This document shows, piece by piece, positions 1-64,000 of a stretch of DNA of 64,000 bases. Each line of letters starts with the position of its first letter. Position 1 is the first letter of the stretch. The position numbers and the translations under genes are program-made. The stretch is taken from the IMG/VR virus record IMGVR_UViG_3300023202_000247, positions 248,001 through 312,000 of that record; one strand, given 5' to 3'. Under the pieces are notes generated by a model. It was not told where the DNA came from, did not search any database, and was given only the letters and a program-made list of their open reading frames with translations.

Positions 1-405
1 CCAATAACTGTTGAGAATATCACAGCAGCTGGAATTACTTTGCTACAACCGGTAATTGGTGGTGGTAGGGTTATCTGGGGCAAGACAACTACAACAAGTG
101 GTTTTGCGGAAGAAGAGGAAATTAGTGTTGTATTTATCAGAGACGCCATTGCTCGAGACCTGAGAAATACATTTAGAGGGTTCATTGGTCAACCTGAGAG
201 TCCAACGTTCCAGTCAACGCTTTATGCACGTGCTGTTGATGCTATGCAAGCATTTCTCTCTAGGCGTTTGATTACAGATTATCGAGACTTGGTTGTTGTA
301 CAGGATTCATCTGAGCCTCGTCAATGGAACATTAGAGTTGGTGTACAGCCGGTGTTCCCAGTGAACTGGATTTATATCCGCGTTGATTTTGGATTCTTCG
401 GATAA
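1..405 (+). CDS. Tail sheath protein, C-terminal part (5'-truncated by window edge)
   Basis: Frame 1 is open from base 1 (PITVENITAAGITLLQPVIGGGRVIWGKTT...EEISVVFIRD...VQPVFPVNWIYI). This matches the sheath C-terminal pattern (WG-x-T, I-S-V-x-x-I-x-D, P-V-x-P-x-x-x-I), and the tube gene follows directly. Confidence 0.85.
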   Translation, partial: PITVENITAAGITLLQPVIGGGRVIWGKTTTTSGFAEEEEISVVFIRDAIARDLRNTFRGFIGQPESPTFQSTLYARAVDAMQAFLSRRLITDYRDLVVVQDSSEPRQWNIRVGVQPVFPVNWIYIRVDFGFFG

Positions 406-422
406 GGATAAAAAGGTAACAA

Positions 423-1046
423 ATGGTAGCACCAAATACACAATCAATTATTGAGGATCAGGACGGTAGAAACCGCACTGGTACTTCTGTCAGCACTAAT
501 ATAATCATCGAGGTTGATGGTAATCCCGTTGGAGCAATCAAATCATTGAGTGTTGATGAAAGTCGAACGATTACTCAAATAGATGAGGTTAGTACTGACG
601 GCCATATTGACTCCGTACCAAGTAAATCTACAAATATAGGTGGAAGTTGTCAACGTGTTAGATATGATAACTTGAGAATTGCTGCGGCATTTAGCAGACC
701 ATTCATTCATGTTGCTGCCCAAAGAATACCATTTAATATCGTAATTAAAGATATTTTTGCGTCGAGTGATCCTAACACAGTTTTGATAACTACTATTAAA
801 AATGTATGGATTAGTAAAATAAGTTATACATATAGCGCAGATGATTTTGTAATTATCGAAAATATGGATTGGGAAGCAGAAACTATTTACTCTCAAATTA
901 ACAACAACAACGCAGTTACCAACGTTAATGGTGCTCGTAACCTACCGCTTCAGACAGTCAACCCATTCGAGTTGGCAGCTGACCGTGGAGACCGTCGTGG
1001 TGCTTTGGATGCTGCTGGTCTGTTGGTTGCAATTAACGAAGCATAA
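423..1046 (+). CDS. Tail tube protein
   Basis: 207 aa directly after the sheath. Beta-rich with VGAIKSLSVDESR...IDEVSTDG and IKNVWISKISYTYSADD motifs, typical of gp19-like tubes. Confidence 0.75.
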   Translation: MVAPNTQSIIEDQDGRNRTGTSVSTNIIIEVDGNPVGAIKSLSVDESRTITQIDEVSTDGHIDSVPSKSTNIGGSCQRVRYDNLRIAAAFSRPFIHVAAQRIPFNIVIKDIFASSDPNTVLITTIKNVWISKISYTYSADDFVIIENMDWEAETIYSQINNNNAVTNVNGARNLPLQTVNPFELAADRGDRRGALDAAGLLVAINEA

Positions 1047-1052
1047 TCTAGT

Positions 1053-1061
1053 TGATATATA
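1053..1061 (+). promoter_or_regulatory. Putative extended -10 promoter TGATATATA, 7 nt before ATG 1069
   Basis: Copy of the recurring TGnTATAT(A/T) motif. No Shine-Dalgarno between the motif and the ATG. Confidence 0.55.
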
Positions 1062-1068
1062 GTTTAAT

Positions 1069-1752
1069 ATGGGAAAAATAGAAAGTGATATTGGTGGCCG
1101 CTCTTTCGAGGGCGGCGGCCAGAGAACATTTACTGTAAGCGATGAAACTGAAATTTCGGATGCTGAGTTGAAACAAATGATTGCTGATCGTCATGCAGCG
1201 CGTGCTGTACATGCTCAGCAACAAGCTTCTATTCCAGAAGGTGCAGTTGAACATACACCGGAAGAATTCAATGCGATGAGACGCAACAAGGTGATGCAAG
1301 ATAAAGTTGCGACACCTGATGTTAAACAACGTATTGAGATGTTGACTGGTATCGGTCGTATGACGAAGAATGTTCCAGTTAATACTGGGGATCAAGTAAT
1401 AACATTTACTTTGAAGACTTTAAAAAGTAAAGAGTCAAAAGCATTGGCTAAAAAATCAACAGAGATTGCTAACAGCGGAGATGCTTCTCAAATTTATGAT
1501 ATTCGCGCTCTTGCACTTGCATTTTCTATAGAAAAGATAGATGGTGTAGACGTTGATGATGTTTTAGGCATTGGTGATGTTCAAGACACATTCAATGCTC
1601 GCTTCATGTTTATCAATGAATTAGATGAAACCGTTTGTACTTATTTGATGAATGAGTATCAAAAAATGGTAAGTGATAATAAAAAACGTTTCGGAATTGA
1701 AACGGCTGAGGATGCCAAGGAGGTTGCTCAGCAGATGAACAAAAGTAGCTAA
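1069..1752 (+). CDS. Tail assembly chaperone (G-like)
   Basis: 227-aa acidic protein in the canonical position between tube and tape measure. Confidence 0.65.
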   Translation: MGKIESDIGGRSFEGGGQRTFTVSDETEISDAELKQMIADRHAARAVHAQQQASIPEGAVEHTPEEFNAMRRNKVMQDKVATPDVKQRIEMLTGIGRMTKNVPVNTGDQVITFTLKTLKSKESKALAKKSTEIANSGDASQIYDIRALALAFSIEKIDGVDVDDVLGIGDVQDTFNARFMFINELDETVCTYLMNEYQKMVSDNKKRFGIETAEDAKEVAQQMNKSS

Positions 1753-2104
1753 CGATCCTGAGCATCAGTTTTTATATCATTTATGTGAAAAATGGAATGT
1801 ATTGCCGGATGATCCATTGTTTGAGGAAATGGATCCATTCATAAAACTATGGCTTTATGAAGGATGGCTAAATAAAGAAAAAAGACATCATGAAGCTTTG
1901 AGACATCAAGCAATCTTGATTGGTTCGTTTACCAATCCAGAAATGGCAAATAAGATGGTCAAACGTGAAAATCCTGACCATTATTCTACAGACGAAGAGT
2001 TTGAGCAATCATATGAATATGTCAAGAAGTTCAATCGTGAAAATCCAAGCATAAATACGAATAAACATAGGAGAAAGAGAAGGCAGCGCCGTATCATAAA
2101 ATGA
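1739..2104 (+). CDS. Second tail assembly chaperone segment (T-like), probably expressed as a frameshift fusion
   Basis: The +1 frame is open from 1739 (TKVANDPEHQFLYHLCEKWNVLPDDPLF...) and overlaps the upstream stop. The first usable start is TTG at 1802. It lies just upstream of the tape measure gene. Confidence 0.6.
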   Translation, partial: TKVANDPEHQFLYHLCEKWNVLPDDPLFEEMDPFIKLWLYEGWLNKEKRHHEALRHQAILIGSFTNPEMANKMVKRENPDHYSTDEEFEQSYEYVKKFNRENPSINTNKHRRKRRQRRIIK

Positions 2105-2112
2105 GTTATTAA

Positions 2113-4341
2113 ATGGCACTTACGATTGAAGAACTAAAACAAGTCTTGGAAACCGCTGGTGTTTCAGAGGACGTAGCTGATAAAATTCTGAATGTTGCCA
2201 ATAACATCAGAAATTTGGGCGCTTCTGCAATCGATGCTGCTGGTTCAATAACCAGTATGACAGGTTCGTTTGATAATTTTTTATCAAATATTTCAAAATC
2301 TATAAATACTGCATCATCCAGTTTTGAAAAGCTTCAAAGTTTTTTAACAGAAGATTCGCTTGATTCTTTCGGACTTCGTGGCGCTCTCATGCTCGAGCGT
2401 TTTGCCAAAATATTACCACGCAATATATCGTTGTTTGGTGATTTGGGTTCAGCGGGATCTGATGCAGGTCTAAGTATATCTGATAGTTTTTCAACCGCTA
2501 CAACCATATTAGAAAAATTTGGTGCAACACGCTGGATTGCAGATTTTATCAATGATGCCGCTAAGTCTGCTGATCAGGCTCAAAACCTCGAACAAACATT
2601 GTTCATGGCTAGTGCACAAGCTGGTCAATTTAGCGAGCTATTGGGTGCGGCCGGTGATGATTTACGCCGTGGTATGTTTGACCAAATGGCAGCATACAAT
2701 AGAATCATAGAAGACGTATCCGTATCTACTGGTAAATTGAGTACAACGACGGCGAGTTGGGCAAGTCAGCTTTTAAACATCCCAGGTTTCTTGTCAAAAA
2801 CTATTGATGTTGGCGGTGGCGCAGCAACCACCATGCGCGACTTGGACGCTGTCATGACTGTTGCAACTGGAACCGGCCAGTCTCAACGAGATGTTGTTGA
2901 GATGTTGAATTTTGCATATCGTCAGTTGGGTGTAACTGGAAAAGGAGCTGTTGAATTTTTAGCAGAGGTTGGTGTTGCGGCTGATGAAGCAGATGTTCCT
3001 TTGGATATCATGAGACAAAGTGTAACGTCAATTGCTGAAAGTTTCAAGGTATTTGGAGATAATACTCGTGCAGCAACCGTATTGATGGGAGACTTTTCTA
3101 GAGCTTTTGACGGTAGCGGACTCGGACCTCAAGCTGTTGCTGAAATGGTTCAGGGAATTACACGTGGCATTGAAAGAATGGATATTGCTAGGAAAGCATT
3201 TATTAGTGGTGCATCTGGTGGTCCGGGTGGTTTGGCTGGTGGTTTTCAATTAGATTTGATGTTGCAGCAAGGAAAATTAGATGAGGTTTATGCTCGTGTT
3301 GAAGAGGCAATGAAGAGTAGGTTTGGTGGACCAGTTTTAACACTCGATCAGGCGGCAGAAAGCCCTGATCTTGCTGGCGAGTTCATGAAACAAGTTACAT
3401 TTTTAAAAGATGTTGCAGGAATTGCCTCAACAGATCAAGAGGCTTATAGAATATTAGAGGCGATGCAGCGTGGTGAAACAGCGCCGATGGAAGAAGTTAA
3501 AACTGGCGACGAAGCAATTCAAACGGCAATCGAGCAAGGAGATAAGGTTCAACATTCTCAGATGAATGAGTCAATTAGATTGCAAAATCTAGCATTGAAA
3601 GAGGCAAGAATTCAGTCCGAGATTGCGCTGCAAGACTTGCGTACGGGGCTCGGTACAGCGGGCAGGGGTGAGATTGCGGCTAGTATCGAGCAGAGAATGA
3701 TGGCTGGCAGAGAAGACGCGGCAGGTGAAGGCATTGGTGAGTTTAGAGTTGAGGGTGGGGCATCCGGTACGGCTGGTCAAAGATTAGCAACGGCTCCAAG
3801 CGCTAAAGATATTTTAGAAGAGTCAAAGAAATTTGCAAAAATGATTGGCTCTGATCTATTGGCAAATTCTAAACTTTTTAGATCATTCATGAAAAATGTT
3901 TATGAACCTGCACACGAAGAATTAGAAAAGATAAATCTGGAAATACAAAAGCTTTCAAGTAGTGGTAAGGATGTTCCAAAAGAACTTGTAGATAAAAGAA
4001 GCAAGTTGATGGAAAGTGTTTCATTCATGGATGAAACCTTGAAAAAAGCACATGAAAAACGTGATAAACCAACGTCAGAGCCAGGTGGTGTTGTTGAGCC
4101 ACCACGATTGCGTCCAGCTGGAAAGCCAACTGCGCCGGGCAAAACATTTGCACCACGCCCTCTCGAAGCTGAGCGTGAACAAGCCGCTCGTGGAACAACA
4201 GCGGCTGGACAGGAAGAAGTTTTTTTGAATATGAAAGTGACAATAGACGCAGAAGGTGTTGGAAAGATTGCAGATGCAAGGGCAAGAAAAGCTTTATCAG
4301 AATACTTTAGTAGAAACCCCGGTGCCGGCGCTCCACGCTGA
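2113..4341 (+). CDS. Tape measure protein
   Basis: 742 aa, Ala/Gly-rich helical composition, located after the chaperones and before the baseplate genes. Confidence 0.75.
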   Translation: MALTIEELKQVLETAGVSEDVADKILNVANNIRNLGASAIDAAGSITSMTGSFDNFLSNISKSINTASSSFEKLQSFLTEDSLDSFGLRGALMLERFAKILPRNISLFGDLGSAGSDAGLSISDSFSTATTILEKFGATRWIADFINDAAKSADQAQNLEQTLFMASAQAGQFSELLGAAGDDLRRGMFDQMAAYNRIIEDVSVSTGKLSTTTASWASQLLNIPGFLSKTIDVGGGAATTMRDLDAVMTVATGTGQSQRDVVEMLNFAYRQLGVTGKGAVEFLAEVGVAADEADVPLDIMRQSVTSIAESFKVFGDNTRAATVLMGDFSRAFDGSGLGPQAVAEMVQGITRGIERMDIARKAFISGASGGPGGLAGGFQLDLMLQQGKLDEVYARVEEAMKSRFGGPVLTLDQAAESPDLAGEFMKQVTFLKDVAGIASTDQEAYRILEAMQRGETAPMEEVKTGDEAIQTAIEQGDKVQHSQMNESIRLQNLALKEARIQSEIALQDLRTGLGTAGRGEIAASIEQRMMAGREDAAGEGIGEFRVEGGASGTAGQRLATAPSAKDILEESKKFAKMIGSDLLANSKLFRSFMKNVYEPAHEELEKINLEIQKLSSSGKDVPKELVDKRSKLMESVSFMDETLKKAHEKRDKPTSEPGGVVEPPRLRPAGKPTAPGKTFAPRPLEAEREQAARGTTAAGQEEVFLNMKVTIDAEGVGKIADARARKALSEYFSRNPGAGAPR

Positions 4342-4364
4342 TGGGCTGATTTTCGTATAGTATT

Positions 4365-5330
4365 ATGGTATCTTTTCCAACAGAACCTGGCGATTTATTT
4401 GATTTTGCAGGAAGCGTAGTAAAGGGAACGTCAAATCGTGGTTCCAGCGGTTTTGGTGCGCCCGTATTGCCGGCTCAGAACGGTAACTCTACGAGACAGG
4501 CTCAGATTCCAAATGAGCGAGCGGGTATTTATAAAAGAAATATGATGAGGTGGTTCGTTCCAGAGACGGGCATCGTTGAAATGTTTATCAACCCTCAAAA
4601 TGTAACATATCAATTAAAAAAAGATTTATCAGAACAACGTACAAAAGGCGGATACGTTGTTCAGTATTGGGGCGAAGCGTTGACCAACTTATCCATTCGC
4701 GGTACTACCGGTAGTAGTAGTATTGAAGGCATAAATGTTCTGGAGGATATTTATAGAGCCGAGCAAATTGCATATGATCCGTATGCGTTGGCATTGGCAT
4801 CTCAAAGAGATCGAGAAGTTAATGATCAATTTTCTGTTTTTGGAAGTTCTGATCTTGGTGGTTTGTTGAACGATGCTGGAAATACGTTTACTGATTTGGT
4901 TGGAAATGCGATTGAAACCGGTTCGTCAGCCTTAACAAGACAGCAACCAACTTTAGCATCTCTTGCTTTTAGTGTTGAATTATACTGGTCTGGTTGGGTA
5001 TTTAGAGGATTTTTTACAGATTTTACTGTCGAGGAGAGCGCAGAAAAGATAGGTTTATTTGATTATACTATGAATTTTAGAGTAACGCAGCGTCGTGGTT
5101 TGAGACTCAACTTCTTTCCATGGCACAGAAGTGCGGTCAATGGTCCAAGCAATTCGGATCCATCATTCGGAGTTCCTTATAGTTATGTTGATGAGGGTAG
5201 AAATGGTCCAGTGGTCTCGCCACCATCTCAAGAAAATGATGGTATATCATTAAGAGATACCTTTGATACAGGTACTGATTTTATCAAAGACCCGTTTGGA
5301 GCCGGTAGTGTAATCAGTTCCATTTTCTAA
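4365..5330 (+). CDS. Baseplate/tail tube initiator protein
   Basis: Follows the tape measure. MFINPQNV...EQRTKGGYVVQYWGE...RGTTG and VFRGFFTDFTVEES...FDYTMNF motifs resemble tube-initiator (gp48/gp54, CIS tube-like) folds. Confidence 0.55.
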   Translation: MVSFPTEPGDLFDFAGSVVKGTSNRGSSGFGAPVLPAQNGNSTRQAQIPNERAGIYKRNMMRWFVPETGIVEMFINPQNVTYQLKKDLSEQRTKGGYVVQYWGEALTNLSIRGTTGSSSIEGINVLEDIYRAEQIAYDPYALALASQRDREVNDQFSVFGSSDLGGLLNDAGNTFTDLVGNAIETGSSALTRQQPTLASLAFSVELYWSGWVFRGFFTDFTVEESAEKIGLFDYTMNFRVTQRRGLRLNFFPWHRSAVNGPSNSDPSFGVPYSYVDEGRNGPVVSPPSQENDGISLRDTFDTGTDFIKDPFGAGSVISSIF

Positions 5331-5344
5331 TATAAGTTATAAAC

Positions 5345-8300
5345 ATGAGTTTTTTAAATGATCTTGGAAATATAGTAAATGAGCAGTTGGGGTTTGGAGA
5401 GAATACAACTTCATCTTTAAATACAACTGATGATGGTAGAACGGTAAATTTTGGTTTACTGGGTGATTTTGCTAACAAATTTGATCAATCTGCTCATAGA
5501 TCATATGTTATAGATGGTTTCGTAAGAAACGTCCGCCCACGTTTCAGGGAAATTTTATGGCAAAATCCAGACATGACTGTTGTGATAAAGAAGAGAATGT
5601 TCTCATCTTTAATTGAAAACTTTAGATTGGATTTGCTTAGCGATGACGAGCAGTTATTTTACAGAGCTGCAAAAAGGTTATTTCAAAATAAATGTAGAGC
5701 TTTAAATATTTATGAAAAACTAACAAAAATAGAACATGTTGCTAAAGAAACCGGACAGGTCAATTCTTATTTGTTTCCAGAACTTTTATCTGGTATTGCT
5801 CAATTAGAGCAGATACCAGCGCTGAGCAATTTACTTTCACCAGAAACGCGCTCCAATATTCAACGAATTAGACAAGTAACTAGATTTTCAACCGCATCTG
5901 AACAGACTAATTGGGTTATTGATGACCAAACACCGTTTATGAGTGAAACGGGCGAGGGTACGGGAGTTATCGAGTTGACATTAGTTACCAACGTCAGCAC
6001 GAAAGCGTCTACGGAATTTGGCGCAGGAACCGCTTCTTTTTCAATAGAAGACCCATATAAAATCCTTTCAATAACAGATGATGATATTGATATTGCGATA
6101 AATGATGCAACGAATTTTTTTGAGAATAGTGCATTTGGTAGATTCACCGAACAAGAAACACAGAGGCTAATAGACAGACTAAAAAATCGTCTAAATACTG
6201 AAAGACAAAATCGGGGTGCAAGTCCTGTTAGATTTGTTGTAAGTCCTAAAACTTTGATTTCAAAAAGAGTGCGTGCAATTGTTGAAGCCGAAGGACGCGA
6301 GATACGTTTTCAATATAATTCTGGTTTGGTTGGGTTGGGAAGCAGTGTTGAAATTGACTCCGCTGATGTTTCACCAAGTGAACGTTTAGGAAACGAAGCT
6401 TTGTCTTCGTCTGAAGCTCGTCTATTTAAAGACATCATAAGCAATTTGTTTTTAATTTTAGGTTTTAGAGAGACTAGCGACACTCAAATAAAAGAGTTCA
6501 AAGGTGAAACCAATCATGTTCGTCAAAAGCTTAGACTGCACTTTTCTGGTAAAAGGGCGATACAGCCGATGGATATCGTCAATATATTCATCAGCACAAA
6601 AAGTCAGCCGGATGATAAGATAACACGCGGCTTCGAGTTTGAAAGTCGTGGCCAAAGTCTTGGAAACAAACTTGATAGTTTGGTCAACAACATCAACACA
6701 AGTTTACAAAATCTTAGTGGAGCTAGTGATAATGGTGGTAATAGCTATGAAGATATAGAACGAACGCTGTTAGCCGGAGCTGACTTTCCACCTTGGTTGT
6801 GGAGATTGTTTAGAAACGATTTTACCAAGCAACCAGCTGGGACGGCTGTATTTGTTGGCTTGGTAAAAAGTGCTTCTGGTGGTTATGATGATGGCAAGTA
6901 TATGGTTAATATATCCTGTGAAGATAACTCTGGGTATTTGAATAAAAGTCAAATCAACATACGTCCAGCTTTAGATGTGTTTAATGGAACATTATATGAT
7001 CCTTTGACACCATTTAAACTATCTTTTGATGCGGCAACGGGTTCAGTTGTAACTGATATTCAACAGGGTCAATTCCCAGAGCTTTTGGATGAAAACAAAA
7101 TATTATTAAATAGTGAAGCTGTAAGGTTCAAGACAACTAGATTGCGAGGCAATCGTATTAGTGATGCAGCATATCGTACTCAAAATGTCGAACTAGAAAG
7201 CGGTGGCAAATTTAGAAACATAATTGCCAATCCAGATGGATTGGTTTATAGATGGAAAGAGGGTATTCAGGCTATAACCAAAACAGATCGTGTATCACCG
7301 GATAGTAGTGTGCTGGATGAGAGAACACCTTTGCTTACTGACAGTCCATTTGCAGGACAAGATGTAATCAATGTTTTGAGTTTGCTCATTACAGGACAGC
7401 CATATAATTTCAACTCATTTTTGAAATCAGCCATTGCAAATGTAAATGGGCCACTTGCATCGGGAGCCAGTGGCGATGATCTTTCCAGAACATATTTAGA
7501 TGCGTTGACCGATGACTTGACGAGAAGAAATGCAATTTGGGGTAACTTTGTACCATTCAAAAAAATGGTATTGGATTCAGCAGCAGAGAAGTTTTTGAGA
7601 TATGAACAAGCTGATTTTGTAAACAAGAATACAAGAATAAAACAACTTCAGTTAGAAAGAGCTAAACTGATGGATCAGCTTGCTTTGCGAAATTTTTCTT
7701 TTGCTAGAGATAATCCAGCAGCTCCTCGCGACTCGAATAACCAAGTACAGCCTCAACCCGATGGTACGACCGTTAGCACTGATGATATCAATATACGTAA
7801 TAGAATCAATGAGTTACACATAGAAATCGAGCTTTCTCGATCCGATTTACAGATTCAATCGGATAACATTCTTGCATCAAAACCAGAAGGTCAGATATCT
7901 CTCATTGGTGATGATATTTCGCTCAACCCAAGTTTCACTGATGGAAATGAAAATAGTACGAGTGAGGAACAAAGAAGAAAAGATAAAAAAGAATTCAGAG
8001 ATAAGATTGATGGTTTGACCAGAAGAAGGTTGTGGCAAACAAAGGCAAATATAGATCAAAACTTTTTGATCATTGATGACCAGTATGATAACAATGGTGA
8101 TATACAGGCGTTTAGTCGTGGACTATCCAACGCTCTAAAATTGTTTGAAAGTGATTACACAACACCATCTGCTCAGATACAACAGGTAGCGGATATTTTG
8201 GGTCTCGAGGTATTTGCCAATACACAGGGTCATATAGAGGTTCGTCCACCTCAGTATAATAGAATGCCGAGTAGCGTTTTCTATAACATGTTTCAACAAA

Positions 8301-10306
8301 AGGCTCAGTCTGGCGTTCAAGTATTTCCACAATTTTTAGAAAGTCTATTTTTCAATCAGCTTCAAGGTGTAACAAATCAAATTGAAATTGTTGAAGATGA
8401 GATAAGACTTAGGGCAACCGTGCTTGGCATAATAGGTGATTCAGCGATAGAACAATTCATACGTGGTTCGGGACAAAACTCAGTTGGCTCTTTCAATTTT
8501 ACTACTGATGAGGCAACTGGGAGATTTGGTGAAAAGGGTTTCAAAAACATGTTGCAGCAATCCAAACCAGAGTTCAGTGAAGAGCTAGTAAATGGTCCGT
8601 TGAAAGCAGCTGCTACAACGATTAACAATGCATTGAGACCAAACTCTTTATTTACAACTGTTTCAAGAGAAAATGCATTAGCAAATGTCAATTTTCAAGC
8701 GGCTCGTTCTCAAAATGCTGAAAATAGAATTTATGATATTAGAAAGCGATTGGAAAGATTTAAAGGTGTAAGGGCAAAATCTGAGCGCGACCTCATATCA
8801 GATGATAGATTTAGAAGAATAAATCAAATAAGTCAATTAGATTCTTTGAAGTTGGTAAATGAAATTGCAAATTATATAGCTGAAAGACAAAAGCTTTTAT
8901 TAAGCGCATCGAATGCAATAAAAAACTTGAGCGAAGGGGTTCTTTTAAACGAGGGAAACAAGGGTGCGACAGCTGCATTGTTTCCAAACCTATTTCGTAA
9001 CAAGGAAATACCATCAATCATCGAACACATGATTGAGGATGAGGATATTGATGACCTGGGTCCTGGTAGTGGTCAACGCTATGTAATTAAAGATAGAGAT
9101 ATAGTTAGGTATCAAACTGAAGAGGTTGCGCCTCCGTTTACATTGGTTGAGGTTAATGGATTGTTTGGTGAAGGTTTCGTAGATGCACCAACCAACTTGA
9201 GATTGACAAATGGTGGAGGAAATGCAGTTGTAAGTGCATTTGCTGTTGATTATGATATGTGGCGCATGTATGGGTTTAGATCAGAGAAAAGCGTTGCTGC
9301 CCCGTTCTTCAACAACCCAGATACACAATGTGCACCATATGCTGTTTATCTGCTTAATTTAGCTAGAAAAAATGTTATACAGGGAAGCATAACAGTTGCT
9401 GGCAATGAATACTATCAGCCTGGAGATGTTGTTTATATAGAAGATGAAGATATGTTGTTCTATGTAACTGACGTTGCTCATAACTTTGGCTGGAATTCAT
9501 TTTATACAACAACATTGACACTAAAATATGGTCACAAACCTGGAATATATATTCCAACTATATTGGATATCGTTGGAAAAATATTGTATAATAGTAGAGA
9601 ATCTTTTGGATACTTTAGAAATTCTAGATTTGATCATGCAAATTGTGATATACCAATCGGATCTTTGATATTTGACAATCATCCAACACAAGATGCTGGT
9701 ATTGATCAGTTGCTCAATGGTACAGCTGGACAACAAAATCAAACTGTTTTAAACAATTTACTTCTTAGTGTTAGTGGCGCACTAAACCCTGTTGGTTTTA
9801 GAAATGTTCAACCAAAGTTGGAGTTGAGGGTTTATTATAGCGGAAATGTTACTGGAGTTTCAAATGATGCTTTGGTAGACACCGCTGAGTCAGTTATAGA
9901 GTGGTTGAAAAATCCTGAACAAAAAGCTATAAATCCTGGTATACAATTGATGCCGGAAAAGAAAGATGAGTCTCAAGGATCATTTGGAATCAACGATGGA
10001 GAGGCTTCTGTTGTTACTGTGAACATATCTGAAAATGGCGAAAGAAGTCCTTCGAGCACTGCTTGGAACTCTGTAAGAAAACTTTTACGATCGAACGCTG
10101 CCCCTGGTTCTTTTGATTTTCCTGGTCAACCATCCAGGGCTCAGGATGAAATTTTGTCGAGACATGTTATCGATTTATGGATTACATTTGAAAGTGTTAT
10201 AGATACTCCTGAGACACGTGCTCCGGGACAAAGCGCTTTGTCTGAATATGAGCAAGGCATTCAAGAGCAGATTGACGATGCTAGAAAGAATAGAGCTGAT
10301 ACATAA
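5345..10306 (+). CDS. Large baseplate hub protein (gp27/GpD-like)
   Basis: 1653 aa. The motif GSITVAGNEYYQPGDVVYI...FYVTDVAHNF...TTTLTL near the C-terminus is typical of gp27/GpD hubs, and the gene precedes the spike. Confidence 0.6.
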   Translation: MSFLNDLGNIVNEQLGFGENTTSSLNTTDDGRTVNFGLLGDFANKFDQSAHRSYVIDGFVRNVRPRFREILWQNPDMTVVIKKRMFSSLIENFRLDLLSDDEQLFYRAAKRLFQNKCRALNIYEKLTKIEHVAKETGQVNSYLFPELLSGIAQLEQIPALSNLLSPETRSNIQRIRQVTRFSTASEQTNWVIDDQTPFMSETGEGTGVIELTLVTNVSTKASTEFGAGTASFSIEDPYKILSITDDDIDIAINDATNFFENSAFGRFTEQETQRLIDRLKNRLNTERQNRGASPVRFVVSPKTLISKRVRAIVEAEGREIRFQYNSGLVGLGSSVEIDSADVSPSERLGNEALSSSEARLFKDIISNLFLILGFRETSDTQIKEFKGETNHVRQKLRLHFSGKRAIQPMDIVNIFISTKSQPDDKITRGFEFESRGQSLGNKLDSLVNNINTSLQNLSGASDNGGNSYEDIERTLLAGADFPPWLWRLFRNDFTKQPAGTAVFVGLVKSASGGYDDGKYMVNISCEDNSGYLNKSQINIRPALDVFNGTLYDPLTPFKLSFDAATGSVVTDIQQGQFPELLDENKILLNSEAVRFKTTRLRGNRISDAAYRTQNVELESGGKFRNIIANPDGLVYRWKEGIQAITKTDRVSPDSSVLDERTPLLTDSPFAGQDVINVLSLLITGQPYNFNSFLKSAIANVNGPLASGASGDDLSRTYLDALTDDLTRRNAIWGNFVPFKKMVLDSAAEKFLRYEQADFVNKNTRIKQLQLERAKLMDQLALRNFSFARDNPAAPRDSNNQVQPQPDGTTVSTDDINIRNRINELHIEIELSRSDLQIQSDNILASKPEGQISLIGDDISLNPSFTDGNENSTSEEQRRKDKKEFRDKIDGLTRRRLWQTKANIDQNFLIIDDQYDNNGDIQAFSRGLSNALKLFESDYTTPSAQIQQVADILGLEVFANTQGHIEVRPPQYNRMPSSVFYNMFQQKAQSGVQVFPQFLESLFFNQLQGVTNQIEIVEDEIRLRATVLGIIGDSAIEQFIRGSGQNSVGSFNFTTDEATGRFGEKGFKNMLQQSKPEFSEELVNGPLKAAATTINNALRPNSLFTTVSRENALANVNFQAARSQNAENRIYDIRKRLERFKGVRAKSERDLISDDRFRRINQISQLDSLKLVNEIANYIAERQKLLLSASNAIKNLSEGVLLNEGNKGATAALFPNLFRNKEIPSIIEHMIEDEDIDDLGPGSGQRYVIKDRDIVRYQTEEVAPPFTLVEVNGLFGEGFVDAPTNLRLTNGGGNAVVSAFAVDYDMWRMYGFRSEKSVAAPFFNNPDTQCAPYAVYLLNLARKNVIQGSITVAGNEYYQPGDVVYIEDEDMLFYVTDVAHNFGWNSFYTTTLTLKYGHKPGIYIPTILDIVGKILYNSRESFGYFRNSRFDHANCDIPIGSLIFDNHPTQDAGIDQLLNGTAGQQNQTVLNNLLLSVSGALNPVGFRNVQPKLELRVYYSGNVTGVSNDALVDTAESVIEWLKNPEQKAINPGIQLMPEKKDESQGSFGINDGEASVVTVNISENGERSPSSTAWNSVRKLLRSNAAPGSFDFPGQPSRAQDEILSRHVIDLWITFESVIDTPETRAPGQSALSEYEQGIQEQIDDARKNRADT

Positions 10307-12354
10307 TGGCATATGATTCTGACAGTTTTAGCGTCGGTCCCATTCCGGGATTTGCCCGCGAGGGCACCGTAACTGGTGTCAACCTCAATCGCGGCACGAT
10401 GAATATCAAACTCAATCTTGCAAAAAGTGATAAACAAACTTTTCGTGATATAGAGGTTGAAATTCCCGCGGCGTGGACGGGTCCAAATGGAGAATGGGCC
10501 GGCGGTTGTCCAGCTAGAGGAAGTACTGTTTGGGCTGTACTAGCTACGGGTGGCAGGTGGACTGTTTTAAATTATGTTCCAAGCGATGGTGCATTTGGAA
10601 ATCGTAACACACCAGATAGTGGTTTTTCAACATCTAAAAACATTTTATCCTCCCTGAAGCCTGGTAGATATGTTTCACAGGTAAAAAATAATGTAAGGCA
10701 TTTACTTGACCCCAACATTGGAATCCAGTTTGGGTCTCCTGTTGATTTCGTTCATGCTGATCCTACAACACCAGTTTCTAAACGTAGTATTTATTCATAC
10801 AAGTTCAAGCAAAGTTTTGCATTTACTGATGCATCTAGAAAAATTGAAGGACCGGTAAAAAGAGACAAAGGTTCCAATAGCCTAAGAGATATTTCAGGTT
10901 CAGCTCTTACATCACACTCTTATGATTCGTCTTTAACAACTATAGGGTTGGATCCTGTTACAGCAGCAGGACCAGCATTTATAAGAAACCCACCTTTCAT
11001 CGAAAGCAGAAAAGTTGTTTATGAGTACTCTTTTAGTTATGGCTATACAACCGATAGTGAAGAGGCAGTTGAATACGATACAAATATTCCACCAGATATA
11101 AGTGAAACGTTTAAAAGGCGTGATAGCAGGGCTGATGCTTTGAGTCTTTCTTTGGTTGAGCCAAATCAACTGATGGAAAGGATAGCTGGAACAGTTGTTG
11201 ATATTTATGGAAACATTTTGGATATCAACAGAAACAAACTGCCCAACGGTTTGATTGATGAATTGAATTTAAAGTCCAATGCTGAAAACCAATCGGCAAC
11301 ATTTGTCAATTTGCTTGCGCAAACGCGAAAGAGCATTGCTTATCATTTTGAATTGAATGCAAGAAAGAGCGAAGTTCCAAGCAGAGGAAGTTATTTCCCG
11401 GAATCAGACTCTCTGATAGATTACGCTAGAGACAGAAGTAGATTATCATTCGATGTAGATAAGGAAGGTCAGTTCAAGCTCAATGTTCCAGCGTCAAGCG
11501 AGACGGGCAATGTTGGTTTGTTAACACGTTATGAAAATTATAGTACGTTAAAAGCATTTGAAGATGATACAGACCCTAGAAATTTTGTTAGAAATAGTAC
11601 CGAAACTGATATTTTTTTGGAAAGTTATGGTGTTGGAGTTGTAAGTTTGACGGGCGATGATCAGGCTTTAGAAGGTTTTGCAGCTCCTGTTGATCGTATC
11701 ACGGATACACCAATAAAACTTGGTACTGCTTATCATAACTTACAAGATACTTTACAAATTCACAATAGAAGCTTGGAAGGTGATGATCTTCTACCTGTTC
11801 AGGTTTATGCAGATAGTTTGTTGAATGACACTTCATTGATTCCACCACCTGGAGACGTTGTAACTCCAAACATCACCGTCTCTGGTCCAAACGCAAATGC
11901 TGGTGGTAGAAGTGGAACAATTAATTTTGATGGAATGATTAGTTGTAATGTTGGTGCAAACACGGTTGATCGACAGTCTTTGTGGTTCGATACGGCTGGA
12001 GGTATCGTTGCAAACGTTGGCAGAGATGTTTTTGATAGAAGCTTGGCGGCTCGTTTTGATGGAGATATATTGGTTCAAATAGGTGGAACCACCGTATCAA
12101 ACGATTCCAGATTTCAGAATTTGAACAATGGTGTTAAAGATGGTGTTTTAGATATAAGAGTTGTAAATAATGCTCAGATGCACATTGTAAGAATAGATAA
12201 AACCGGAGTGTCTATAGCATCGTCTGGTCGTTTGGATATTTTCTCAGCACAGGATATGAAGTTTACAGCTTTGGGTGATATGATATTTGACGCTGAAGGT
12301 ATTTATATGTATGGCAAGAGATGGATTAAGCGTGAAGGAACGAAGACTATTTGA
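10306..12354 (+). CDS. Baseplate central spike (gp5/GpV-like)
   Basis: N-terminal OB-fold-like segment (GTVTGVN...EVEIPAAW...GGCPARGSTVW) and C-terminal short beta-strand repeats (IFSAQDMKFTALGDMIFDAEGIYMYG). Its start overlaps the hub stop codon. Confidence 0.55.
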   Translation: MAYDSDSFSVGPIPGFAREGTVTGVNLNRGTMNIKLNLAKSDKQTFRDIEVEIPAAWTGPNGEWAGGCPARGSTVWAVLATGGRWTVLNYVPSDGAFGNRNTPDSGFSTSKNILSSLKPGRYVSQVKNNVRHLLDPNIGIQFGSPVDFVHADPTTPVSKRSIYSYKFKQSFAFTDASRKIEGPVKRDKGSNSLRDISGSALTSHSYDSSLTTIGLDPVTAAGPAFIRNPPFIESRKVVYEYSFSYGYTTDSEEAVEYDTNIPPDISETFKRRDSRADALSLSLVEPNQLMERIAGTVVDIYGNILDINRNKLPNGLIDELNLKSNAENQSATFVNLLAQTRKSIAYHFELNARKSEVPSRGSYFPESDSLIDYARDRSRLSFDVDKEGQFKLNVPASSETGNVGLLTRYENYSTLKAFEDDTDPRNFVRNSTETDIFLESYGVGVVSLTGDDQALEGFAAPVDRITDTPIKLGTAYHNLQDTLQIHNRSLEGDDLLPVQVYADSLLNDTSLIPPPGDVVTPNITVSGPNANAGGRSGTINFDGMISCNVGANTVDRQSLWFDTAGGIVANVGRDVFDRSLAARFDGDILVQIGGTTVSNDSRFQNLNNGVKDGVLDIRVVNNAQMHIVRIDKTGVSIASSGRLDIFSAQDMKFTALGDMIFDAEGIYMYGKRWIKREGTKTI

Positions 12355-12360
12355 TATATT
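12352..12360 (+). promoter_or_regulatory. Putative extended -10 promoter TGATATATT, 8 nt before ATG 12369
   Basis: Copy of the recurring motif. Confidence 0.45.
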
Positions 12361-12368
12361 GGTAATGT

Positions 12369-13283
12369 ATGAACCGAAATGAACGCAAAATTCGTCAACG
12401 TTTTCGTGAAGATTGTAAAAAGTTTAAACCAAACTATGTTCCATCAGATTATGATTATCTAAAGTTTAAGGTTTGTAATATTTGTTTTAATTTCTTTTCA
12501 AGAAAAAAATTAACATATAGATGCGATAGTTGCAGGTACAAAAAAAGAAAACATAATGAACGCATTGCTCACTTAAATAAGATGAAATTAAAATATAAAA
12601 AGCAATGCAAAAAGCTTTATGGAGAAAATTATATACCATCAGATGACGAATATCTATTTCATAAATTTTGTAAAAAATGTAATAGCATAAAAAACTTAAA
12701 ATGCTTTAGTTTTAAACGTGCAAACATGTGTTTAAATTGTAGCAACAAATCAAGACGTTTATCTCAAAAAAAATTTCATGAAAATAATCCAGATGCTTCT
12801 TCTATATATAGAAGAAAAACTTATTTAAAAAATAAGAAAAAAATTCTTGAAAAGCAAAGAAAAGACCGTAAAAAGCCAGAAAATTTAGTAAAAGAACGAG
12901 AGCGAAAAAGAAAATATAGAATGAGAAGACCGGACCCTCGCAAAACAAATATATGTTTGAGACTTCATCATAGTATTTCTGTTATAATACGTTCTGCTAT
13001 TAAAAAAGATAGAGAATCTATAAAACATAAACTTGATTATACTATATATGAACTTAAAAAGCATTTAGAAGCACAATTTGAACCATGGATGAGCTGGGAT
13101 AATTGGGGTATATATGATCCATCAACATGGACATGGCAAATTGATCATATTATACCACGGAGTAATCTACAATATAAAACAATGGATGATGAAAATTTTA
13201 AAAAATGCTGGGCCTTAGATAATTTACGACCTCTTAACTCTAAAGTTAATATAATGGATGGTGTAAATAGAAGGAGGCATTAA
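12369..13283 (+). CDS. HNH homing endonuclease
   Basis: C-terminal ELKKHLEAQFEPWMSWDNWG...WQIDHIIP...NLRPL...N motif, N-terminal CxxC pairs and a Lys/Arg-rich linker. Visibly more AT-rich than its neighbours. Confidence 0.85.
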   Translation: MNRNERKIRQRFREDCKKFKPNYVPSDYDYLKFKVCNICFNFFSRKKLTYRCDSCRYKKRKHNERIAHLNKMKLKYKKQCKKLYGENYIPSDDEYLFHKFCKKCNSIKNLKCFSFKRANMCLNCSNKSRRLSQKKFHENNPDASSIYRRKTYLKNKKKILEKQRKDRKKPENLVKERERKRKYRMRRPDPRKTNICLRLHHSISVIIRSAIKKDRESIKHKLDYTIYELKKHLEAQFEPWMSWDNWGIYDPSTWTWQIDHIIPRSNLQYKTMDDENFKKCWALDNLRPLNSKVNIMDGVNRRRH

Positions 13284-13284
13284 A

Positions 13285-15366
13285 ATGCCGTGCGACCCCG
13301 GAGCTAACACCCTTAACCCTTTGGCGCTAGGCCCACCGCCCGCAGTGCCTGGGTTTGGTTTGCCTTTTGGACCCATTCAAATACCATTTCCCGACGTTCA
13401 GCTTCCGGATGGAATTCCCGAAGACCTCTTACAGCTCATAGAAGACTTCTTAACAAATTTCCCCGGTGGACCATTTCGTCCAAATTTTGATAATTTTGCA
13501 AAAGATGTACTCGACGCCTTGGCTAGTCTGTTCAATCAACTAGCGCCATACCTCGGTTTATACAGATTTCTTCAAGCATTACTAAATATCATTCTTTGTA
13601 TCATTGACATTCTTTGTGCAGCAACGAATCCATTTAGCATGTTACGTGCACTTCGTCGTTTGTTCAAACGATGCTTACCAGACTTTCTTAATCTTTTTCC
13701 ATGGTTAGCTTTGATAGCAATGATTATAGCATTGCTACTTTTGTTATTGGCACTCATACAATATCTCATAGAGCAAATCATTGCTTTGATTCAAGACATC
13801 ATTGAAAACTTGCTGTTGTTATCTGAAGCTGTTCTGTTTGATGACTCTGAGAGACAGCTTGCAGCTGCTAGAAAAATTGCACAAGTTCTTTGCATCATAG
13901 AGCAATTGTTTGCGATACTGATTGCGTTTCAAGCTATACTTGCAATTATTAGTGCACTTGCTGATCTCGGTGGACGTACTGTGTGTGGAAAGCAAGGTTC
14001 CACTGGCGGTGATGATTTCGAGTGTTGTCCAGATGATGTGTGTCCACCATTCATTTTTAACAATCCAGATGGTTTAACCGGTACACTTGGACAGCTTGTT
14101 TACTATCGAGAGATTGATAACAATGTATCACTGCTACCAGTTGGTATCGAACTGCCGCCAATACGAAACGAAAGTTGGCAATTCTTTGATGCTGAAACTC
14201 AAACGTATAACTTTAGTGACATCATAACAAAAATTGATGATAATATATTTTGGCCTGAAGGTCAAACTTATGATGCTGATGCAACTGTAAAGAGAATACC
14301 TTATATTTTGGATATGCGTCTAACAGTTGATCCGGCAACATTCAACCTGCCAGATCCGGTTGGTGGCAGTCGTGAGTTTTTCATCAAAGATGTTGTTGTT
14401 ATACGAAAACCAACACTTACTGTTACTGATTATGATGGCACCACCACTCCAGAAACAAACGGAGTATTGCGCTTGGAAGGTGGTCTCGTTTATGAAAGTG
14501 ATGAAACAACACCATTCGATGTAGGTGGCAGTCAAGCAACTCTAAATGATTTCATACATTTAACTTCAGGCATTGGATTGCCTTCTAGTGATGATGGTTA
14601 TGTTATCTCTAATATTTCTTATACATTGAGAATCAACCATCCGGTGCTCATACAAGAGGCATTGATTACGATGGGATGTGATCCTGATTTGCAAATCGAG
14701 ACCACTGCTCTCAATAGCACATTGGAAATTACTAGTGTGTTGAGCAGAATTGGAGAGTTGCCAGATGTAGCTGGCACAGTTGATTGTTTGAATGATACTA
14801 TCGCTTCTATTAGAAGTGATGTATCACCAACAAATGTTGCTACTCAAAGCGCAAACCTTCAAACATGTTTGAATGATTTGAGAGAACAAACGTTAACAAC
14901 ATATGAAAATGCAGTTACTGCTGGAACCAATGTCTACTCTAGCACGATTGAGTTGGATACCGATGTTCAATTCATCAACAATCCTATAAATGTTAAAGTT
15001 ACATTAAAAGATGCTGGTGGTACTACACTAAGCTTTAGAGTTCCAAATGACGTTGAAAACTCACTATCTTCTAAGATTGTAGGAGATCCATCTCTGGGAA
15101 CGATAACAAACTTTGCATTTGACGGCTATGAATCTTTTGTTGCAGAGCTTACATCGCCGACACCTGGCGATGGATATTTGGGAGTATCATTCGATAATCA
15201 GGTATTTAGTAGTATAATCAATCGAGATAACGATGATTTGCCAACAACTATAATAGAAAATAAGGTTCCATATACGTTTGTTGGCACTCCAGTATCTGCT
15301 GTTTCTGATGAAAATGGTCTGGAGCGTCGTGATGAGGTTGATATCGGAATTGATGGAAGCTCATAA
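13285..15366 (+). CDS. Putative virion protein with long hydrophobic helical N-terminal region
   Basis: 693 aa inside the baseplate module, with a Pro-rich N-terminus followed by Leu/Ile-rich stretches such as WLALIAMIIALLLLLLALIQYLI. Confidence 0.5.
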   Translation: MPCDPGANTLNPLALGPPPAVPGFGLPFGPIQIPFPDVQLPDGIPEDLLQLIEDFLTNFPGGPFRPNFDNFAKDVLDALASLFNQLAPYLGLYRFLQALLNIILCIIDILCAATNPFSMLRALRRLFKRCLPDFLNLFPWLALIAMIIALLLLLLALIQYLIEQIIALIQDIIENLLLLSEAVLFDDSERQLAAARKIAQVLCIIEQLFAILIAFQAILAIISALADLGGRTVCGKQGSTGGDDFECCPDDVCPPFIFNNPDGLTGTLGQLVYYREIDNNVSLLPVGIELPPIRNESWQFFDAETQTYNFSDIITKIDDNIFWPEGQTYDADATVKRIPYILDMRLTVDPATFNLPDPVGGSREFFIKDVVVIRKPTLTVTDYDGTTTPETNGVLRLEGGLVYESDETTPFDVGGSQATLNDFIHLTSGIGLPSSDDGYVISNISYTLRINHPVLIQEALITMGCDPDLQIETTALNSTLEITSVLSRIGELPDVAGTVDCLNDTIASIRSDVSPTNVATQSANLQTCLNDLREQTLTTYENAVTAGTNVYSSTIELDTDVQFINNPINVKVTLKDAGGTTLSFRVPNDVENSLSSKIVGDPSLGTITNFAFDGYESFVAELTSPTPGDGYLGVSFDNQVFSSIINRDNDDLPTTIIENKVPYTFVGTPVSAVSDENGLERRDEVDIGIDGSS

Positions 15367-17054
15367 TGGCCCTACCTGAAGAAATAAAAGAAAACGATAT
15401 AGAAGATATCCAAACAATTGAGCTCGATCTTCAAGCTCTCGTGGACAAGTATGTCAAACCCATTGAGCAATTCAGGAGTGCTGCGGCACCAGCTCAATTG
15501 TTAGCTCGTTCCGTACGCAGGAATGACTTTACTGTCACCGGGATAACTCAGGCTTTGAGTGATGAGTTGAACAGAGCAAGTTTTGATCCATCAGAGGCTC
15601 AAGAAAGCCGAGCGCATTGTTTTTATAGAATGATTGGCTTGCCAGTAATGGATAGTAATGGTCTTTTTTACAATCCGGGTTTCAATCCGAGACAGACTGA
15701 CAAAGAACTAATAGCAAATGCTAGAATTGCTAATGGTGTGCCAACAGCTGTAACTGAGTTACAAACACGAAGAGAGTTTAGCGCTAGAAATAGAAAGGCT
15801 TATTTCAAAAGGGCCGGTCTTGACGCTTCAATTTTCGCAGTTGCGATGTCTCTCATTCCAAAAACTACATTTCAAATCATAGATACGGCTTTGGGACCTC
15901 AAGATTTGGATCCTCAGACGTATACTTTAACCGACAGAAAACAGATTCAAACCAGATATACTGATTTGAATGGTAATGAATTGACAAAGTTTTTCGAAAG
16001 TGGAACTCATATATTGAGACCATTTTTAGTTGATCCAACTATTGCTGAAACTGTGATGCCAGAGCAACGACTTATCTGTCAACCATTTTTGAATGAAGCG
16101 GCTACCAGAATAGAGAAAAATAAAGAACTTCTCAGGCCGGTAATTGAATTCGTATTAAGGCTTAGACTGAGACAATCTCCAACAGATGCTAGCAATATTG
16201 CTGGGCAAGTTATTTTAAGCCTTGATAATAATGCTGATATTACCGGTTTGTCACAAGCAGAGTTAAAGCAATTATCGTTAGCTTTGCTAGATGAAAACAA
16301 GGTTGATGGGCAACAGGTAAACAGACTGTACACTACGCCGTTTGACATCGTTCAGTTGAATAAATTTGTTAAAACTATAAAAGGTTTAATTAAAAAACTG
16401 GTTGATGCTGTTGAAGAAATTTTTGATATAAGCAGAAACATACCTTGGACACCATTGCCTGGCGATCGTGGGCCCGAGTTTCCATCTGATTTGACATTTA
16501 ACGGATTGCTCATTGATAAGGTAAAAAATTCTGAATTAGAAAAAAGAATTCAAAGTTTGACAATCAAAGCGCAAAACTCTGAAAGACAGGGAAATGCTCG
16601 TATTGCAACTGAAAAATTTGCTCTAAGCATGTATGAAAACGTAGAAAAAAACTTTCAGGCGGATTTAGATGAGGCAAAAGATCAAAGAAATGACTTCGTG
16701 ACGAGAGGTGCGCAGGCTCTTGCCACGATTGAATACATTACAGGCGAGGTAAGTGGACTAGGATTGATAGACATTTTGTCAATTTATACTGCATTGTGGG
16801 CCATAGATTTGAACGTTTTGATTAGTTTATTAGATAATTCTGCTTTTGAAAGGCTATATGAGTTTAATCCTGATTTGAGAAATACTCAGGTACAAATTCG
16901 AAGAGATGGTGGTCCAGCATTTGGCGGTCTTGATGCCTTAGATCGTTTCGAATCACAAGTTATCAGCATACTATCTTTTGCAGAAAGTGAATTCGAAAAA
17001 CAGCTATCCAACCCAGTTGTTGGTGAGGGTGGCGAGCCTCCGAGGGAACAATGA
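15366..17054 (+). CDS. Hypothetical protein in baseplate module
   Basis: 562-aa ORF translationally coupled on both sides. No family recognised. Confidence 0.55.
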   Translation: MALPEEIKENDIEDIQTIELDLQALVDKYVKPIEQFRSAAAPAQLLARSVRRNDFTVTGITQALSDELNRASFDPSEAQESRAHCFYRMIGLPVMDSNGLFYNPGFNPRQTDKELIANARIANGVPTAVTELQTRREFSARNRKAYFKRAGLDASIFAVAMSLIPKTTFQIIDTALGPQDLDPQTYTLTDRKQIQTRYTDLNGNELTKFFESGTHILRPFLVDPTIAETVMPEQRLICQPFLNEAATRIEKNKELLRPVIEFVLRLRLRQSPTDASNIAGQVILSLDNNADITGLSQAELKQLSLALLDENKVDGQQVNRLYTTPFDIVQLNKFVKTIKGLIKKLVDAVEEIFDISRNIPWTPLPGDRGPEFPSDLTFNGLLIDKVKNSELEKRIQSLTIKAQNSERQGNARIATEKFALSMYENVEKNFQADLDEAKDQRNDFVTRGAQALATIEYITGEVSGLGLIDILSIYTALWAIDLNVLISLLDNSAFERLYEFNPDLRNTQVQIRRDGGPAFGGLDALDRFESQVISILSFAESEFEKQLSNPVVGEGGEPPREQ

Positions 17055-17482
17055 GTTTTGATTTGAAATTGAAACAGGGTGATTTAGCTATAGGTTCAGA
17101 TGGTGATTTAGCCATAGTTGAAAATTCAGAGAAATTGACACAAGAGGTTTTGAAGATATTAACAACTAGAATAGGAGCCAATCCATTTTTTCCATGGTAT
17201 GGTTCACCCATTGATAAATCTTTAATTGGAAATGCGTTCGAGGAACGTTTCGTGGCGGCAGTTGCCTCCAATCAAGTTCGAGGCTCTTTAGAAAATTTGC
17301 AACGTCTTCAAGAAGAAGAGTTAAAAAAAGGTGTTCTAATAACACCTCAAGAGCAAATAGCTGCGATACAAGACATAGATGTTAGAAGAAATACCGTAGA
17401 CCCTCGTTTTTATTCACTCACACTAACCGTACTTAGCAAAGCATTTACCAGGGTAAATACCAATCTTACAGTTTCTCTTTGA
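17051..17482 (+). CDS. Baseplate wedge protein, gp25/GpW-like
   Basis: 143 aa with GDLAIV...EKLTQEVLKILTT-x-x-G-x-NPFFPWYGS, a gp25-like motif. Lies upstream of baseplate J. Confidence 0.75.
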   Translation: MSFDLKLKQGDLAIGSDGDLAIVENSEKLTQEVLKILTTRIGANPFFPWYGSPIDKSLIGNAFEERFVAAVASNQVRGSLENLQRLQEEELKKGVLITPQEQIAAIQDIDVRRNTVDPRFYSLTLTVLSKAFTRVNTNLTVSL

Positions 17483-17491
17483 TTATCGACA

Positions 17492-17557
17492 AAAGCCTTG
17501 TGGTATGCATTGTTTTGCATATCGATGATATATAAATACCTGGATTAACAAGGCTTT
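17492..17557 (+). promoter_or_regulatory. Intergenic inverted repeats around a promoter-like motif upstream of baseplate J
   Basis: AAAGCCTTG (17492-17500) is complementary to CAAGGCTTT (17549-17557). There is an inner TATGCA/TGCATA pair, and TGATATATAAATA starts at 17526. Confidence 0.45.
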
Positions 17558-17559
17558 AA

Positions 17560-20500
17560 ATGGTTCGCATACGCAAAGTAAATGATATTATATTAAGCTC
17601 TCTAGATTTCTATCGTTCAGCTCAACCGCGCCTAGATACGAAGCCTGGAACCATATCCAGAGATATTCTGGTGGATGGCCCATCTGCGCAAATAGCTAGA
17701 TTGTATGAAGAGTTGGCGCGCATCAAAGATTCTCAGTCAATTAGAACGGCTCTCGGTGTCGATCTTGATAGGCTTGGAGCAAACTTTGGCAAGAGTAGAA
17801 AACAGGGTAGCAAGGCTAGCGGGCAAGCTTTAGTTACTTTCAACGAGATAGATGCTGATATTCCAATTAGTCGTGGTGATATCGTAACAGCAAATAATGG
17901 TGCAACATTTACAGTAACAACAAATACGACTGTTGCGGCAAATAATATAAATGTTTATAGAGCTACTGCCTCTAAGTTTAGAAGCGATTTAGATTTTGTT
18001 GGAATAACGGATCAATATGCTGTTGAGGTTTCGGTTGAGGCAACAGCCATCGGTCGATTGGGAAATGTTAGCAAATATTCCCTTGCTACCATCAGCACCC
18101 CTGGAGCCAGCAATGTTACAAATGCATCTTCTTTTGGTGGTGGCACTGATGCTCAAGACGATGCAGCTTTCCGTAGTAATATTTTAGGCGTTTTTGGTGG
18201 TGCTGCGGCAGGAACAGAAGAGGGTTATCGACAAAAGGCCAGAGAAGACAATGCTGTTCTGGACGCAATAGTTGTTGGTCCTGGTAATCCTTTGATGACT
18301 CGTGATGGTACACAGGTATTTACGGCCGAAGACGGAACTCAAACCATCATAAGTGAAGGTACTGGTGGAAAAGTAGATATTTATATTTTTGGTATCAGGC
18401 TTGTTGAAATATTAGACAGTTATATTTACAGAGATCAAAGTAACACTGGTGATCCAACTAATACAGCAAACGATTTTGTATTGGGACAAATAGAAGCTGA
18501 TGAGGGTAAAACTGTTGCTCGCAAGCGTTTGGATGATTTGCAAACTGGAGTTTTACCAAATCAACCGGCTAACGACATCATTGAGGTTAGTGGGTCCAGC
18601 AGCGGCTCTAATTTCACAGCAAAGAGCACTGATATTTTGGGAAGAGTGACGGGAAACTACGAATTGGTTCGTGATACCGGTGCGTTTGCAGGAAGCCCAT
18701 GGGGCTTTGACAAGCTCAGGTGGATTGATGATAGAATAAGAGATTTTAATGAATCACAAACAAAGGGTAGATTCAACGGACAAGACGCCTTGTCTTTCTC
18801 TGATGTCACGAGAGTTGGAGCTATAACTCAAGATATTACTGTTGTAAATGAAAATAGCAGGGTTTCTAGTAGTGACAGAACAAGCATACAATTGAGCCAT
18901 TCTCCAGTAGTTACAGTTAGTCGTGTTTTCAACCTAACAACTGGTGAGCGTTATGTTGTCTCCAGCCAAAATCCCGATGGTGATGGCAGTTTGAATGAAA
19001 CTGGTCGTATTACCATAAGCGGCAATACATTACCAGCAACTAGTGATACATTGCAGGTTGATTATACTTGGCGCTTGGAATATGATCCTAACTTTGATTA
19101 TGATAATATAGACAAAAGCTCCAACCCGAGAAGCGCCGTTGATAGTGTTGATTGGGGATTCAACAATGCTGTTCGCAGAGAGCAACAAAATGTTGTTGTT
19201 AATGGTAGTCAAAAAACAGTTACTGTTACACATCCAATTACATCTGTAATAAGCGTAAACACATTTGTAAGTGAGGCGAGCACTGTAACGTTGGTACAGG
19301 GTCGTTTGGCTGTCGTTGTATCAAATACAGTTGCGAATGTTGTTAGTATAGAAAAAGTGTCTGATGGTGCAGAACTATTTGATACCAGCAATGATGATGG
19401 AAGTATCAGTGGTCTAACCATATTTTTGCCAACAGACACAGTCGGCGTAGTTGGAAATTCAGTTACAGTAATTTATAATGCCGAAGACGTTTATACTTCT
19501 GATGGTATTAGTGGAAGTTTTAATGGTAACGTTATAACATTGAGTCAATCAGCATCAGTTACTGCTGGCACCATTGTAGAATGTAATTATATAGCAAATG
19601 TAAGAACAATTTTGAGCACCACTCTTTTGCCTGCGTTGCCAGCAGTGCGAAACGGTAACGCATTCAATACAACGTCACAAAACAATATCGGTACACAACC
19701 ATATACTTTCGTGTTCAGTGGCAATGTCGTTGAACAAAACTTGAGATTGTCACCGTCCAGACTCGGATTAACGATTGCTGGTAACATTTCTGCCGGTGTA
19801 ATTACCGTCTCTGGAACGACGTTTAGCGGTGTATTTGACGGTGTGTTTACTGTTGGAACCGCCGGTTTAACGCAAAACCTATCTTCACTCGTCAAAAATG
19901 CAATAGGCATAAGTAGCTCTTCTTCAATATCATCCAACTATGAAGTTGTTAGAGTAATAAGCTGTAGTAAAGTTACAGCAACTGATTCTAACGATGTTTT
20001 GAGCGTAGATCATGACTATGACATCAAAGGTTATGAGCTTAGAAACAATACGTTTGTTAAAGAGGAAGCTATTGTTGATTCAACATTATCAACAACAGAG
20101 TTTACACTTCCATCAACTGAAGGTAATATAGATGAAACACCAGAGGTTGGTGACAAGTTACAAGTAACTTTTTACATAGCAAATACAGATGCCAGTGAAA
20201 ACGTTTCATTTAGCAAATCTGGAACATTGTACACTGACAATATATTTGCAATTGTGGACACTATTGCAATTTCTAGTGGATTTACGAGTGGCGATTCACA
20301 AACAGCAAGTTTGTCCGTTACAGCTCAGAACCAGCCACAGGCTGGAACGAGGTATAATGTTGCATATGATTACATTGCTCCAAAAAGCAATGAGCGTATA
20401 TCTATCAGATATAACGAAAACAAGTTGGTAGCGGATACTACTTTAAATATTGAAAATGTTAGAACAATAAGTTCTGATGTTTTGGTTAAATCTGCATCTC

Positions 20501-20799
20501 CAATTTTAGTAGACGCAACTCTCAATATAGTTGTTTCACAGGGATTTGAAAGCTCTTCTACTTTGGTACAACAAAATGTGCAAGATGCTGTTACTAGTGC
20601 TTTGAATGCAACTAATCTTGGAACTATAGTTGATGCATCTGATTTGATAGAAGTTGCATATACTGTAGATGGTGTTGATCGTATAAGGGTTATATATTTT
20701 AATATCAATGGTCTAAATGGTAGTGCACTAAGTATAGAGGCAGAAGACAATGAATATTTGCAAGCAAATATTGTAACAGTTAATGTAGAGACTAGATAA
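17560..20799 (+). CDS. Baseplate J-like (gp6/gp47) wedge protein, extended
   Basis: N-terminal GVDLDRLGANFG-x-x-RKQG...VEATAIGRLGNV...GGGTDAQDDAAFR and C-terminal SDLIEVAYTVDGVDRI are baseplate J motifs. 1079 aa. Confidence 0.8.
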   Translation: MVRIRKVNDIILSSLDFYRSAQPRLDTKPGTISRDILVDGPSAQIARLYEELARIKDSQSIRTALGVDLDRLGANFGKSRKQGSKASGQALVTFNEIDADIPISRGDIVTANNGATFTVTTNTTVAANNINVYRATASKFRSDLDFVGITDQYAVEVSVEATAIGRLGNVSKYSLATISTPGASNVTNASSFGGGTDAQDDAAFRSNILGVFGGAAAGTEEGYRQKAREDNAVLDAIVVGPGNPLMTRDGTQVFTAEDGTQTIISEGTGGKVDIYIFGIRLVEILDSYIYRDQSNTGDPTNTANDFVLGQIEADEGKTVARKRLDDLQTGVLPNQPANDIIEVSGSSSGSNFTAKSTDILGRVTGNYELVRDTGAFAGSPWGFDKLRWIDDRIRDFNESQTKGRFNGQDALSFSDVTRVGAITQDITVVNENSRVSSSDRTSIQLSHSPVVTVSRVFNLTTGERYVVSSQNPDGDGSLNETGRITISGNTLPATSDTLQVDYTWRLEYDPNFDYDNIDKSSNPRSAVDSVDWGFNNAVRREQQNVVVNGSQKTVTVTHPITSVISVNTFVSEASTVTLVQGRLAVVVSNTVANVVSIEKVSDGAELFDTSNDDGSISGLTIFLPTDTVGVVGNSVTVIYNAEDVYTSDGISGSFNGNVITLSQSASVTAGTIVECNYIANVRTILSTTLLPALPAVRNGNAFNTTSQNNIGTQPYTFVFSGNVVEQNLRLSPSRLGLTIAGNISAGVITVSGTTFSGVFDGVFTVGTAGLTQNLSSLVKNAIGISSSSSISSNYEVVRVISCSKVTATDSNDVLSVDHDYDIKGYELRNNTFVKEEAIVDSTLSTTEFTLPSTEGNIDETPEVGDKLQVTFYIANTDASENVSFSKSGTLYTDNIFAIVDTIAISSGFTSGDSQTASLSVTAQNQPQAGTRYNVAYDYIAPKSNERISIRYNENKLVADTTLNIENVRTISSDVLVKSASPILVDATLNIVVSQGFESSSTLVQQNVQDAVTSALNATNLGTIVDASDLIEVAYTVDGVDRIRVIYFNINGLNGSALSIEAEDNEYLQANIVTVNVETR

Positions 20800-23700
20800 T
20801 GGCTAATTTGCGTGTCATAAAAGTAGGTGCATCGGACTCCAGAACTATTTTTGCGTCATTTACAGACGATCTTGATCCGTTTCTAACCAAAAGTAATGTG
20901 ACTGTGGAGTCACAAACTGTTGGTGTACCTGATGCTGCGGTTATCTCTCTGGATATCCAAGAAAACATCATGCGTATAACTACGCAACCAATGACACCAA
21001 ATGCAGCGTATTTGCTCAAATTTCAAAGCACAGATGGTTCACCGTTCAGAAATGTAAATGGCACTTCAACACTGTTTCAAGATGGAAAGACAAATGTCTT
21101 TTTCATAAGAGGACCGGAAGAGCCTGAGAACTCTATTAGAAACACTCTCATCACATATCTTTCTCCCAATGAGACTCCATATAACCCAGCGCGTGGAACG
21201 CTCATTCGAACTGTTTTGAATGTTTTGAGCACGAATTTTTCACGTGCATTGTTTGATATTCGTCAAACAAAGAATGAAAGCTATCTCAACGCACGTGTTA
21301 CTGATGAAAGAAAGGTTCGTGGAAGAGGCCCAACGGATCGTTTGAATCAAGAGGGTGCATTTGATGTTATTCGTGTGGGCAAAACTCAAACTGATGCAAC
21401 TATTGATGGAATTTTACAATTTGACAGTTTCCCATTCGATCCGATTACATTGCAGACGGTGTCCATATCAGCGGAAGATTTGGAGGCCGGTGCCGATGGT
21501 GATGCTGGAACTTTTGATCGTTTTGTTTTAACAGTAGATAACGGTCCGATTACCAAGTTAAAATCTCTTCAAATAGAATACTCTGATGGATATGTTTATC
21601 AATATGACATAACTACACTTGGTTATCAGCTAAAAAACCCAAGATATGATACAAAATTTGCTTCAACATTTGTATTGCTTGATGACAATCAGATAAAGAT
21701 AAATGAAGATATTTTAGACGATCCTGGTTTCCCACGCATACCCGTGGCTGGCGATACTATGACTGTATCGTATGAATACAAAAATCTTGGTATTATTGTT
21801 GATGAAGACAGTGTTTCAGTTACAAAGGTTTTGGAGGCCATACGTGAGCCAACACCTGCTTTGCTAAATGTTTTTAGCTTGGAATTTGCACCAGTGGTAA
21901 CAAGTTCTGGCAACGTTGCAACTTCTGGCGGCGTTGAATTTTTAGATCCAAATAGCACCACGCCATTTTTAACAACTCATCCAGCATTTACAAAAGAAAT
22001 ACCATTTAAGCTCGAAGGGTTACCAAAAGCTATTGGTGAATATGCTGTTGATTATGATAACGGTCGTGTATATGTTTACGGAGCAACTTCTGAAAAAGAA
22101 GGAACTGGAAACTATCCGCCTGCGGCAACATATAAATACCGAAAGTCTTTTGTTGCAAATTTAGACTACACGTATGACCCCGAAAGCTTCGAGCTTGTTT
22201 CTAGCCCTTTGCGTGATCTAAGCACACAAACGGCTAATATCAACTATGAATATGAAAATACGTTAGTTCCTGGAACTGATTTTGAGCCAAAAGTTCATAA
22301 AGAAATATTGAATGAAAGAATTGAAAATAGACTTTTAGGAACAAACTCTCTTCAAACCTTGAATGGTCCAATCACAAATGCATTCAAGGTGTTTAATGAA
22401 ACAACCAGCGAAGAGTATGGAATTACTAGGTTTAATGATAATAAGGTTTATTTCACATCAAATAACTCTCCAAAAATTGTTGATAAGACAGCTGAACGTG
22501 TAAACTTTACCAATGTTACAAATGAATCTTTGATTGTCAATAGTGAGTTTAGAAACTCTTCGAATGTTCGCATTCTAGAAATTCAGCTGCTGAACAACAG
22601 GGTAATGTCAATTACGGATGACGTTATAGGAAGCAGCTATAATAGTAGTGTTAGTTTTAGCAGGAGTGGCATATTCGAACAAGAACTATATTATGATTGG
22701 CAGTTATTAACCGTAACTACAAATACTGATAGGTTGACTGTTGGAAAATACCAAGTTGATTACAGAAATGGAATAGTATATGTAGGCGTTTCAGAATCCC
22801 AAAATTTTGACGTTGGAACTGTCAACTATAAAAAACCTGTAATAAATCCAGTCAATCCTCATGTACTTGCTGTAAGTGATATTTATTATAGCACAAATCT
22901 AAACCTTGGTCCGACTTTGAGACTAAACTATATCAGCTTTGGTGAAGATGAAATTACACCATCGTCATTCAACCTTTCAAATGAAAGATTTTTGAACGGT
23001 GATGAAACGATGCAGTATCAAGTTATATCAGATCAAATAACTGTAACTAATGATATACTTGTTCTTCGTCATCTATACGATGCGTATGATTTAAACAACA
23101 ATATTGAGCCGGTTAATTTCGCTGATGTTACAACAACCAGTGGCAATGTAATTACTTTGGACGGAACTGGTGTTCAAAGGCAAGAAACGTTGGTTGTTGG
23201 CGCTGGACTGACGCTGACCACTAGCTTTATAAGTCCTGGAATAAAAATTGGAATGGCGATAAGTGCCATTAGGGTTTCTGATGGTGCAGAGTTGATTGAT
23301 GGTTATGAAACTGTAGTTGACAATACCATTACTTTATCTGGAGCAAGTGGCGCTGCTCCTGGTGATGTTGTAGATTTAATTTACACCGTCATATTGACGG
23401 GTGCTGCTACGCCAGTGGTTGATTATGACCGTGGTGGATATTATATAGACTACACGTATCTTGCAGATGAGATACTGATAACATATGAGTATGGTGACAA
23501 CTCACTAGATTTTAGTCAAAGTTCTAGTGTAGAAGAGGGTGATGAATACTTTGTTACTTACAGATTTGGTGCGCTACGTGATACACTTTTACCAAACTTT
23601 GGAAGTTATACTGGTATTCCAGAGGTGTTGGCTTTTGATACCAACCTCAATAGAGAGCGTTACAGAGATGCATTGATAGGTATTTTACAATCATTTATCA

Positions 23701-26700
23701 ATGGTCCAACGATTCCATCAATGGAAACACTTGTAAGCAGTATAACTAAAATTGAACCAGAGATTTTAGAGAGCATATTTGAGGTATGGTCTCTTGGTAT
23801 CAGCTATCTTTATAGAGAGCCAATTCGTGTCATAGGCGACCCGGCGTTAGTTCCTGGTAAGTTTGACAATGGTTTATTGATTAAAGAAGATGGATATGGA
23901 GTCACATTCCCGGTTTCTAGCAATTTGAGATTGGAAGAAGGAACGCTTGAATTCTGGGTCATTCCTGAGTGGAATGGTTTGGATAATGATGCTACTTTGA
24001 CATTTAGCAATTTAAAGAAAGATGGCTATGCTGTTTCAGCATCAAATATTTTCATCGGATCTGGAAGCTATAATCCAACGCTGTCTGATGGTAAGTTTTC
24101 GATAAACAGAACGGATGAGTTGAGCCCGGTGGGACTTCCATCTAAGATATTTACAGAAACAGGATTTTTTATTTATTATGATAGTGATGTTTCTGAGTGG
24201 AAAGTCTTAGCAAAAGATAAACCAGATGGCTATACATATAGTGGTCAAATTCTTTCCAGTGGAGAGGTTTATCATGTTCGCTCTATAGATGGTTTAACTG
24301 AGCTTGGTGATGTCATCAGATCCGGTGTAGATAAGATTGATTTTTCTTTTAGTATCGATGCGTCTGATGCAAGCAGTCCTGATGGATACAAAACTGGAGA
24401 TGGCTATGTGCCGGGTTACTCATTTGATGGTCTTCAGTTCATGGCAGATGATGTTCACTACTTGTTTGATTTTGCGGATAAATCCGACAAAAATAGGTTC
24501 AGTGTATTTAAAGATGGCCGCGGTTATATAAATTTCAGAGTTTGGGATCGTGGCGGTGGTTACGTTCAAAAAGACACCCGACGTACAGACTACATGGTTA
24601 GCGCCGATATTCAAGATTGGCTTGCTGGACAAAAACATCACGTTGCCGTCTCTTGGTCACTCAACAGCAAAGATCGTAGAGATGAAATGCATCTTTACAT
24701 AGACGGTTTCGAAGTTCCAAACATATTGTTTTATGGAGGTAGGCCGATTGGTACTACATCTGATAGGTTCAGAACTGTAAAGCCTGAAATAGTTGCTGGT
24801 ACTGTTCCAAAAAATGCTGTTACTGGAGATGCTTTGAGTACAACTCAAGGTTCAGCCGTTGTCTCTACCAATGAATTCAATTTTTCTTCTTTGGGCGTAT
24901 CGCCCGGAGATACAATTTTAATATTGGAAACAGGATTTACATCTTATACTATTTTGAGCGTAAGTGGAGGAACATTGACTCTTGATACATCAATGCCTGC
25001 AACGCTTGGAGACGCTAGGTTTAGTGTAAATCCATTTACATCAATTGTTTCAACAAACATGGATATGTTTACCAATGTTGCAGTCTCATACCTGAGAGGT
25101 GGGGAAGAGACGGAACTGCCTGGATTGCGGGCTGAACTACCCGGATATTCCATAAACAGAAATGCATTGAACCAAAATGTATTAACCATTTTGGGTGATG
25201 TTGAAACCGGAGATCAGATTCTCATTCGCACGCTAGGTTTGAATCATCGCAGATGCAGAGAAGATGTATACATATGGGGCAATACGCAGTCCGTATTGAA
25301 AACAGCATTGCCTCCGCCGATAAACTTAGACGAAGTTTCTATCAAGAAGATTGTTTTTCCACTTACATCAATTGGACCAGCAAACTCTTCAATTATCGCT
25401 GGAGAGTTCGTTGCTACTGGTTTGAGCGCAACTCAACCAACAAACTCGACTGAAGGGCGACAGCTTACCGTTAGAGTTACTGGTGGAAATGTAGACTTTA
25501 CAACTCCTACATCAGTAACAATAAATGGTACGACGGCTGGTGGACCAACGAGTGAGACGTTGACGTTCTCATCAGCTGAATCTCAAACTACCACTGAAAA
25601 ATTTCTAACTATTAGTGGTGTTGATGTAACAACTAAGCCGTTGTCAACTTCCAGTGTTGGTTTGGCAGTAGAAATTAAAGAGACTTATAGTATAACTATG
25701 CCAAATGGTAATAGTTCATATCCAGTTATTCGTTTTGCATACAAGACACAGCAAGGTGTTTCTCTGGAGGGCAACGGTGGTGTGGTAGTTAGCGACCCGA
25801 ACGGATTTTTCCCGTTGAGCGAAGTTGGTAATTTGATGGTTATCACTTCGCCGCCGGCTGTCACTGGAACTTATACCATACAAGATAGGCTTGATAATAC
25901 AACGGTTAGAATATCACCAGCACCGGGCGTGGCATTTAGTGGAGCAGCCTATGAGCTTTATAATATAAACATTGGGCGCAGCGGGTTCCAAAACGGATTC
26001 TTTTTCCTCAACGAAGCTGGTACGACAAATGATCCATATCCGTTAAGTGAGGGCTTTTATGAGTTTGATTACCAAGCATACTTGGAAGTTCCATTTGATC
26101 CAATTAACCAAGATGCGTATGTTGGAACAGATTTTACCATGTCTCATCCTTCTAAAGCTGTTATTGATGAATTGAGAATATCAAATTATCAGTTAACAGA
26201 TACGAGAGTTGGTGAGACTCTTAGCGTTAATGAAGAAAGTGTTACCACTAGCTACCAGTCTCTAAATCCATTTGTTAAAAATCAAAATACATTGATGTTG
26301 CTTCATTTTGATGAATATCCTCTAGAAAATGATAGTGATTTTTACAAGTTTGCAAATCGCGAATATGTTCAAAGTGGCACGAGTGTAAATGCTAACTTTG
26401 ATCAATCCATATGTTTTGTTAATAGAGGATTATCATTTGATAATAAGGGGACGCTAACAACACGTAGTGAGGGAACGATAGAATTCTGGGTTAGTCCTCG
26501 ATTTGATACGTATAACGATCCCGTTCCTCGATTCTACTTTGACGCTATAGCTTCGGTATTGGAAGAGGTTGTAAGTACTACGACAGGAATGGTAAAAGTT
26601 TCTGGTAGAATCGGAGAAGTTTTAAGTGTTCGATTGCAGTCTGACGAACAAAATCAGGGCGAGGAATACTTTGATGGCGGCAGTGTTGTTGATGATAGAC

Positions 26701-27479
26701 AAACGATAATATTGAAGCGAGCATTGCCTTATCAAAGAACACCTGTAAAAGTTGCGTATGTTCCAACCGGTGTAAAGGGAGACAGGATTAGTATACTGAA
26801 AGATTCGTCTGGTTTCATTGCATTCAACGTTCGCGCCAACGAACAAGAGTTTCAGGTTAGAACACCTGTGTTTTGGCCACGTGATACGTGGCACAGAGTA
26901 CGTGCCACTTTCAAATTCAATAGACCAGACAATTTGGATCAGATTAGATTGTTTGTTGATGGAGAAGAGCGCGGAATATTAACATTTGGAAGCGGAATTC
27001 TTTTCGGCGGGGGCGCTATTTTTGGACAAACAACCGTTGGAGTTACCAATCAAATCTTGATAACTAATATTGATTTTACGGATACTATGACTAGATATCA
27101 CATTGGTCAAGATTTCACCGGATCGAATGTCGCTGAAGCTAGAATGGATAATTTCCGTCTCAGCAACATATCCAGGGATCCGATTACAATTGCTGGTCAA
27201 CCATTTGATACAAATTACTCTTCCAATAACAATGTAGTATTTCCTGTCATAGAGGATGCTTTTACGACATTTTTGCTCAATTTTGATAGATTGATTGAAA
27301 AAGTTGATGATTTTGCTATATTAAGAGATGAGAACTTTGGTATATTCAACTTCACTTTAAATATCATTGATTCTTTCCGCATACTTCTAGATAACCCGCG
27401 TTCAGAAGAAATATTGCGTTCAGCTATAAATAGGTTGAAACCAGCAAATGCAAAGGTCGAAATCAACATAGTTAGATAA
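20799..27479 (+). CDS. Very large baseplate/tail-associated protein with LamG (concanavalin A-like) domains
   Basis: 2226 aa. Two EGT(L/I)EFWV motifs, plus HHVAVSW/LYIDG, WHRVRATF/LFVDG and IDELRIS/MDNFRLS LamG-type strands. It ends in RLKPANAKV, reminiscent of wedge-protein termini. Confidence 0.6.
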   Translation: MANLRVIKVGASDSRTIFASFTDDLDPFLTKSNVTVESQTVGVPDAAVISLDIQENIMRITTQPMTPNAAYLLKFQSTDGSPFRNVNGTSTLFQDGKTNVFFIRGPEEPENSIRNTLITYLSPNETPYNPARGTLIRTVLNVLSTNFSRALFDIRQTKNESYLNARVTDERKVRGRGPTDRLNQEGAFDVIRVGKTQTDATIDGILQFDSFPFDPITLQTVSISAEDLEAGADGDAGTFDRFVLTVDNGPITKLKSLQIEYSDGYVYQYDITTLGYQLKNPRYDTKFASTFVLLDDNQIKINEDILDDPGFPRIPVAGDTMTVSYEYKNLGIIVDEDSVSVTKVLEAIREPTPALLNVFSLEFAPVVTSSGNVATSGGVEFLDPNSTTPFLTTHPAFTKEIPFKLEGLPKAIGEYAVDYDNGRVYVYGATSEKEGTGNYPPAATYKYRKSFVANLDYTYDPESFELVSSPLRDLSTQTANINYEYENTLVPGTDFEPKVHKEILNERIENRLLGTNSLQTLNGPITNAFKVFNETTSEEYGITRFNDNKVYFTSNNSPKIVDKTAERVNFTNVTNESLIVNSEFRNSSNVRILEIQLLNNRVMSITDDVIGSSYNSSVSFSRSGIFEQELYYDWQLLTVTTNTDRLTVGKYQVDYRNGIVYVGVSESQNFDVGTVNYKKPVINPVNPHVLAVSDIYYSTNLNLGPTLRLNYISFGEDEITPSSFNLSNERFLNGDETMQYQVISDQITVTNDILVLRHLYDAYDLNNNIEPVNFADVTTTSGNVITLDGTGVQRQETLVVGAGLTLTTSFISPGIKIGMAISAIRVSDGAELIDGYETVVDNTITLSGASGAAPGDVVDLIYTVILTGAATPVVDYDRGGYYIDYTYLADEILITYEYGDNSLDFSQSSSVEEGDEYFVTYRFGALRDTLLPNFGSYTGIPEVLAFDTNLNRERYRDALIGILQSFINGPTIPSMETLVSSITKIEPEILESIFEVWSLGISYLYREPIRVIGDPALVPGKFDNGLLIKEDGYGVTFPVSSNLRLEEGTLEFWVIPEWNGLDNDATLTFSNLKKDGYAVSASNIFIGSGSYNPTLSDGKFSINRTDELSPVGLPSKIFTETGFFIYYDSDVSEWKVLAKDKPDGYTYSGQILSSGEVYHVRSIDGLTELGDVIRSGVDKIDFSFSIDASDASSPDGYKTGDGYVPGYSFDGLQFMADDVHYLFDFADKSDKNRFSVFKDGRGYINFRVWDRGGGYVQKDTRRTDYMVSADIQDWLAGQKHHVAVSWSLNSKDRRDEMHLYIDGFEVPNILFYGGRPIGTTSDRFRTVKPEIVAGTVPKNAVTGDALSTTQGSAVVSTNEFNFSSLGVSPGDTILILETGFTSYTILSVSGGTLTLDTSMPATLGDARFSVNPFTSIVSTNMDMFTNVAVSYLRGGEETELPGLRAELPGYSINRNALNQNVLTILGDVETGDQILIRTLGLNHRRCREDVYIWGNTQSVLKTALPPPINLDEVSIKKIVFPLTSIGPANSSIIAGEFVATGLSATQPTNSTEGRQLTVRVTGGNVDFTTPTSVTINGTTAGGPTSETLTFSSAESQTTTEKFLTISGVDVTTKPLSTSSVGLAVEIKETYSITMPNGNSSYPVIRFAYKTQQGVSLEGNGGVVVSDPNGFFPLSEVGNLMVITSPPAVTGTYTIQDRLDNTTVRISPAPGVAFSGAAYELYNINIGRSGFQNGFFFLNEAGTTNDPYPLSEGFYEFDYQAYLEVPFDPINQDAYVGTDFTMSHPSKAVIDELRISNYQLTDTRVGETLSVNEESVTTSYQSLNPFVKNQNTLMLLHFDEYPLENDSDFYKFANREYVQSGTSVNANFDQSICFVNRGLSFDNKGTLTTRSEGTIEFWVSPRFDTYNDPVPRFYFDAIASVLEEVVSTTTGMVKVSGRIGEVLSVRLQSDEQNQGEEYFDGGSVVDDRQTIILKRALPYQRTPVKVAYVPTGVKGDRISILKDSSGFIAFNVRANEQEFQVRTPVFWPRDTWHRVRATFKFNRPDNLDQIRLFVDGEERGILTFGSGILFGGGAIFGQTTVGVTNQILITNIDFTDTMTRYHIGQDFTGSNVAEARMDNFRLSNISRDPITIAGQPFDTNYSSNNNVVFPVIEDAFTTFLLNFDRLIEKVDDFAILRDENFGIFNFTLNIIDSFRILLDNPRSEEILRSAINRLKPANAKVEINIVR

Positions 27480-27481
27480 TT

Positions 27482-30406
27482 ATGACTAAAAGAATACCAG
27501 TATCAACAACAGAAGTTTTGTGGCACGATGCTCAGCGCGTTGATCGCGGTGACATGAATACCGAGCAACTAAGCAAAAACCAAAATGACGCATCTATAAT
27601 CAATAATCATTTTGGCTCAGGGGTATTGCCTTCAACTCCCATACAAACAGTTTTATTCGATTCTGATAATTTAAGCCAAATTCAAGCAGCAACTCTTGCC
27701 GCTGGTGATTTTGATGGTACCGGCTTTCAACCGGCCCAACAGCCAAGTGATAACAGTCTTGGCAATCAGCTAGAGGTTGAGCTTACGGGAAGTAGTGTTT
27801 TTGGAAGGCTTAGTGTAAAAGTTTTAATAGTTGGTGTAGACTTTGATGGTAATCCCCAATATGATAGATTTGTTTTTCATAGAAATGAAAAGCAAGTTAC
27901 TGGAAAACACTATGCAAGAATTTTAGGATTGTTTTTCAATGACTTTAAAGGAAACAATAATTGTTCTCGTAATCAAGGTGGTCGAATAGTCATTCGTGAA
28001 GCTGCAAGTTTTCAGCTGAGCAGAGACCCGATAATGGTAGCTCAAGATGTGGAGCCAAACCTTTTCTTTAGAGATTTCAAGGTTCCGAATCCATCGGTAA
28101 CGTTGTATAATACCATTCAAACTGGTATAGGTTCTGAATACAGTGTTGACTCTCTTGATATAAATACTACAGTTAAAGTAAATAGAATTTTATCAGCTGG
28201 AGATGTAACAACTAAAATTGGACAAAAATTTCAAGCTGTTACAAACAACATTCAAAAAATCACGCTGTTGTTGGGTGCTCAAAGAGATGATGCTGCTAGT
28301 GTAGAAAACCGTTATAATTGGGCCGGGCAGCTTGTAATTAGTGTTTATGAGTTACAAACCAGTGTTAGTTGTCCAACAGATATAAGCCCAGAGTTACAAA
28401 TAGAATTTGATCCAACTGCAAACCCAATTGCACAGATAAGTGTAAGTCAATCGGAGTTACGTGCACTTGGGTATGTTTTAACTGATGTTCTACAACCAGT
28501 AGATTTCGTTTTCAGTGATACGCAACTGGGTTCAACAACAAATCCGATAATAGTTCCAAATAGATATTACGCTGTTACCATAAACCGAGCCGGGGCGGCA
28601 TCATCGGGAGCGGTATTTACCGGTGTTGGAAACGATGTATTAGACAATAGTAGACTTACGACATATTCTGGTACATGGGTTGATGTTGTTGAAGAAGATA
28701 TGTGGTTCCAGGTTTGGGATGACGCTGCTAAGGTGGCTGATGGTCAAGCTTATGATTGTGGTAATGGTATGGAAATTTCCAAGACCATTGAAAACGATCT
28801 TGGTGCCGAGATAGATTATTCGTTTGATGATAACGCTTTTGTTGATAGCGGTGAAGGCATCTTAAATATAGCAGTTGTTGAGGCTATACAAGAAGAAAGT
28901 GTTGAAGAGCAAGACGAACGTACTGGAAATCCAGTTAACTCTAGGCAAAAATTCGAACCAAGCTTTAGCTTTGTAACTGAGTCTGGTTTAGCTACGTTGC
29001 GAGAAACCACCGAACCGTTGATTATCGGGTGTGGTGAAGACATCAATCCAAAGCAAAATACTGATTTGGAAAAGATGCAACTTTTGCCAGGTCTTGCAAA
29101 GGGAGATACGTTTACAGTAGTTAATCCTGATGCTGATTTATTGTCTAACAACTTGGTTGGAAGCAAGCTCATTCCGAACAACGGCTGTGCTGCAAAAGAA
29201 TACAGGATATTCAAAGTCATATCTTGTACGGATGGATATGGTGATGTAAATGGTGATGGATACATTAACGACGCAGATATATCTAGAGTGGCAGAGCTTA
29301 TTGGAGAAAGCGTATATTCAGCATCAACTCAACAAAAGATAGTTGACGGTTACATCAGCACACTAGAGTTGTTGAGGGCCGATGTAGATGGTGATGGATA
29401 CATTACATCAACAGATGTATCTTTGATTACACAATATGTAAATAGAGATATCAATGCGTTTCCAGTTGGTTCTACGTTCCAACACATGGATATTCGTGTC
29501 CAGCAATCAATTGGAAGAAATGATGGTTATTTTGATTGTGATGGATACATAAGACTTGACGGTTATCTTGGTCAAAATATCGTTTCGCCAAGCTCTTTGG
29601 ATCCATATGAGTTGATTTATGATGGATACATAACTACACCAAGTATCGACGGTGATGATCCTATATTTAGCACAGTGCCATTTCCAGGTGTAACATATGA
29701 AATTCTAGCACAACCATTTTGGCAAGATTACTTTTTGCCGTTTAGTAGTGATGTTCGAGTTGTACCAGCGGCGTTTACGTTTGACGAATCAGTTGTGATA
29801 CCAGACTGCTCTCCACCCTCATTCTTCTCTTGTTTTGACAGGGCGAGTGTGGATCTGGACTGTGAGCCTGGACGAAATGACATTCTCATACCAGACAATT
29901 TGATAATGCGTCGAGGGCAAATTCTCAACCCTGATGGAACACATTACAAAGTCGATTTCGAGTTAAAGACAATAATATTGCAATTGCCAGAAGTACCATT
30001 TGAAGAGCAGAGTATAAATGTGTTTGGCAAGTTGGTTGCTGATGCTGGTGACGGCAGAACGTCCGCCGGTTATGATGCTGCAAGATTTGCCGACTGTACG
30101 ACGGTAAAACCTGATGCATTAGCAAAAAATCAGGTAAGGTTTGGCGTCTCGGTTCAAGCTTTCGTACCGAATCTTGATGGATACGATTCGGATGGGTATG
30201 GTGTTATCGTAGATGACATAATCGGCGTTTACATGGATCAGGTAAATGGAATTTTGACACTGTCAATTCAAGATTTAGAAGTTGATGATATTTACAGAAC
30301 TCTTGTTACAAAGATTGAAATTCAAGTATTTTTGAAAAAGGCTGGCTGGAATAACAGCGTGCTCACCATCGAGCCGAGCCAGGTGCCTGGATTGTTGAGT
30401 ACATAG
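27482..30406 (+). CDS. Putative virion protein with dockerin-like double EF-hand module
   Basis: 974 aa, containing GDVNGDGYINDAD...RADVDGDGYITSTDVSLITQYVNRDINAFP at 29240-29464. Confidence 0.55.
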   Translation: MTKRIPVSTTEVLWHDAQRVDRGDMNTEQLSKNQNDASIINNHFGSGVLPSTPIQTVLFDSDNLSQIQAATLAAGDFDGTGFQPAQQPSDNSLGNQLEVELTGSSVFGRLSVKVLIVGVDFDGNPQYDRFVFHRNEKQVTGKHYARILGLFFNDFKGNNNCSRNQGGRIVIREAASFQLSRDPIMVAQDVEPNLFFRDFKVPNPSVTLYNTIQTGIGSEYSVDSLDINTTVKVNRILSAGDVTTKIGQKFQAVTNNIQKITLLLGAQRDDAASVENRYNWAGQLVISVYELQTSVSCPTDISPELQIEFDPTANPIAQISVSQSELRALGYVLTDVLQPVDFVFSDTQLGSTTNPIIVPNRYYAVTINRAGAASSGAVFTGVGNDVLDNSRLTTYSGTWVDVVEEDMWFQVWDDAAKVADGQAYDCGNGMEISKTIENDLGAEIDYSFDDNAFVDSGEGILNIAVVEAIQEESVEEQDERTGNPVNSRQKFEPSFSFVTESGLATLRETTEPLIIGCGEDINPKQNTDLEKMQLLPGLAKGDTFTVVNPDADLLSNNLVGSKLIPNNGCAAKEYRIFKVISCTDGYGDVNGDGYINDADISRVAELIGESVYSASTQQKIVDGYISTLELLRADVDGDGYITSTDVSLITQYVNRDINAFPVGSTFQHMDIRVQQSIGRNDGYFDCDGYIRLDGYLGQNIVSPSSLDPYELIYDGYITTPSIDGDDPIFSTVPFPGVTYEILAQPFWQDYFLPFSSDVRVVPAAFTFDESVVIPDCSPPSFFSCFDRASVDLDCEPGRNDILIPDNLIMRRGQILNPDGTHYKVDFELKTIILQLPEVPFEEQSINVFGKLVADAGDGRTSAGYDAARFADCTTVKPDALAKNQVRFGVSVQAFVPNLDGYDSDGYGVIVDDIIGVYMDQVNGILTLSIQDLEVDDIYRTLVTKIEIQVFLKKAGWNNSVLTIEPSQVPGLLST

Positions 30407-30966
30407 TGGCAATGATATCAATACCGGTTTCTAGCGATGTTGGAAAATTGTTTAGAGGATTGGATGTTCCCGGTAATCGGGATCCATCTGATCACATCAC
30501 GATGTTCTATTTTGACAAAGAGCTTCCGATAAAAAAGTTAGTAAAAGCAGTATCAATAATTTATGAAGTTTTATTGGAACAAGAGCCATTTTCTGTTTGT
30601 ACCAAAAAAGTAAAATCTTTTCCAAAAGGAAAAGATGGGTATCCAATCATAGTAGAAATAGACTCTAAAGAGCTGGTAAAATTAAGAAACAAAATGGCAA
30701 AAGCTTTAGATGCTAACAAAATTAGATACTCTAAAAAGTTTCCTGTATATTCTCCACATTTAACTTTGAGCTATAGTAAAGAAGACATCAAAAGTTTTGA
30801 TTTAGATGTTAGCTGGCTCGTTAATGAAATTAAACTATATGGTGGCGATAGATACCGTGAAAGATTGTTGGTTAGTTTTCCCTTGATAATAAAAAGTATG
30901 GAAAAAAAGGCAGCATATGCAAATATGTTAGCTGACATTTGGATTAATGAAATCAATCGAGTTTGA
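30406..30966 (+). CDS. 2H phosphoesterase (2'-5' RNA ligase/Acb1-like superfamily)
   Basis: Two HxT motifs (DHITMFY and PHLTLSY) about 90 aa apart, in a 186-aa protein. Confidence 0.75.
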   Translation: MAMISIPVSSDVGKLFRGLDVPGNRDPSDHITMFYFDKELPIKKLVKAVSIIYEVLLEQEPFSVCTKKVKSFPKGKDGYPIIVEIDSKELVKLRNKMAKALDANKIRYSKKFPVYSPHLTLSYSKEDIKSFDLDVSWLVNEIKLYGGDRYRERLLVSFPLIIKSMEKKAAYANMLADIWINEINRV

Positions 30967-30971
30967 CTTGC

Positions 30972-30980
30972 TGTTATATA
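30972..30980 (+). promoter_or_regulatory. Putative extended -10 promoter TGTTATATA at the head of the glycan locus
   Basis: Motif copy 10 nt before ATG 30991. Confidence 0.45.
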
Positions 30981-30990
30981 TTTCATGTAA

Positions 30991-32145
30991 ATGAAAGTCA
31001 AAATACAAGGATTTCTTGGTACCAATCATAGTTGGAGTATAGTTCAGCAAAATATAGCTCGTGGTTTGCTAGCTAATGGCCATGATGTACATTTACAGTC
31101 AACTAATGGTTATGATAAATTTCCAAAAGATTTAGAGCCATATAAAAGGCGTGTCTTAGAAAAAGAATATGATATGCAGTTATCTTATACTGCAATGAAA
31201 AACTTTCACGCCTATTTGAGTAATGGTCAAAAAAATCGTTTTGGCATTTGGAATTTTGAGAGCACGGTATTACCAAAAGGTTTTGCCAAGTATCATAAGT
31301 TTGCAGATAAAATGTTGCCATCATCTGAGTTTGCAAAGAGTGTTTTTGTCAGAAATGGTGTTCCAGATGATAAGTTGGTTGTTATTCCGCATGGTATCAA
31401 TGTAGAAGAGTATTCTACTGATGATGTTTATCAGTTGCAAACTGATAAGAAAACAAAGATACTTACTAACATAGCTCAACCACATGTTCGCAAAAACCTT
31501 CCTGGTTTGTTTGAAGCTTATGGTATGGCATTTGATAAAAACGATGATGTATGCTTAGTTGCAAAAGTATCGGTGAAAAATTTTGATAATAACCATCAAA
31601 AGTCATTCAAAAACAGACGCGCTCAAAAAAGAGCGCAGCCAAAAGATAAAAATGATATTCAATACTTTGATGTTGACTTTTGGAAAATATATAAGTCTTT
31701 CAAAAACAAATTTCCTAATCATGCTGAAGTTGAAATCATAACGGATTTTTTACCAACTATGGCTCCATTGTATAATGCAACCGACATAGTTTATTCCATG
31801 ACGCATGCTGAATGCTTTTGGCTTCCTGGTTTAGAGGCTCTTGCAACGGATAATTTAGTAATTGCTCCTCGTTATGGTGGGCAGCTTGACTTTTTGAACG
31901 ATGAAAATTCTCTTTTAGTCGAGGGGAAGATTGTTCGAGCACCTAGAAACATGCAGTATTGGGTACCAAGCCCTTACGCTGAAATGTTCGAACCATCACT
32001 TGATGATGCCGCTGATAAGCTAAAACAAGCAGTATCACAATATGATGTTCTCATGAAAGACTTTCGCCCAAAAATGAAGGAACAAACTGATAGGTTGACA
32101 TGGAAAAATGTTGCTCGTATGATATTGGATTTGTGTGATGAGTAA
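30991..32145 (+). CDS. Glycosyltransferase, GT4-like (GT-B)
   Basis: IPHGIN, RKNLPGL and the C-terminal HAECFWLPGLEALA (E-x7-E-like) motif. Confidence 0.85.
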   Translation: MKVKIQGFLGTNHSWSIVQQNIARGLLANGHDVHLQSTNGYDKFPKDLEPYKRRVLEKEYDMQLSYTAMKNFHAYLSNGQKNRFGIWNFESTVLPKGFAKYHKFADKMLPSSEFAKSVFVRNGVPDDKLVVIPHGINVEEYSTDDVYQLQTDKKTKILTNIAQPHVRKNLPGLFEAYGMAFDKNDDVCLVAKVSVKNFDNNHQKSFKNRRAQKRAQPKDKNDIQYFDVDFWKIYKSFKNKFPNHAEVEIITDFLPTMAPLYNATDIVYSMTHAECFWLPGLEALATDNLVIAPRYGGQLDFLNDENSLLVEGKIVRAPRNMQYWVPSPYAEMFEPSLDDAADKLKQAVSQYDVLMKDFRPKMKEQTDRLTWKNVARMILDLCDE

Positions 32146-32416
32146 AAAGAAATCAAAAGTTTTACAAAAGCAAGAGTTACTGTATTATGCTTTGGAATCG
32201 GAAACGGGATACTCTTCTAATACACGTGAAATTTTCAAATCCATTGACTCTAGCTTTTTGGAGCGAAAATTGAAGGAAGGAAGTTGCCTTCTCGTTCCTG
32301 CCATGGAAGAGGTTTTTGACAAGAAAATACCATATGAGCGTGGCAATTTTGAAGAAGGTCGATTAAAATGGGTGGAGTATCTGAATGATATCAATAGTAA
32401 TACCAGTTCTAAATAA
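32135..32416 (+). CDS. Hypothetical protein
   Basis: 93-aa ORF overlapping both neighbours in the operon. Confidence 0.4.
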   Translation: MMSKKKSKVLQKQELLYYALESETGYSSNTREIFKSIDSSFLERKLKEGSCLLVPAMEEVFDKKIPYERGNFEEGRLKWVEYLNDINSNTSSK

Positions 32417-33086
32417 TTGGAATTTTACCAAAGCTTGCTTGCAAGACCTTCAAAAATTAACGGTTCCAAATGAAATCATTGTTGTTGACAATGGTAGTGA
32501 TGATAAAACTACACAGGAAATTGTGAATTTTGAAGGTATAATACATCATCGTTTTGAAGAAAACACTGGGTTTGCTCATGCTTGCAACAAAGGATTTACG
32601 ATTACCAAAGGTAAATATGTGTTGTTTTTAAACAATGATGTTCGTGTTCGTTCTCAACATTCCAACTGGGTTGAGCCGCTGATGAAAGCAGCTGATGGGC
32701 GAAAGCTCGTGGGTCCGACAGTTGGCGTCCTTACCAATGACTTCAATTTTGTCAAAGAAAGTGATTGTTTCATTGGTGATGACTATCAGTATTATATGAG
32801 TGGTTGGAATTTGACTGCTCTACGCTCTGTATTTGAAGACTTAACCTTGGAAGAATATGATGGGCCTTTTACCGAGGAGATGGGCAAGGCTTATTTTGAG
32901 GATACTGATTTGGGTTTTCGAGCGCGAGAACGAGGCATTGGTTTCGAGATTGTGAACGTACCCGTTCACCACTTTGGCAAAATGACCAGTAAAAAGCTAA
33001 ATACTTTATCATTGTATCAACCTGCAAAAATGAAATTCATACAAAAATGGAAAAACCGAGCTGGAAATATTACCTTAAAACACTGA
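32385..33086 (+). CDS. Glycosyltransferase, GT2
   Basis: MISIVIPVLN, IIVVDNGS, GFAHACNKG, LFLNND and YFEDTD motifs. Confidence 0.9.
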   Translation: MISIVIPVLNNWNFTKACLQDLQKLTVPNEIIVVDNGSDDKTTQEIVNFEGIIHHRFEENTGFAHACNKGFTITKGKYVLFLNNDVRVRSQHSNWVEPLMKAADGRKLVGPTVGVLTNDFNFVKESDCFIGDDYQYYMSGWNLTALRSVFEDLTLEEYDGPFTEEMGKAYFEDTDLGFRARERGIGFEIVNVPVHHFGKMTSKKLNTLSLYQPAKMKFIQKWKNRAGNITLKH

Positions 33087-33253
33087 TAGTAGTAGCCATA
33101 GTATTGATTCTACCATACATATCAGTGTTATTTACTTTTGCCATTACAACATTTTTTGGTGCTAGTGCCATTGTTTGCATCAAACTTTCGTTATTTGTCG
33201 GTATTACAGTTGCAATATTGCTTGGATTTTTAATCATAAAAGGACAATTATGA
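33047..33253 (+). CDS. Small two-TM membrane protein
   Basis: 68 aa, nearly all hydrophobic. Its TGA overlaps the next ATG (ATGA at 33250-33253). Confidence 0.45.
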   Translation: MEKPSWKYYLKTLIVVAIVLILPYISVLFTFAITTFFGASAIVCIKLSLFVGITVAILLGFLIIKGQL

Positions 33254-34041
33254 AGATTCATGTGTTAACACTAACCTGGAATGCTCTTAATAAATTGCGT
33301 GCAAATAGCGAACACTTGTTTATCGCCATGAATGATTTTGATTGGACATGGCATTTGAGAGATAATGGTTCCAAGGATGAAACCGTGGCTGAATTCTCTG
33401 ATAAGCAAAACGTATGTTTATACGATATTGGACATAATCGTGATACGTTTGCAATGGGCATGAATTATCTATTTAAAAAAGCATCGCCGGCTAAAGATGA
33501 TGTGCTATTACTATTGAACAATGATGTTTCTGTTGGACGAGAAAGTATCAAGCAAATGCATTCTCTCATGACAAAAACAAAAGCAGATGTTGTTGGTTGT
33601 CGTTTGTTGTATAATGGTACAAACAAACTTCAACATGCTGGAGTTATCTTTGGACCCAGGTATAACAATTTACCATTTCATTTTCGGCCAGGAGAAGTTT
33701 CCGACTCGAATGCTGAAAAGGACCGTTATTTTCAAGCCGTTACAGCTGCTTGTTGTTTGGTAAAGGCATCTGCGTGGGAAGCAGTTGGAGGTATGGATGA
33801 AGATTTCAAATGGGCTTTTGATGACGTAACACTTTGTTTGAGTATAAAAAACAATGGAGGTAAAATTGCCTATTGTGGCAAAACCAAGTCATTCCATGAA
33901 GAGAGCGCATCTTTAAAGAAAAATCCCGTAAATAAGATGTTCATTCAGCATAATGTATCAAAGTTTAAAGAAAAATGGTCTGGTCGTTATGATATAGATC
34001 ATGATAAATATCTAAAAGATTCTAACTATAATGTAATATGA
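33250..34041 (+). CDS. Glycosyltransferase, GT2
   Basis: Start reassigned to ATG 33250 (MKIHVLTLTWN). RDNGS, LLLNND, QHAG, AVTAAC and FDDV motifs. Confidence 0.88.
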   Translation: MKIHVLTLTWNALNKLRANSEHLFIAMNDFDWTWHLRDNGSKDETVAEFSDKQNVCLYDIGHNRDTFAMGMNYLFKKASPAKDDVLLLLNNDVSVGRESIKQMHSLMTKTKADVVGCRLLYNGTNKLQHAGVIFGPRYNNLPFHFRPGEVSDSNAEKDRYFQAVTAACCLVKASAWEAVGGMDEDFKWAFDDVTLCLSIKNNGGKIAYCGKTKSFHEESASLKKNPVNKMFIQHNVSKFKEKWSGRYDIDHDKYLKDSNYNVI

Positions 34042-34949
34042 TTATCAGTACTAAATACTTTCCATTTTCTCCAGGAATACCGTGGAAGATGCGTAAAGGA
34101 AAGTATTTGATTCCAGAAATTGAACAGGGTGTTTGGGAACGTGCTGTTAAAAATAAAGATGGAGTTGTGCTTTGCTATGGTGGCTTTCTAGAGAGTTTAT
34201 TTTCTTTAGCATATGGTGAGATGCTGGTGCGCGTAAAGCCTCAGATGAAACTGTTTTGGGCCGGCAATCCAGCATTTCATGCAATGATAAAAGAGCATGG
34301 GTTATTCAAACCAATAGATTTTCCAAATATTAGTCATAAATATCCCGTGCCTTTATTTATGAATGATCATTTTGTGTATTTTAACTGCTTGAATAATTAT
34401 TTGATTAGGTCACCATGGTATGGTGAGCCGAAAAAAATTAATAGAAACTTGATATCCAAACAGTTATTTTGCAATTCATTGGTTGAATGGTCGTCACGAT
34501 ATGTTCCAAATATTCGTCATGGCTCTGATAAAACTGGAAAGTATGTACTCATAATACTAAATGAGCACAATCACGATTTTGACACATTAAATTGGGATTG
34601 GCAATATGTTAGAGAATTTGCATCCATGATGCATGGCTCGATACCAGTTGTTGTAATGGCTGAAAAAGATATGCCTCACTACTCTAAACATTATGAGTTT
34701 CAAAAATTGCAACAGCATCATATAACACTCAACATGTTAAATAATGCTTGGATGGTTTTGTCAAACGATGTGCATTTTTTAATAGCTGCAATACTATTAC
34801 AACGCCCACATATACTATCTTTACCGTTTAAAGATAACAGATTTCACTTGTTAAAAAATGCAGAATTTTTGGACAATGAGAGCGTTATATTAGTAACTGA
34901 AGATTTAAAACCATACTACGTATATCAAATTTGTGAAGGAATGAAATGA
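34038..34949 (+). CDS. Putative glycosyltransferase (GT9-like)
   Basis: GGFLES-x-x-S N-terminal loop and LNNAWMVLSND segment resemble GT9 GT-B motifs, in a glycosyltransferase cluster. Confidence 0.4.
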   Translation: MIISTKYFPFSPGIPWKMRKGKYLIPEIEQGVWERAVKNKDGVVLCYGGFLESLFSLAYGEMLVRVKPQMKLFWAGNPAFHAMIKEHGLFKPIDFPNISHKYPVPLFMNDHFVYFNCLNNYLIRSPWYGEPKKINRNLISKQLFCNSLVEWSSRYVPNIRHGSDKTGKYVLIILNEHNHDFDTLNWDWQYVREFASMMHGSIPVVVMAEKDMPHYSKHYEFQKLQQHHITLNMLNNAWMVLSNDVHFLIAAILLQRPHILSLPFKDNRFHLLKNAEFLDNESVILVTEDLKPYYVYQICEGMK

Positions 34950-35704
34950 GTCAAGAAGAAGCAACAATAATGATGGTAACATATAATCGATTAGAACTTA
35001 CTAAAAGGATGTTGGATTCATTGTTTCAAAAAACAAAATATCCATTTAACATTGTTATCGTTGATAATGGTTCTACAGATGGAACCGTTGAATTTTTAAC
35101 TGATTATTTTGAAAACAGCAAAGCTGATGTTGTTGCAGCTACACTCTTCTTTAATAATAAAAACAAAGGAATAGCTGTTGGTCGTAATCAAGCTATGAAA
35201 ATTGCTGATGAAAATTTTCCAAACACAAAGTGGTATTGTACGATAGACAATGATGTAGAGTTACCATCTGGTTGGCTTACCGAATGTATAGACATCATGT
35301 CGAAAAATCCAAAGTATGGAATGATTGGTGTCAATATGGAGACCAAACCATACCCACTCGTTACTAAAAATGGAAAGACATTTCAAAATAAACCAGCGGG
35401 AAACCTGGGAACAGCATGCATGGTATTTCCAAAATCCATACACCAAATGCTCGGGTTTTTCAATACAGAATATGGTTTGTATGGAGAAGAAGATGCTGAT
35501 TGGGGTATGAGGGGACGAGTGCTCGGAATTTCCATGGGTTATGTTGAAGAGATGGGAAATCATTTTGGCGTAGGAGAAAATGATCAGGGTGAATATCGAG
35601 AGTGGAAGACTGAAAAACATAGTGAAAACTTAACGCAGTTTAATCAAAATTGCGCGGCATACGCTTCCAAGCACAAGCAACTTTACATTCCATACAAGGA
35701 GTAA
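34946..35704 (+). CDS. Glycosyltransferase, GT2
   Basis: MVTYNRL, IVDNGSTDGT, GIAVGRNQA, IDNDV and YGEEDADW motifs. Confidence 0.9.
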   Translation: MSQEEATIMMVTYNRLELTKRMLDSLFQKTKYPFNIVIVDNGSTDGTVEFLTDYFENSKADVVAATLFFNNKNKGIAVGRNQAMKIADENFPNTKWYCTIDNDVELPSGWLTECIDIMSKNPKYGMIGVNMETKPYPLVTKNGKTFQNKPAGNLGTACMVFPKSIHQMLGFFNTEYGLYGEEDADWGMRGRVLGISMGYVEEMGNHFGVGENDQGEYREWKTEKHSENLTQFNQNCAAYASKHKQLYIPYKE

Positions 35705-35705
35705 C

Positions 35706-37808
35706 GTGGGATCAAATCTCATAAAAGAGATTCCTGGGAAGGAGCTGCGAGACTATGTAAAATCTTCTCGTGCATGTAACTTTACCAATGCTGGTGCGGC
35801 TTTGGAAGCAAAATTTGGACTATTGGATTTGGAGTTTGATAGCGTTGAAGGAGCAGAGCGCGTTGCTTTGAAATTACGTCGTCAAGGTGGTAATGGTAAA
35901 GTAGCAATAGTTTGTGGCTCAAATGTGGTTGAACAAAATGTTATAAGCAATAAAAGCCAATTTCTATCTATAGAGTTGGATAAAAGTTTTGTTAGTATAA
36001 AACGCCCAGTTAAAAGCTCTGGAGTTTTAGAAGTCTTATCTGTTTTAGTTTATTCAGATAAAGACATTGGTATCGTTGAACAAAAAAACTGGAAGTCTAT
36101 TTTAAGTGGTTGTAAGTACCGTAATATGAAGATAGTAGGCAATAGGTTGCTTGCATCAGAAGGGGCAAAAATAGAATCGAAAGGTATTGATTTTATCGAT
36201 ACCAACCCTCCCAATTGTGCGCGTATTGATGAATCCGGGGCACAATTTGTATCCAGTTGTGAAATTTTTGATATCGGAATTTCTAGAATTGGAGGTAAAA
36301 AGAAGTCCATTAACATTCCACATTTTGATGCTCCCCTTGATATCGGACCTCCGGTTGAGACGATGGATGCGGAACCCAAAGTTATACCAAGCAAGATAAA
36401 TATCAAAGCACCGGTTAAAAACCCCACTCCTTCATCCAAAGGCGCTAGTGTTTTGTTTGATTCCGGTAAAACTGGTTTCTCTATGGAGGCTGTCAAAACA
36501 GCTGGTGGTGCAAGTATACTAAACTCTAAATCTATAAAAATTGGTCATCGAGGATGTATATCTCTTCCTGTTAGTACTATAGAGGCCAATACACCTTATA
36601 TAATTATCGCCGAGGCTGTAAGTTCCCGTGGCAATGGTAAGATGATTGCTTATATAGGTGAAGAAGCTTATAAGGCTGCATTTGGAGTTGCCAATGCAAT
36701 GAAGAGAAATGTCCACTTCAATGTAAAAAGCGGTGCGCCTCCGGCTCAGGGTTCGTTTCGTTTGTTTATAGAAAGGCCACAGTCTTCAACTGGAGAAATA
36801 ATTATAACAAGAATAATGTTGATAAATGCTCCGGCAACTGAGGAGAAGACAACTCAAATCCTTAGAAGAACTTTGCCACAAAACAACATAAATCTAAATC
36901 GTTCTTCGCGGAGTTTGTATACTGATGATATTGCTGACAAAACCATGGCGGCTTTGAAGAGGTATGCTAGGTTTGCCAATGATGTAAACCCACCAGCAAA
37001 ATTTGGTGTGTCTGGAACAATTGACATTTCAACAGCTTGTGGAATGAGTTGGTTTAGCAAAGTGAAAACATTTTTTCCGGACATCAAGCACATTCAAGGC
37101 GGCAAACCCGATTTGTTCATAGGAAGACCGGGCGCTTTGCGCCCAGCAAAAAACCTTCTCGTGGAAGAATTTTTCGGTGAGCTTTCAGATGAAGATATAA
37201 AACATGTAAAAAATGCTAATCATGTTTTTACTACATCAGAAAGTAATATTATGTTTTTATCAAAACATAATAAAAATGTAGAGATTATTAGCAAAGTGTG
37301 GCCGGTTATTACTGCTCAAAGGGTTCTTCCAGTAAACTTTAAATATGTTTTAGTTTTCAACAGAAGTTTCAAGAACACCGGCATTGTAGTGAAGTCACAT
37401 ATAGATGGAATGCCTAAATTTGTTGTTGCTGGCGCACGAGGTGTACTTCCACCATTTTGTTTTTTAACCAACGAATATCTCAACTATTCTAATCTGATAG
37501 ATTTAATTGGGCGCGCTTCTTGTATCGTTGATTTACCACAAATGAATGATTACAACAGCGCTGTGTTGAATTTGGCACATAATATCGGTGTACCCATAGT
37601 TACTACAAATTGGTGGGGTATGCACAAAGATAATGTTCAATATATTTCCTCTGAAGTGCATAAAGGAATAGCATGCCCAAATCCAAAAGAGTTGAGGGAA
37701 GCCATTGAAAAAGCTTTAACTCAAGAGAAAAAACCTACTGCTTTGATTGCAAATCAAAACAAATTATTGCATCAAACCATGGCTAAGCTTCTAAAAACTC
37801 AACTATAA
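35706..37808 (+). CDS. Multidomain protein: two repeated beta-sandwich-like units plus C-terminal GT-B-like region
   Basis: Repeated GNGK and RPxxS(S/T)G motifs. The C-terminal LIGRASCIVDL...AHNIGVPIVTT resembles the GT-B nucleotide-binding half. Confidence 0.45.
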   Translation: MGSNLIKEIPGKELRDYVKSSRACNFTNAGAALEAKFGLLDLEFDSVEGAERVALKLRRQGGNGKVAIVCGSNVVEQNVISNKSQFLSIELDKSFVSIKRPVKSSGVLEVLSVLVYSDKDIGIVEQKNWKSILSGCKYRNMKIVGNRLLASEGAKIESKGIDFIDTNPPNCARIDESGAQFVSSCEIFDIGISRIGGKKKSINIPHFDAPLDIGPPVETMDAEPKVIPSKINIKAPVKNPTPSSKGASVLFDSGKTGFSMEAVKTAGGASILNSKSIKIGHRGCISLPVSTIEANTPYIIIAEAVSSRGNGKMIAYIGEEAYKAAFGVANAMKRNVHFNVKSGAPPAQGSFRLFIERPQSSTGEIIITRIMLINAPATEEKTTQILRRTLPQNNINLNRSSRSLYTDDIADKTMAALKRYARFANDVNPPAKFGVSGTIDISTACGMSWFSKVKTFFPDIKHIQGGKPDLFIGRPGALRPAKNLLVEEFFGELSDEDIKHVKNANHVFTTSESNIMFLSKHNKNVEIISKVWPVITAQRVLPVNFKYVLVFNRSFKNTGIVVKSHIDGMPKFVVAGARGVLPPFCFLTNEYLNYSNLIDLIGRASCIVDLPQMNDYNSAVLNLAHNIGVPIVTTNWWGMHKDNVQYISSEVHKGIACPNPKELREAIEKALTQEKKPTALIANQNKLLHQTMAKLLKTQL

Positions 37809-38734
37809 GCTTCTATCATTTTGCGATACATTCTGTCGTAAGATATGACATGGAAAAGACCGTCAGGTTTTTCTAGATTTTCCAATACAGATGTTTTCAT
37901 GGCCTCATATTTTTGGCCGTTGAACTCATTCATTACTTTTGTTAAAGCATGCCAATTAACCTTGATATTTTTGCCATTCTTTTGAACGAATTGTCGTAAG
38001 TCAATGTATGAGTTTGGAGCAAAGCCTAAGTCGTTTATATTGTAACAGCCGATGTATAAAGGGCAAGCCCCTCCAAACCAAGCCTCTGGCAGTTTCTCTG
38101 TAAAGTAGTTATGAGAAAATTGTTGATGATAACAGTTTTCAGTACATATGGTAAATTTGGCATCTTTCAATATTGACATTTTGTTTGGTACGGAACCTTT
38201 ATAATAAGGTTTTTTCATGGGAATTTGTCCATACCATGACACATTCCAATCTTTGTGGCGATGAAACATGTCCGCAAGCATGGTTCTCAGCGTGTATATT
38301 TCCGAGATGTGCTTGGATGATTTTCTGCTTGCTATAAATACTATTTCATTTTTTCGTTGATTCCAGGGCTTGGACCAATTTTGAGCTATAGCATCCTTAG
38401 ATGGTGGAAATTTACAACTTGGATGATTAATTTCAATAACTTTTTGTTTTATGCTGTGGCTTGTAATAGCTTTTGACGCCCATGTGAATATGTATTTGAA
38501 TCGTTTCAAATATTCTACACGGTAATCTGGTTCATGAACACAGCGCGGCTCTATTACCAACGCAGAGTCATCAGGTTGAGGATTCCGCAAATAATACCAA
38601 CTCATTGTAATATTGTGTTTTTTACCATCACGTCTATTTGATAACCACACGATGCCATTTTCATCTTCATAATGGACTACTGGAGATTTTTTGTGGGGCC
38701 CGTAAATAAGGTTAATCTCTACTTTTTTGCTCAT
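37799..38734 (-). CDS. Alpha-1,3/1,4-fucosyltransferase-like, GT10
   Basis: KFTICTENC...NYFTEKLPEAWFGGACPLYIG matches the GT10 alpha-1,3-FucT motif. Confidence 0.8.
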   Translation of the reverse strand: MSKKVEINLIYGPHKKSPVVHYEDENGIVWLSNRRDGKKHNITMSWYYLRNPQPDDSALVIEPRCVHEPDYRVEYLKRFKYIFTWASKAITSHSIKQKVIEINHPSCKFPPSKDAIAQNWSKPWNQRKNEIVFIASRKSSKHISEIYTLRTMLADMFHRHKDWNVSWYGQIPMKKPYYKGSVPNKMSILKDAKFTICTENCYHQQFSHNYFTEKLPEAWFGGACPLYIGCYNINDLGFAPNSYIDLRQFVQKNGKNIKVNWHALTKVMNEFNGQKYEAMKTSVLENLEKPDGLFHVISYDRMYRKMIEAYS

Positions 38735-38739
38735 CTATT

Positions 38740-38748
38740 TGATATATA
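38740..38748 (+). promoter_or_regulatory. Putative extended -10 promoter TGATATATA, 7 nt before ATG 38756
   Basis: Motif copy in a 21-bp divergent spacer. Confidence 0.55.
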
Positions 38749-38751
38749 ACT
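38743..38751 (-). promoter_or_regulatory. Putative reverse promoter AGTTATATA, 8 nt before the GT10 ATG (38734)
   Basis: The same palindromic TATATA hexamer read on the minus strand. Confidence 0.4.
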
Positions 38752-38755
38752 AGTT

Positions 38756-39508
38756 ATGGTATCTGGTGCAAAAATTGTTGTCATGATTCCAAGTTACAAC
38801 AATTGTAAATGGTATGACAAAAATCTGATGTCGGTTTTGTCTCAAGATTATGACAACTTTCGTATTATTTATACTGACGATTGCTCGACAGATAAAACCG
38901 GTGAGTTGGTTAAGAGTTTTCTGGAAAAGAAAAACTATTTTGATAAAGTAACTTTTATTCAAAATACTGAACGTTTGGGGGCATTGGCTAATCAATATAA
39001 TATGGTTCATTCTTGTGATGATGATGAGATAGTTATTACTTTAGATGGTGATGATTGGTTTGCCAACGCACAAGTTTTACGTCGAGTTGAACAAGCTTAT
39101 GCAGATGGCAAAACTTGGATCACATATGGGCAATACAAAGATTGGCCGTCTGGAGGGCGCGGATGTTCCAGGCCCATACCAAAAGAGATAATTGATAAAA
39201 ATTGTTATCGTACATCACCATGGTGTACTTCTCACTTGAGAACATTTTACGCATGGCTGTTCAAGAAAATCAAGCGAGAAGATTTGATGGATGGCAATGG
39301 TCAGTTTTACCAAATGACTGGTGACTTGTTTACAATGTTTCCCATGATTGAAATGGCTGGGTATCATTCTAAATACATTGATGATATTTTGTATATTTAC
39401 AATGTGTCAAATCCTATAAATGATAGTAAAGTTAATAGGACGAGGCAGATAGATTTAGAACGAATTGCTCGTTACAAACCACGTTATACACCTCTAAAAG
39501 AAAAATGA
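38756..39508 (+). CDS. Glycosyltransferase, GT2
   Basis: IPSYN, IIYTDDCSTD and TLDGDDW motifs. Confidence 0.88.
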   Translation: MVSGAKIVVMIPSYNNCKWYDKNLMSVLSQDYDNFRIIYTDDCSTDKTGELVKSFLEKKNYFDKVTFIQNTERLGALANQYNMVHSCDDDEIVITLDGDDWFANAQVLRRVEQAYADGKTWITYGQYKDWPSGGRGCSRPIPKEIIDKNCYRTSPWCTSHLRTFYAWLFKKIKREDLMDGNGQFYQMTGDLFTMFPMIEMAGYHSKYIDDILYIYNVSNPINDSKVNRTRQIDLERIARYKPRYTPLKEK

Positions 39509-40218
39509 TCACATTTTTGGAATTGGGAAAATATGGACGTATGGGAAATGCCATGTTTCAAATGGCCGCAGCTATTGGCTTAGCTACGAAACATAATGAT
39601 TCATATATATTTCCCAAATGGGAATATGAAAATTTTTTCAACATAAATTCTTTTGATGACAATGTTCGTGCAAGGGTACGTTCAAAATATGAAGAGTCAC
39701 ATTATGTTTACAAAGAGATACCTTACAAAGAAAACTTGAATATTCATGGTTATTTTCAAAGTTATAAATATTTTAATCACTGTGAAGGTGTTATCAAAAA
39801 AGAACTTTCTCCAAATTTGACTTTTCCAAAATTTGAGCGTGTTTGCAGCGTTCATGTTAGAAGAGGTGACTACTTAAAATTTCCACGGCATCATCCATTA
39901 TGTTCAATTGATTATTACAAAAAAGCTATGCAACAAATGGATGTAGAAAAGTTCATGATTTTCAGTGATGATATTCCGTGGTGCAAACAACATTTTCATG
40001 GAAACGTGGAATTTGTTGAGGGAAATCCGTGTTACACCGATCTTGCCCTCATGATGAGTTGTGATCATCACATCATTGCAAACTCATCATTTTCGTGGTG
40101 GGGTGCATGGCTTGCTGGTTCGAAAAAAGTTATTGCTCCTGCCAGATGGTTTGGAGTTGCATTGGAACGTACACACCCAACTCATGATTTGATTCCTTCA
40201 AAGTGGGTGAGACTATGA
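39505..40218 (+). CDS. Alpha-1,2-fucosyltransferase-like, GT11
   Basis: GRMGNAMFQ, VHVRRGDY, FSDDIPWC and IIANSSFSWWGAWL are the hallmark GT11 motifs. Confidence 0.9.
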   Translation: MITFLELGKYGRMGNAMFQMAAAIGLATKHNDSYIFPKWEYENFFNINSFDDNVRARVRSKYEESHYVYKEIPYKENLNIHGYFQSYKYFNHCEGVIKKELSPNLTFPKFERVCSVHVRRGDYLKFPRHHPLCSIDYYKKAMQQMDVEKFMIFSDDIPWCKQHFHGNVEFVEGNPCYTDLALMMSCDHHIIANSSFSWWGAWLAGSKKVIAPARWFGVALERTHPTHDLIPSKWVRL

Positions 40219-40598
40219 CAAACGTTAAATATAGCATTAATGAAACTTTTTTTAGTGAAATTAATTCAAAAGATAAAGCATATATTCTTGGTTTTATATG
40301 GGGCGACGGTTGCATTACTACTAAGCTGTATAGGTTAAGTATTGAACTAGCCTCTTCTGATCTTGAAATATTATATTGCAAAAAACATAAAAATAGCACT
40401 AAGAAAAAGCTTAGGGAGGCGAATTTAGGTGAAAAATGCGGCAATTCAAAGCTTAAAGATAAAGATGTTGGCTTTATCAAAAGACATCCTAATCATAAAG
40501 CATCAGAGTTGGCCAAAATGTTTAATATCTCTCCAGGAACTGTCAGATCCATAAGACGGGGAGACACATGGTCTCATGTGAAAGTTAAGGAGGTTTAA
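40215..40598 (+). pseudogene. Internally deleted homing endonuclease remnant (LAGLIDADG N-terminus, NUMOD3, HTH)
   Basis: FFSEINSKDKAYILGFIWGDG is joined directly to KKHKNSTKKKLREANLG (NUMOD3-like) and ELAKMFNISPGTVRSIRRG-x-TW (HTH). About 127 aa in total. Confidence 0.6.
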
Positions 40599-40599
40599 A

Positions 40600-41578
40600 A
40601 TGGTTAAGGTTTTGTTTTTGCCCCTTAACTATGGTTAGCGATGTTGTCCAACAAGGCGTTTACGATGCTTTTGAAGAGGCTGGATGTGCACTAGAGGTGT
40701 TTGATTATTTCAAAAAATATCATCAAACTAAAAACATTCAAACAACACGCCAATCATTAATTAACATTGCAAAACGATTCAAGCCTCACTTGATTCATTT
40801 GCAAATACAGCATACATCAATCATAGATTATAAAACCATTCAAAGATTGAAAGCTGAGAACCCACGCACAATTGTTACAAATTGGACGGGTGATGTGCGC
40901 AACTACGTCCCCCCAACTTACAAGAAAATATCTGAAGTTGCTGATTTTAATTTAATATCATCTACTGGGCAAATCTCTATGTTTGAAAACTCTCTTGGTA
41001 AGAGGGTTAACTATTGGCAAATTGGATTCAATCCAAAGTTGTATTTTCCCAAAAACAAAGGTGGTCAATTCAAGCACGATTGTGTATTCATAGGACATCA
41101 CAATTCACGCGAAAACTATCCCGGTGCAGCTCAGCGTTTGAAGGCATGTACGCTTTTACGTCGTGCATTCAATGATAGGTTTTTATTGCATGGCTCTCAT
41201 TGGCCAAAAAGCCTGAGAAGCCGTGGTGCATTGGATCAAAGAAAAGTTAATGAGGCGTATTCCAACTCTCTTTGTAATATAAGCATCAGCCATTATAATG
41301 ATTTAGAAAACTATTTTTCTGATAGACTTTTGATGTGTATGGCTTCTGGAAGGCCAACCATTGCATTGAAATTTCCAGGCTGGCAATCTTTTTTCGCAGA
41401 TATGGGAGATATAGTTATTGCACGAAGTATAGATGAAATTCCAAACAAAGTGCGTATGTTGGTAGACAATCCCGATCTGGCTAATTACATCGGTCAAAAC
41501 GGGGCTGCCAAGGTTATGGCAGAGCATACATACTATAGTCGCATAATAGAACTTTTAGAAATGGTCAACTTGAGATAA
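40600..41578 (+). CDS. CgeB/YkvP-family glycosyltransferase (N-terminus apparently split by a +1 frameshift at ~40636)
   Basis: C-terminal YFSDRLLMCMASG motif. A strong SD (AAGGAGGT 40587-40594) points to ATG 40600 (MVKVLFLPLNYG-stop), while the main frame is open from ATG 40631. Confidence 0.7.
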
Positions 41579-42308
41579 TAGCCTCAAACTCATCTTTTAG
41601 CTTTTCGTTCAAAGTCTTTTTCTCATCCCTGGTGAGCAAAGACATATCCATATTTGCTTTAGCTATCTTTGTGCTGTTGTTTGCTTGTGGATTGCCATAT
41701 TTAAAGTTTGGCTTTCTCAAAACAAAATCACCTTTGATACGCCACATATCTTTTGCTCTTTCATTAAAATAAGCAATCGATTTGGCGTTGCCAGCATTGC
41801 ATAGCTTTTCTAGACCAAGAACTATTTTATCTTTATTCGTATTTTTAACAGCATTAAGTAGCTGGTTATAATCCGCTAGAAACTTGTCCATTGGCATAAA
41901 GTTTCTATTATGTTGTTTGCTTAACAATTTGTAACTGTTGTATAAAGCTTTTGGTTCTCTAAATACAAATACCAATACGTTAGATTTATTCATCATTTTG
42001 CTGATGTATGGTTTCATCTTTCCATCATCTGGACGAAATGTCTCTTTAATACCACCAATGCTAAATGTATCATCATTGTTTAGCCTTTGTCGAGTTGCTC
42101 TAAAAACACTATCTGCATTGTTACAGTTTAAGTTTTTTAATTTATCAAATGTTATAGATTTGGGATTTGTTAAGTATATCCATTGTGGTTCACACAGGCA
42201 AAATCCATTGTCGAGTGAGTTCAAAATGTTACACACTATAGTTGTACCACCACGTGGTAAACCGAGTACTGAAAAAAGTTGCTTGTTTTTTTGAGTTTCA
42301 ATCTTCAT
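41565..42308 (-). CDS. Sulfotransferase-like P-loop protein
   Basis: GLPRGGTT resembles the 5'-PSB loop and FVFREP...SY the 3'-PB motif. Start reassigned to ATG 42308 (MKIETQ). Confidence 0.6.
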   Translation of the reverse strand: MKIETQKNKQLFSVLGLPRGGTTIVCNILNSLDNGFCLCEPQWIYLTNPKSITFDKLKNLNCNNADSVFRATRQRLNNDDTFSIGGIKETFRPDDGKMKPYISKMMNKSNVLVFVFREPKALYNSYKLLSKQHNRNFMPMDKFLADYNQLLNAVKNTNKDKIVLGLEKLCNAGNAKSIAYFNERAKDMWRIKGDFVLRKPNFKYGNPQANNSTKIAKANMDMSLLTRDEKKTLNEKLKDEFEAIISS

Positions 42309-42316
42309 ATTGAGTA

Positions 42317-42325
42317 TATATACCA
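42317..42325 (-). promoter_or_regulatory. Putative extended -10 promoter TGGTATATA, 8 nt before ATG 42308
   Basis: Minus-strand copy of the motif in a 16-bp divergent spacer. Confidence 0.5.
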
Positions 42326-42966
42326 TGGATAAATATAAGATAATAGCAGATCACTATGACGAATGCTTTAAAAAACACGGTGATACGGCTCAGGGGGCTG
42401 ACTGGCCCAATGAAGAAGACCTGCAAGAGCGTTTTAAGGTTTTATCAGCAAATGTAAAACAACAGTCAAGTTTAACAACGATATTAGACTTTGGGTGCGG
42501 CACTGGCCGTCTGTTATCTTATCTTTTGAATAATAAAAACTTTTTGTTTTTATATTATGGTGTTGATATAAATCAAGCAGTCATTGACGCTGCTGAGAAA
42601 AAATTTGATAATATAAATTTAGTAAAGTTTTATTGTCACGATTTAAGAGAAGATAATTTATCATTGGCGCAAGATGCATCAACGACATTTGGTCATGTTA
42701 TAGCCAATGGTGTTTTTACTGAAAAGCTTTCATTATCTGAAGATGACATGTGGGATTTTTTCACACAAAAAGTCGGTCTTCTTTGGAAACTTACCAAAAA
42801 CTCTTTAGCATTCAATGTCATGAGTAAACACGTTGATTATGAACGAGATGACTTGTTTCACGTGTCTTATGATAAAATGGCTTCTTTTGTTAGAACCATG
42901 ACTAATGAATATGCATTTCGTTGTGATTATGGTTTATATGAATACACTGTGTACATGTATAGGTAA
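42325..42966 (+). CDS. Class I SAM-dependent methyltransferase
   Basis: ILDFGCGTG, YGVDIN and VIANGVF motifs. The likely start is ATG 42325. Confidence 0.85.
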   Translation: MDKYKIIADHYDECFKKHGDTAQGADWPNEEDLQERFKVLSANVKQQSSLTTILDFGCGTGRLLSYLLNNKNFLFLYYGVDINQAVIDAAEKKFDNINLVKFYCHDLREDNLSLAQDASTTFGHVIANGVFTEKLSLSEDDMWDFFTQKVGLLWKLTKNSLAFNVMSKHVDYERDDLFHVSYDKMASFVRTMTNEYAFRCDYGLYEYTVYMYR

Positions 42967-42968
42967 AA

Positions 42969-43649
42969 ATGAATAAAGGTATTGTTATATTTGGAAACAA
43001 AGATTTTGCAGAATTAGCAAAGTTTTACATTGAAAATGATCCACCACATTATCATCATGTATTTTATAATTCGCGAGTTTGTGCTTTTACAGTTGATGAT
43101 GAATATGTGACAGAAAATTCGTTCAATGGTCTTCCAGTAATTCCGCTGAGTGAACTGGAAAAGCACCATCCGCCTGATGAATATCATATGTTTGCACCAA
43201 TGAGCCATTCTAACATGAATGGTGACCGAAAATCAGTTGTTGAACGTTTGGAGAGCAAAAACTATAAGATGATTAACTATGTTAGTTCTAAAGCAACTGT
43301 TCTATCCAAACTTCCATCGTTTTCCAATCTATTCATTTTAGAAGATAACACCATTCAGCCATTTGTTAAAGTTGGAAAGAATATTGTTATGTGGAGTGGT
43401 AATCATATTGGACATCATAGTACAATAGGTGACGACGTTTTTTTCACATCACATGTTGTTTTGAGTGGTCATTGTAAAGTTGGCAACGGATCGTTTTTTG
43501 GCGTCAACTCTACGATTCGAGATGGTGTGAAAATTGGAGAAAAATCCTTGGTATCTATGGGGGCTTTAATTACCAAAGATACGGATTCTTGTGGTGTTTA
43601 TATGGGAGTTCCAGCTAAGAAAATAAAAACTATCGATGAAGTGGGTTAA
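42969..43649 (+). CDS. Sugar acyltransferase, NeuD/PglB-like hexapeptide repeat family
   Basis: Left-handed beta-helix repeats (NHIGHHSTIGDDVF...CKVGNGSFFGVNSTI) and C-terminal GVPAK. Confidence 0.88.
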   Translation: MNKGIVIFGNKDFAELAKFYIENDPPHYHHVFYNSRVCAFTVDDEYVTENSFNGLPVIPLSELEKHHPPDEYHMFAPMSHSNMNGDRKSVVERLESKNYKMINYVSSKATVLSKLPSFSNLFILEDNTIQPFVKVGKNIVMWSGNHIGHHSTIGDDVFFTSHVVLSGHCKVGNGSFFGVNSTIRDGVKIGEKSLVSMGALITKDTDSCGVYMGVPAKKIKTIDEVG

Positions 43650-44556
43650 GCAAGGAAATATATTTTCGCGTCGACATGCACAAGTTCCAACGGTTGATGT
43701 GCTCGGAAAGACTTGGCGTGTGTACTATGCTTCTAGAGATTCTAGAAATAGAAGTTATACTACATTTGTAGATTTAGATGCTGAGAACCCAAGACTCGTT
43801 TTGAATGATTTCAAAAAACCAATTTTGGATCTTGGAGCACCTGGGTGTTTTGATGACTGTGGTATAATGCCGAGTCATGTTATAAACATTGGTTCAGTTA
43901 AAAGAATGTATTATGTTGGATGGACCAAAAGACAGACGGTACCATATCACAATGGTATTGGTGTTGCCGAAAGTTATGACAATGGACTTACATATCACAA
44001 ACTTTTTGATGGTCCTATCCTAACAACTACGGCGGAAGAACCATATTTTTGCGGAACATCATGGGTAATTTTCGATGAAGAAGATGTGACATTTAAAATG
44101 TATTACATGTCTACTACTGAGTGGAGAGAAGTGGATGGTAAAATGGAGCCTCGATATCATATTAAATATGCTGAAAGTATGGATGGTATCAAATGGGTTA
44201 GGGCTGGACACATTGCTGTCGATTATGCCAATGAAAATGAAGGTGGTCTGGTAAAGGCGACCATCTTACGCAAAAAACACTATCACATGTGGTTTTCTCA
44301 TAGAAGCATAAACGATTATAGACGCAATAAAGATAATACATATAAGATAGGTTACGCTACTAGTGAGACGGGGTTTTACTGGGAACGTAACGACGCGCAG
44401 GCAGGAATATCTCTTGGAGAAAATTCCTGGGATGATGAAATGATTTGCTACCCACATGTATTTGAGCACAAAGGTAAAATACATATGTTGTATAATGGTA
44501 ATGGTTTTGGAGCCACAGGTTTTGGCTGGGCTACGTTGGAGGACTTTAATGTCTGA
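43636..44556 (+). CDS. Five-bladed beta-propeller, GH32/GH43-like protein
   Basis: FDDCG-x-MPS, RMYYVGW, IGVAES-x-D-x-G-x-T and LYNGNGFG-x-TGFG motifs, a family often seen in polysaccharide loci. Confidence 0.7.
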   Translation: MKWVKQGNIFSRRHAQVPTVDVLGKTWRVYYASRDSRNRSYTTFVDLDAENPRLVLNDFKKPILDLGAPGCFDDCGIMPSHVINIGSVKRMYYVGWTKRQTVPYHNGIGVAESYDNGLTYHKLFDGPILTTTAEEPYFCGTSWVIFDEEDVTFKMYYMSTTEWREVDGKMEPRYHIKYAESMDGIKWVRAGHIAVDYANENEGGLVKATILRKKHYHMWFSHRSINDYRRNKDNTYKIGYATSETGFYWERNDAQAGISLGENSWDDEMICYPHVFEHKGKIHMLYNGNGFGATGFGWATLEDFNV

Positions 44557-45427
44557 TTTTGTTAATGATTTTTTTAACTTTGTTGATGTTCATTCGGATG
44601 AATTTTGTGAAAATGGTTACGTGTTATTAAAACAAGTAATTGATGAAACAATATTAGATATAATACGTACAGATGCTCAAACAGTATTTATAAATGCAGC
44701 ACAGCATTCTGATATCATAGATACTGAAGAGCTATGGGATGACTCTGAAAAATTTGAAGAAAACGTTACGAGTTGGATGACACAACTCTTTCAAAAAGAT
44801 TTTGAGTATTTTCTCAATTGTGGAAAGCTTGTTCAAAATTTACCAGAGCTGCACAAATTGGGATCATCTGATGCGCTAACGAATGCGATGCTTTCAATTG
44901 GAAATTATTTTCCTGTCATTTGTACTAGACCAGTTCTATATTTCAATATGAAACAGTTAGCTAAGGATGAGGTGTTTTATAAAAGCCCACCACATCAAGA
45001 TTGGAGAAGCATGCAGGGAAGTTTGAATTCAGCAATTGCCTGGGTTCCTCTTTGCAACATCGATGATGATATGGGACCACTAGAAATTATTCCAAAGAGT
45101 CACAAGTGGGGATTACAAGAGACAGTTGAAGACAAGTGGTTCCGACACATTGATGGACTGGACGATGATCAATTTGAAAAAGTTAATGTAGAAAAAGGCG
45201 ATCTTCTTCTCTTCTCATCATTTTTGATTCATCGAAGCGGTAATAACACGTCCGACAAAATTAGGTGGTCCTGTCATTTTCGTTACAATGATGCAAGTGA
45301 ACCAACATTCATGGAACGAAAGCTTCCAACTCCTTATGTTTATAAACCACAACAAGAGTTGATTACACCTGAGTTTCCTTCAGGTGAAGATATTAAAAGA
45401 ATATTCACTCCAAGTAAAAAGAATTAA
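44549..45427 (+). CDS. Phytanoyl-CoA dioxygenase-family 2OG-Fe(II) oxygenase
   Basis: PPHQD (HxD), AWVPL, GPLEIIPKSH and distal LIHRSG...R. Start reassigned to ATG 44549, which follows a GGAGG. Confidence 0.85.
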   Translation: MSDFVNDFFNFVDVHSDEFCENGYVLLKQVIDETILDIIRTDAQTVFINAAQHSDIIDTEELWDDSEKFEENVTSWMTQLFQKDFEYFLNCGKLVQNLPELHKLGSSDALTNAMLSIGNYFPVICTRPVLYFNMKQLAKDEVFYKSPPHQDWRSMQGSLNSAIAWVPLCNIDDDMGPLEIIPKSHKWGLQETVEDKWFRHIDGLDDDQFEKVNVEKGDLLLFSSFLIHRSGNNTSDKIRWSCHFRYNDASEPTFMERKLPTPYVYKPQQELITPEFPSGEDIKRIFTPSKKN

Positions 45428-46076
45428 GCCATCCATATATATCTGATTTACTATAAGTCATCATTTGATGGATTATAGAAAGATAAGGAAAGTTTGATGG
45501 TATTTGTTTCATGTGAATAAATTTCAAGTCTATGTCGCCGAAATTTTTTTGGTCATATAAATGTTTTCCGCCGGGTGCATTGATGTAACATTTGGCGGAT
45601 TTCTTTTTGCAAATGTCTATAATGCGTTTACTCCCATGTAAATCACTTGTTTCCAACTCTGAAGACTTTGTAATTTTAGTTGTGATATCTAGATAATCAC
45701 AAATCATTTTGATGCCCAACTCATTGAGCTGGGCAATTGTTTTGCTATCTGAGTTCAAACAATCTGCCACCAAACTAAAAACTTTTACAAAGTATGGTGA
45801 TCTTTTATAATTTAGGTCTATTGTTTTTAGTATTGAATTTTTCCATTTCCTGTCAGAATGAATATAAGTTTCATTTATTTTTTTGTTTTGACTTGGTTTG
45901 TTAATAGAACATGAAATGTATTTCGGTTCATTACCGATCAATATTTGATTTCGATGCACCCAGCCACGTTTGATATAGTTGACATCATCGTATAAAACAA
46001 ATTCATCAACTGCGTTTATCATTTGAAAATACCCAATATATGGAAAGAAATATGGTTGCATTATAGCAAGTTTCAA
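45405..46076 (-). CDS. wbqC: WbqC-family protein (putative glycyltransferase-associated)
   Basis: AIMQPYFFPYIGYFQ, YDDVNYIKRGWVHRN, YINAPGGK-x-LY and SIIH are WbqC signature motifs. Confidence 0.9.
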   Translation of the reverse strand: MKLAIMQPYFFPYIGYFQMINAVDEFVLYDDVNYIKRGWVHRNQILIGNEPKYISCSINKPSQNKKINETYIHSDRKWKNSILKTIDLNYKRSPYFVKVFSLVADCLNSDSKTIAQLNELGIKMICDYLDITTKITKSSELETSDLHGSKRIIDICKKKSAKCYINAPGGKHLYDQKNFGDIDLKFIHMKQIPSNFPYLSIIHQMMTYSKSDIYGWLNSFYLE

Positions 46077-47089
46077 TTTATCCTCGCGAATTCTTTTATT
46101 GCGTTTATTATAGTTTCAATTTGATTTTTTGTCATAGAATCATTTAACGGAAAGTTTACTATTCTGTTGTAGATATCGTTTGCGATGATATCATCTTCCA
46201 ATAGCGGTTTATAGTATTTGCCGGTTATTATTCCAAGATTAGTAAAATACATATTATCAACATTATTGTTGAATAATACTGGTAGGTTGCCATATACTAT
46301 TCCATCACTATAATTAAATAAATTTATGTTATCAGGTATGTTGTTTATTATTTGACTCTGATTATAAATGTGCTTATCTTTGTTATATTTTTCGAGATGG
46401 GACAATATGTATGCGGCAGTTATATCGCTCATCTTGAAATTTGAAGACATAACATTAAAGTCTCTACTATGACGAAATCCGAAATTAGTTATCGACTCAA
46501 CCGCTTCGTATTCATCTTTTGGTACAACTATGAAGCCACCTTCTCCGACACCAAGGTATTTGGTATGATGTAAGCTACCAAAACTATACTTTCCATAGTT
46601 ACACATATTTCTACCATTTATGATAGATAGCGGTGAACTAGCATTATCAAATATGACAACTTTGTTTTTTAATGATGACCAATGTTCTATATTTGCATTT
46701 GACCCAAATGTATTTGTTATAATGATACCGTCATAATGATTACCAATATCAACAGGCAGTGTTTTCGTATCCGGATCTATTTTCTCGATGGAAACATCAA
46801 ATGAATTTGATACAACTGATGATGGGAATGTGAACGATGGAGTAACCCATCGTAACTTACGTGCAGCATTTTGCTCTGCTAAAAACATCAAAACGTGTAA
46901 TGCAGCTGTTCCGTTGGAAACGCATAGTATATCCTTATGATCGGAAAGTTCCAAAACATTACGAAGTTCATTTTCTAGCATCCGTTTTACCGGACCACCA
47001 TTAGTAAAATGATTCAGTTTGTTAGAGATGGAAAGCAGTTTACTAACCCGTTGGTTTTTCCAATGTTTTTTAGCTACAAAGTTAATCAT
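46073..47089 (-). CDS. DegT/DnrJ/EryC1/StrS PLP-dependent sugar aminotransferase
   Basis: VSNGTAAL, PSFTF, DNASS, SLHHTK-x-LGVGEGG and NFKMSD (PLP Lys region). Confidence 0.88.
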   Translation of the reverse strand: MINFVAKKHWKNQRVSKLLSISNKLNHFTNGGPVKRMLENELRNVLELSDHKDILCVSNGTAALHVLMFLAEQNAARKLRWVTPSFTFPSSVVSNSFDVSIEKIDPDTKTLPVDIGNHYDGIIITNTFGSNANIEHWSSLKNKVVIFDNASSPLSIINGRNMCNYGKYSFGSLHHTKYLGVGEGGFIVVPKDEYEAVESITNFGFRHSRDFNVMSSNFKMSDITAAYILSHLEKYNKDKHIYNQSQIINNIPDNINLFNYSDGIVYGNLPVLFNNNVDNMYFTNLGIITGKYYKPLLEDDIIANDIYNRIVNFPLNDSMTKNQIETIINAIKEFARIN

Positions 47090-47124
47090 GTTCTACAAAT
47101 ATGCATTCTGTGCCATATATTTTG

Positions 47125-48030
47125 ATGTTTCCAATTGTTTTAGCTAGTCATTTGGTAAGGTCTTCTAAGCCGGGGGAAATCCATGGTGGATTGTATCTTG
47201 CCAATTTTAACAATAAAAAATACGAATGTGTCATGGATTGGAGCGATCCAATAAATTGGCAAGGTCGTGGAGCAGATAGAGGTCTTCGCGGTGTATCTGT
47301 CGTTGATAAAAACACAATTTATGTACTTACATCACGCTCATTGCTTTTATTAGATGGCAAATTTAGAGTTGTTAAAAGATTTGAAAATGAATATCTTTTG
47401 TTTTGTCATGAAACTTGTAGATTCAATAACAAGTTATTTATAGCTTCTACAGGATATGACTCGATTATTTCATTCAATTTAAATACTAAGAAGTTTGATG
47501 AGGGGTTTTGTGTTCGTGGTAAACGATTGAAAATATTCAATCCAAATCAAAAGGGACAATTGAAAGATAATGACACGATGCATATCAACAACGTTTATGC
47601 TGATGAGCGAGGTATTTTCTTTTGTGGGACAAGTTTGGACAAGTTGTATCGTATAAAAAACAACAATGTTGAAATATACTGTAATTCTCCAAAAGGTACT
47701 CACAATTGTAGACCATTTAATAGTAGTGAGATAATATATAATGATACTAAAAGAAACTGTACCGTAATTCGTAAAAACGGTGGGGGCGGTGAGTTCAAAT
47801 TTCCAATAAAAGCAATTCCTCGTCAAAACATGACTAGTCTTCAAGGTAATGATGCCATTGCAAAACAGCCATTTGCTCGCGGATTAGTTGTTGACAAAGG
47901 TTACATCATAAATGGTTCATCTCCAGCATTACTTTCTTGTTATGACATATCTAGCAAGAAAAAGGTTAAAGAGATAAAAATGTCTAACGACATTAGGGTT
48001 ACCATTCATGGTATGGCGGTGTATGAGTGA
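47125..48030 (+). CDS. Beta-propeller protein (DUF4915/TIGR03032-like)
   Basis: RGLRG, HET, HINNV, THN and PFARGL blade motifs. The likely start is ATG 47125. Confidence 0.5.
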   Translation: MFPIVLASHLVRSSKPGEIHGGLYLANFNNKKYECVMDWSDPINWQGRGADRGLRGVSVVDKNTIYVLTSRSLLLLDGKFRVVKRFENEYLLFCHETCRFNNKLFIASTGYDSIISFNLNTKKFDEGFCVRGKRLKIFNPNQKGQLKDNDTMHINNVYADERGIFFCGTSLDKLYRIKNNNVEIYCNSPKGTHNCRPFNSSEIIYNDTKRNCTVIRKNGGGGEFKFPIKAIPRQNMTSLQGNDAIAKQPFARGLVVDKGYIINGSSPALLSCYDISSKKKVKEIKMSNDIRVTIHGMAVYE

Positions 48031-48785
48031 AAGCTTTGATTCTCACATATGATCGTCAAATTTCTTTTGCAAATTTGGTAATAGAATCTTACAATCATTT
48101 ATGGCCCGACAATGGTTTTGAGTGGATAGTACCATTCAATAATAAAAAACCAAACTTTACAACAACCAAAAATATAAATTTTATTCAATCTCCAAGTATG
48201 ATTCGTTCCACCGTAGAACGATTGCTTCACGGTTTGCCAAATGATGAATTTGTATTTTGGGCTTTTGACGATGTATATCCTCGCAAAATTGCCGACATAG
48301 ATACGTTAAAAGCATCTAGAGATTTGATATACAATGGTAAACCAAACAGGTTTGATTCTATTAGAATAGCTCATAGTATAGCAAACCCAAATGCTTGGAA
48401 AGGTGAAAAGGTTGATATCAATGGTACGAAGTACATTCATAAGAATGGTTTTGGTTCATTTTGGTTTCACCAATTCATAAATGTAAAAACACTGAAAAAG
48501 ATATTTTTAAATAACAGGCTGAAACATAATTATTCTATTAGGCAGGTTAATTCGTTCCCACCACATAAAGTGTTCATGCCCACCAAAAAGATTTGTTTCT
48601 TTGGTGAGACAGCTAGACACTCAGCAATGACGAAAAACGCTTACGATGATTTGAAGAAATATGGTATAAAAATACCAAAAATACCATTTATGAAAACTGT
48701 AGTAATAGTTGACAATCATACTAAAGCTGGAAAAAACGAGCTACGTCTCGTAGCTCGTGGTCATAAACCACCGGTGATATCATGA
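48027..48785 (+). CDS. Hypothetical protein, possibly GT-A-like
   Basis: MKALILTYD start and FWAFDD (DxD-like) motif, in the glycan locus. Confidence 0.45.
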   Translation: MKALILTYDRQISFANLVIESYNHLWPDNGFEWIVPFNNKKPNFTTTKNINFIQSPSMIRSTVERLLHGLPNDEFVFWAFDDVYPRKIADIDTLKASRDLIYNGKPNRFDSIRIAHSIANPNAWKGEKVDINGTKYIHKNGFGSFWFHQFINVKTLKKIFLNNRLKHNYSIRQVNSFPPHKVFMPTKKICFFGETARHSAMTKNAYDDLKKYGIKIPKIPFMKTVVIVDNHTKAGKNELRLVARGHKPPVIS

Positions 48786-49705
48786 CAAATTTGAGAAAAA
48801 TGAAGCTGCATATGCAAAGCCCGGTACAAATGTATTACCCAGAACCGGAGTTTTTTATAGAAAAGATAAAGAATAAAGAGAGTTTTTATTTCATTCGTTT
48901 TCAAATTGAATGGTGGTTGATATTGCGTTTTGGTCTCTGGGCCATGGGGTACAAGGACAAACCCGTTCCGAGGCATCTGTTCAAAGACAAACAGTTTCTA
49001 AAACGTTGGGGTAAAGAAGTTGTTAGGGCTTGGGATACAAAACGCAAGGGTAAAAAACGAAAATACAAATTTGATCCCAATGTATTTGCTGACTTGATTG
49101 AAATATCAGTTTCACCCAAACCTAAGGATTTTTACTTTGCATATAGTGATCGTGCATTTAGCAAGCACTTGCCGCCAAAAGCTTGGGATCATAGATGGAA
49201 GTGGACATCTGAATTTTTTCAACAATTGTTCCCGCCAGGTGAGATCAATTACTGTTCTTTAATATTTAGAAACTGGGCACAATCTGGCAAAATTCATAAA
49301 ATAATGGAAAGTGTGAAAAATGAAAACGTCTTAATCATCGGACCTTATTATTATAAAAATTTTGCTAATAAACTCGGCTTCAAGAATGCTAAATACATAG
49401 AGATACATCATACACATGCTACTATAAATATAGATAAAAAACTAAAAGAGATTCGGCGTAAGCGTCAAGAATGGTTTGGCGATGAATATGTATTTGGATT
49501 GGTGGTTGGCGGGGCTGCTGGCGCATGGCTAATTCGAAACATGTATGGAATGAAAAATACATCTTTCATAGAGTTTGGCAGAGCTTTAGATGTTTACTAC
49601 TATTATGATAAAGTTTATAAACAAATTCCACAATGGATTTGGGGAACATGGATGGAAAACCACAAACCCAAATGGGTTGCAGAGCACAAGGAGTTGATAC
49701 GATGA
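48782..49705 (+). CDS. Hypothetical protein, possibly GT-D-fold-like
   Basis: SFYFIRF...VLIIGP...GGAAG...FIEFGRALD loosely follows the GT-D (DUF1792) layout. Confidence 0.35.
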   Translation: MTNLRKMKLHMQSPVQMYYPEPEFFIEKIKNKESFYFIRFQIEWWLILRFGLWAMGYKDKPVPRHLFKDKQFLKRWGKEVVRAWDTKRKGKKRKYKFDPNVFADLIEISVSPKPKDFYFAYSDRAFSKHLPPKAWDHRWKWTSEFFQQLFPPGEINYCSLIFRNWAQSGKIHKIMESVKNENVLIIGPYYYKNFANKLGFKNAKYIEIHHTHATINIDKKLKEIRRKRQEWFGDEYVFGLVVGGAAGAWLIRNMYGMKNTSFIEFGRALDVYYYYDKVYKQIPQWIWGTWMENHKPKWVAEHKELIR

Positions 49706-50268
49706 GTTTAGTTATTGCTGCTATGGGTAGATGTGGTTCTACCATGCTTTTTTCTACACTAAAGAGAAAGTTTTACAAAGCCATATTTGAAAAAGATTTA
49801 GCATCATCGTATGCTGATGGTTTAATCATCAAGACTCACGACTTTGCACCTAAACAATTGAAAAACTGTAAAGTTATTTATCTATTTGGAGATCCTAGAA
49901 ATATAGTTCTTTCAGCTCATACTAAAGGTAAAATTGATAGGAGAAGACATTATAGAAACATGCATGCTCCTTTCAAAGAAGAATTTTTGCAGAATGATAC
50001 ATTTGTAATTAAAGATACTTTGAGGCTGGAAGATAATTTTGATTCATGGTATAAAAAACAATCATTTCCTTTGTTGACTCTTAGATACGAAACTCTTTAT
50101 GATAATCGAGACGTGTTGAAACAATTTTTGGGATTTCCTCCTATGTTGCCAAAACCCAGAAACAGAACGACGAACTGGGAAAAGTTTCCCAGAGCTAACA
50201 GGTTGGACAAAACATATGCAGGTCTTTTGAAAAAAATAGAAGAGGCTGAAGATGCAAAAATTTGGTAA
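49702..50268 (+). CDS. Sulfotransferase-like P-loop protein
   Basis: AMGRCGSTML loop, IKTH, YLFGDPRN-x-x-x-S and LRYE motifs. Start at ATG 49702 after an AAGGAG. Confidence 0.55.
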   Translation: MSLVIAAMGRCGSTMLFSTLKRKFYKAIFEKDLASSYADGLIIKTHDFAPKQLKNCKVIYLFGDPRNIVLSAHTKGKIDRRRHYRNMHAPFKEEFLQNDTFVIKDTLRLEDNFDSWYKKQSFPLLTLRYETLYDNRDVLKQFLGFPPMLPKPRNRTTNWEKFPRANRLDKTYAGLLKKIEEAEDAKIW

Positions 50269-50271
50269 CGC

Positions 50272-50280
50272 TGATATATA
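50272..50280 (+). promoter_or_regulatory. Putative extended -10 promoter TGATATATA, 7 nt before the gmd ATG
   Basis: Motif copy. No SD between the motif and ATG 50288. Confidence 0.55.
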
Positions 50281-50287
50281 AATAAGC

Positions 50288-51286
50288 ATGCAAAATGCTA
50301 TTATCACTGGTATAACTGGGCAAACCGGTTCATACCTAGCCAAAATTTTATTAGATAAAAATTACAAAGTGTATGGTGTTGTTAGAAGAAGTAGTAACTT
50401 CAATACTCAACGCATAGACGATGTCTATGACCACCATAATTTAGAGTTGGTATATGGAGACCTAGCTGATTATTCTTCGATTACCAGTATAGTAAATGAT
50501 GTTAAACCGGATTTATTTTTCAACATGGCGGCAATGAGCCATGTGAGAGTATCATTCGACATTCCAGAATACACAATGGATGTTACTGGAACTGGTGTGA
50601 TTAGATGTTTGGAAGCGATACGTCGCAATAGTCCTAATACACGTTTTTTGCAGGCATCATCATCCGAAATGTTTGGTAGCTCTCCACCTCCTCAAAATGA
50701 AGAAACTCCTTTTCATCCTCGTTCACCGTACGCCGTTGCAAAAGTTGCTGGATATCATGCTACTGTAAATTATAGAGAAGCATATGATATGTTTGCAAGC
50801 AATGCAATAAGTTACAATCATGAGAGTCCATTTCGAGGGGAGACATTTGTAACTCGTAAAATAACAAGAGCCGCTACTAGAATAAAATGTGGGTTACAAG
50901 ATAAATTGTATCTTGGAAACTTATCGGCAAAAAGAGATTGGTCTCATGCTAAAGATGTTGCAAATGCCATGTATATGATTTTAACTTCTGATAAGCCAGA
51001 TGATTATTGTATAGCTTCTGGTTATATGTACAGCGTCGAGGAATTTGTCGAGAAGGTATTTTCTAGTTTAGAGTTAAATTGGAAAGATTATGTAGAAATT
51101 GATCCTCGTTATTTTCGCCCGACTGAGGTTGATGCTTTGTGTGGAGATTCCAGTAAATTGCGAAAAAATCTAGGATGGGAACTGGAGTATGATTTTGATT
51201 CTCTGGTCAAAGAGATGGTTGATGAGGATATGAAATCTGCACAGAAAGAAAAACTCGTATTAGATTATGAGAAAGGTGACGGTTGA
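50288..51286 (+). CDS. gmd: GDP-mannose 4,6-dehydratase
   Basis: ITGITGQTGSYLA, AMSHVRVSF, QASSSEMFG, PRSPYAVAK, NHESP-x-RGETFVTRKI and RYFRPTEVD. Confidence 0.97.
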   Translation: MQNAIITGITGQTGSYLAKILLDKNYKVYGVVRRSSNFNTQRIDDVYDHHNLELVYGDLADYSSITSIVNDVKPDLFFNMAAMSHVRVSFDIPEYTMDVTGTGVIRCLEAIRRNSPNTRFLQASSSEMFGSSPPPQNEETPFHPRSPYAVAKVAGYHATVNYREAYDMFASNAISYNHESPFRGETFVTRKITRAATRIKCGLQDKLYLGNLSAKRDWSHAKDVANAMYMILTSDKPDDYCIASGYMYSVEEFVEKVFSSLELNWKDYVEIDPRYFRPTEVDALCGDSSKLRKNLGWELEYDFDSLVKEMVDEDMKSAQKEKLVLDYEKGDG

Positions 51287-52206
51287 GATTACTGATAACT
51301 GGAAGTGGCGGATTTCTTGGTAAAAATGTCGTACCAAAATTTGCCAAAGAACAAAGTGTAACGCTATTGACACCTCGTAGCCGGGAACTCGATCTTCTCG
51401 ACCAAAGCTCTACGATGGTGTATTTCGAGCGTGAGCGGCCTGATGTAGTTTTGCACATGGCGGCTGTTTGCGGTGGTATCAAAGCAAATATGAAAGCGCC
51501 CGCGGACTTCATTCATCTCAATTCAGAGATGACTATAAATATATTTAACGCAATTAAAAAATTTGATGTAAAATCTCTCTACACTTTAGGTTCAGTTTGC
51601 TCTTATCCTTGTCATACACCGGTTCCATTTAAAGAGAAAAACATTTGGAATGGTTATCCTGAAGCAACAAATGCTCCATATGGAATTGCAAAGAGATTGC
51701 AAATGGAGATGCAAAAGCAGTATGCAGATCAATATGGGTTGAAAGGTGCACATCTCATACCTGTTAACTTGTTTGGGCCTCAGGACCTATTCGATTTAGA
51801 AAATAGTCACGTTATTCCAGCTTTGATAAACAAATTCGTTACAGCTGTTAAAAATAACAAACAGTCTGTAGAGTTGTGGGGTAGTGGGCAGGCGACTAGA
51901 GAGTTTTTGTATGTCGAAGATTGTGCACATGCGCTTCATAAAGCTGTCATGCTAGAATTAGATTATCCAGAACCAATAAACCTCGGAACTGGAGAATCAA
52001 TAAAAATAATTGATCTGGCAAATATAATAGCTGATATAGTAAAATATAGGGGTAATATAGTTACTACTGGTGATGTTAATGACGGGCAGCCTTTGAGGCA
52101 GCTCGACGTTTCACGTGCATATGAAACATTTGGTTTTCGTGCGCGAACCAGTTTGAGAGAAGGTTTGGAAAAAACCATAAAATGGTATGAGGAAAATTAT
52201 GAGTGA
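51283..52206 (+). CDS. fcl: GDP-L-fucose synthase
   Basis: TGSGGFLG, AAVCGGIKAN, LGSVCSYP, YGIAK, SHVIPALI and WGSGQATREFLYV. Confidence 0.95.
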   Translation: MRLLITGSGGFLGKNVVPKFAKEQSVTLLTPRSRELDLLDQSSTMVYFERERPDVVLHMAAVCGGIKANMKAPADFIHLNSEMTINIFNAIKKFDVKSLYTLGSVCSYPCHTPVPFKEKNIWNGYPEATNAPYGIAKRLQMEMQKQYADQYGLKGAHLIPVNLFGPQDLFDLENSHVIPALINKFVTAVKNNKQSVELWGSGQATREFLYVEDCAHALHKAVMLELDYPEPINLGTGESIKIIDLANIIADIVKYRGNIVTTGDVNDGQPLRQLDVSRAYETFGFRARTSLREGLEKTIKWYEENYE

Positions 52207-53698
52207 TGATAAAAATAAGACCTTGGCGGATAAATTGGCAGCTAAGATGCTTGAAAAGGACATTATAACAAAGTCAAAGTTTGAAGAGCAGGTTGTTGCT
52301 TTTTCTAGTTGGCCAAAAGAAACGTTGCAAAAAATTGAATCTTTTTTGTTTGACGGTAAGTCTAGTGATACCGGTGGAGTGGTAATCAATACAGGAACAG
52401 ATGATAAAGATAAAGCATCTTTAAAAGTTTCTGATTCTGGTGCCACTGTAGAGGCCGACAAAATTGATTTTTTTACCATCAAATTTGATTCGGATGGAAA
52501 CATAGTATCTAAATTTCCAGTTATGAGCAGGGAACAAGAATACAAGCTCATAGAGCGTTTCAAAAATGCATTAAGAGAACAACAAGAGTTACATTATGGT
52601 TCATCGGTTGAAGATGGCAGTTCTTTAAAAGATGTAGATATTCCAAAGCGTATAAAAAATTTGGTAAAAGATTCTTCTAGGAAGGCTGAGTTTAAAAATG
52701 ATGACGAACTATATGATAAGTTTTCTTTAGCTGAGTTGAAAGATTTAAAAGAGAAACTTTCTTTAGCTGAGTTGAAAGGTTTAAAAGAGAAACTTTCTTT
52801 GAATGATTTGAAAGAGATGAAAGATCCTGAACTTACTGAAACGCCTCTTGGCGATGCTAAAAAATACTTGGGTGATAAATCTTATACGCTTAAAGATGTT
52901 GATGATGGTAGAGTTATCAAACGAACTCTCAATTGGGAGTCTGATGCCAAGTGGTTCAAAAATCAATACCCTGGAGCATTCAGACGTTCCGATAATGGTG
53001 TTGCAAAAACTAGTAGCGAAGCAGTTGCTGGTATCGCCATTAAACCCGGTGAGCCATCACGATATGTAGTTGTTAATGGTGAAAAGAAAAGGGAAATTAA
53101 ACTAACGCCTGATAAAATGAAAGAGTCAAAATCGAAAACAATTGGTAAAAGCCGTGGTAGTTTGAGAAATGTTCAATCTGAAAGCGAATATAAAAAACGT
53201 GAAAATGAGCTAAAACAATCACTATCACAATGTGACGTTAAAGAGGTACAAGACGCTATTGATGACTTAAACCAAGTCGACCCTGTTCAAAAACATATTC
53301 AATCAGTATCAAACGGAAATAATCTTACTGATATTCTAGAAAGTGATGAAGACTTTAAAGATTTGTTGAAAGATTATTCATTTTTAGATGAGCAGAAAAA
53401 TACAACTAATCTTTTAGAAAAGCTTGAAGAGAAGATTGTTGAAGCAACTCGTGTTGAACTAAAGGCGAAACGTGAGTTATTTTTGTTAAATCGTGCATTG
53501 GAAGCCTCTTATGTTGCGGCTGAAAAAGAACCAGTTACGCTTGAGTTGCCCAAGCCTGTTGAAGTAAAACCAACATCTAAACAGTTTTTGGATACTTTCA
53601 AAGACATAACTGAAAGCGTTTTGGGTAAAGAATATCATTCTGGAGATGATTGGGAAAAGATTTATAATAGAAACAGATTAAGGCATATCAGAAAATAA
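52199..53698 (+). CDS. Hypothetical charged coiled-coil-rich protein with 12-aa tandem repeat
   Basis: Long Lys/Glu/Asp-rich ORF with SLAELK(D/G)LKEKL repeats. Confidence 0.55.
   Translation: MSDDKNKTLADKLAAKMLEKDIITKSKFEEQVVAFSSWPKETLQKIESFLFDGKSSDTGGVVINTGTDDKDKASLKVSDSGATVEADKIDFFTIKFDSDGNIVSKFPVMSREQEYKLIERFKNALREQQELHYGSSVEDGSSLKDVDIPKRIKNLVKDSSRKAEFKNDDELYDKFSLAELKDLKEKLSLAELKGLKEKLSLNDLKEMKDPELTETPLGDAKKYLGDKSYTLKDVDDGRVIKRTLNWESDAKWFKNQYPGAFRRSDNGVAKTSSEAVAGIAIKPGEPSRYVVVNGEKKREIKLTPDKMKESKSKTIGKSRGSLRNVQSESEYKKRENELKQSLSQCDVKEVQDAIDDLNQVDPVQKHIQSVSNGNNLTDILESDEDFKDLLKDYSFLDEQKNTTNLLEKLEEKIVEATRVELKAKRELFLLNRALEASYVAAEKEPVTLELPKPVEVKPTSKQFLDTFKDITESVLGKEYHSGDDWEKIYNRNRLRHIRK
52722..52825 (+). 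repeat. 36-bp tandem repeat (two near-identical copies plus a degenerate third)
   Basis: 52722-52757 and 52758-52793 differ at one base (GAT/GGT). The third copy is degenerate. Confidence 0.85.
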
Positions 53699-53718
53699 TA
53701 GACTCAAGTAAATAATTA

Positions 53719-54687
53719 ATGAGTAAGAAAAAGAAAATACTAGTAACTGGTTCGTGTGGTTTCATATTTAGTAACTTTATGCGATATGCAATCACACAAC
53801 ATGATGTGAATTACAAATTCATAAGCGTTGACAAAGTTAAAAGTTCACGTGTGATGTACAATGTATTCTCAAATAAAAATCACACGTTCCACATTGGTGA
53901 TGTTGCGGATTCGCACTTCATGGATGTAGTATTTCAAGTTGAAGAACCTGATATAGTAATTCACGCGGCAGCTGAAAGTTTCGTGGATAGTTCTATAAAA
54001 AATGCGGACCCGTTTATTCATTCCAATGTTCGTGGAACACAAACTGTTATCGATGCTTGTGTAAAGTGGGGCGTGGAACGTTTAGTATATATTTCATCAG
54101 ATGAGATATATGGACAACTAACTAGTGAAGACGATCCTCCATGGCCCGAAACTGCACCAATGAATCCACGAAATCCATATAGTGCAACAAAAGCCGCAGG
54201 AGAGTTGTTGGTCAAAGCGGCTCATCAAACACATGGATTGAATTATAATATAACTCGTTGTTGTAATAATTATGGTCCAAGACAAGATCCTGAAAAGTTT
54301 CTTCCAAAGATAATTAAATGTGTTATCAACAATGAAAAGATACCAGTTTATGGTCAAGGTAGACAGGTAAGAGATTGGCTATATGTAAGTGATAATTGTA
54401 GGGCTGTTCTTGATATATTAGAAAAAGGAGCTATAAACGAAACTTATAATATTGCAGCTAATCAAGAATATTCTAATATAGAAATCTGTCAACTAGTATG
54501 CAATGCGCTTGGTAAAGGACATGATTTGATTGAATTTGTCGAGGATAGACCAGGACATGACTTTCGTTATAGTGTTGATTGTACAAAATTGAAAGGTATC
54601 GGTTGGGAGCCTGAATTCAAGTTCAAACAGGGATTGGAAGAGACTGCCAAGTGGTATATAAATAACAAAAGTTGGTTTTTGAAGTGA
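53719..54687 (+). CDS. rfbB: dTDP-glucose 4,6-dehydratase
   Basis: VTGSCGFIFSN, AAESFVDSSI, ISSDEIYG, NPYSATKA, NNYGPRQDPEKF, RDWLYV and DRPGHDFRY. Confidence 0.92.
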   Translation: MSKKKKILVTGSCGFIFSNFMRYAITQHDVNYKFISVDKVKSSRVMYNVFSNKNHTFHIGDVADSHFMDVVFQVEEPDIVIHAAAESFVDSSIKNADPFIHSNVRGTQTVIDACVKWGVERLVYISSDEIYGQLTSEDDPPWPETAPMNPRNPYSATKAAGELLVKAAHQTHGLNYNITRCCNNYGPRQDPEKFLPKIIKCVINNEKIPVYGQGRQVRDWLYVSDNCRAVLDILEKGAINETYNIAANQEYSNIEICQLVCNALGKGHDLIEFVEDRPGHDFRYSVDCTKLKGIGWEPEFKFKQGLEETAKWYINNKSWFLK

Positions 54688-54706
54688 CCTTAAAAATGGA
54701 GAATGA

Positions 54707-56086
54707 ATGTCAACAAAAAGTGAAAAAGTAAAATCTGATGAGTCTTTGGTTGATGATGTTTCTGACGAGAACATCGAGGTCAGCGATGATGACTTAGAAC
54801 AGCAGAAAATGGAAAAGTTAAAAGCAAAATTAAAAGCAAAAGAAGACAGTGAAAAGAAAACAGAAGAGGGTACAGTGCCACCAAAAATAGTTGAGCCAAA
54901 AAAGCAAAGCATACGATTTGGAATTATCGGATCGGGTCAAGGTGGCTCCAGACTCGCAGAAGTATTTTATAAACTTGGTTATGATTCAATTGCTGTAAAC
55001 ACAGCTTCACAAGATTTACAAGGCATTGAAATGCCAGACTCCAATAAGCTTTTGCTTTCATATGGTCTGGGTGGTGCCGGCAAAGAGCTTGATATTGGAT
55101 ATGAGGCCGCTGAAGCTCATCGTGCGGCTATCAATGAGCTTGTCTATAACAAACTAAACGATGCAGAACTTTTGGTATTTTGCACCTCATTGGGTGGTGG
55201 TTCTGGTGCGGGTTCTGCTGAAGTTATCGTTGATATTTTATCCAAATTGGATCGTCCAGTTTGTGTAATTACCATTTTACCAATGAGCACGGATGACCCT
55301 CAAACTAAAGACAACGCAATCAAGACGTTGACAAAGTTTACAAATATGGTTAATTCTAGTGCAATTGATAATCTAATTGTTGTGGATAATGCAAGAATTG
55401 AAACTATATATAGTGATGTTGGTCCATTGAATTTCTTCAATGTTTCTAATAAAGCTATTGTTGAGCCAATTGATAAGTTCAATACCCTGTCTCACATGGC
55501 ATCTTCAGTAAAGCCATTGGATCCAACTGAGTTTGGAAAATTATTTACCGATGGTCGCGGGTTGACTATTTACGGTATGATGAAGGTTTATGATTTTGAA
55601 GAAGATACAGCTATTGCTGAGGCGGTGGTCGAAAACATGAGCGGAAGCTTACTGGCAAGTGGTTTTGATTTAAAGCAGGCTCGTTATGCTGGGGCAATTT
55701 TTACAGCACCGCGCAGAGTATGGGATAAGATTCCAAATGCTAGTGTTAACTATGCAAAAAGTATGGTTAATGATGTTTGCGGAAATCCAATTGGAACGTT
55801 CCATGGAATCTATGAGGTAGATGATGATGAAGATTGTGTCCGAGTATACTCTATGTTTTCGGGTCTCGGTCTGCCCGATGACCGTATCAAACAGCTTCGA
55901 GAAGATGCTAAAGAACGCATGGCTCAGGCAGCTGAAAAGGATGAGCATCGCAAGTTGACATTGAAAATTGATGCTCAAGAAGAAACTGTTAGTGCAGCAG
56001 ATGCTATAAAGAAAAAGATTGAGCGTAAAAAGAGCAAGTTTGGTAAGTTGCACAGTCGGGCTGTACAAGATAGACGAAAGAAGTAA
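54707..56086 (+). CDS. Tubulin/FtsZ-family GTPase (PhuZ/TubZ-like)
   Basis: IGSGQGGSRLA, AVNT, GAGK and the GGGSGAG signature loop. LDPTE is in the T7-loop position. Acidic N-terminal and charged C-terminal tails. Confidence 0.88.
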   Translation: MSTKSEKVKSDESLVDDVSDENIEVSDDDLEQQKMEKLKAKLKAKEDSEKKTEEGTVPPKIVEPKKQSIRFGIIGSGQGGSRLAEVFYKLGYDSIAVNTASQDLQGIEMPDSNKLLLSYGLGGAGKELDIGYEAAEAHRAAINELVYNKLNDAELLVFCTSLGGGSGAGSAEVIVDILSKLDRPVCVITILPMSTDDPQTKDNAIKTLTKFTNMVNSSAIDNLIVVDNARIETIYSDVGPLNFFNVSNKAIVEPIDKFNTLSHMASSVKPLDPTEFGKLFTDGRGLTIYGMMKVYDFEEDTAIAEAVVENMSGSLLASGFDLKQARYAGAIFTAPRRVWDKIPNASVNYAKSMVNDVCGNPIGTFHGIYEVDDDEDCVRVYSMFSGLGLPDDRIKQLREDAKERMAQAAEKDEHRKLTLKIDAQEETVSAADAIKKKIERKKSKFGKLHSRAVQDRRKK

Positions 56087-56092
56087 TTTGTC

Positions 56093-57574
56093 ATGACTGT
56101 TACTATCATTCACGGTAGAAGCAGTTGCCAGGTGCGAGGGCTCGATGATTACGATATAATCAAAGAACTGGAAGAAGAGCTGTCGTTTGTGCTTCAAGGT
56201 GCTGAGCACATGAACCTTTTTAAAGGTTTTGAAAAGGACGGTAAATTCACGAAGTGGGACGGGGTTGTCAGCTTATTGAGCGGCAACCTTCGTTTTGCTC
56301 CGGGACTATTGTCACGAGTTGAAAGGTTTTTTCGAGAACGTGATATAGATTATGTCGTTGAGGACAACCGTCCGCGACTGACAACTGGACAAAGAATAGA
56401 CATATTACCGAAGCTGAAGGCTAGTGGTAAAACGCCTTATCCTTATCAATTAGATGCAGTAAAAAAAGCTGTCTCTGTTGAGCGTGGAATTATTCGTATC
56501 GGAACTGGGGGCGGCAAAACTGTCGTAGCCGCCCTTATCGTAGCGGAGATTGGTAAGCCGGCAGTTGTTTATGTTATTGGCAAAGATCTCTTATATCAAA
56601 TTCGATCTTTATTTCAGTCGTTGTTTGATGAGCCAATTGGAATCATTGGTGATGGCAAATGTGAGATTCACAGAATAAACATTGCAACGATTTGGTCGAT
56701 AGGCACCGCTCTCGGGTTGCGCAAACAAAAACGGGTCGAGGGCGAGGAAAAAGAGAAGCCTCCTCCGAAGGAGCATCATAAAGATATCAAGAAAATGTTG
56801 GCTCATACTGGCGTTCACATTCTAGATGAATGTCATCTTGCAGCTTGTGATACGGTACAGGGTATTTTTAAAACAGTTTGTACCGAACATATTTACGGTA
56901 TGAGCGCTTCTCCTTGGAGAGATGATGGTGCGGATCTCTTGATTGAGAATTATCTTGGGGAGAAGATTGTAGATATTGGGGCAAAATATCTTATAGATAA
57001 CGGGTATTTGGTTAAACCAACGATACGATTTCTCCCAGTAAAACCTCATCCATATAAATCAACCAAAAGTTACAAGAGGATATACTCGCAATATATCGTA
57101 AATAATCCTCATAGAAATGCGATGGTTATAAAGGCCGCTCAGAGGCTCGTAGAACAGGGTTTCAAGACTTTGGTACTCTTTCACACCATAAGCCACGGAA
57201 AAGCTTTATATAATGAACTGTCCAAGACTATACCGTGTGAAATTCTAAGTGGAAAAGATAATTCTGACGAACGTGAGCGTGTGAAGAAGCGTTTGGAAGA
57301 TGGGGAGATAAGTTTAGTACTTGCTTCTAAGATTTTCGATATTGGAGTTGATCTTCCCATCTTGAACGCACTCGTTACAGCTGGAGGCGGCAAGTCTTCC
57401 GTAAGAGCGCTTCAACGAATCGGTCGAGTAATCCGCCGCGCGCCGAATAAAGAAATGGCGGCTGTGATCGATTTTGCCGATCAAGCTCCATATTTGTTCT
57501 CGCATAGCGAGGCACGAAGAGATATTTACTCGCAGGAATTTGAAGTCAAATGGCCAAAAAAACAAGAACCTTAA
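56093..57574 (+). CDS. Superfamily 2 DNA helicase (UvsW/XPB-like)
   Basis: GTGGGKT, DECH, SASP, IGVDLP and QRIGRVIR motifs. Confidence 0.92.
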   Translation: MTVTIIHGRSSCQVRGLDDYDIIKELEEELSFVLQGAEHMNLFKGFEKDGKFTKWDGVVSLLSGNLRFAPGLLSRVERFFRERDIDYVVEDNRPRLTTGQRIDILPKLKASGKTPYPYQLDAVKKAVSVERGIIRIGTGGGKTVVAALIVAEIGKPAVVYVIGKDLLYQIRSLFQSLFDEPIGIIGDGKCEIHRINIATIWSIGTALGLRKQKRVEGEEKEKPPPKEHHKDIKKMLAHTGVHILDECHLAACDTVQGIFKTVCTEHIYGMSASPWRDDGADLLIENYLGEKIVDIGAKYLIDNGYLVKPTIRFLPVKPHPYKSTKSYKRIYSQYIVNNPHRNAMVIKAAQRLVEQGFKTLVLFHTISHGKALYNELSKTIPCEILSGKDNSDERERVKKRLEDGEISLVLASKIFDIGVDLPILNALVTAGGGKSSVRALQRIGRVIRRAPNKEMAAVIDFADQAPYLFSHSEARRDIYSQEFEVKWPKKQEP

Positions 57575-58191
57575 CACTCGTCCCCGATAAAGTAAAAAGG
57601 CCCAGCGGGCTCAAAAAAGATGGTACACCAAACTTACATTGGAAAAAGTTTGAAAACCGATTGCGCACTTACTCTAAAGTTCCGCTAGAAGATTGGAAAG
57701 AGACAGAAGTACTAGCCTATATTCTTGATCGTTACGAAAAAGAATACGAAATTAATTTTACATTGTCATATAGCGGACCACCAACCAAATGTGGTGAAAT
57801 GTATTGCACACGGCGCATGATTGCAACTTTGGGAACTGAAGACCCAACCATTCTCAAAGAATACATAGATTGGGTCTATGATGATGTTATCAAAGTTCAA
57901 AAGTTACAACTTGAAAGTTTAGCCTTCTTTTTTACAGCTTCTCTTTGTAGAAAGTTCAAAACCGTTTACAGACAACGTAACAAGATTACAAAAGATACAA
58001 AGCTCAAAGATGAGTTTGTAAGTATCGTAACTGATAATGGTTTTGATGCCGAAACGTATGGAGACTTGGCATTTATGAAAATGGCCGTCGATACGGATTC
58101 AGAACGAGATGACGCTGAACAAATTACGATGTTACTCGATCAGCTGAAACAAAATGGATTGAATATAGATGTTTTAGATAGATTGGAATAA
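57550..58191 (+). CDS. Hypothetical protein in replication module
   Basis: 213-aa helical ORF between the helicase and the loader. Confidence 0.55.
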   Translation: MAKKTRTLTLVPDKVKRPSGLKKDGTPNLHWKKFENRLRTYSKVPLEDWKETEVLAYILDRYEKEYEINFTLSYSGPPTKCGEMYCTRRMIATLGTEDPTILKEYIDWVYDDVIKVQKLQLESLAFFFTASLCRKFKTVYRQRNKITKDTKLKDEFVSIVTDNGFDAETYGDLAFMKMAVDTDSERDDAEQITMLLDQLKQNGLNIDVLDRLE

Positions 58192-58193
58192 TT

Positions 58194-58670
58194 ATGACAC
58201 CTAGTGAAAATGATCATGTAAAGATATTATTCAAAAATGGTGTAACATACAGCGGCATCGTTTTGTCCTGGTCGAAAGATGAAGCAGTTTTACGTGATTT
58301 TCACAGCAAGGATATTTCAATCATACACAATCCTCATATAAAAGCTCTTATTATAAAAATAGTAAGAGAAACGCCTGAAGAGGCAAAACAAATTTTTATC
58401 GATAAGCCGCTGGAGCTGGATGAACCAGAACGAGATCCTGGTCTTCGTGGAAAGAAATTGGCCGACTTGTATATGGCAAAGGCCGAAGCTGAGCGAGAAC
58501 GTTTTCGTAAAAAAATGAATTCGTTTGATAATACAGGAGCACAGGAAGTAAATTATGCAATACCAACAAGCCTTCAAAAACCCACTTTTGAACATTCCGA
58601 AGACCAAAACTACAGCAATGATTCAGAAGGTAATCAACTCTTTTCCGGAAGCGAATGGTTTAAAGATTAG
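58194..58670 (+). CDS. Hypothetical protein
   Basis: 158 aa. The N-terminus (VKILFKNGVTYSGIVLSW) is Sm/Hfq-like in pattern, but this assignment is weak. Confidence 0.5.
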   Translation: MTPSENDHVKILFKNGVTYSGIVLSWSKDEAVLRDFHSKDISIIHNPHIKALIIKIVRETPEEAKQIFIDKPLELDEPERDPGLRGKKLADLYMAKAEAERERFRKKMNSFDNTGAQEVNYAIPTSLQKPTFEHSEDQNYSNDSEGNQLFSGSEWFKD

Positions 58671-59277
58671 TGATGGATTGCCTGATGAGTGCCTTGTCGC
58701 AATTGATGGGTTGAATCGTTATGCTGAGGCAAACATACCCGTTGATTATTGGTTTTTGGATATGGAAGAGTTTAAGGGCGATTCCAATATAAAGAAGCAT
58801 TACGATAATATCACATCAGATTTTCGCAAGTCTTATGTTGATGGTATTCGCTACTGTTTCGCAGGTAAGCACGGGCGTGGTAAGACGATGGTTTGCGCGT
58901 GTGTTCTCAAAAAGGCTGTTGAAAAAGGTTACAGTGGACTTTACACAACTTTAAGTGACATAGTTGCTTTGATGGCATCACATGATGCTGATGGTAAGTA
59001 TACAGCAAGACAAGATTTATTGCAAGTAGACTTTCTCGTTATTGATGAATTCGACCCTCGTTTCATGGGTTCTACAAATTCTGCTGATTTGTTTGGTAGA
59101 ATTTTGGAATCAATTATCAGAGGTAGATTACAGAACAGAATGCCTACTATGCTTTGTACAAATAGTAAAGACGCAACATCAGCGTTTAGTGGTCCTCTCA
59201 AAGAGAGCATAGGAAGTTTGATGTATATGTTCAAAATAGTTCCGGTTCTAGGGAAGGATTTTAGAAAGGTTGATTGA
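58555..59277 (+). CDS. DnaC/IstB-like AAA+ helicase loader
   Basis: Walker A GKHGRGKT, Walker B FLVIDE, and R-x-x-N-x-x-PT-x-x-CTN. Lies directly upstream of DnaB. Confidence 0.85.
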   Translation: MQYQQAFKNPLLNIPKTKTTAMIQKVINSFPEANGLKISDGLPDECLVAIDGLNRYAEANIPVDYWFLDMEEFKGDSNIKKHYDNITSDFRKSYVDGIRYCFAGKHGRGKTMVCACVLKKAVEKGYSGLYTTLSDIVALMASHDADGKYTARQDLLQVDFLVIDEFDPRFMGSTNSADLFGRILESIIRGRLQNRMPTMLCTNSKDATSAFSGPLKESIGSLMYMFKIVPVLGKDFRKVD

Positions 59278-60743
59278 TGAGCGATGAAATTGATTTGAGA
59301 ATATTCCGAACGATGATATCGGAGAGAAGCAAAGGGGTAGAGTTTGCTCTAACATATGATCATGACATGTTTTCTCCGGACTATCAACTCGTTGCAAAAA
59401 TGTGTATCGAGTATTTGAGAAAATATAGGGAAAGCCCTACTAAACGAACATTATCGGAATTTGCTGGAAGATCATATAAGCCGCGCATAGAGGAAGTTTG
59501 GGGAAAAGCAGAGGAAATTGATTATAGCGACAAAGAATTTGTATTCGATTTAAACAGACTCAAGTCCCGATATGAACAATTCATCATAAAAAAGATTTCG
59601 GATATAAGTGCTAACCCTGGAGAAAACGCAGAACGTGATATCAAGCTTTTGCTTCAAAAACTGAAAACTGTTAAAGATGGTCGCAAGTTTATTCAAAAAA
59701 CAGTTTCAGAAGGGTTGGACCAAGCTTCGCACGATTACGATCTCAAAAAGAAAAATCCGAAGTCAAACAAGAAAATACCTTGTGGCTTTTCGGCAATTGA
59801 CTTTGCCATGTCTGGCGGTCTTGCTCCGGGTGAGTTGTTTGTCGTTGGTGGAGAGACTGGTTCTGGTAAGTCCATGTTTCTGTTGAACATGGCAATTCAA
59901 ATATGGTTACAGGGAAACTCGATAGATACACCACCCGATGAAATGGTGGAGGGAAAGAATGTAACTTATTATAGTTTGGAAATGCCTTGGGAAGAATGTT
60001 TTGGAAGGCTCATTGCAAGATTGGCTCAAGTTCCAGAGGAAGATTATTCCAATGGTGATTTGAATATAGATCAAGAAATGCGCGTGGATAAAGCAAAGGC
60101 ATTTATTGAAAATTATCATTGGCAATTTGAAATTGTAGATATGCCACGAGGTATGACTCCTGATGAATTGGAATTGCGGCACGAGGATGCAAACTTGAAA
60201 TATGAGCCGCACGTCGTAGCTGTTGATTATCTGACCCTGATGAATTTGCCATCCAGCGAACAAGATTGGCTCAAAATGGGCACGTTGGCTGGAGCGTTGC
60301 ATGAATTTGCGCGCGCAAACAAGGTCATTGCCTTGAGTGGTGTTCAATTGAATGATGTTCAAAGAGGTGAAAAGAAAGATATCAAGAAAAAGGGAGAGAA
60401 GGGTGTGTTGGTTGGTGGTCATAGAATTGGACGTTCGAGTCAAATGCTTCACCATATCAACGCTTTCGTTCAAATAGAAACACGCCCTGATGAAGATATG
60501 TATGGAGATTTCAAATTTCACTACATCAAAAACCGTCGTGGTCCAAAACCACAGAACTGTACTTTGAAAAAGAATTTTACCAACAGTACTCTTACAGATA
60601 TTCCATATGTCTATAAAAAGCAAGAAACTAGCGATAATTCCGCATATAATGACGATCAAGATGATAATCTAAACAATGATATTTCTGAAAGTTTCAAAAA
60701 AGTAAAAGTAAAGATAGATAAAGATGAGCAAGAACCCGAATAA
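59277..60743 (+). CDS. dnaB: Replicative DNA helicase, DnaB family
   Basis: GGETGSGKS, YYSLEM, VDYLTLM, QLN and KNRRGP motifs. Confidence 0.9.
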   Translation: MSDEIDLRIFRTMISERSKGVEFALTYDHDMFSPDYQLVAKMCIEYLRKYRESPTKRTLSEFAGRSYKPRIEEVWGKAEEIDYSDKEFVFDLNRLKSRYEQFIIKKISDISANPGENAERDIKLLLQKLKTVKDGRKFIQKTVSEGLDQASHDYDLKKKNPKSNKKIPCGFSAIDFAMSGGLAPGELFVVGGETGSGKSMFLLNMAIQIWLQGNSIDTPPDEMVEGKNVTYYSLEMPWEECFGRLIARLAQVPEEDYSNGDLNIDQEMRVDKAKAFIENYHWQFEIVDMPRGMTPDELELRHEDANLKYEPHVVAVDYLTLMNLPSSEQDWLKMGTLAGALHEFARANKVIALSGVQLNDVQRGEKKDIKKKGEKGVLVGGHRIGRSSQMLHHINAFVQIETRPDEDMYGDFKFHYIKNRRGPKPQNCTLKKNFTNSTLTDIPYVYKKQETSDNSAYNDDQDDNLNNDISESFKKVKVKIDKDEQEPE

Positions 60744-60921
60744 CAAAGATGTTGCAGAAGCAATTAGGGTTGAAGTGAATGAGGAAACTGATGACATGTT
60801 CATAGTTTTTAAGGTTGTTGATAATCACTTCAAACAAAAAATACGAGATCACTGGTTGGATGATTCTATAGAGTTGAAAGTTACGGGAAGAAAAACTCTC
60901 GAAGAAATTGATTCTACCTAA
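60724..60921 (+). CDS. Small hypothetical protein
   Basis: 65-aa ORF filling the gap between dnaB and the next gene. Confidence 0.5.
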   Translation: MSKNPNNKDVAEAIRVEVNEETDDMFIVFKVVDNHFKQKIRDHWLDDSIELKVTGRKTLEEIDST

Positions 60922-60929
60922 GGAGAAAC

Positions 60930-61223
60930 ATGCCCATATACGAACACGGTTGTAGCAAATGCAATTATACATGGGAAGACATTTATAAAATGTCTGACCC
61001 AGTTCCATCCAAGTGTCCAAAGTGCAAGAAAAACAATTGTGTCAAAAGACTGATTTCTGATTGTATAGTAAAGGTTGAACTTTCTGGTCGAGAGTTATTC
61101 AACAAAAACTGGCAAGAAGGAAAAAAGATGCTTAGAGATGCACAAAAAGATGAAAATCTTGCAGCCAATTTAGTTGGTGAAGAAAAGTATCACAAACAAG
61201 AATTGGCAAAAAATAAAAAGTGA
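60930..61223 (+). CDS. FmdB-family zinc-ribbon protein
   Basis: MPIYEHGCSKC...KCPKC, preceded by an AAGGAG SD. Confidence 0.85.
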   Translation: MPIYEHGCSKCNYTWEDIYKMSDPVPSKCPKCKKNNCVKRLISDCIVKVELSGRELFNKNWQEGKKMLRDAQKDENLAANLVGEEKYHKQELAKNKK

Positions 61224-61375
61224 CGAACTCTGAGAGAGACAGAATTATCAATATATTGCGTGAGATTTTATTCGTTGATGATATCGAAATAAAAGATTGT
61301 GCAATAGAATCTCTCATAGATATGTTACAAGATTTGGAAACTAAGGATATGAATGAAAAGATTGACGGAGACTGA
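61220..61375 (+). CDS. Small acidic hypothetical protein (51 aa, not in ORF track)
   Basis: The GTG start overlaps the previous stop (GTGA). Reads MTNSERDRIINILREILFVDDIEIKDCAIESLIDMLQDLETKDMNEKIDGD. Confidence 0.45.
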   Translation: MTNSERDRIINILREILFVDDIEIKDCAIESLIDMLQDLETKDMNEKIDGD

Positions 61376-62027
61376 GGCGAATGAAATTCTACAGAAATTA
61401 GTTGATCTTCGCAATAAACGTGATAGCTGTAAACGTAAGACTTCCAATAAGTGGAAGTTGCTCAATGAACAATATACGAAATATGAAGGATATTGTTTAA
61501 AGAAGTTTGATTACTTGGTTGTAAGCAAAACAAAAAAATACTCTAGATTTGCTAATTATAAAGACTTACAACAGGATGGTCGGCTTGCATTGATGTTGGC
61601 ATTGAGAAGTTTCGATTTGGAAAAGGGAAGTTTCTTTTGGTGGGCGGAAAAATATATACAGACCAAAATCAGTCGAGAGGCCAATCGACACAGCACTATA
61701 AAGATCCCGATAAAGCAGACGAAAAATTTTCAACCGTTCAAAGTTAGCGATATGCCAGTCATCATAGATGATGAACCTGATGCTTTTGAAACAATTGAGA
61801 ATAATCAATTAAAAGAGTCTGTTAACAGGGCAATTGATAAGCTGCCAGAAGATCAAAGGCAAATTATCAAACTTAATGGCATAAAGTCATATTCGATAAG
61901 TAAAATTGCTCGAGAGATGAAAATTGCTCGTCCTACATGCATAAAATTGCTACAAGAAGCAAAACAAAATTTAAAGAACAACTTGGAAAATGCTCGCTAC
62001 TGCGAGATGGAAAACCAGAACATTTAA
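61353..62027 (+). CDS. RNA polymerase sigma-70-family factor
   Basis: Region 2 (DLQQDGRLALMLALRSFDLEKGSFFWWA) and region 4 HTH (LPEDQRQII...SISKIAREMKIAR). Confidence 0.88.
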   Translation: MKRLTETEANEILQKLVDLRNKRDSCKRKTSNKWKLLNEQYTKYEGYCLKKFDYLVVSKTKKYSRFANYKDLQQDGRLALMLALRSFDLEKGSFFWWAEKYIQTKISREANRHSTIKIPIKQTKNFQPFKVSDMPVIIDDEPDAFETIENNQLKESVNRAIDKLPEDQRQIIKLNGIKSYSISKIAREMKIARPTCIKLLQEAKQNLKNNLENARYCEMENQNI

Positions 62028-62039
62028 TAGGAGTTTAGT

Positions 62040-64000
62040 ATGGGAACCGATGACGCTCGCGATCCTGAGGGACAGGTGTCCCCAAATTATTCATACTCAG
62101 AGGCTTATAATGCTTCACTTGAATATTTTCATGGTAATGATTTAGCTGCAAAAGTTTTTGTTGATAAGTATGCGGTTCGTGATAAAAACGATCGGTTCGT
62201 AGAGAAAACTCCCGATGATATGCATTTGAGACTTGCGCAAGAATTTGCACGAGTCGATGAGAGCTATGGTATGGATTATGAAAAAAGTTTTAATGATACC
62301 TATAACGCTATCAAAAACTTTTCCAGAATAGTTCCACAAGGTTCTCCCATGGCTGCCGTGGGTAACTCTCATCAACTGATGAGTGCAAGTAATTGTGTTG
62401 TTGTAGAGAGTCCAGATGATAGTATTGCTGGAATTTTTCGTACAGCTACAGAACTTGCTCAGCTTTACAAAAGACGTTGCGGAGTTGGAACGGACATCAG
62501 CACTTTACGTCCTGATGGAATGCAGGTAAACAACGCAGCGCGCACAACCAGTGGTGCATGGAGCTTTGCCGATTTTTTTAGTTATGTAACTAGAATGATT
62601 GGGCAGTGTATTGCGAAGGGGGAGCGTGTCCTAACCAAAGATGGTCTAAAAGCTATTGAAGATGTATCTTCCCAGGATTCAGTTTGGACCAAAAAAGGAT
62701 GGGTGAGTGTCACTCGTTTGGTGAATAATGGAACGAAAAACATACTGAAGCTCCAGACCTCGGAAGGGTTCTCCATTCGAGCATCCAAAGATCATGTTTT
62801 CTTGACAGAAGATGACGGAACTCTTCTTGAGAAGAAGTTGGGTGATTTTGAACCAGGGGATTCAATCGTTTTGATTCCTGGTAACTTTATTACAAAGCCC
62901 AATCAGGAATTGATTCCACCAAAATATATAAAGAAGTTACATAACAATTCCAACAAACTTAATGAAGATGTATTTACACCTCTGAAGCTAAATGATGATT
63001 TAGCATATCTTCTCGGACAAATGTATGGTGATGGTAGTGTTGAATATGATAAGTTTGGAGAACCAACTGTTATTTCAATTGCTTGTTCTCATGGTCACCC
63101 TCTGATTAGAGAGAAGGTGTGTAATATAGTCAGGTCTTTGTTTGGGTATGAACCGGTCGTAAAACCCGGCGATGGCGCAGTAGATAAGGTTGAAATTCAT
63201 AGCAAGGTAATCTGTCATTGGTTACAGCTCAATGGAATCCTAAAGAGTCTTTCTAGTGATATTCGCGTGCCATCTAGTATTATCTCTAGCCCATCATCTG
63301 TTCAGATGTCTTTTTTGGCTGGGTTTTTTGATGCAGATGGTACAAATGGAAGGTCTAAGAAGGGGTATGCTTTTAATACTACCTCATTGCCTTTTGCACG
63401 TGATCTGCAAGTTCTGTTAATGGCAAACGGGATTGTTAGTAAGCGACATGAAGAAGACAGATCCCATAACGGTTGGAAGACGCTTTATTCAGTTATGGTT
63501 ACCGGAACACATGCGCAAGAAGAGTTAATTCAACATCTTGAAGGTGGAGTATTTGGAGCTGTAAAGATATACGAGAAGTTTATTTCCAAGCGGGATAACT
63601 GCCTCACACCTTACAAGGCCAAAACACTTGGAGTTAGTCACAATAAGTATTCTTATATCCCGGATAACTCACAATATGTATCAGCTAGCGCATACAATAA
63701 GTTGAAAAAAGCGGAAGAGAACTGTGCAAATGATGAGTTGTTAATAACTGCTTCGATTCAATCAATTGTTGAGGATGGAGAAGAGGAGACGTTTGATCTT
63801 GTGCTTCCAGAAGAGCATCTCTTCTGGTGCGAAGGATTTTATGTTCATAACAGCGGCAGGCGTGGCGCTCTCATGATCACTATGGATGTACATCATCCAG
63901 ACATTGTCAAGTTTTCAACCATGAAACAAGACTTGACGAAAGTTACCGGCGCAAATGTTTCAGTTCGCTTGAGTAACGAATTCTTACAGGCTGTAGAAAA
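62040..64000 (+). CDS. nrdJ: Ribonucleotide reductase large subunit, probably class II (B12-dependent), intein-containing, 3'-truncated by window edge
   Basis: Frame open from ATG 62040 (after TAGGAG) to the window end. Motifs: KVFVDKYA, IVPQGSPM, SNCVVV, GVGTDISTLRP, Q/SGRRGALM, HPDI and VTGANVSV. No ATP-cone. Confidence 0.88.
   Translation, partial: MGTDDARDPEGQVSPNYSYSEAYNASLEYFHGNDLAAKVFVDKYAVRDKNDRFVEKTPDDMHLRLAQEFARVDESYGMDYEKSFNDTYNAIKNFSRIVPQGSPMAAVGNSHQLMSASNCVVVESPDDSIAGIFRTATELAQLYKRRCGVGTDISTLRPDGMQVNNAARTTSGAWSFADFFSYVTRMIGQCIAKGERVLTKDGLKAIEDVSSQDSVWTKKGWVSVTRLVNNGTKNILKLQTSEGFSIRASKDHVFLTEDDGTLLEKKLGDFEPGDSIVLIPGNFITKPNQELIPPKYIKKLHNNSNKLNEDVFTPLKLNDDLAYLLGQMYGDGSVEYDKFGEPTVISIACSHGHPLIREKVCNIVRSLFGYEPVVKPGDGAVDKVEIHSKVICHWLQLNGILKSLSSDIRVPSSIISSPSSVQMSFLAGFFDADGTNGRSKKGYAFNTTSLPFARDLQVLLMANGIVSKRHEEDRSHNGWKTLYSVMVTGTHAQEELIQHLEGGVFGAVKIYEKFISKRDNCLTPYKAKTLGVSHNKYSYIPDNSQYVSASAYNKLKKAEENCANDELLITASIQSIVEDGEEETFDLVLPEEHLFWCEGFYVHNSGRRGALMITMDVHHPDIVKFSTMKQDLTKVTGANVSVRLSNEFLQAVE
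62607..63851 (+). mobile_element. Intein with LAGLIDADG homing endonuclease (415 aa)
   Basis: Starts CIAKGERVLT after ...MIGQ. Block B SKDH, LAGLIDADG motifs LLGQMYGDG and FLAGFFDADG. Ends FYVHN followed by a Ser nucleophile (SGRRGA). I translated it by hand and found no stop. Confidence 0.95.

What the first reader, a model, noticed from the sequence alone, without database searches (positions are those of the whole stretch)
54707..56086. Phage tubulin/FtsZ-family GTPase heading the DNA replication operon
Seen: a tubulin-type GTP loop (GGGSGAG), long charged termini, and tight coupling to the helicase, loader and DnaB genes. Known: PhuZ positions replicating DNA or the phage nucleus in some jumbo phages, and TubZ segregates plasmids and prophages. 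Inference: a cytoskeletal element organising replication. No chimallin-like gene is recognisable in this window.
Basis: partly seen in the sequence, partly recalled or inferred. Interest (0 to 1): 0.62.

Follow-up and report, generated by a model that had tools for sequence, protein, structure and literature searches.

The report
TubZ-like tubulin of a megaphage clade
This gene encodes a filament-forming GTPase of the tubulin/FtsZ superfamily, closest to the plasmid-segregating TubZ proteins, and it is conserved in an uncultivated clade of very large phages (up to about 480 kb) that have no phage-nucleus shell gene and no recognisable TubZ adaptor, so what it moves is still open.

Summary
The ORF at 54707-56086 (+) is real and encodes a 459-aa tubulin/FtsZ-superfamily GTPase. 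It scores 59 bits on Pfam Tubulin (cut-off 33) and also matches the TubZ-like C-terminal domain. All nucleotide-binding loops and the T7 acidic pair (D272, E275) are conserved in 120 relatives.

It belongs to a phage-only clade: 143 IMG/VR loci on contigs up to 481 kb, but only 2 of 185,579 cellular species genomes. Members differ from classical TubZ in three ways:
- a charged N-terminal extension of about 65 aa;
- a strongly conserved basic C-terminal peptide;
- no TubR gene upstream, no TubY and no centromere repeats.

Chimallin, multisubunit RNA polymerase, integrase and ParB were not found in the record. Chimallin was also absent from five relatives rated complete.

"Heading the replication operon" is only partly right. 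The gene lies inside one long co-directional array, 19 nt after a sugar epimerase and 6 nt before a UvsW-like helicase. Gene order is conserved, but most relatives carry other genes between the two.

Most likely function: a GTP-driven filament that positions phage DNA or replication centres through its C-terminal tail. This is inferred, not shown.

The parts
54707..56086 (+). Whole gene: 459-aa TubZ-like tubulin/FtsZ-superfamily GTPase (P0001), stop codon included
   Evidence: ORF list and translation. Pfam Tubulin 9.9e-16 and TubZ-like_C 3.8e-6. Best PDB sequence hit is RepX/TubZ 4ei7, 1e-18.
54707..54904 (+). N-terminal extension, residues 1-66: charged, mostly disordered, with one predicted helix at 27-50. 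Absent from classical TubZ, FtsZ and PhuZ.
   Evidence: AF2 pLDDT is below 50 for residues 1-26 and 49-61. In the 36 of 120 clade members where the core start could be located by pattern, the extension is 52-100 aa; the first 60 residues of all 120 are about 41% charged; column identity is 0.44-0.48 against 0.65-0.83 in the core. The reference proteins start 2-25 aa before the first strand.
54905..55966 (+). Tubulin/FtsZ core, residues 67-420: GTPase domain, activation domain and long C-terminal helix 391-419
54920..54949 (+). T1 loop GIIGSGQGGS, residues 72-81
   Evidence: G72, G77 and G80 are invariant in 120 relatives.
55193..55213 (+). T4 tubulin signature GGGSGAG, residues 163-169
   Evidence: G163-G165, G167, A168 and G169 are invariant.
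55517..55534 (+). T7 loop LDPTEF, residues 271-276, with the acidic pair D272/E275 that would complete the neighbouring subunit's GTPase site
   Evidence: D272 is invariant and E275 is conserved in at least 90% of relatives. The loop aligns with the RepX segment FDASEF. The catalytic role is inferred from FtsZ/TubZ biochemistry and was not tested here.
56006..56083 (+). Conserved basic C-terminal peptide, residues 434-459; clade consensus roughly IKKxI..KKSSFGKLH..AVIDRRKK
   Evidence: Column identity is 0.72, as high as in the core. I434, I438, K441, S443, F445, L448, D455, R456 and K458 are at least 90% conserved and R457 is invariant. The motif is kept in the 39%-identity homolog L106. It resembles the lysine-rich tails of TubY proteins (PMC7762940).
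53719..54687 (+). Upstream neighbour: NAD-dependent sugar epimerase/dehydratase, the last gene of a glycan-synthesis cluster
   Evidence: Pfam GDP_Man_Dehyd 2e-60 and Epimerase 1e-58. It is directly upstream in 55 of 72 related loci.
56093..57574 (+). Downstream neighbour: UvsW-like SF2 DNA helicase
   Evidence: Pfam ResIII, Helicase_C and UvsW_N; PHROG 16 at 2e-69. It lies downstream on the same strand in 71 of 71 related loci.
57550..60743 (+). Rest of the replication block: unknown 213-aa and 158-aa ORFs, DnaC-like loader (58555-59277) and DnaB-like helicase (59274-60743)
   Evidence: The order is conserved in relatives.

Best explanation
The gene encodes a TubZ-type cytomotive GTPase of an uncultivated megaphage clade.

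Shown:
- it has the complete tubulin/FtsZ nucleotide-binding loops, the T7 acidic pair, the TubZ-like C-terminal domain and the long TubZ-type C-terminal helix;
- it is conserved at 50-70% identity in well over a hundred huge-phage contigs;
- it is essentially absent from cellular genomes.

Inferred:
- with GTP it polymerises head to tail, and the T7 loop of one subunit activates hydrolysis in the next, giving dynamic or treadmilling filaments as in TubZ;
- the strongly conserved basic C-terminal peptide is the handle that links the filament to its cargo or partner, as the C-tail does in characterised TubZ;
- the cargo is phage DNA or the replication centre, so the filament positions or spreads a genome of roughly 430-480 kb inside the infected cell, without a chimallin shell;
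- it is co-transcribed with the replication genes that follow it.
For: Family:
- Pfam Tubulin 59 bits (cut-off 33) and TubZ-like_C 27.4 bits (cut-off 26).
- Best PDB sequence hit is RepX/TubZ, 1e-18.
- Foldseek top 23 hits are all TubZ, E down to 5e-25.
- Clade HMM scores: phage G gp138 146 bits, plasmid TubZ 101-121, Bt TubZ 69, c-st TubZ 56, FtsZ 39-51, PhuZ 17-18.

Activity: the T1, T3, T4, T6 and T7 residues are invariant or nearly so in 120 relatives.

Tail as handle: it is as conserved as the core and is kept at 39% identity. Published work shows that the TubZ C-tail is the site for TubRC and TubY and contributes to filament contacts (PMC5322520).

Phage-specific clade: 143 IMG/VR relatives on contigs up to 481 kb, and only 2 hits in 185,579 species genomes, both on MAG contigs.

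Replication context: the helicase, loader and DnaB follow in 71 of 71 loci, and the helicase directly follows in the 39%-identity locus, whose 7.3-kb stretch ends before any loader or DnaB.

Not a nucleus-forming phage: no chimallin in the record or in five complete relatives; no RNA polymerase beta-type subunit in the record; a sigma factor gene at 61353-62027.
Against: - No biochemical or cell-biological data exist for any member, and no host is known.
- No TubR, TubY or centromere repeats were found, so the cargo link is unidentified.
- Synteny with the helicase may only reflect genome collinearity: the sugar epimerase upstream is as constant a neighbour, and 43 of 72 loci have unrelated genes inserted before the helicase.
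- The homodimer prediction gave no verdict.
- In phage G the nearest cultured relative, gp138, sits among nucleotide-metabolism genes rather than replication genes, and was not detected by proteomics (PMC12484599).
Confidence: 0.5

Rival explanations
1. It is an adaptor-free TubZ. The basic C-terminal peptide, which resembles the lysine-rich amphipathic tail of TubY and the membrane-targeting peptide of MinD, binds DNA and/or the membrane directly. The filament would then need neither TubR nor TubY.
For: - No TubR or TubY was found in the record.
- In every classical system inspected the TubR gene lies directly upstream, but here a 322-aa epimerase does.
- The tail motif (KKSSFGKL) resembles the TubY tails (KKGFFGKLF, GGFFSKLF, KKSFLQKIF).
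- The TubY tail binds membranes and DNA (PMC7762940).
Against: - The tail has fewer hydrophobic residues than TubY or MinD tails.
- Its hydrophobic moment is not above the proteome background: 0.48-0.67 against a mean of 0.53. The test did not separate real TubY tails either.
- The resemblance rests on a short, low-complexity motif.
- The record is only about 75% complete, and TubR proteins are too divergent for phmmer to exclude.
Confidence: 0.2
2. It is a classical type III (TubZRC) partition system that maintains the phage as a plasmid-like or pseudolysogenic episome, with a divergent TubR and centromere encoded elsewhere.
For: - The closest characterised relatives are plasmid and prophage partition TubZ proteins.
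- Jumbo-phage tubulins have been proposed to act in pseudolysogeny (PMC7824862).
- IMG/VR classes two complete relatives as provirus.
Against: - No integrase and no ParB in the record.
- No TubR in the canonical upstream position in this locus. In 55 of 72 related loci the epimerase is the direct upstream neighbour.
- No iterated repeats near the gene.
- The gene sits in a lytic-type replication block.
Confidence: 0.15
3. It is a replication factor in the literal RepX sense: needed for initiation or for assembly of the replisome with the UvsW-like, DnaC-like and DnaB-like proteins, rather than for positioning.
For: - The best sequence hit is annotated 'plasmid replication protein RepX'.
- Its position directly before the helicase/loader/DnaB block is constant.
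Against: - The RepX annotation is historical, and solved structures classify RepX as a TubZ filament protein.
- The gene is often separated from the helicase by unrelated genes.
- No physical interaction was tested.
Confidence: 0.1
4. It is an FtsZ mimic that interferes with or takes over host cell division during infection.
For: - It shares the FtsZ-type NTxxQxL, T3 and T4 motifs and is auto-annotated 'cell division GTPase FtsZ' by JGI.
- NCBIfam ftsZ gives a partial hit, 9e-18.
Against: - TIGR00065 scores 64.7 bits against a cut-off of 295.
- FtsZ forms a separate clade with 100% SH-aLRT support.
- There is no FtsA/ZipA-type C-terminal peptide.
- The C-terminal domain and long helix are TubZ-type.
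Confidence: 0.05

Closest known systems
TubZ/RepX of Bacillus pXO1-like plasmids (PDB 4ei7) and related plasmid TubZ of Planococcus, Lysinibacillus and Alicyclobacillus
   Different: Only about 20-27% identity. The plasmid proteins have no long N-terminal extension. Each has a roughly 100-115-aa winged-helix TubR gene directly upstream, and some have a MerR-type TubY nearby. Here neither is present.
TubZ of B. thuringiensis pBtoxis (PDB 2xka, 2xkb, 3m89, 3j4s)
   Same: Top Foldseek hits, E 5e-25 with about 400 columns aligned. The alignment runs through the C-terminal helix to model residue 426.
   Different: 18-20% identity, and 69 bits against the clade HMM. It works with TubR/tubC as a plasmid partition motor.
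Bacillus phage G gp138 (FtsZ/tubulin-like GTPase of the only cultivated megaphage)
   Same: Highest score against the clade profile, 146 bits. It is the only hit among 50,697 phage records, and it is also from a roughly 500-kb phage without chimallin.
   Different: 23.5% identity and 376 aa, with no N-terminal extension and a different tail. A 98-aa ORF lies directly upstream in the TubR position, and the neighbours are nucleotide-metabolism genes. It was not detected by proteomics (PMC12484599).
TubZ of Clostridium botulinum phage c-st (PDB 3v3t, 4xcq) with TubR and TubY
   Different: 56 bits against the clade HMM. Its tail is acidic. The adjacent tubR and tubY genes form a prophage partition system.
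PhuZ of phiKZ-like nucleus-forming phages
   Same: A jumbo-phage tubulin. A functional analogy (positioning replicating phage DNA) is plausible. PHROG 4733 'tubulin PhuZ' gives a partial hit, 9e-8.
   Different: It is the most distant of the references: 17-18 bits, absent from the top 50 PDB matches, and BFVD PhuZ models score E 5e-12 with TM 0.46-0.6. PhuZ has an acidic C-terminal tail (201phi2-1; phiKZ's is near neutral) and co-occurs with chimallin and multisubunit RNA polymerases (PMC7824862, PMC10299810). All of these are absent here.

Membership tests
Tubulin/FtsZ superfamily | GTPase domain matches the family model above its curated threshold | tested here: met
   PF00091 scores 59 bits against a cut-off of 33, E 9.9e-16, residues 82-235. 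The same holds in four relatives.
Tubulin/FtsZ superfamily | Glycine-rich T4 signature and T1 loop | tested here: met
   GGGSGAG at 163-169 and GIIGSGQGGS at 72-81. The glycines are invariant in 120 sequences.
Tubulin/FtsZ superfamily | T7 loop acidic residues that activate GTP hydrolysis in the adjacent subunit | tested here: met
   D272 is invariant and E275 is at least 90% conserved. The loop aligns to the RepX T7 segment. This was met at sequence level only.
Tubulin/FtsZ superfamily | GTP-dependent polymerisation and GTPase activity | not testable with these tools
   The homodimer prediction gave no verdict. This needs purified protein.
TubZ (type III partition GTPase) | TubZ-type C-terminal domain | tested here: met
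   PF22453 scores 27.4 bits against a cut-off of 26, residues 259-398. The margin is small here. In relatives it reaches 45.5 bits in P0097 and 28.4 in P0011, but P0045 falls below the cut-off at 23.1 and P0037 has no match.
TubZ (type III partition GTPase) | Long C-terminal helix running along the body, and best structural match to solved TubZ | tested here: met
   [not shown]
TubZ (type III partition GTPase) | Adjacent gene for the centromere-binding winged-helix protein TubR | tested here: not met
   The upstream gene is a 322-aa epimerase and the downstream gene a helicase. phmmer with seven TubR-position proteins against all six-frame ORFs of the record gave a best E of 0.19. The search has low sensitivity and the record is about 75% complete.
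TubZ (type III partition GTPase) | Centromere-like iterated repeats (tubC) near the operon | tested here: not met
   The intergenic gaps are 19 nt and 6 nt. The only tandem repeat in 49-64 kb is an in-frame 36-nt x3 coding repeat at 52710-52817.
TubZ (type III partition GTPase) | TubY modulator (MerR HTH, coiled coil and lysine-rich amphipathic tail) | tested here: not met
   The only MerR-type hit (record 58020-58553) shares the HTH alone.
PhuZ (phage-nucleus spindle tubulin) | Sequence membership in the PhuZ group | tested here: not met
   Clade HMM against phiKZ and 201phi2-1 PhuZ gives 17-18 bits, the lowest of all references. The PHROG 4733 hit is partial, residues 112-217, E 9e-8.
PhuZ (phage-nucleus spindle tubulin) | Acidic C-terminal tail used for filament contacts | tested here: not met
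   The last 26 residues here carry 13 K/R and 2 D/E. Over their last 60 residues the PhuZ tails have net charge -9 in 201phi2-1 and -1 in phiKZ.
PhuZ (phage-nucleus spindle tubulin) | Co-occurrence with chimallin and multisubunit phage RNA polymerases | tested here: not met
   PF25677 is absent from the record and from five complete relatives. PF00562 is absent from the record. A sigma factor gene is present.
FtsZ (cell division) | Equivalog model score | tested here: not met
   TIGR00065 scores 64.7 bits against a cut-off of 295.2.
FtsZ (cell division) | Groups with bona fide FtsZ in a tree; division gene context (ftsA, ftsQ) | tested here: not met
   Five FtsZ sequences form a clade with 100% SH-aLRT support that excludes the query clade, in a quick ML tree. 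The context is a phage glycan cluster and replication genes.
CetZ (archaeal tubulin-like) | Closest fold and archaeal origin | tested here: inconclusive
   [not shown]

The most novel reading that the evidence does not exclude
The clade is a third kind of phage tubulin system, distinct from the PhuZ/chimallin spindle and from TubZRC prophage partition. It would be a self-sufficient TubZ whose own conserved basic tail, possibly regulated by the acidic N-terminal extension, attaches filaments directly to DNA, to the membrane or to the replisome. That would organise replication of genomes of about 450 kb in the open cytoplasm.
Probability: 0.2. Interest if true: 0.7.

Novelty: new variant of a known kind. 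Interest (0 to 1): 0.45.

Why it matters
Phage tubulins are so far understood in two settings: PhuZ, with the chimallin nucleus, and TubZ with TubR/TubY in a Clostridium prophage. This clade shows that the largest known phages (447-481 kb where complete) widely keep a TubZ-type filament protein while lacking the nucleus shell, and no recognisable TubZ adaptor was found in the one record searched. That raises two questions: how a half-megabase genome is organised in an infected cell without a shell, and what the tail binds. The conserved tail and the N-terminal extension give direct handles for experiments. The protein is easy to express, although no host is cultivated.

Tried and rejected
- Megablast of 8 kb against 50,697 phage records: no match.
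- Complex prediction, two copies of residues 62-459 plus GTP: no verdict (score 0.00, mark 0.42). This counts neither for nor against polymerisation.
- Hydrophobic-moment test of the tail as an amphipathic membrane helix: not discriminating. Tail values are 0.48-0.67 against a proteome mean of 0.53, and known TubY tails score only 0.34-0.60.
- phmmer of TubR and TubY references against all six-frame ORFs: nothing below E 0.05 except one MerR-type HTH ORF (record 58020-58553). That ORF shares the HTH only and lacks the coiled coil and tail, so it was rejected as a TubY.
- GC skew to locate an origin near the gene: monotonic over the whole 321 kb, so uninformative.
- The 213-aa ORF as a possible TubR-like adaptor or origin-binding protein:
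  - no Pfam or PHROG family;
  - the Atlas returns only viral hypothetical clusters;
  - it is not a winged helix by these tests, and its function stays open.
- The 158-aa ORF: no usable lead.
- The small 82-116-aa family just downstream of TubZ in 21 relatives: no homolog in this record and no Pfam family.
- The 'careful' ML tree did not finish in time. Only the quick tree is reported, and its deep nodes between TubZ groups, PhuZ and the clade are unresolved.
- No CetZ, BtubA/B or eukaryotic tubulin sequences were available by reference for the tree.
- The large representative search was not run. The family scans settled the family, and the absence claims rest on other searches.
- No RNA runs hold the locus, so expression could not be checked and read laying was not used.
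- Oliva et al. 2012 (PMC3356609) is not held in the library.
Full report
**Observation**

The ORF at 54707-56086 on the + strand is open and encodes 459 residues. A GGAG ribosome-binding site lies 8 nt before the ATG.

- The motif GGGSGAG is at residues 163-169, nt 55193-55213.
- It lies within a Pfam Tubulin/FtsZ GTPase-domain match of 59 bits against a curated cut-off of 33, E 9.9e-16. A second match is to the TubZ-like C-terminal domain PF22453, 27.4 bits against a cut-off of 26.
- The termini are charged as described. Residues 1-66 hold 14 K/R and 19 D/E, and the last 26 residues hold 13 K/R and 2 D/E.
- The stop codon lies 6 nt before the start of a UvsW-like SF2 helicase. Two unknown ORFs (213 and 158 aa), a DnaC-like loader, a DnaB-like helicase, a sigma factor and a class II ribonucleotide reductase follow.

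The gene starts 19 nt after a 322-aa sugar epimerase/dehydratase. That gene closes a glycan-synthesis cluster of about 16 kb containing glycosyltransferases, a methyltransferase, an acetyltransferase-like protein and GDP-mannose 4,6-dehydratase.

**Where it comes from**

- The window is part of a 321,461-bp IMG/VR virus record, estimated 75% complete.
- 353 of 401 ORFs are on one strand, and the GC skew is monotonic.
- The record holds one tubulin gene only.

**Which tubulin family**

Sequence evidence:
- Against solved structures, the best hit is RepX/TubZ of a pXO1-like plasmid (4ei7, 1e-18). FtsZ follows at 5e-11 and weaker, and Bt TubZ at about 4e-8.
- NCBIfam's FtsZ equivalog scores 64.7 bits against a cut-off of 295.
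- PHROG 'tubulin PhuZ' gives only a partial hit, 9e-8.
- I built a profile from 120 clade members (A1) and scored reference proteins taken from annotated records. The scores were: phage G gp138 146 bits; Planococcus, Lysinibacillus, Alicyclobacillus and pXO1 TubZ/RepX 101-121; Bt TubZ 69; c-st TubZ 56; five FtsZ 39-51; two PhuZ 17-18.

Structural evidence:
- The AlphaFold2 model has mean pLDDT 80, with most of the core (67-420) at 81-97 per 10-residue block and dips to 77 and 62 around residues 301-320.
- The top 23 Foldseek PDB hits are all TubZ, with E down to 5e-25.
- CetZ gives 35-37, c-st TubZ 32-33 and FtsZ 31-32. PhuZ is not among the top 50.

Tree:
- A quick ML tree puts five FtsZ in a clade with 100% SH-aLRT support that excludes the query clade.
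- The query clade does not nest inside PhuZ or the plasmid TubZ groups.
- The deep nodes are unresolved and the branches are long.

Conclusion: this is a divergent TubZ-type protein. It is not a host FtsZ and not a PhuZ.

**Conservation and anatomy**

- The word search returned more than 1,196 hits. The best 120 are all 53-69% identical, 431-492 aa long (most about 440-475), and lie on contigs up to 455 kb.
- In their alignment the invariant residues are T1 (G72, G77, G80), the NTAxQDL element, T4 (G163-G165, G167-G169), D227/N228 and D272 of the T7 loop. E275 is at least 90% conserved. At sequence level the polymerisation-dependent GTPase machinery is therefore intact.
- The N-terminal extension measures 52-100 aa (mean about 65) in the 36 of 120 members where the core start could be located by pattern. 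The first 60 residues of all members are about 41% charged. Column identity there is 0.44-0.48. The model predicts it to be disordered except for one helix at 27-50. None of the reference TubZ, FtsZ or PhuZ proteins has such an extension.
- The last 26 residues are as conserved as the core, at 0.72 column identity. The consensus resembles IKKxI..KKSSFGKLH..AVIDRRKK.
- The tail motif persists in a homolog of only 39% identity.

**Distribution**

- A scan of IMG/VR with the alignment found 143 relatives. The 80 loci kept are 50-60% identical, apart from one 100%-identical copy of this locus, and lie on contigs up to 481 kb.
- Five of the source records, 447-481 kb, are rated 100% complete, and one has direct terminal repeats.
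- One representative genome for each of 185,579 prokaryote species gave only two hits, both on MAG contigs: an Actinomycetota MAG at 39% identity and a Paceibacterota MAG fragment.
- Among 50,697 deposited phage genomes only Bacillus phage G matches, at 23.5% identity.
- A UniProt entry from an uncultured Caudovirales phage, named FtsZ, is 52% identical.
- The family is therefore phage-specific, widespread in environmental metagenomes including microbial mats, and known only through automatic 'FtsZ' labels.
- I found no paper that treats it. The huge-phage survey mentions tubulin homologues (PhuZ) only in general terms. The jumbo-phage and nucleus-phage reviews discuss PhuZ.

**Context**

- In 71 of 71 related loci with enough downstream sequence, the UvsW-like helicase, the 213-aa ORF, the DnaC-like loader and DnaB follow on the same strand. 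The epimerase is directly upstream in 55 of 72.
- After extrapolating to the helicase start, the gap between TubZ and the helicase is at most 150 nt in 16 loci, 150-700 nt in 13 and more than 700 nt in 43.
- The inserted genes are a GH25-lysozyme-like family (by eye from the sequence, 29 loci), a small 82-116-aa family (21 loci, often duplicated), GIY-YIG-like genes (8 loci) and others.
- The 39%-identity locus has glycosyltransferases, then TubZ, then the UvsW-like helicase.
- The order is therefore old and stable, but immediate coupling to the helicase is not conserved.
- The promoter and terminator scan gives no more sites than shuffled sequence.
- 'Heading the replication operon' is thus a reading rather than a finding. 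The gene lies at the junction of a glycan block and the replication block, inside one long co-directional array.

**What is missing**

Every classical system I inspected has a small (81-115 aa) gene directly upstream of tubZ, in the TubR position. Four of the seven show weak winged-helix or MarR-type Pfam hits. The systems inspected were:
- pXO1, a pBtoxis-like plasmid, and the Alicyclobacillus, Planococcus and Lysinibacillus plasmids;
- phage c-st, which also carries TubY;
- phage G, which has a 98-aa ORF in that position.

Here there is none.
- phmmer with those proteins against all six-frame ORFs of the record found nothing credible. The single MerR-type HTH ORF shares only the HTH.
- No iterated repeats lie near the gene.
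- Chimallin (PF25677) is absent from the record and from five complete relatives.
- An RNA polymerase beta-type subunit, tyrosine integrase and ParB are absent from the record.
- These absences carry two caveats: the record is about 75% complete, and TubR proteins are very divergent.

**Mechanism**

Established biochemistry of FtsZ and TubZ says that the T7 loop of one subunit completes the GTPase site of the next, which gives polar, dynamic filaments. The TubZ C-tail contacts the next subunit and is the binding site for TubR-centromere complexes and for TubY (PMC5322520). TubY's lysine-rich amphipathic tail binds membranes and DNA, and has been noted to resemble basic TubZ tails (PMC7762940).

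From this, the most likely reading is:
- The protein forms GTP-driven filaments.
- Its conserved basic tail couples them to a cargo.
- Given the replication-gene context and the size of these genomes, that cargo is phage DNA or the replication centre.

The tail resembles TubY tails (KKSSFGKL against KKGFFGKLF and similar). This allows a more novel variant in which the filament binds DNA or membrane directly and needs no adaptor. My hydrophobic-moment test could not decide this. Partition of a carrier-state episome, a literal replication role, and interference with host FtsZ are less likely rivals.

**Limits**

- No activity, expression or localisation data exist, and no host is known.
- The homodimer prediction returned no verdict.
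- The conserved 213-aa neighbour folds confidently (pLDDT 91) into an all-helical protein with no significant structural match. It can be called neither an adaptor nor an initiator.

**Verdict**

This is a real, well-conserved gene and a new variant of a known kind: a TubZ-type phage tubulin with an added N-terminal extension, a distinctive conserved tail and no recognisable adaptor. It occurs in megaphages that lack the phage-nucleus shell gene. Interest is moderate. The family assignment is secure, and the function is inferred.

Noticed in passing
window 38756-54687: A glycan-synthesis cluster of about 16 kb lies directly upstream of the TubZ gene. It includes GT2, GT11 and GT1-like glycosyltransferases, a methyltransferase, a hexapeptide transferase, a PhyH dioxygenase, GDP-mannose 4,6-dehydratase and two further epimerases. 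Relatives carry sugar genes in the same place (sugar-nucleotide genes in L003, glycosyltransferases in L019 and the 39%-identity locus L106). The target of the glycan (virion, DNA or host surface) is unknown.
   Followed up: partly
window 52187-53698 (repeat at 52710-52817): A 503-aa ORF with no Pfam or PHROG family sits between the epimerase genes. It contains an in-frame 36-nt tandem repeat in three copies. Among the IMG/VR loci searched it was found only in the identical copy L100.
   Followed up: partly
[not shown]
   Followed up: yes
window 58194-58670 and 58555-59277: The 158-aa unknown ORF and the DnaC-like ORF overlap by 116 nt as listed. In the relatives the loader starts further downstream, so the true start of the DnaC-like gene is probably later than 58555.
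   Followed up: no
L030:11344-11595 and 20 other related loci: A small ORF family of 82-116 aa, often in two tandem copies, starts about 3 nt after the TubZ stop in 21 relatives. It has no Pfam family and no homolog in this record. GH25-lysozyme-like genes (29 loci) and GIY-YIG-like genes (8 loci) are also inserted between TubZ and the helicase.
   Followed up: partly
whole record G000 (321,461 bp): 353 of 401 ORFs lie on one strand, and the cumulative GC skew rises monotonically along the entire contig. No replication origin or terminus signature is visible.
   Followed up: partly
L011:5692-5988 (Bacillus phage G gp137): A 98-aa ORF lies directly upstream of phage G's TubZ-like gp138, in the canonical TubR position. 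It has no Pfam family. Phage G may carry a classical TubR-TubZ pair, which the megaphage clade studied here lacks.
   Followed up: no
window 5345-10306, 17560-30406: There are very large ORFs of 1653, 1079, 2226 and 974 aa in the first half of the window. They are presumably virion or tail-fibre proteins and were not examined.
   Followed up: no
window 62040-63998: A class II (B12-dependent) ribonucleotide reductase runs off the window end. Its closest deposited phage relatives (about 50% identity over parts) are in crAss-like and Bacteroides phages.
   Followed up: partly
records behind L062 and L043: IMG/VR labels two relatives of about 450-480 kb, rated 100% complete, as 'provirus'. If that is real it would bear on lifestyle. 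It was not checked and may be a classifier artefact.
   Followed up: no
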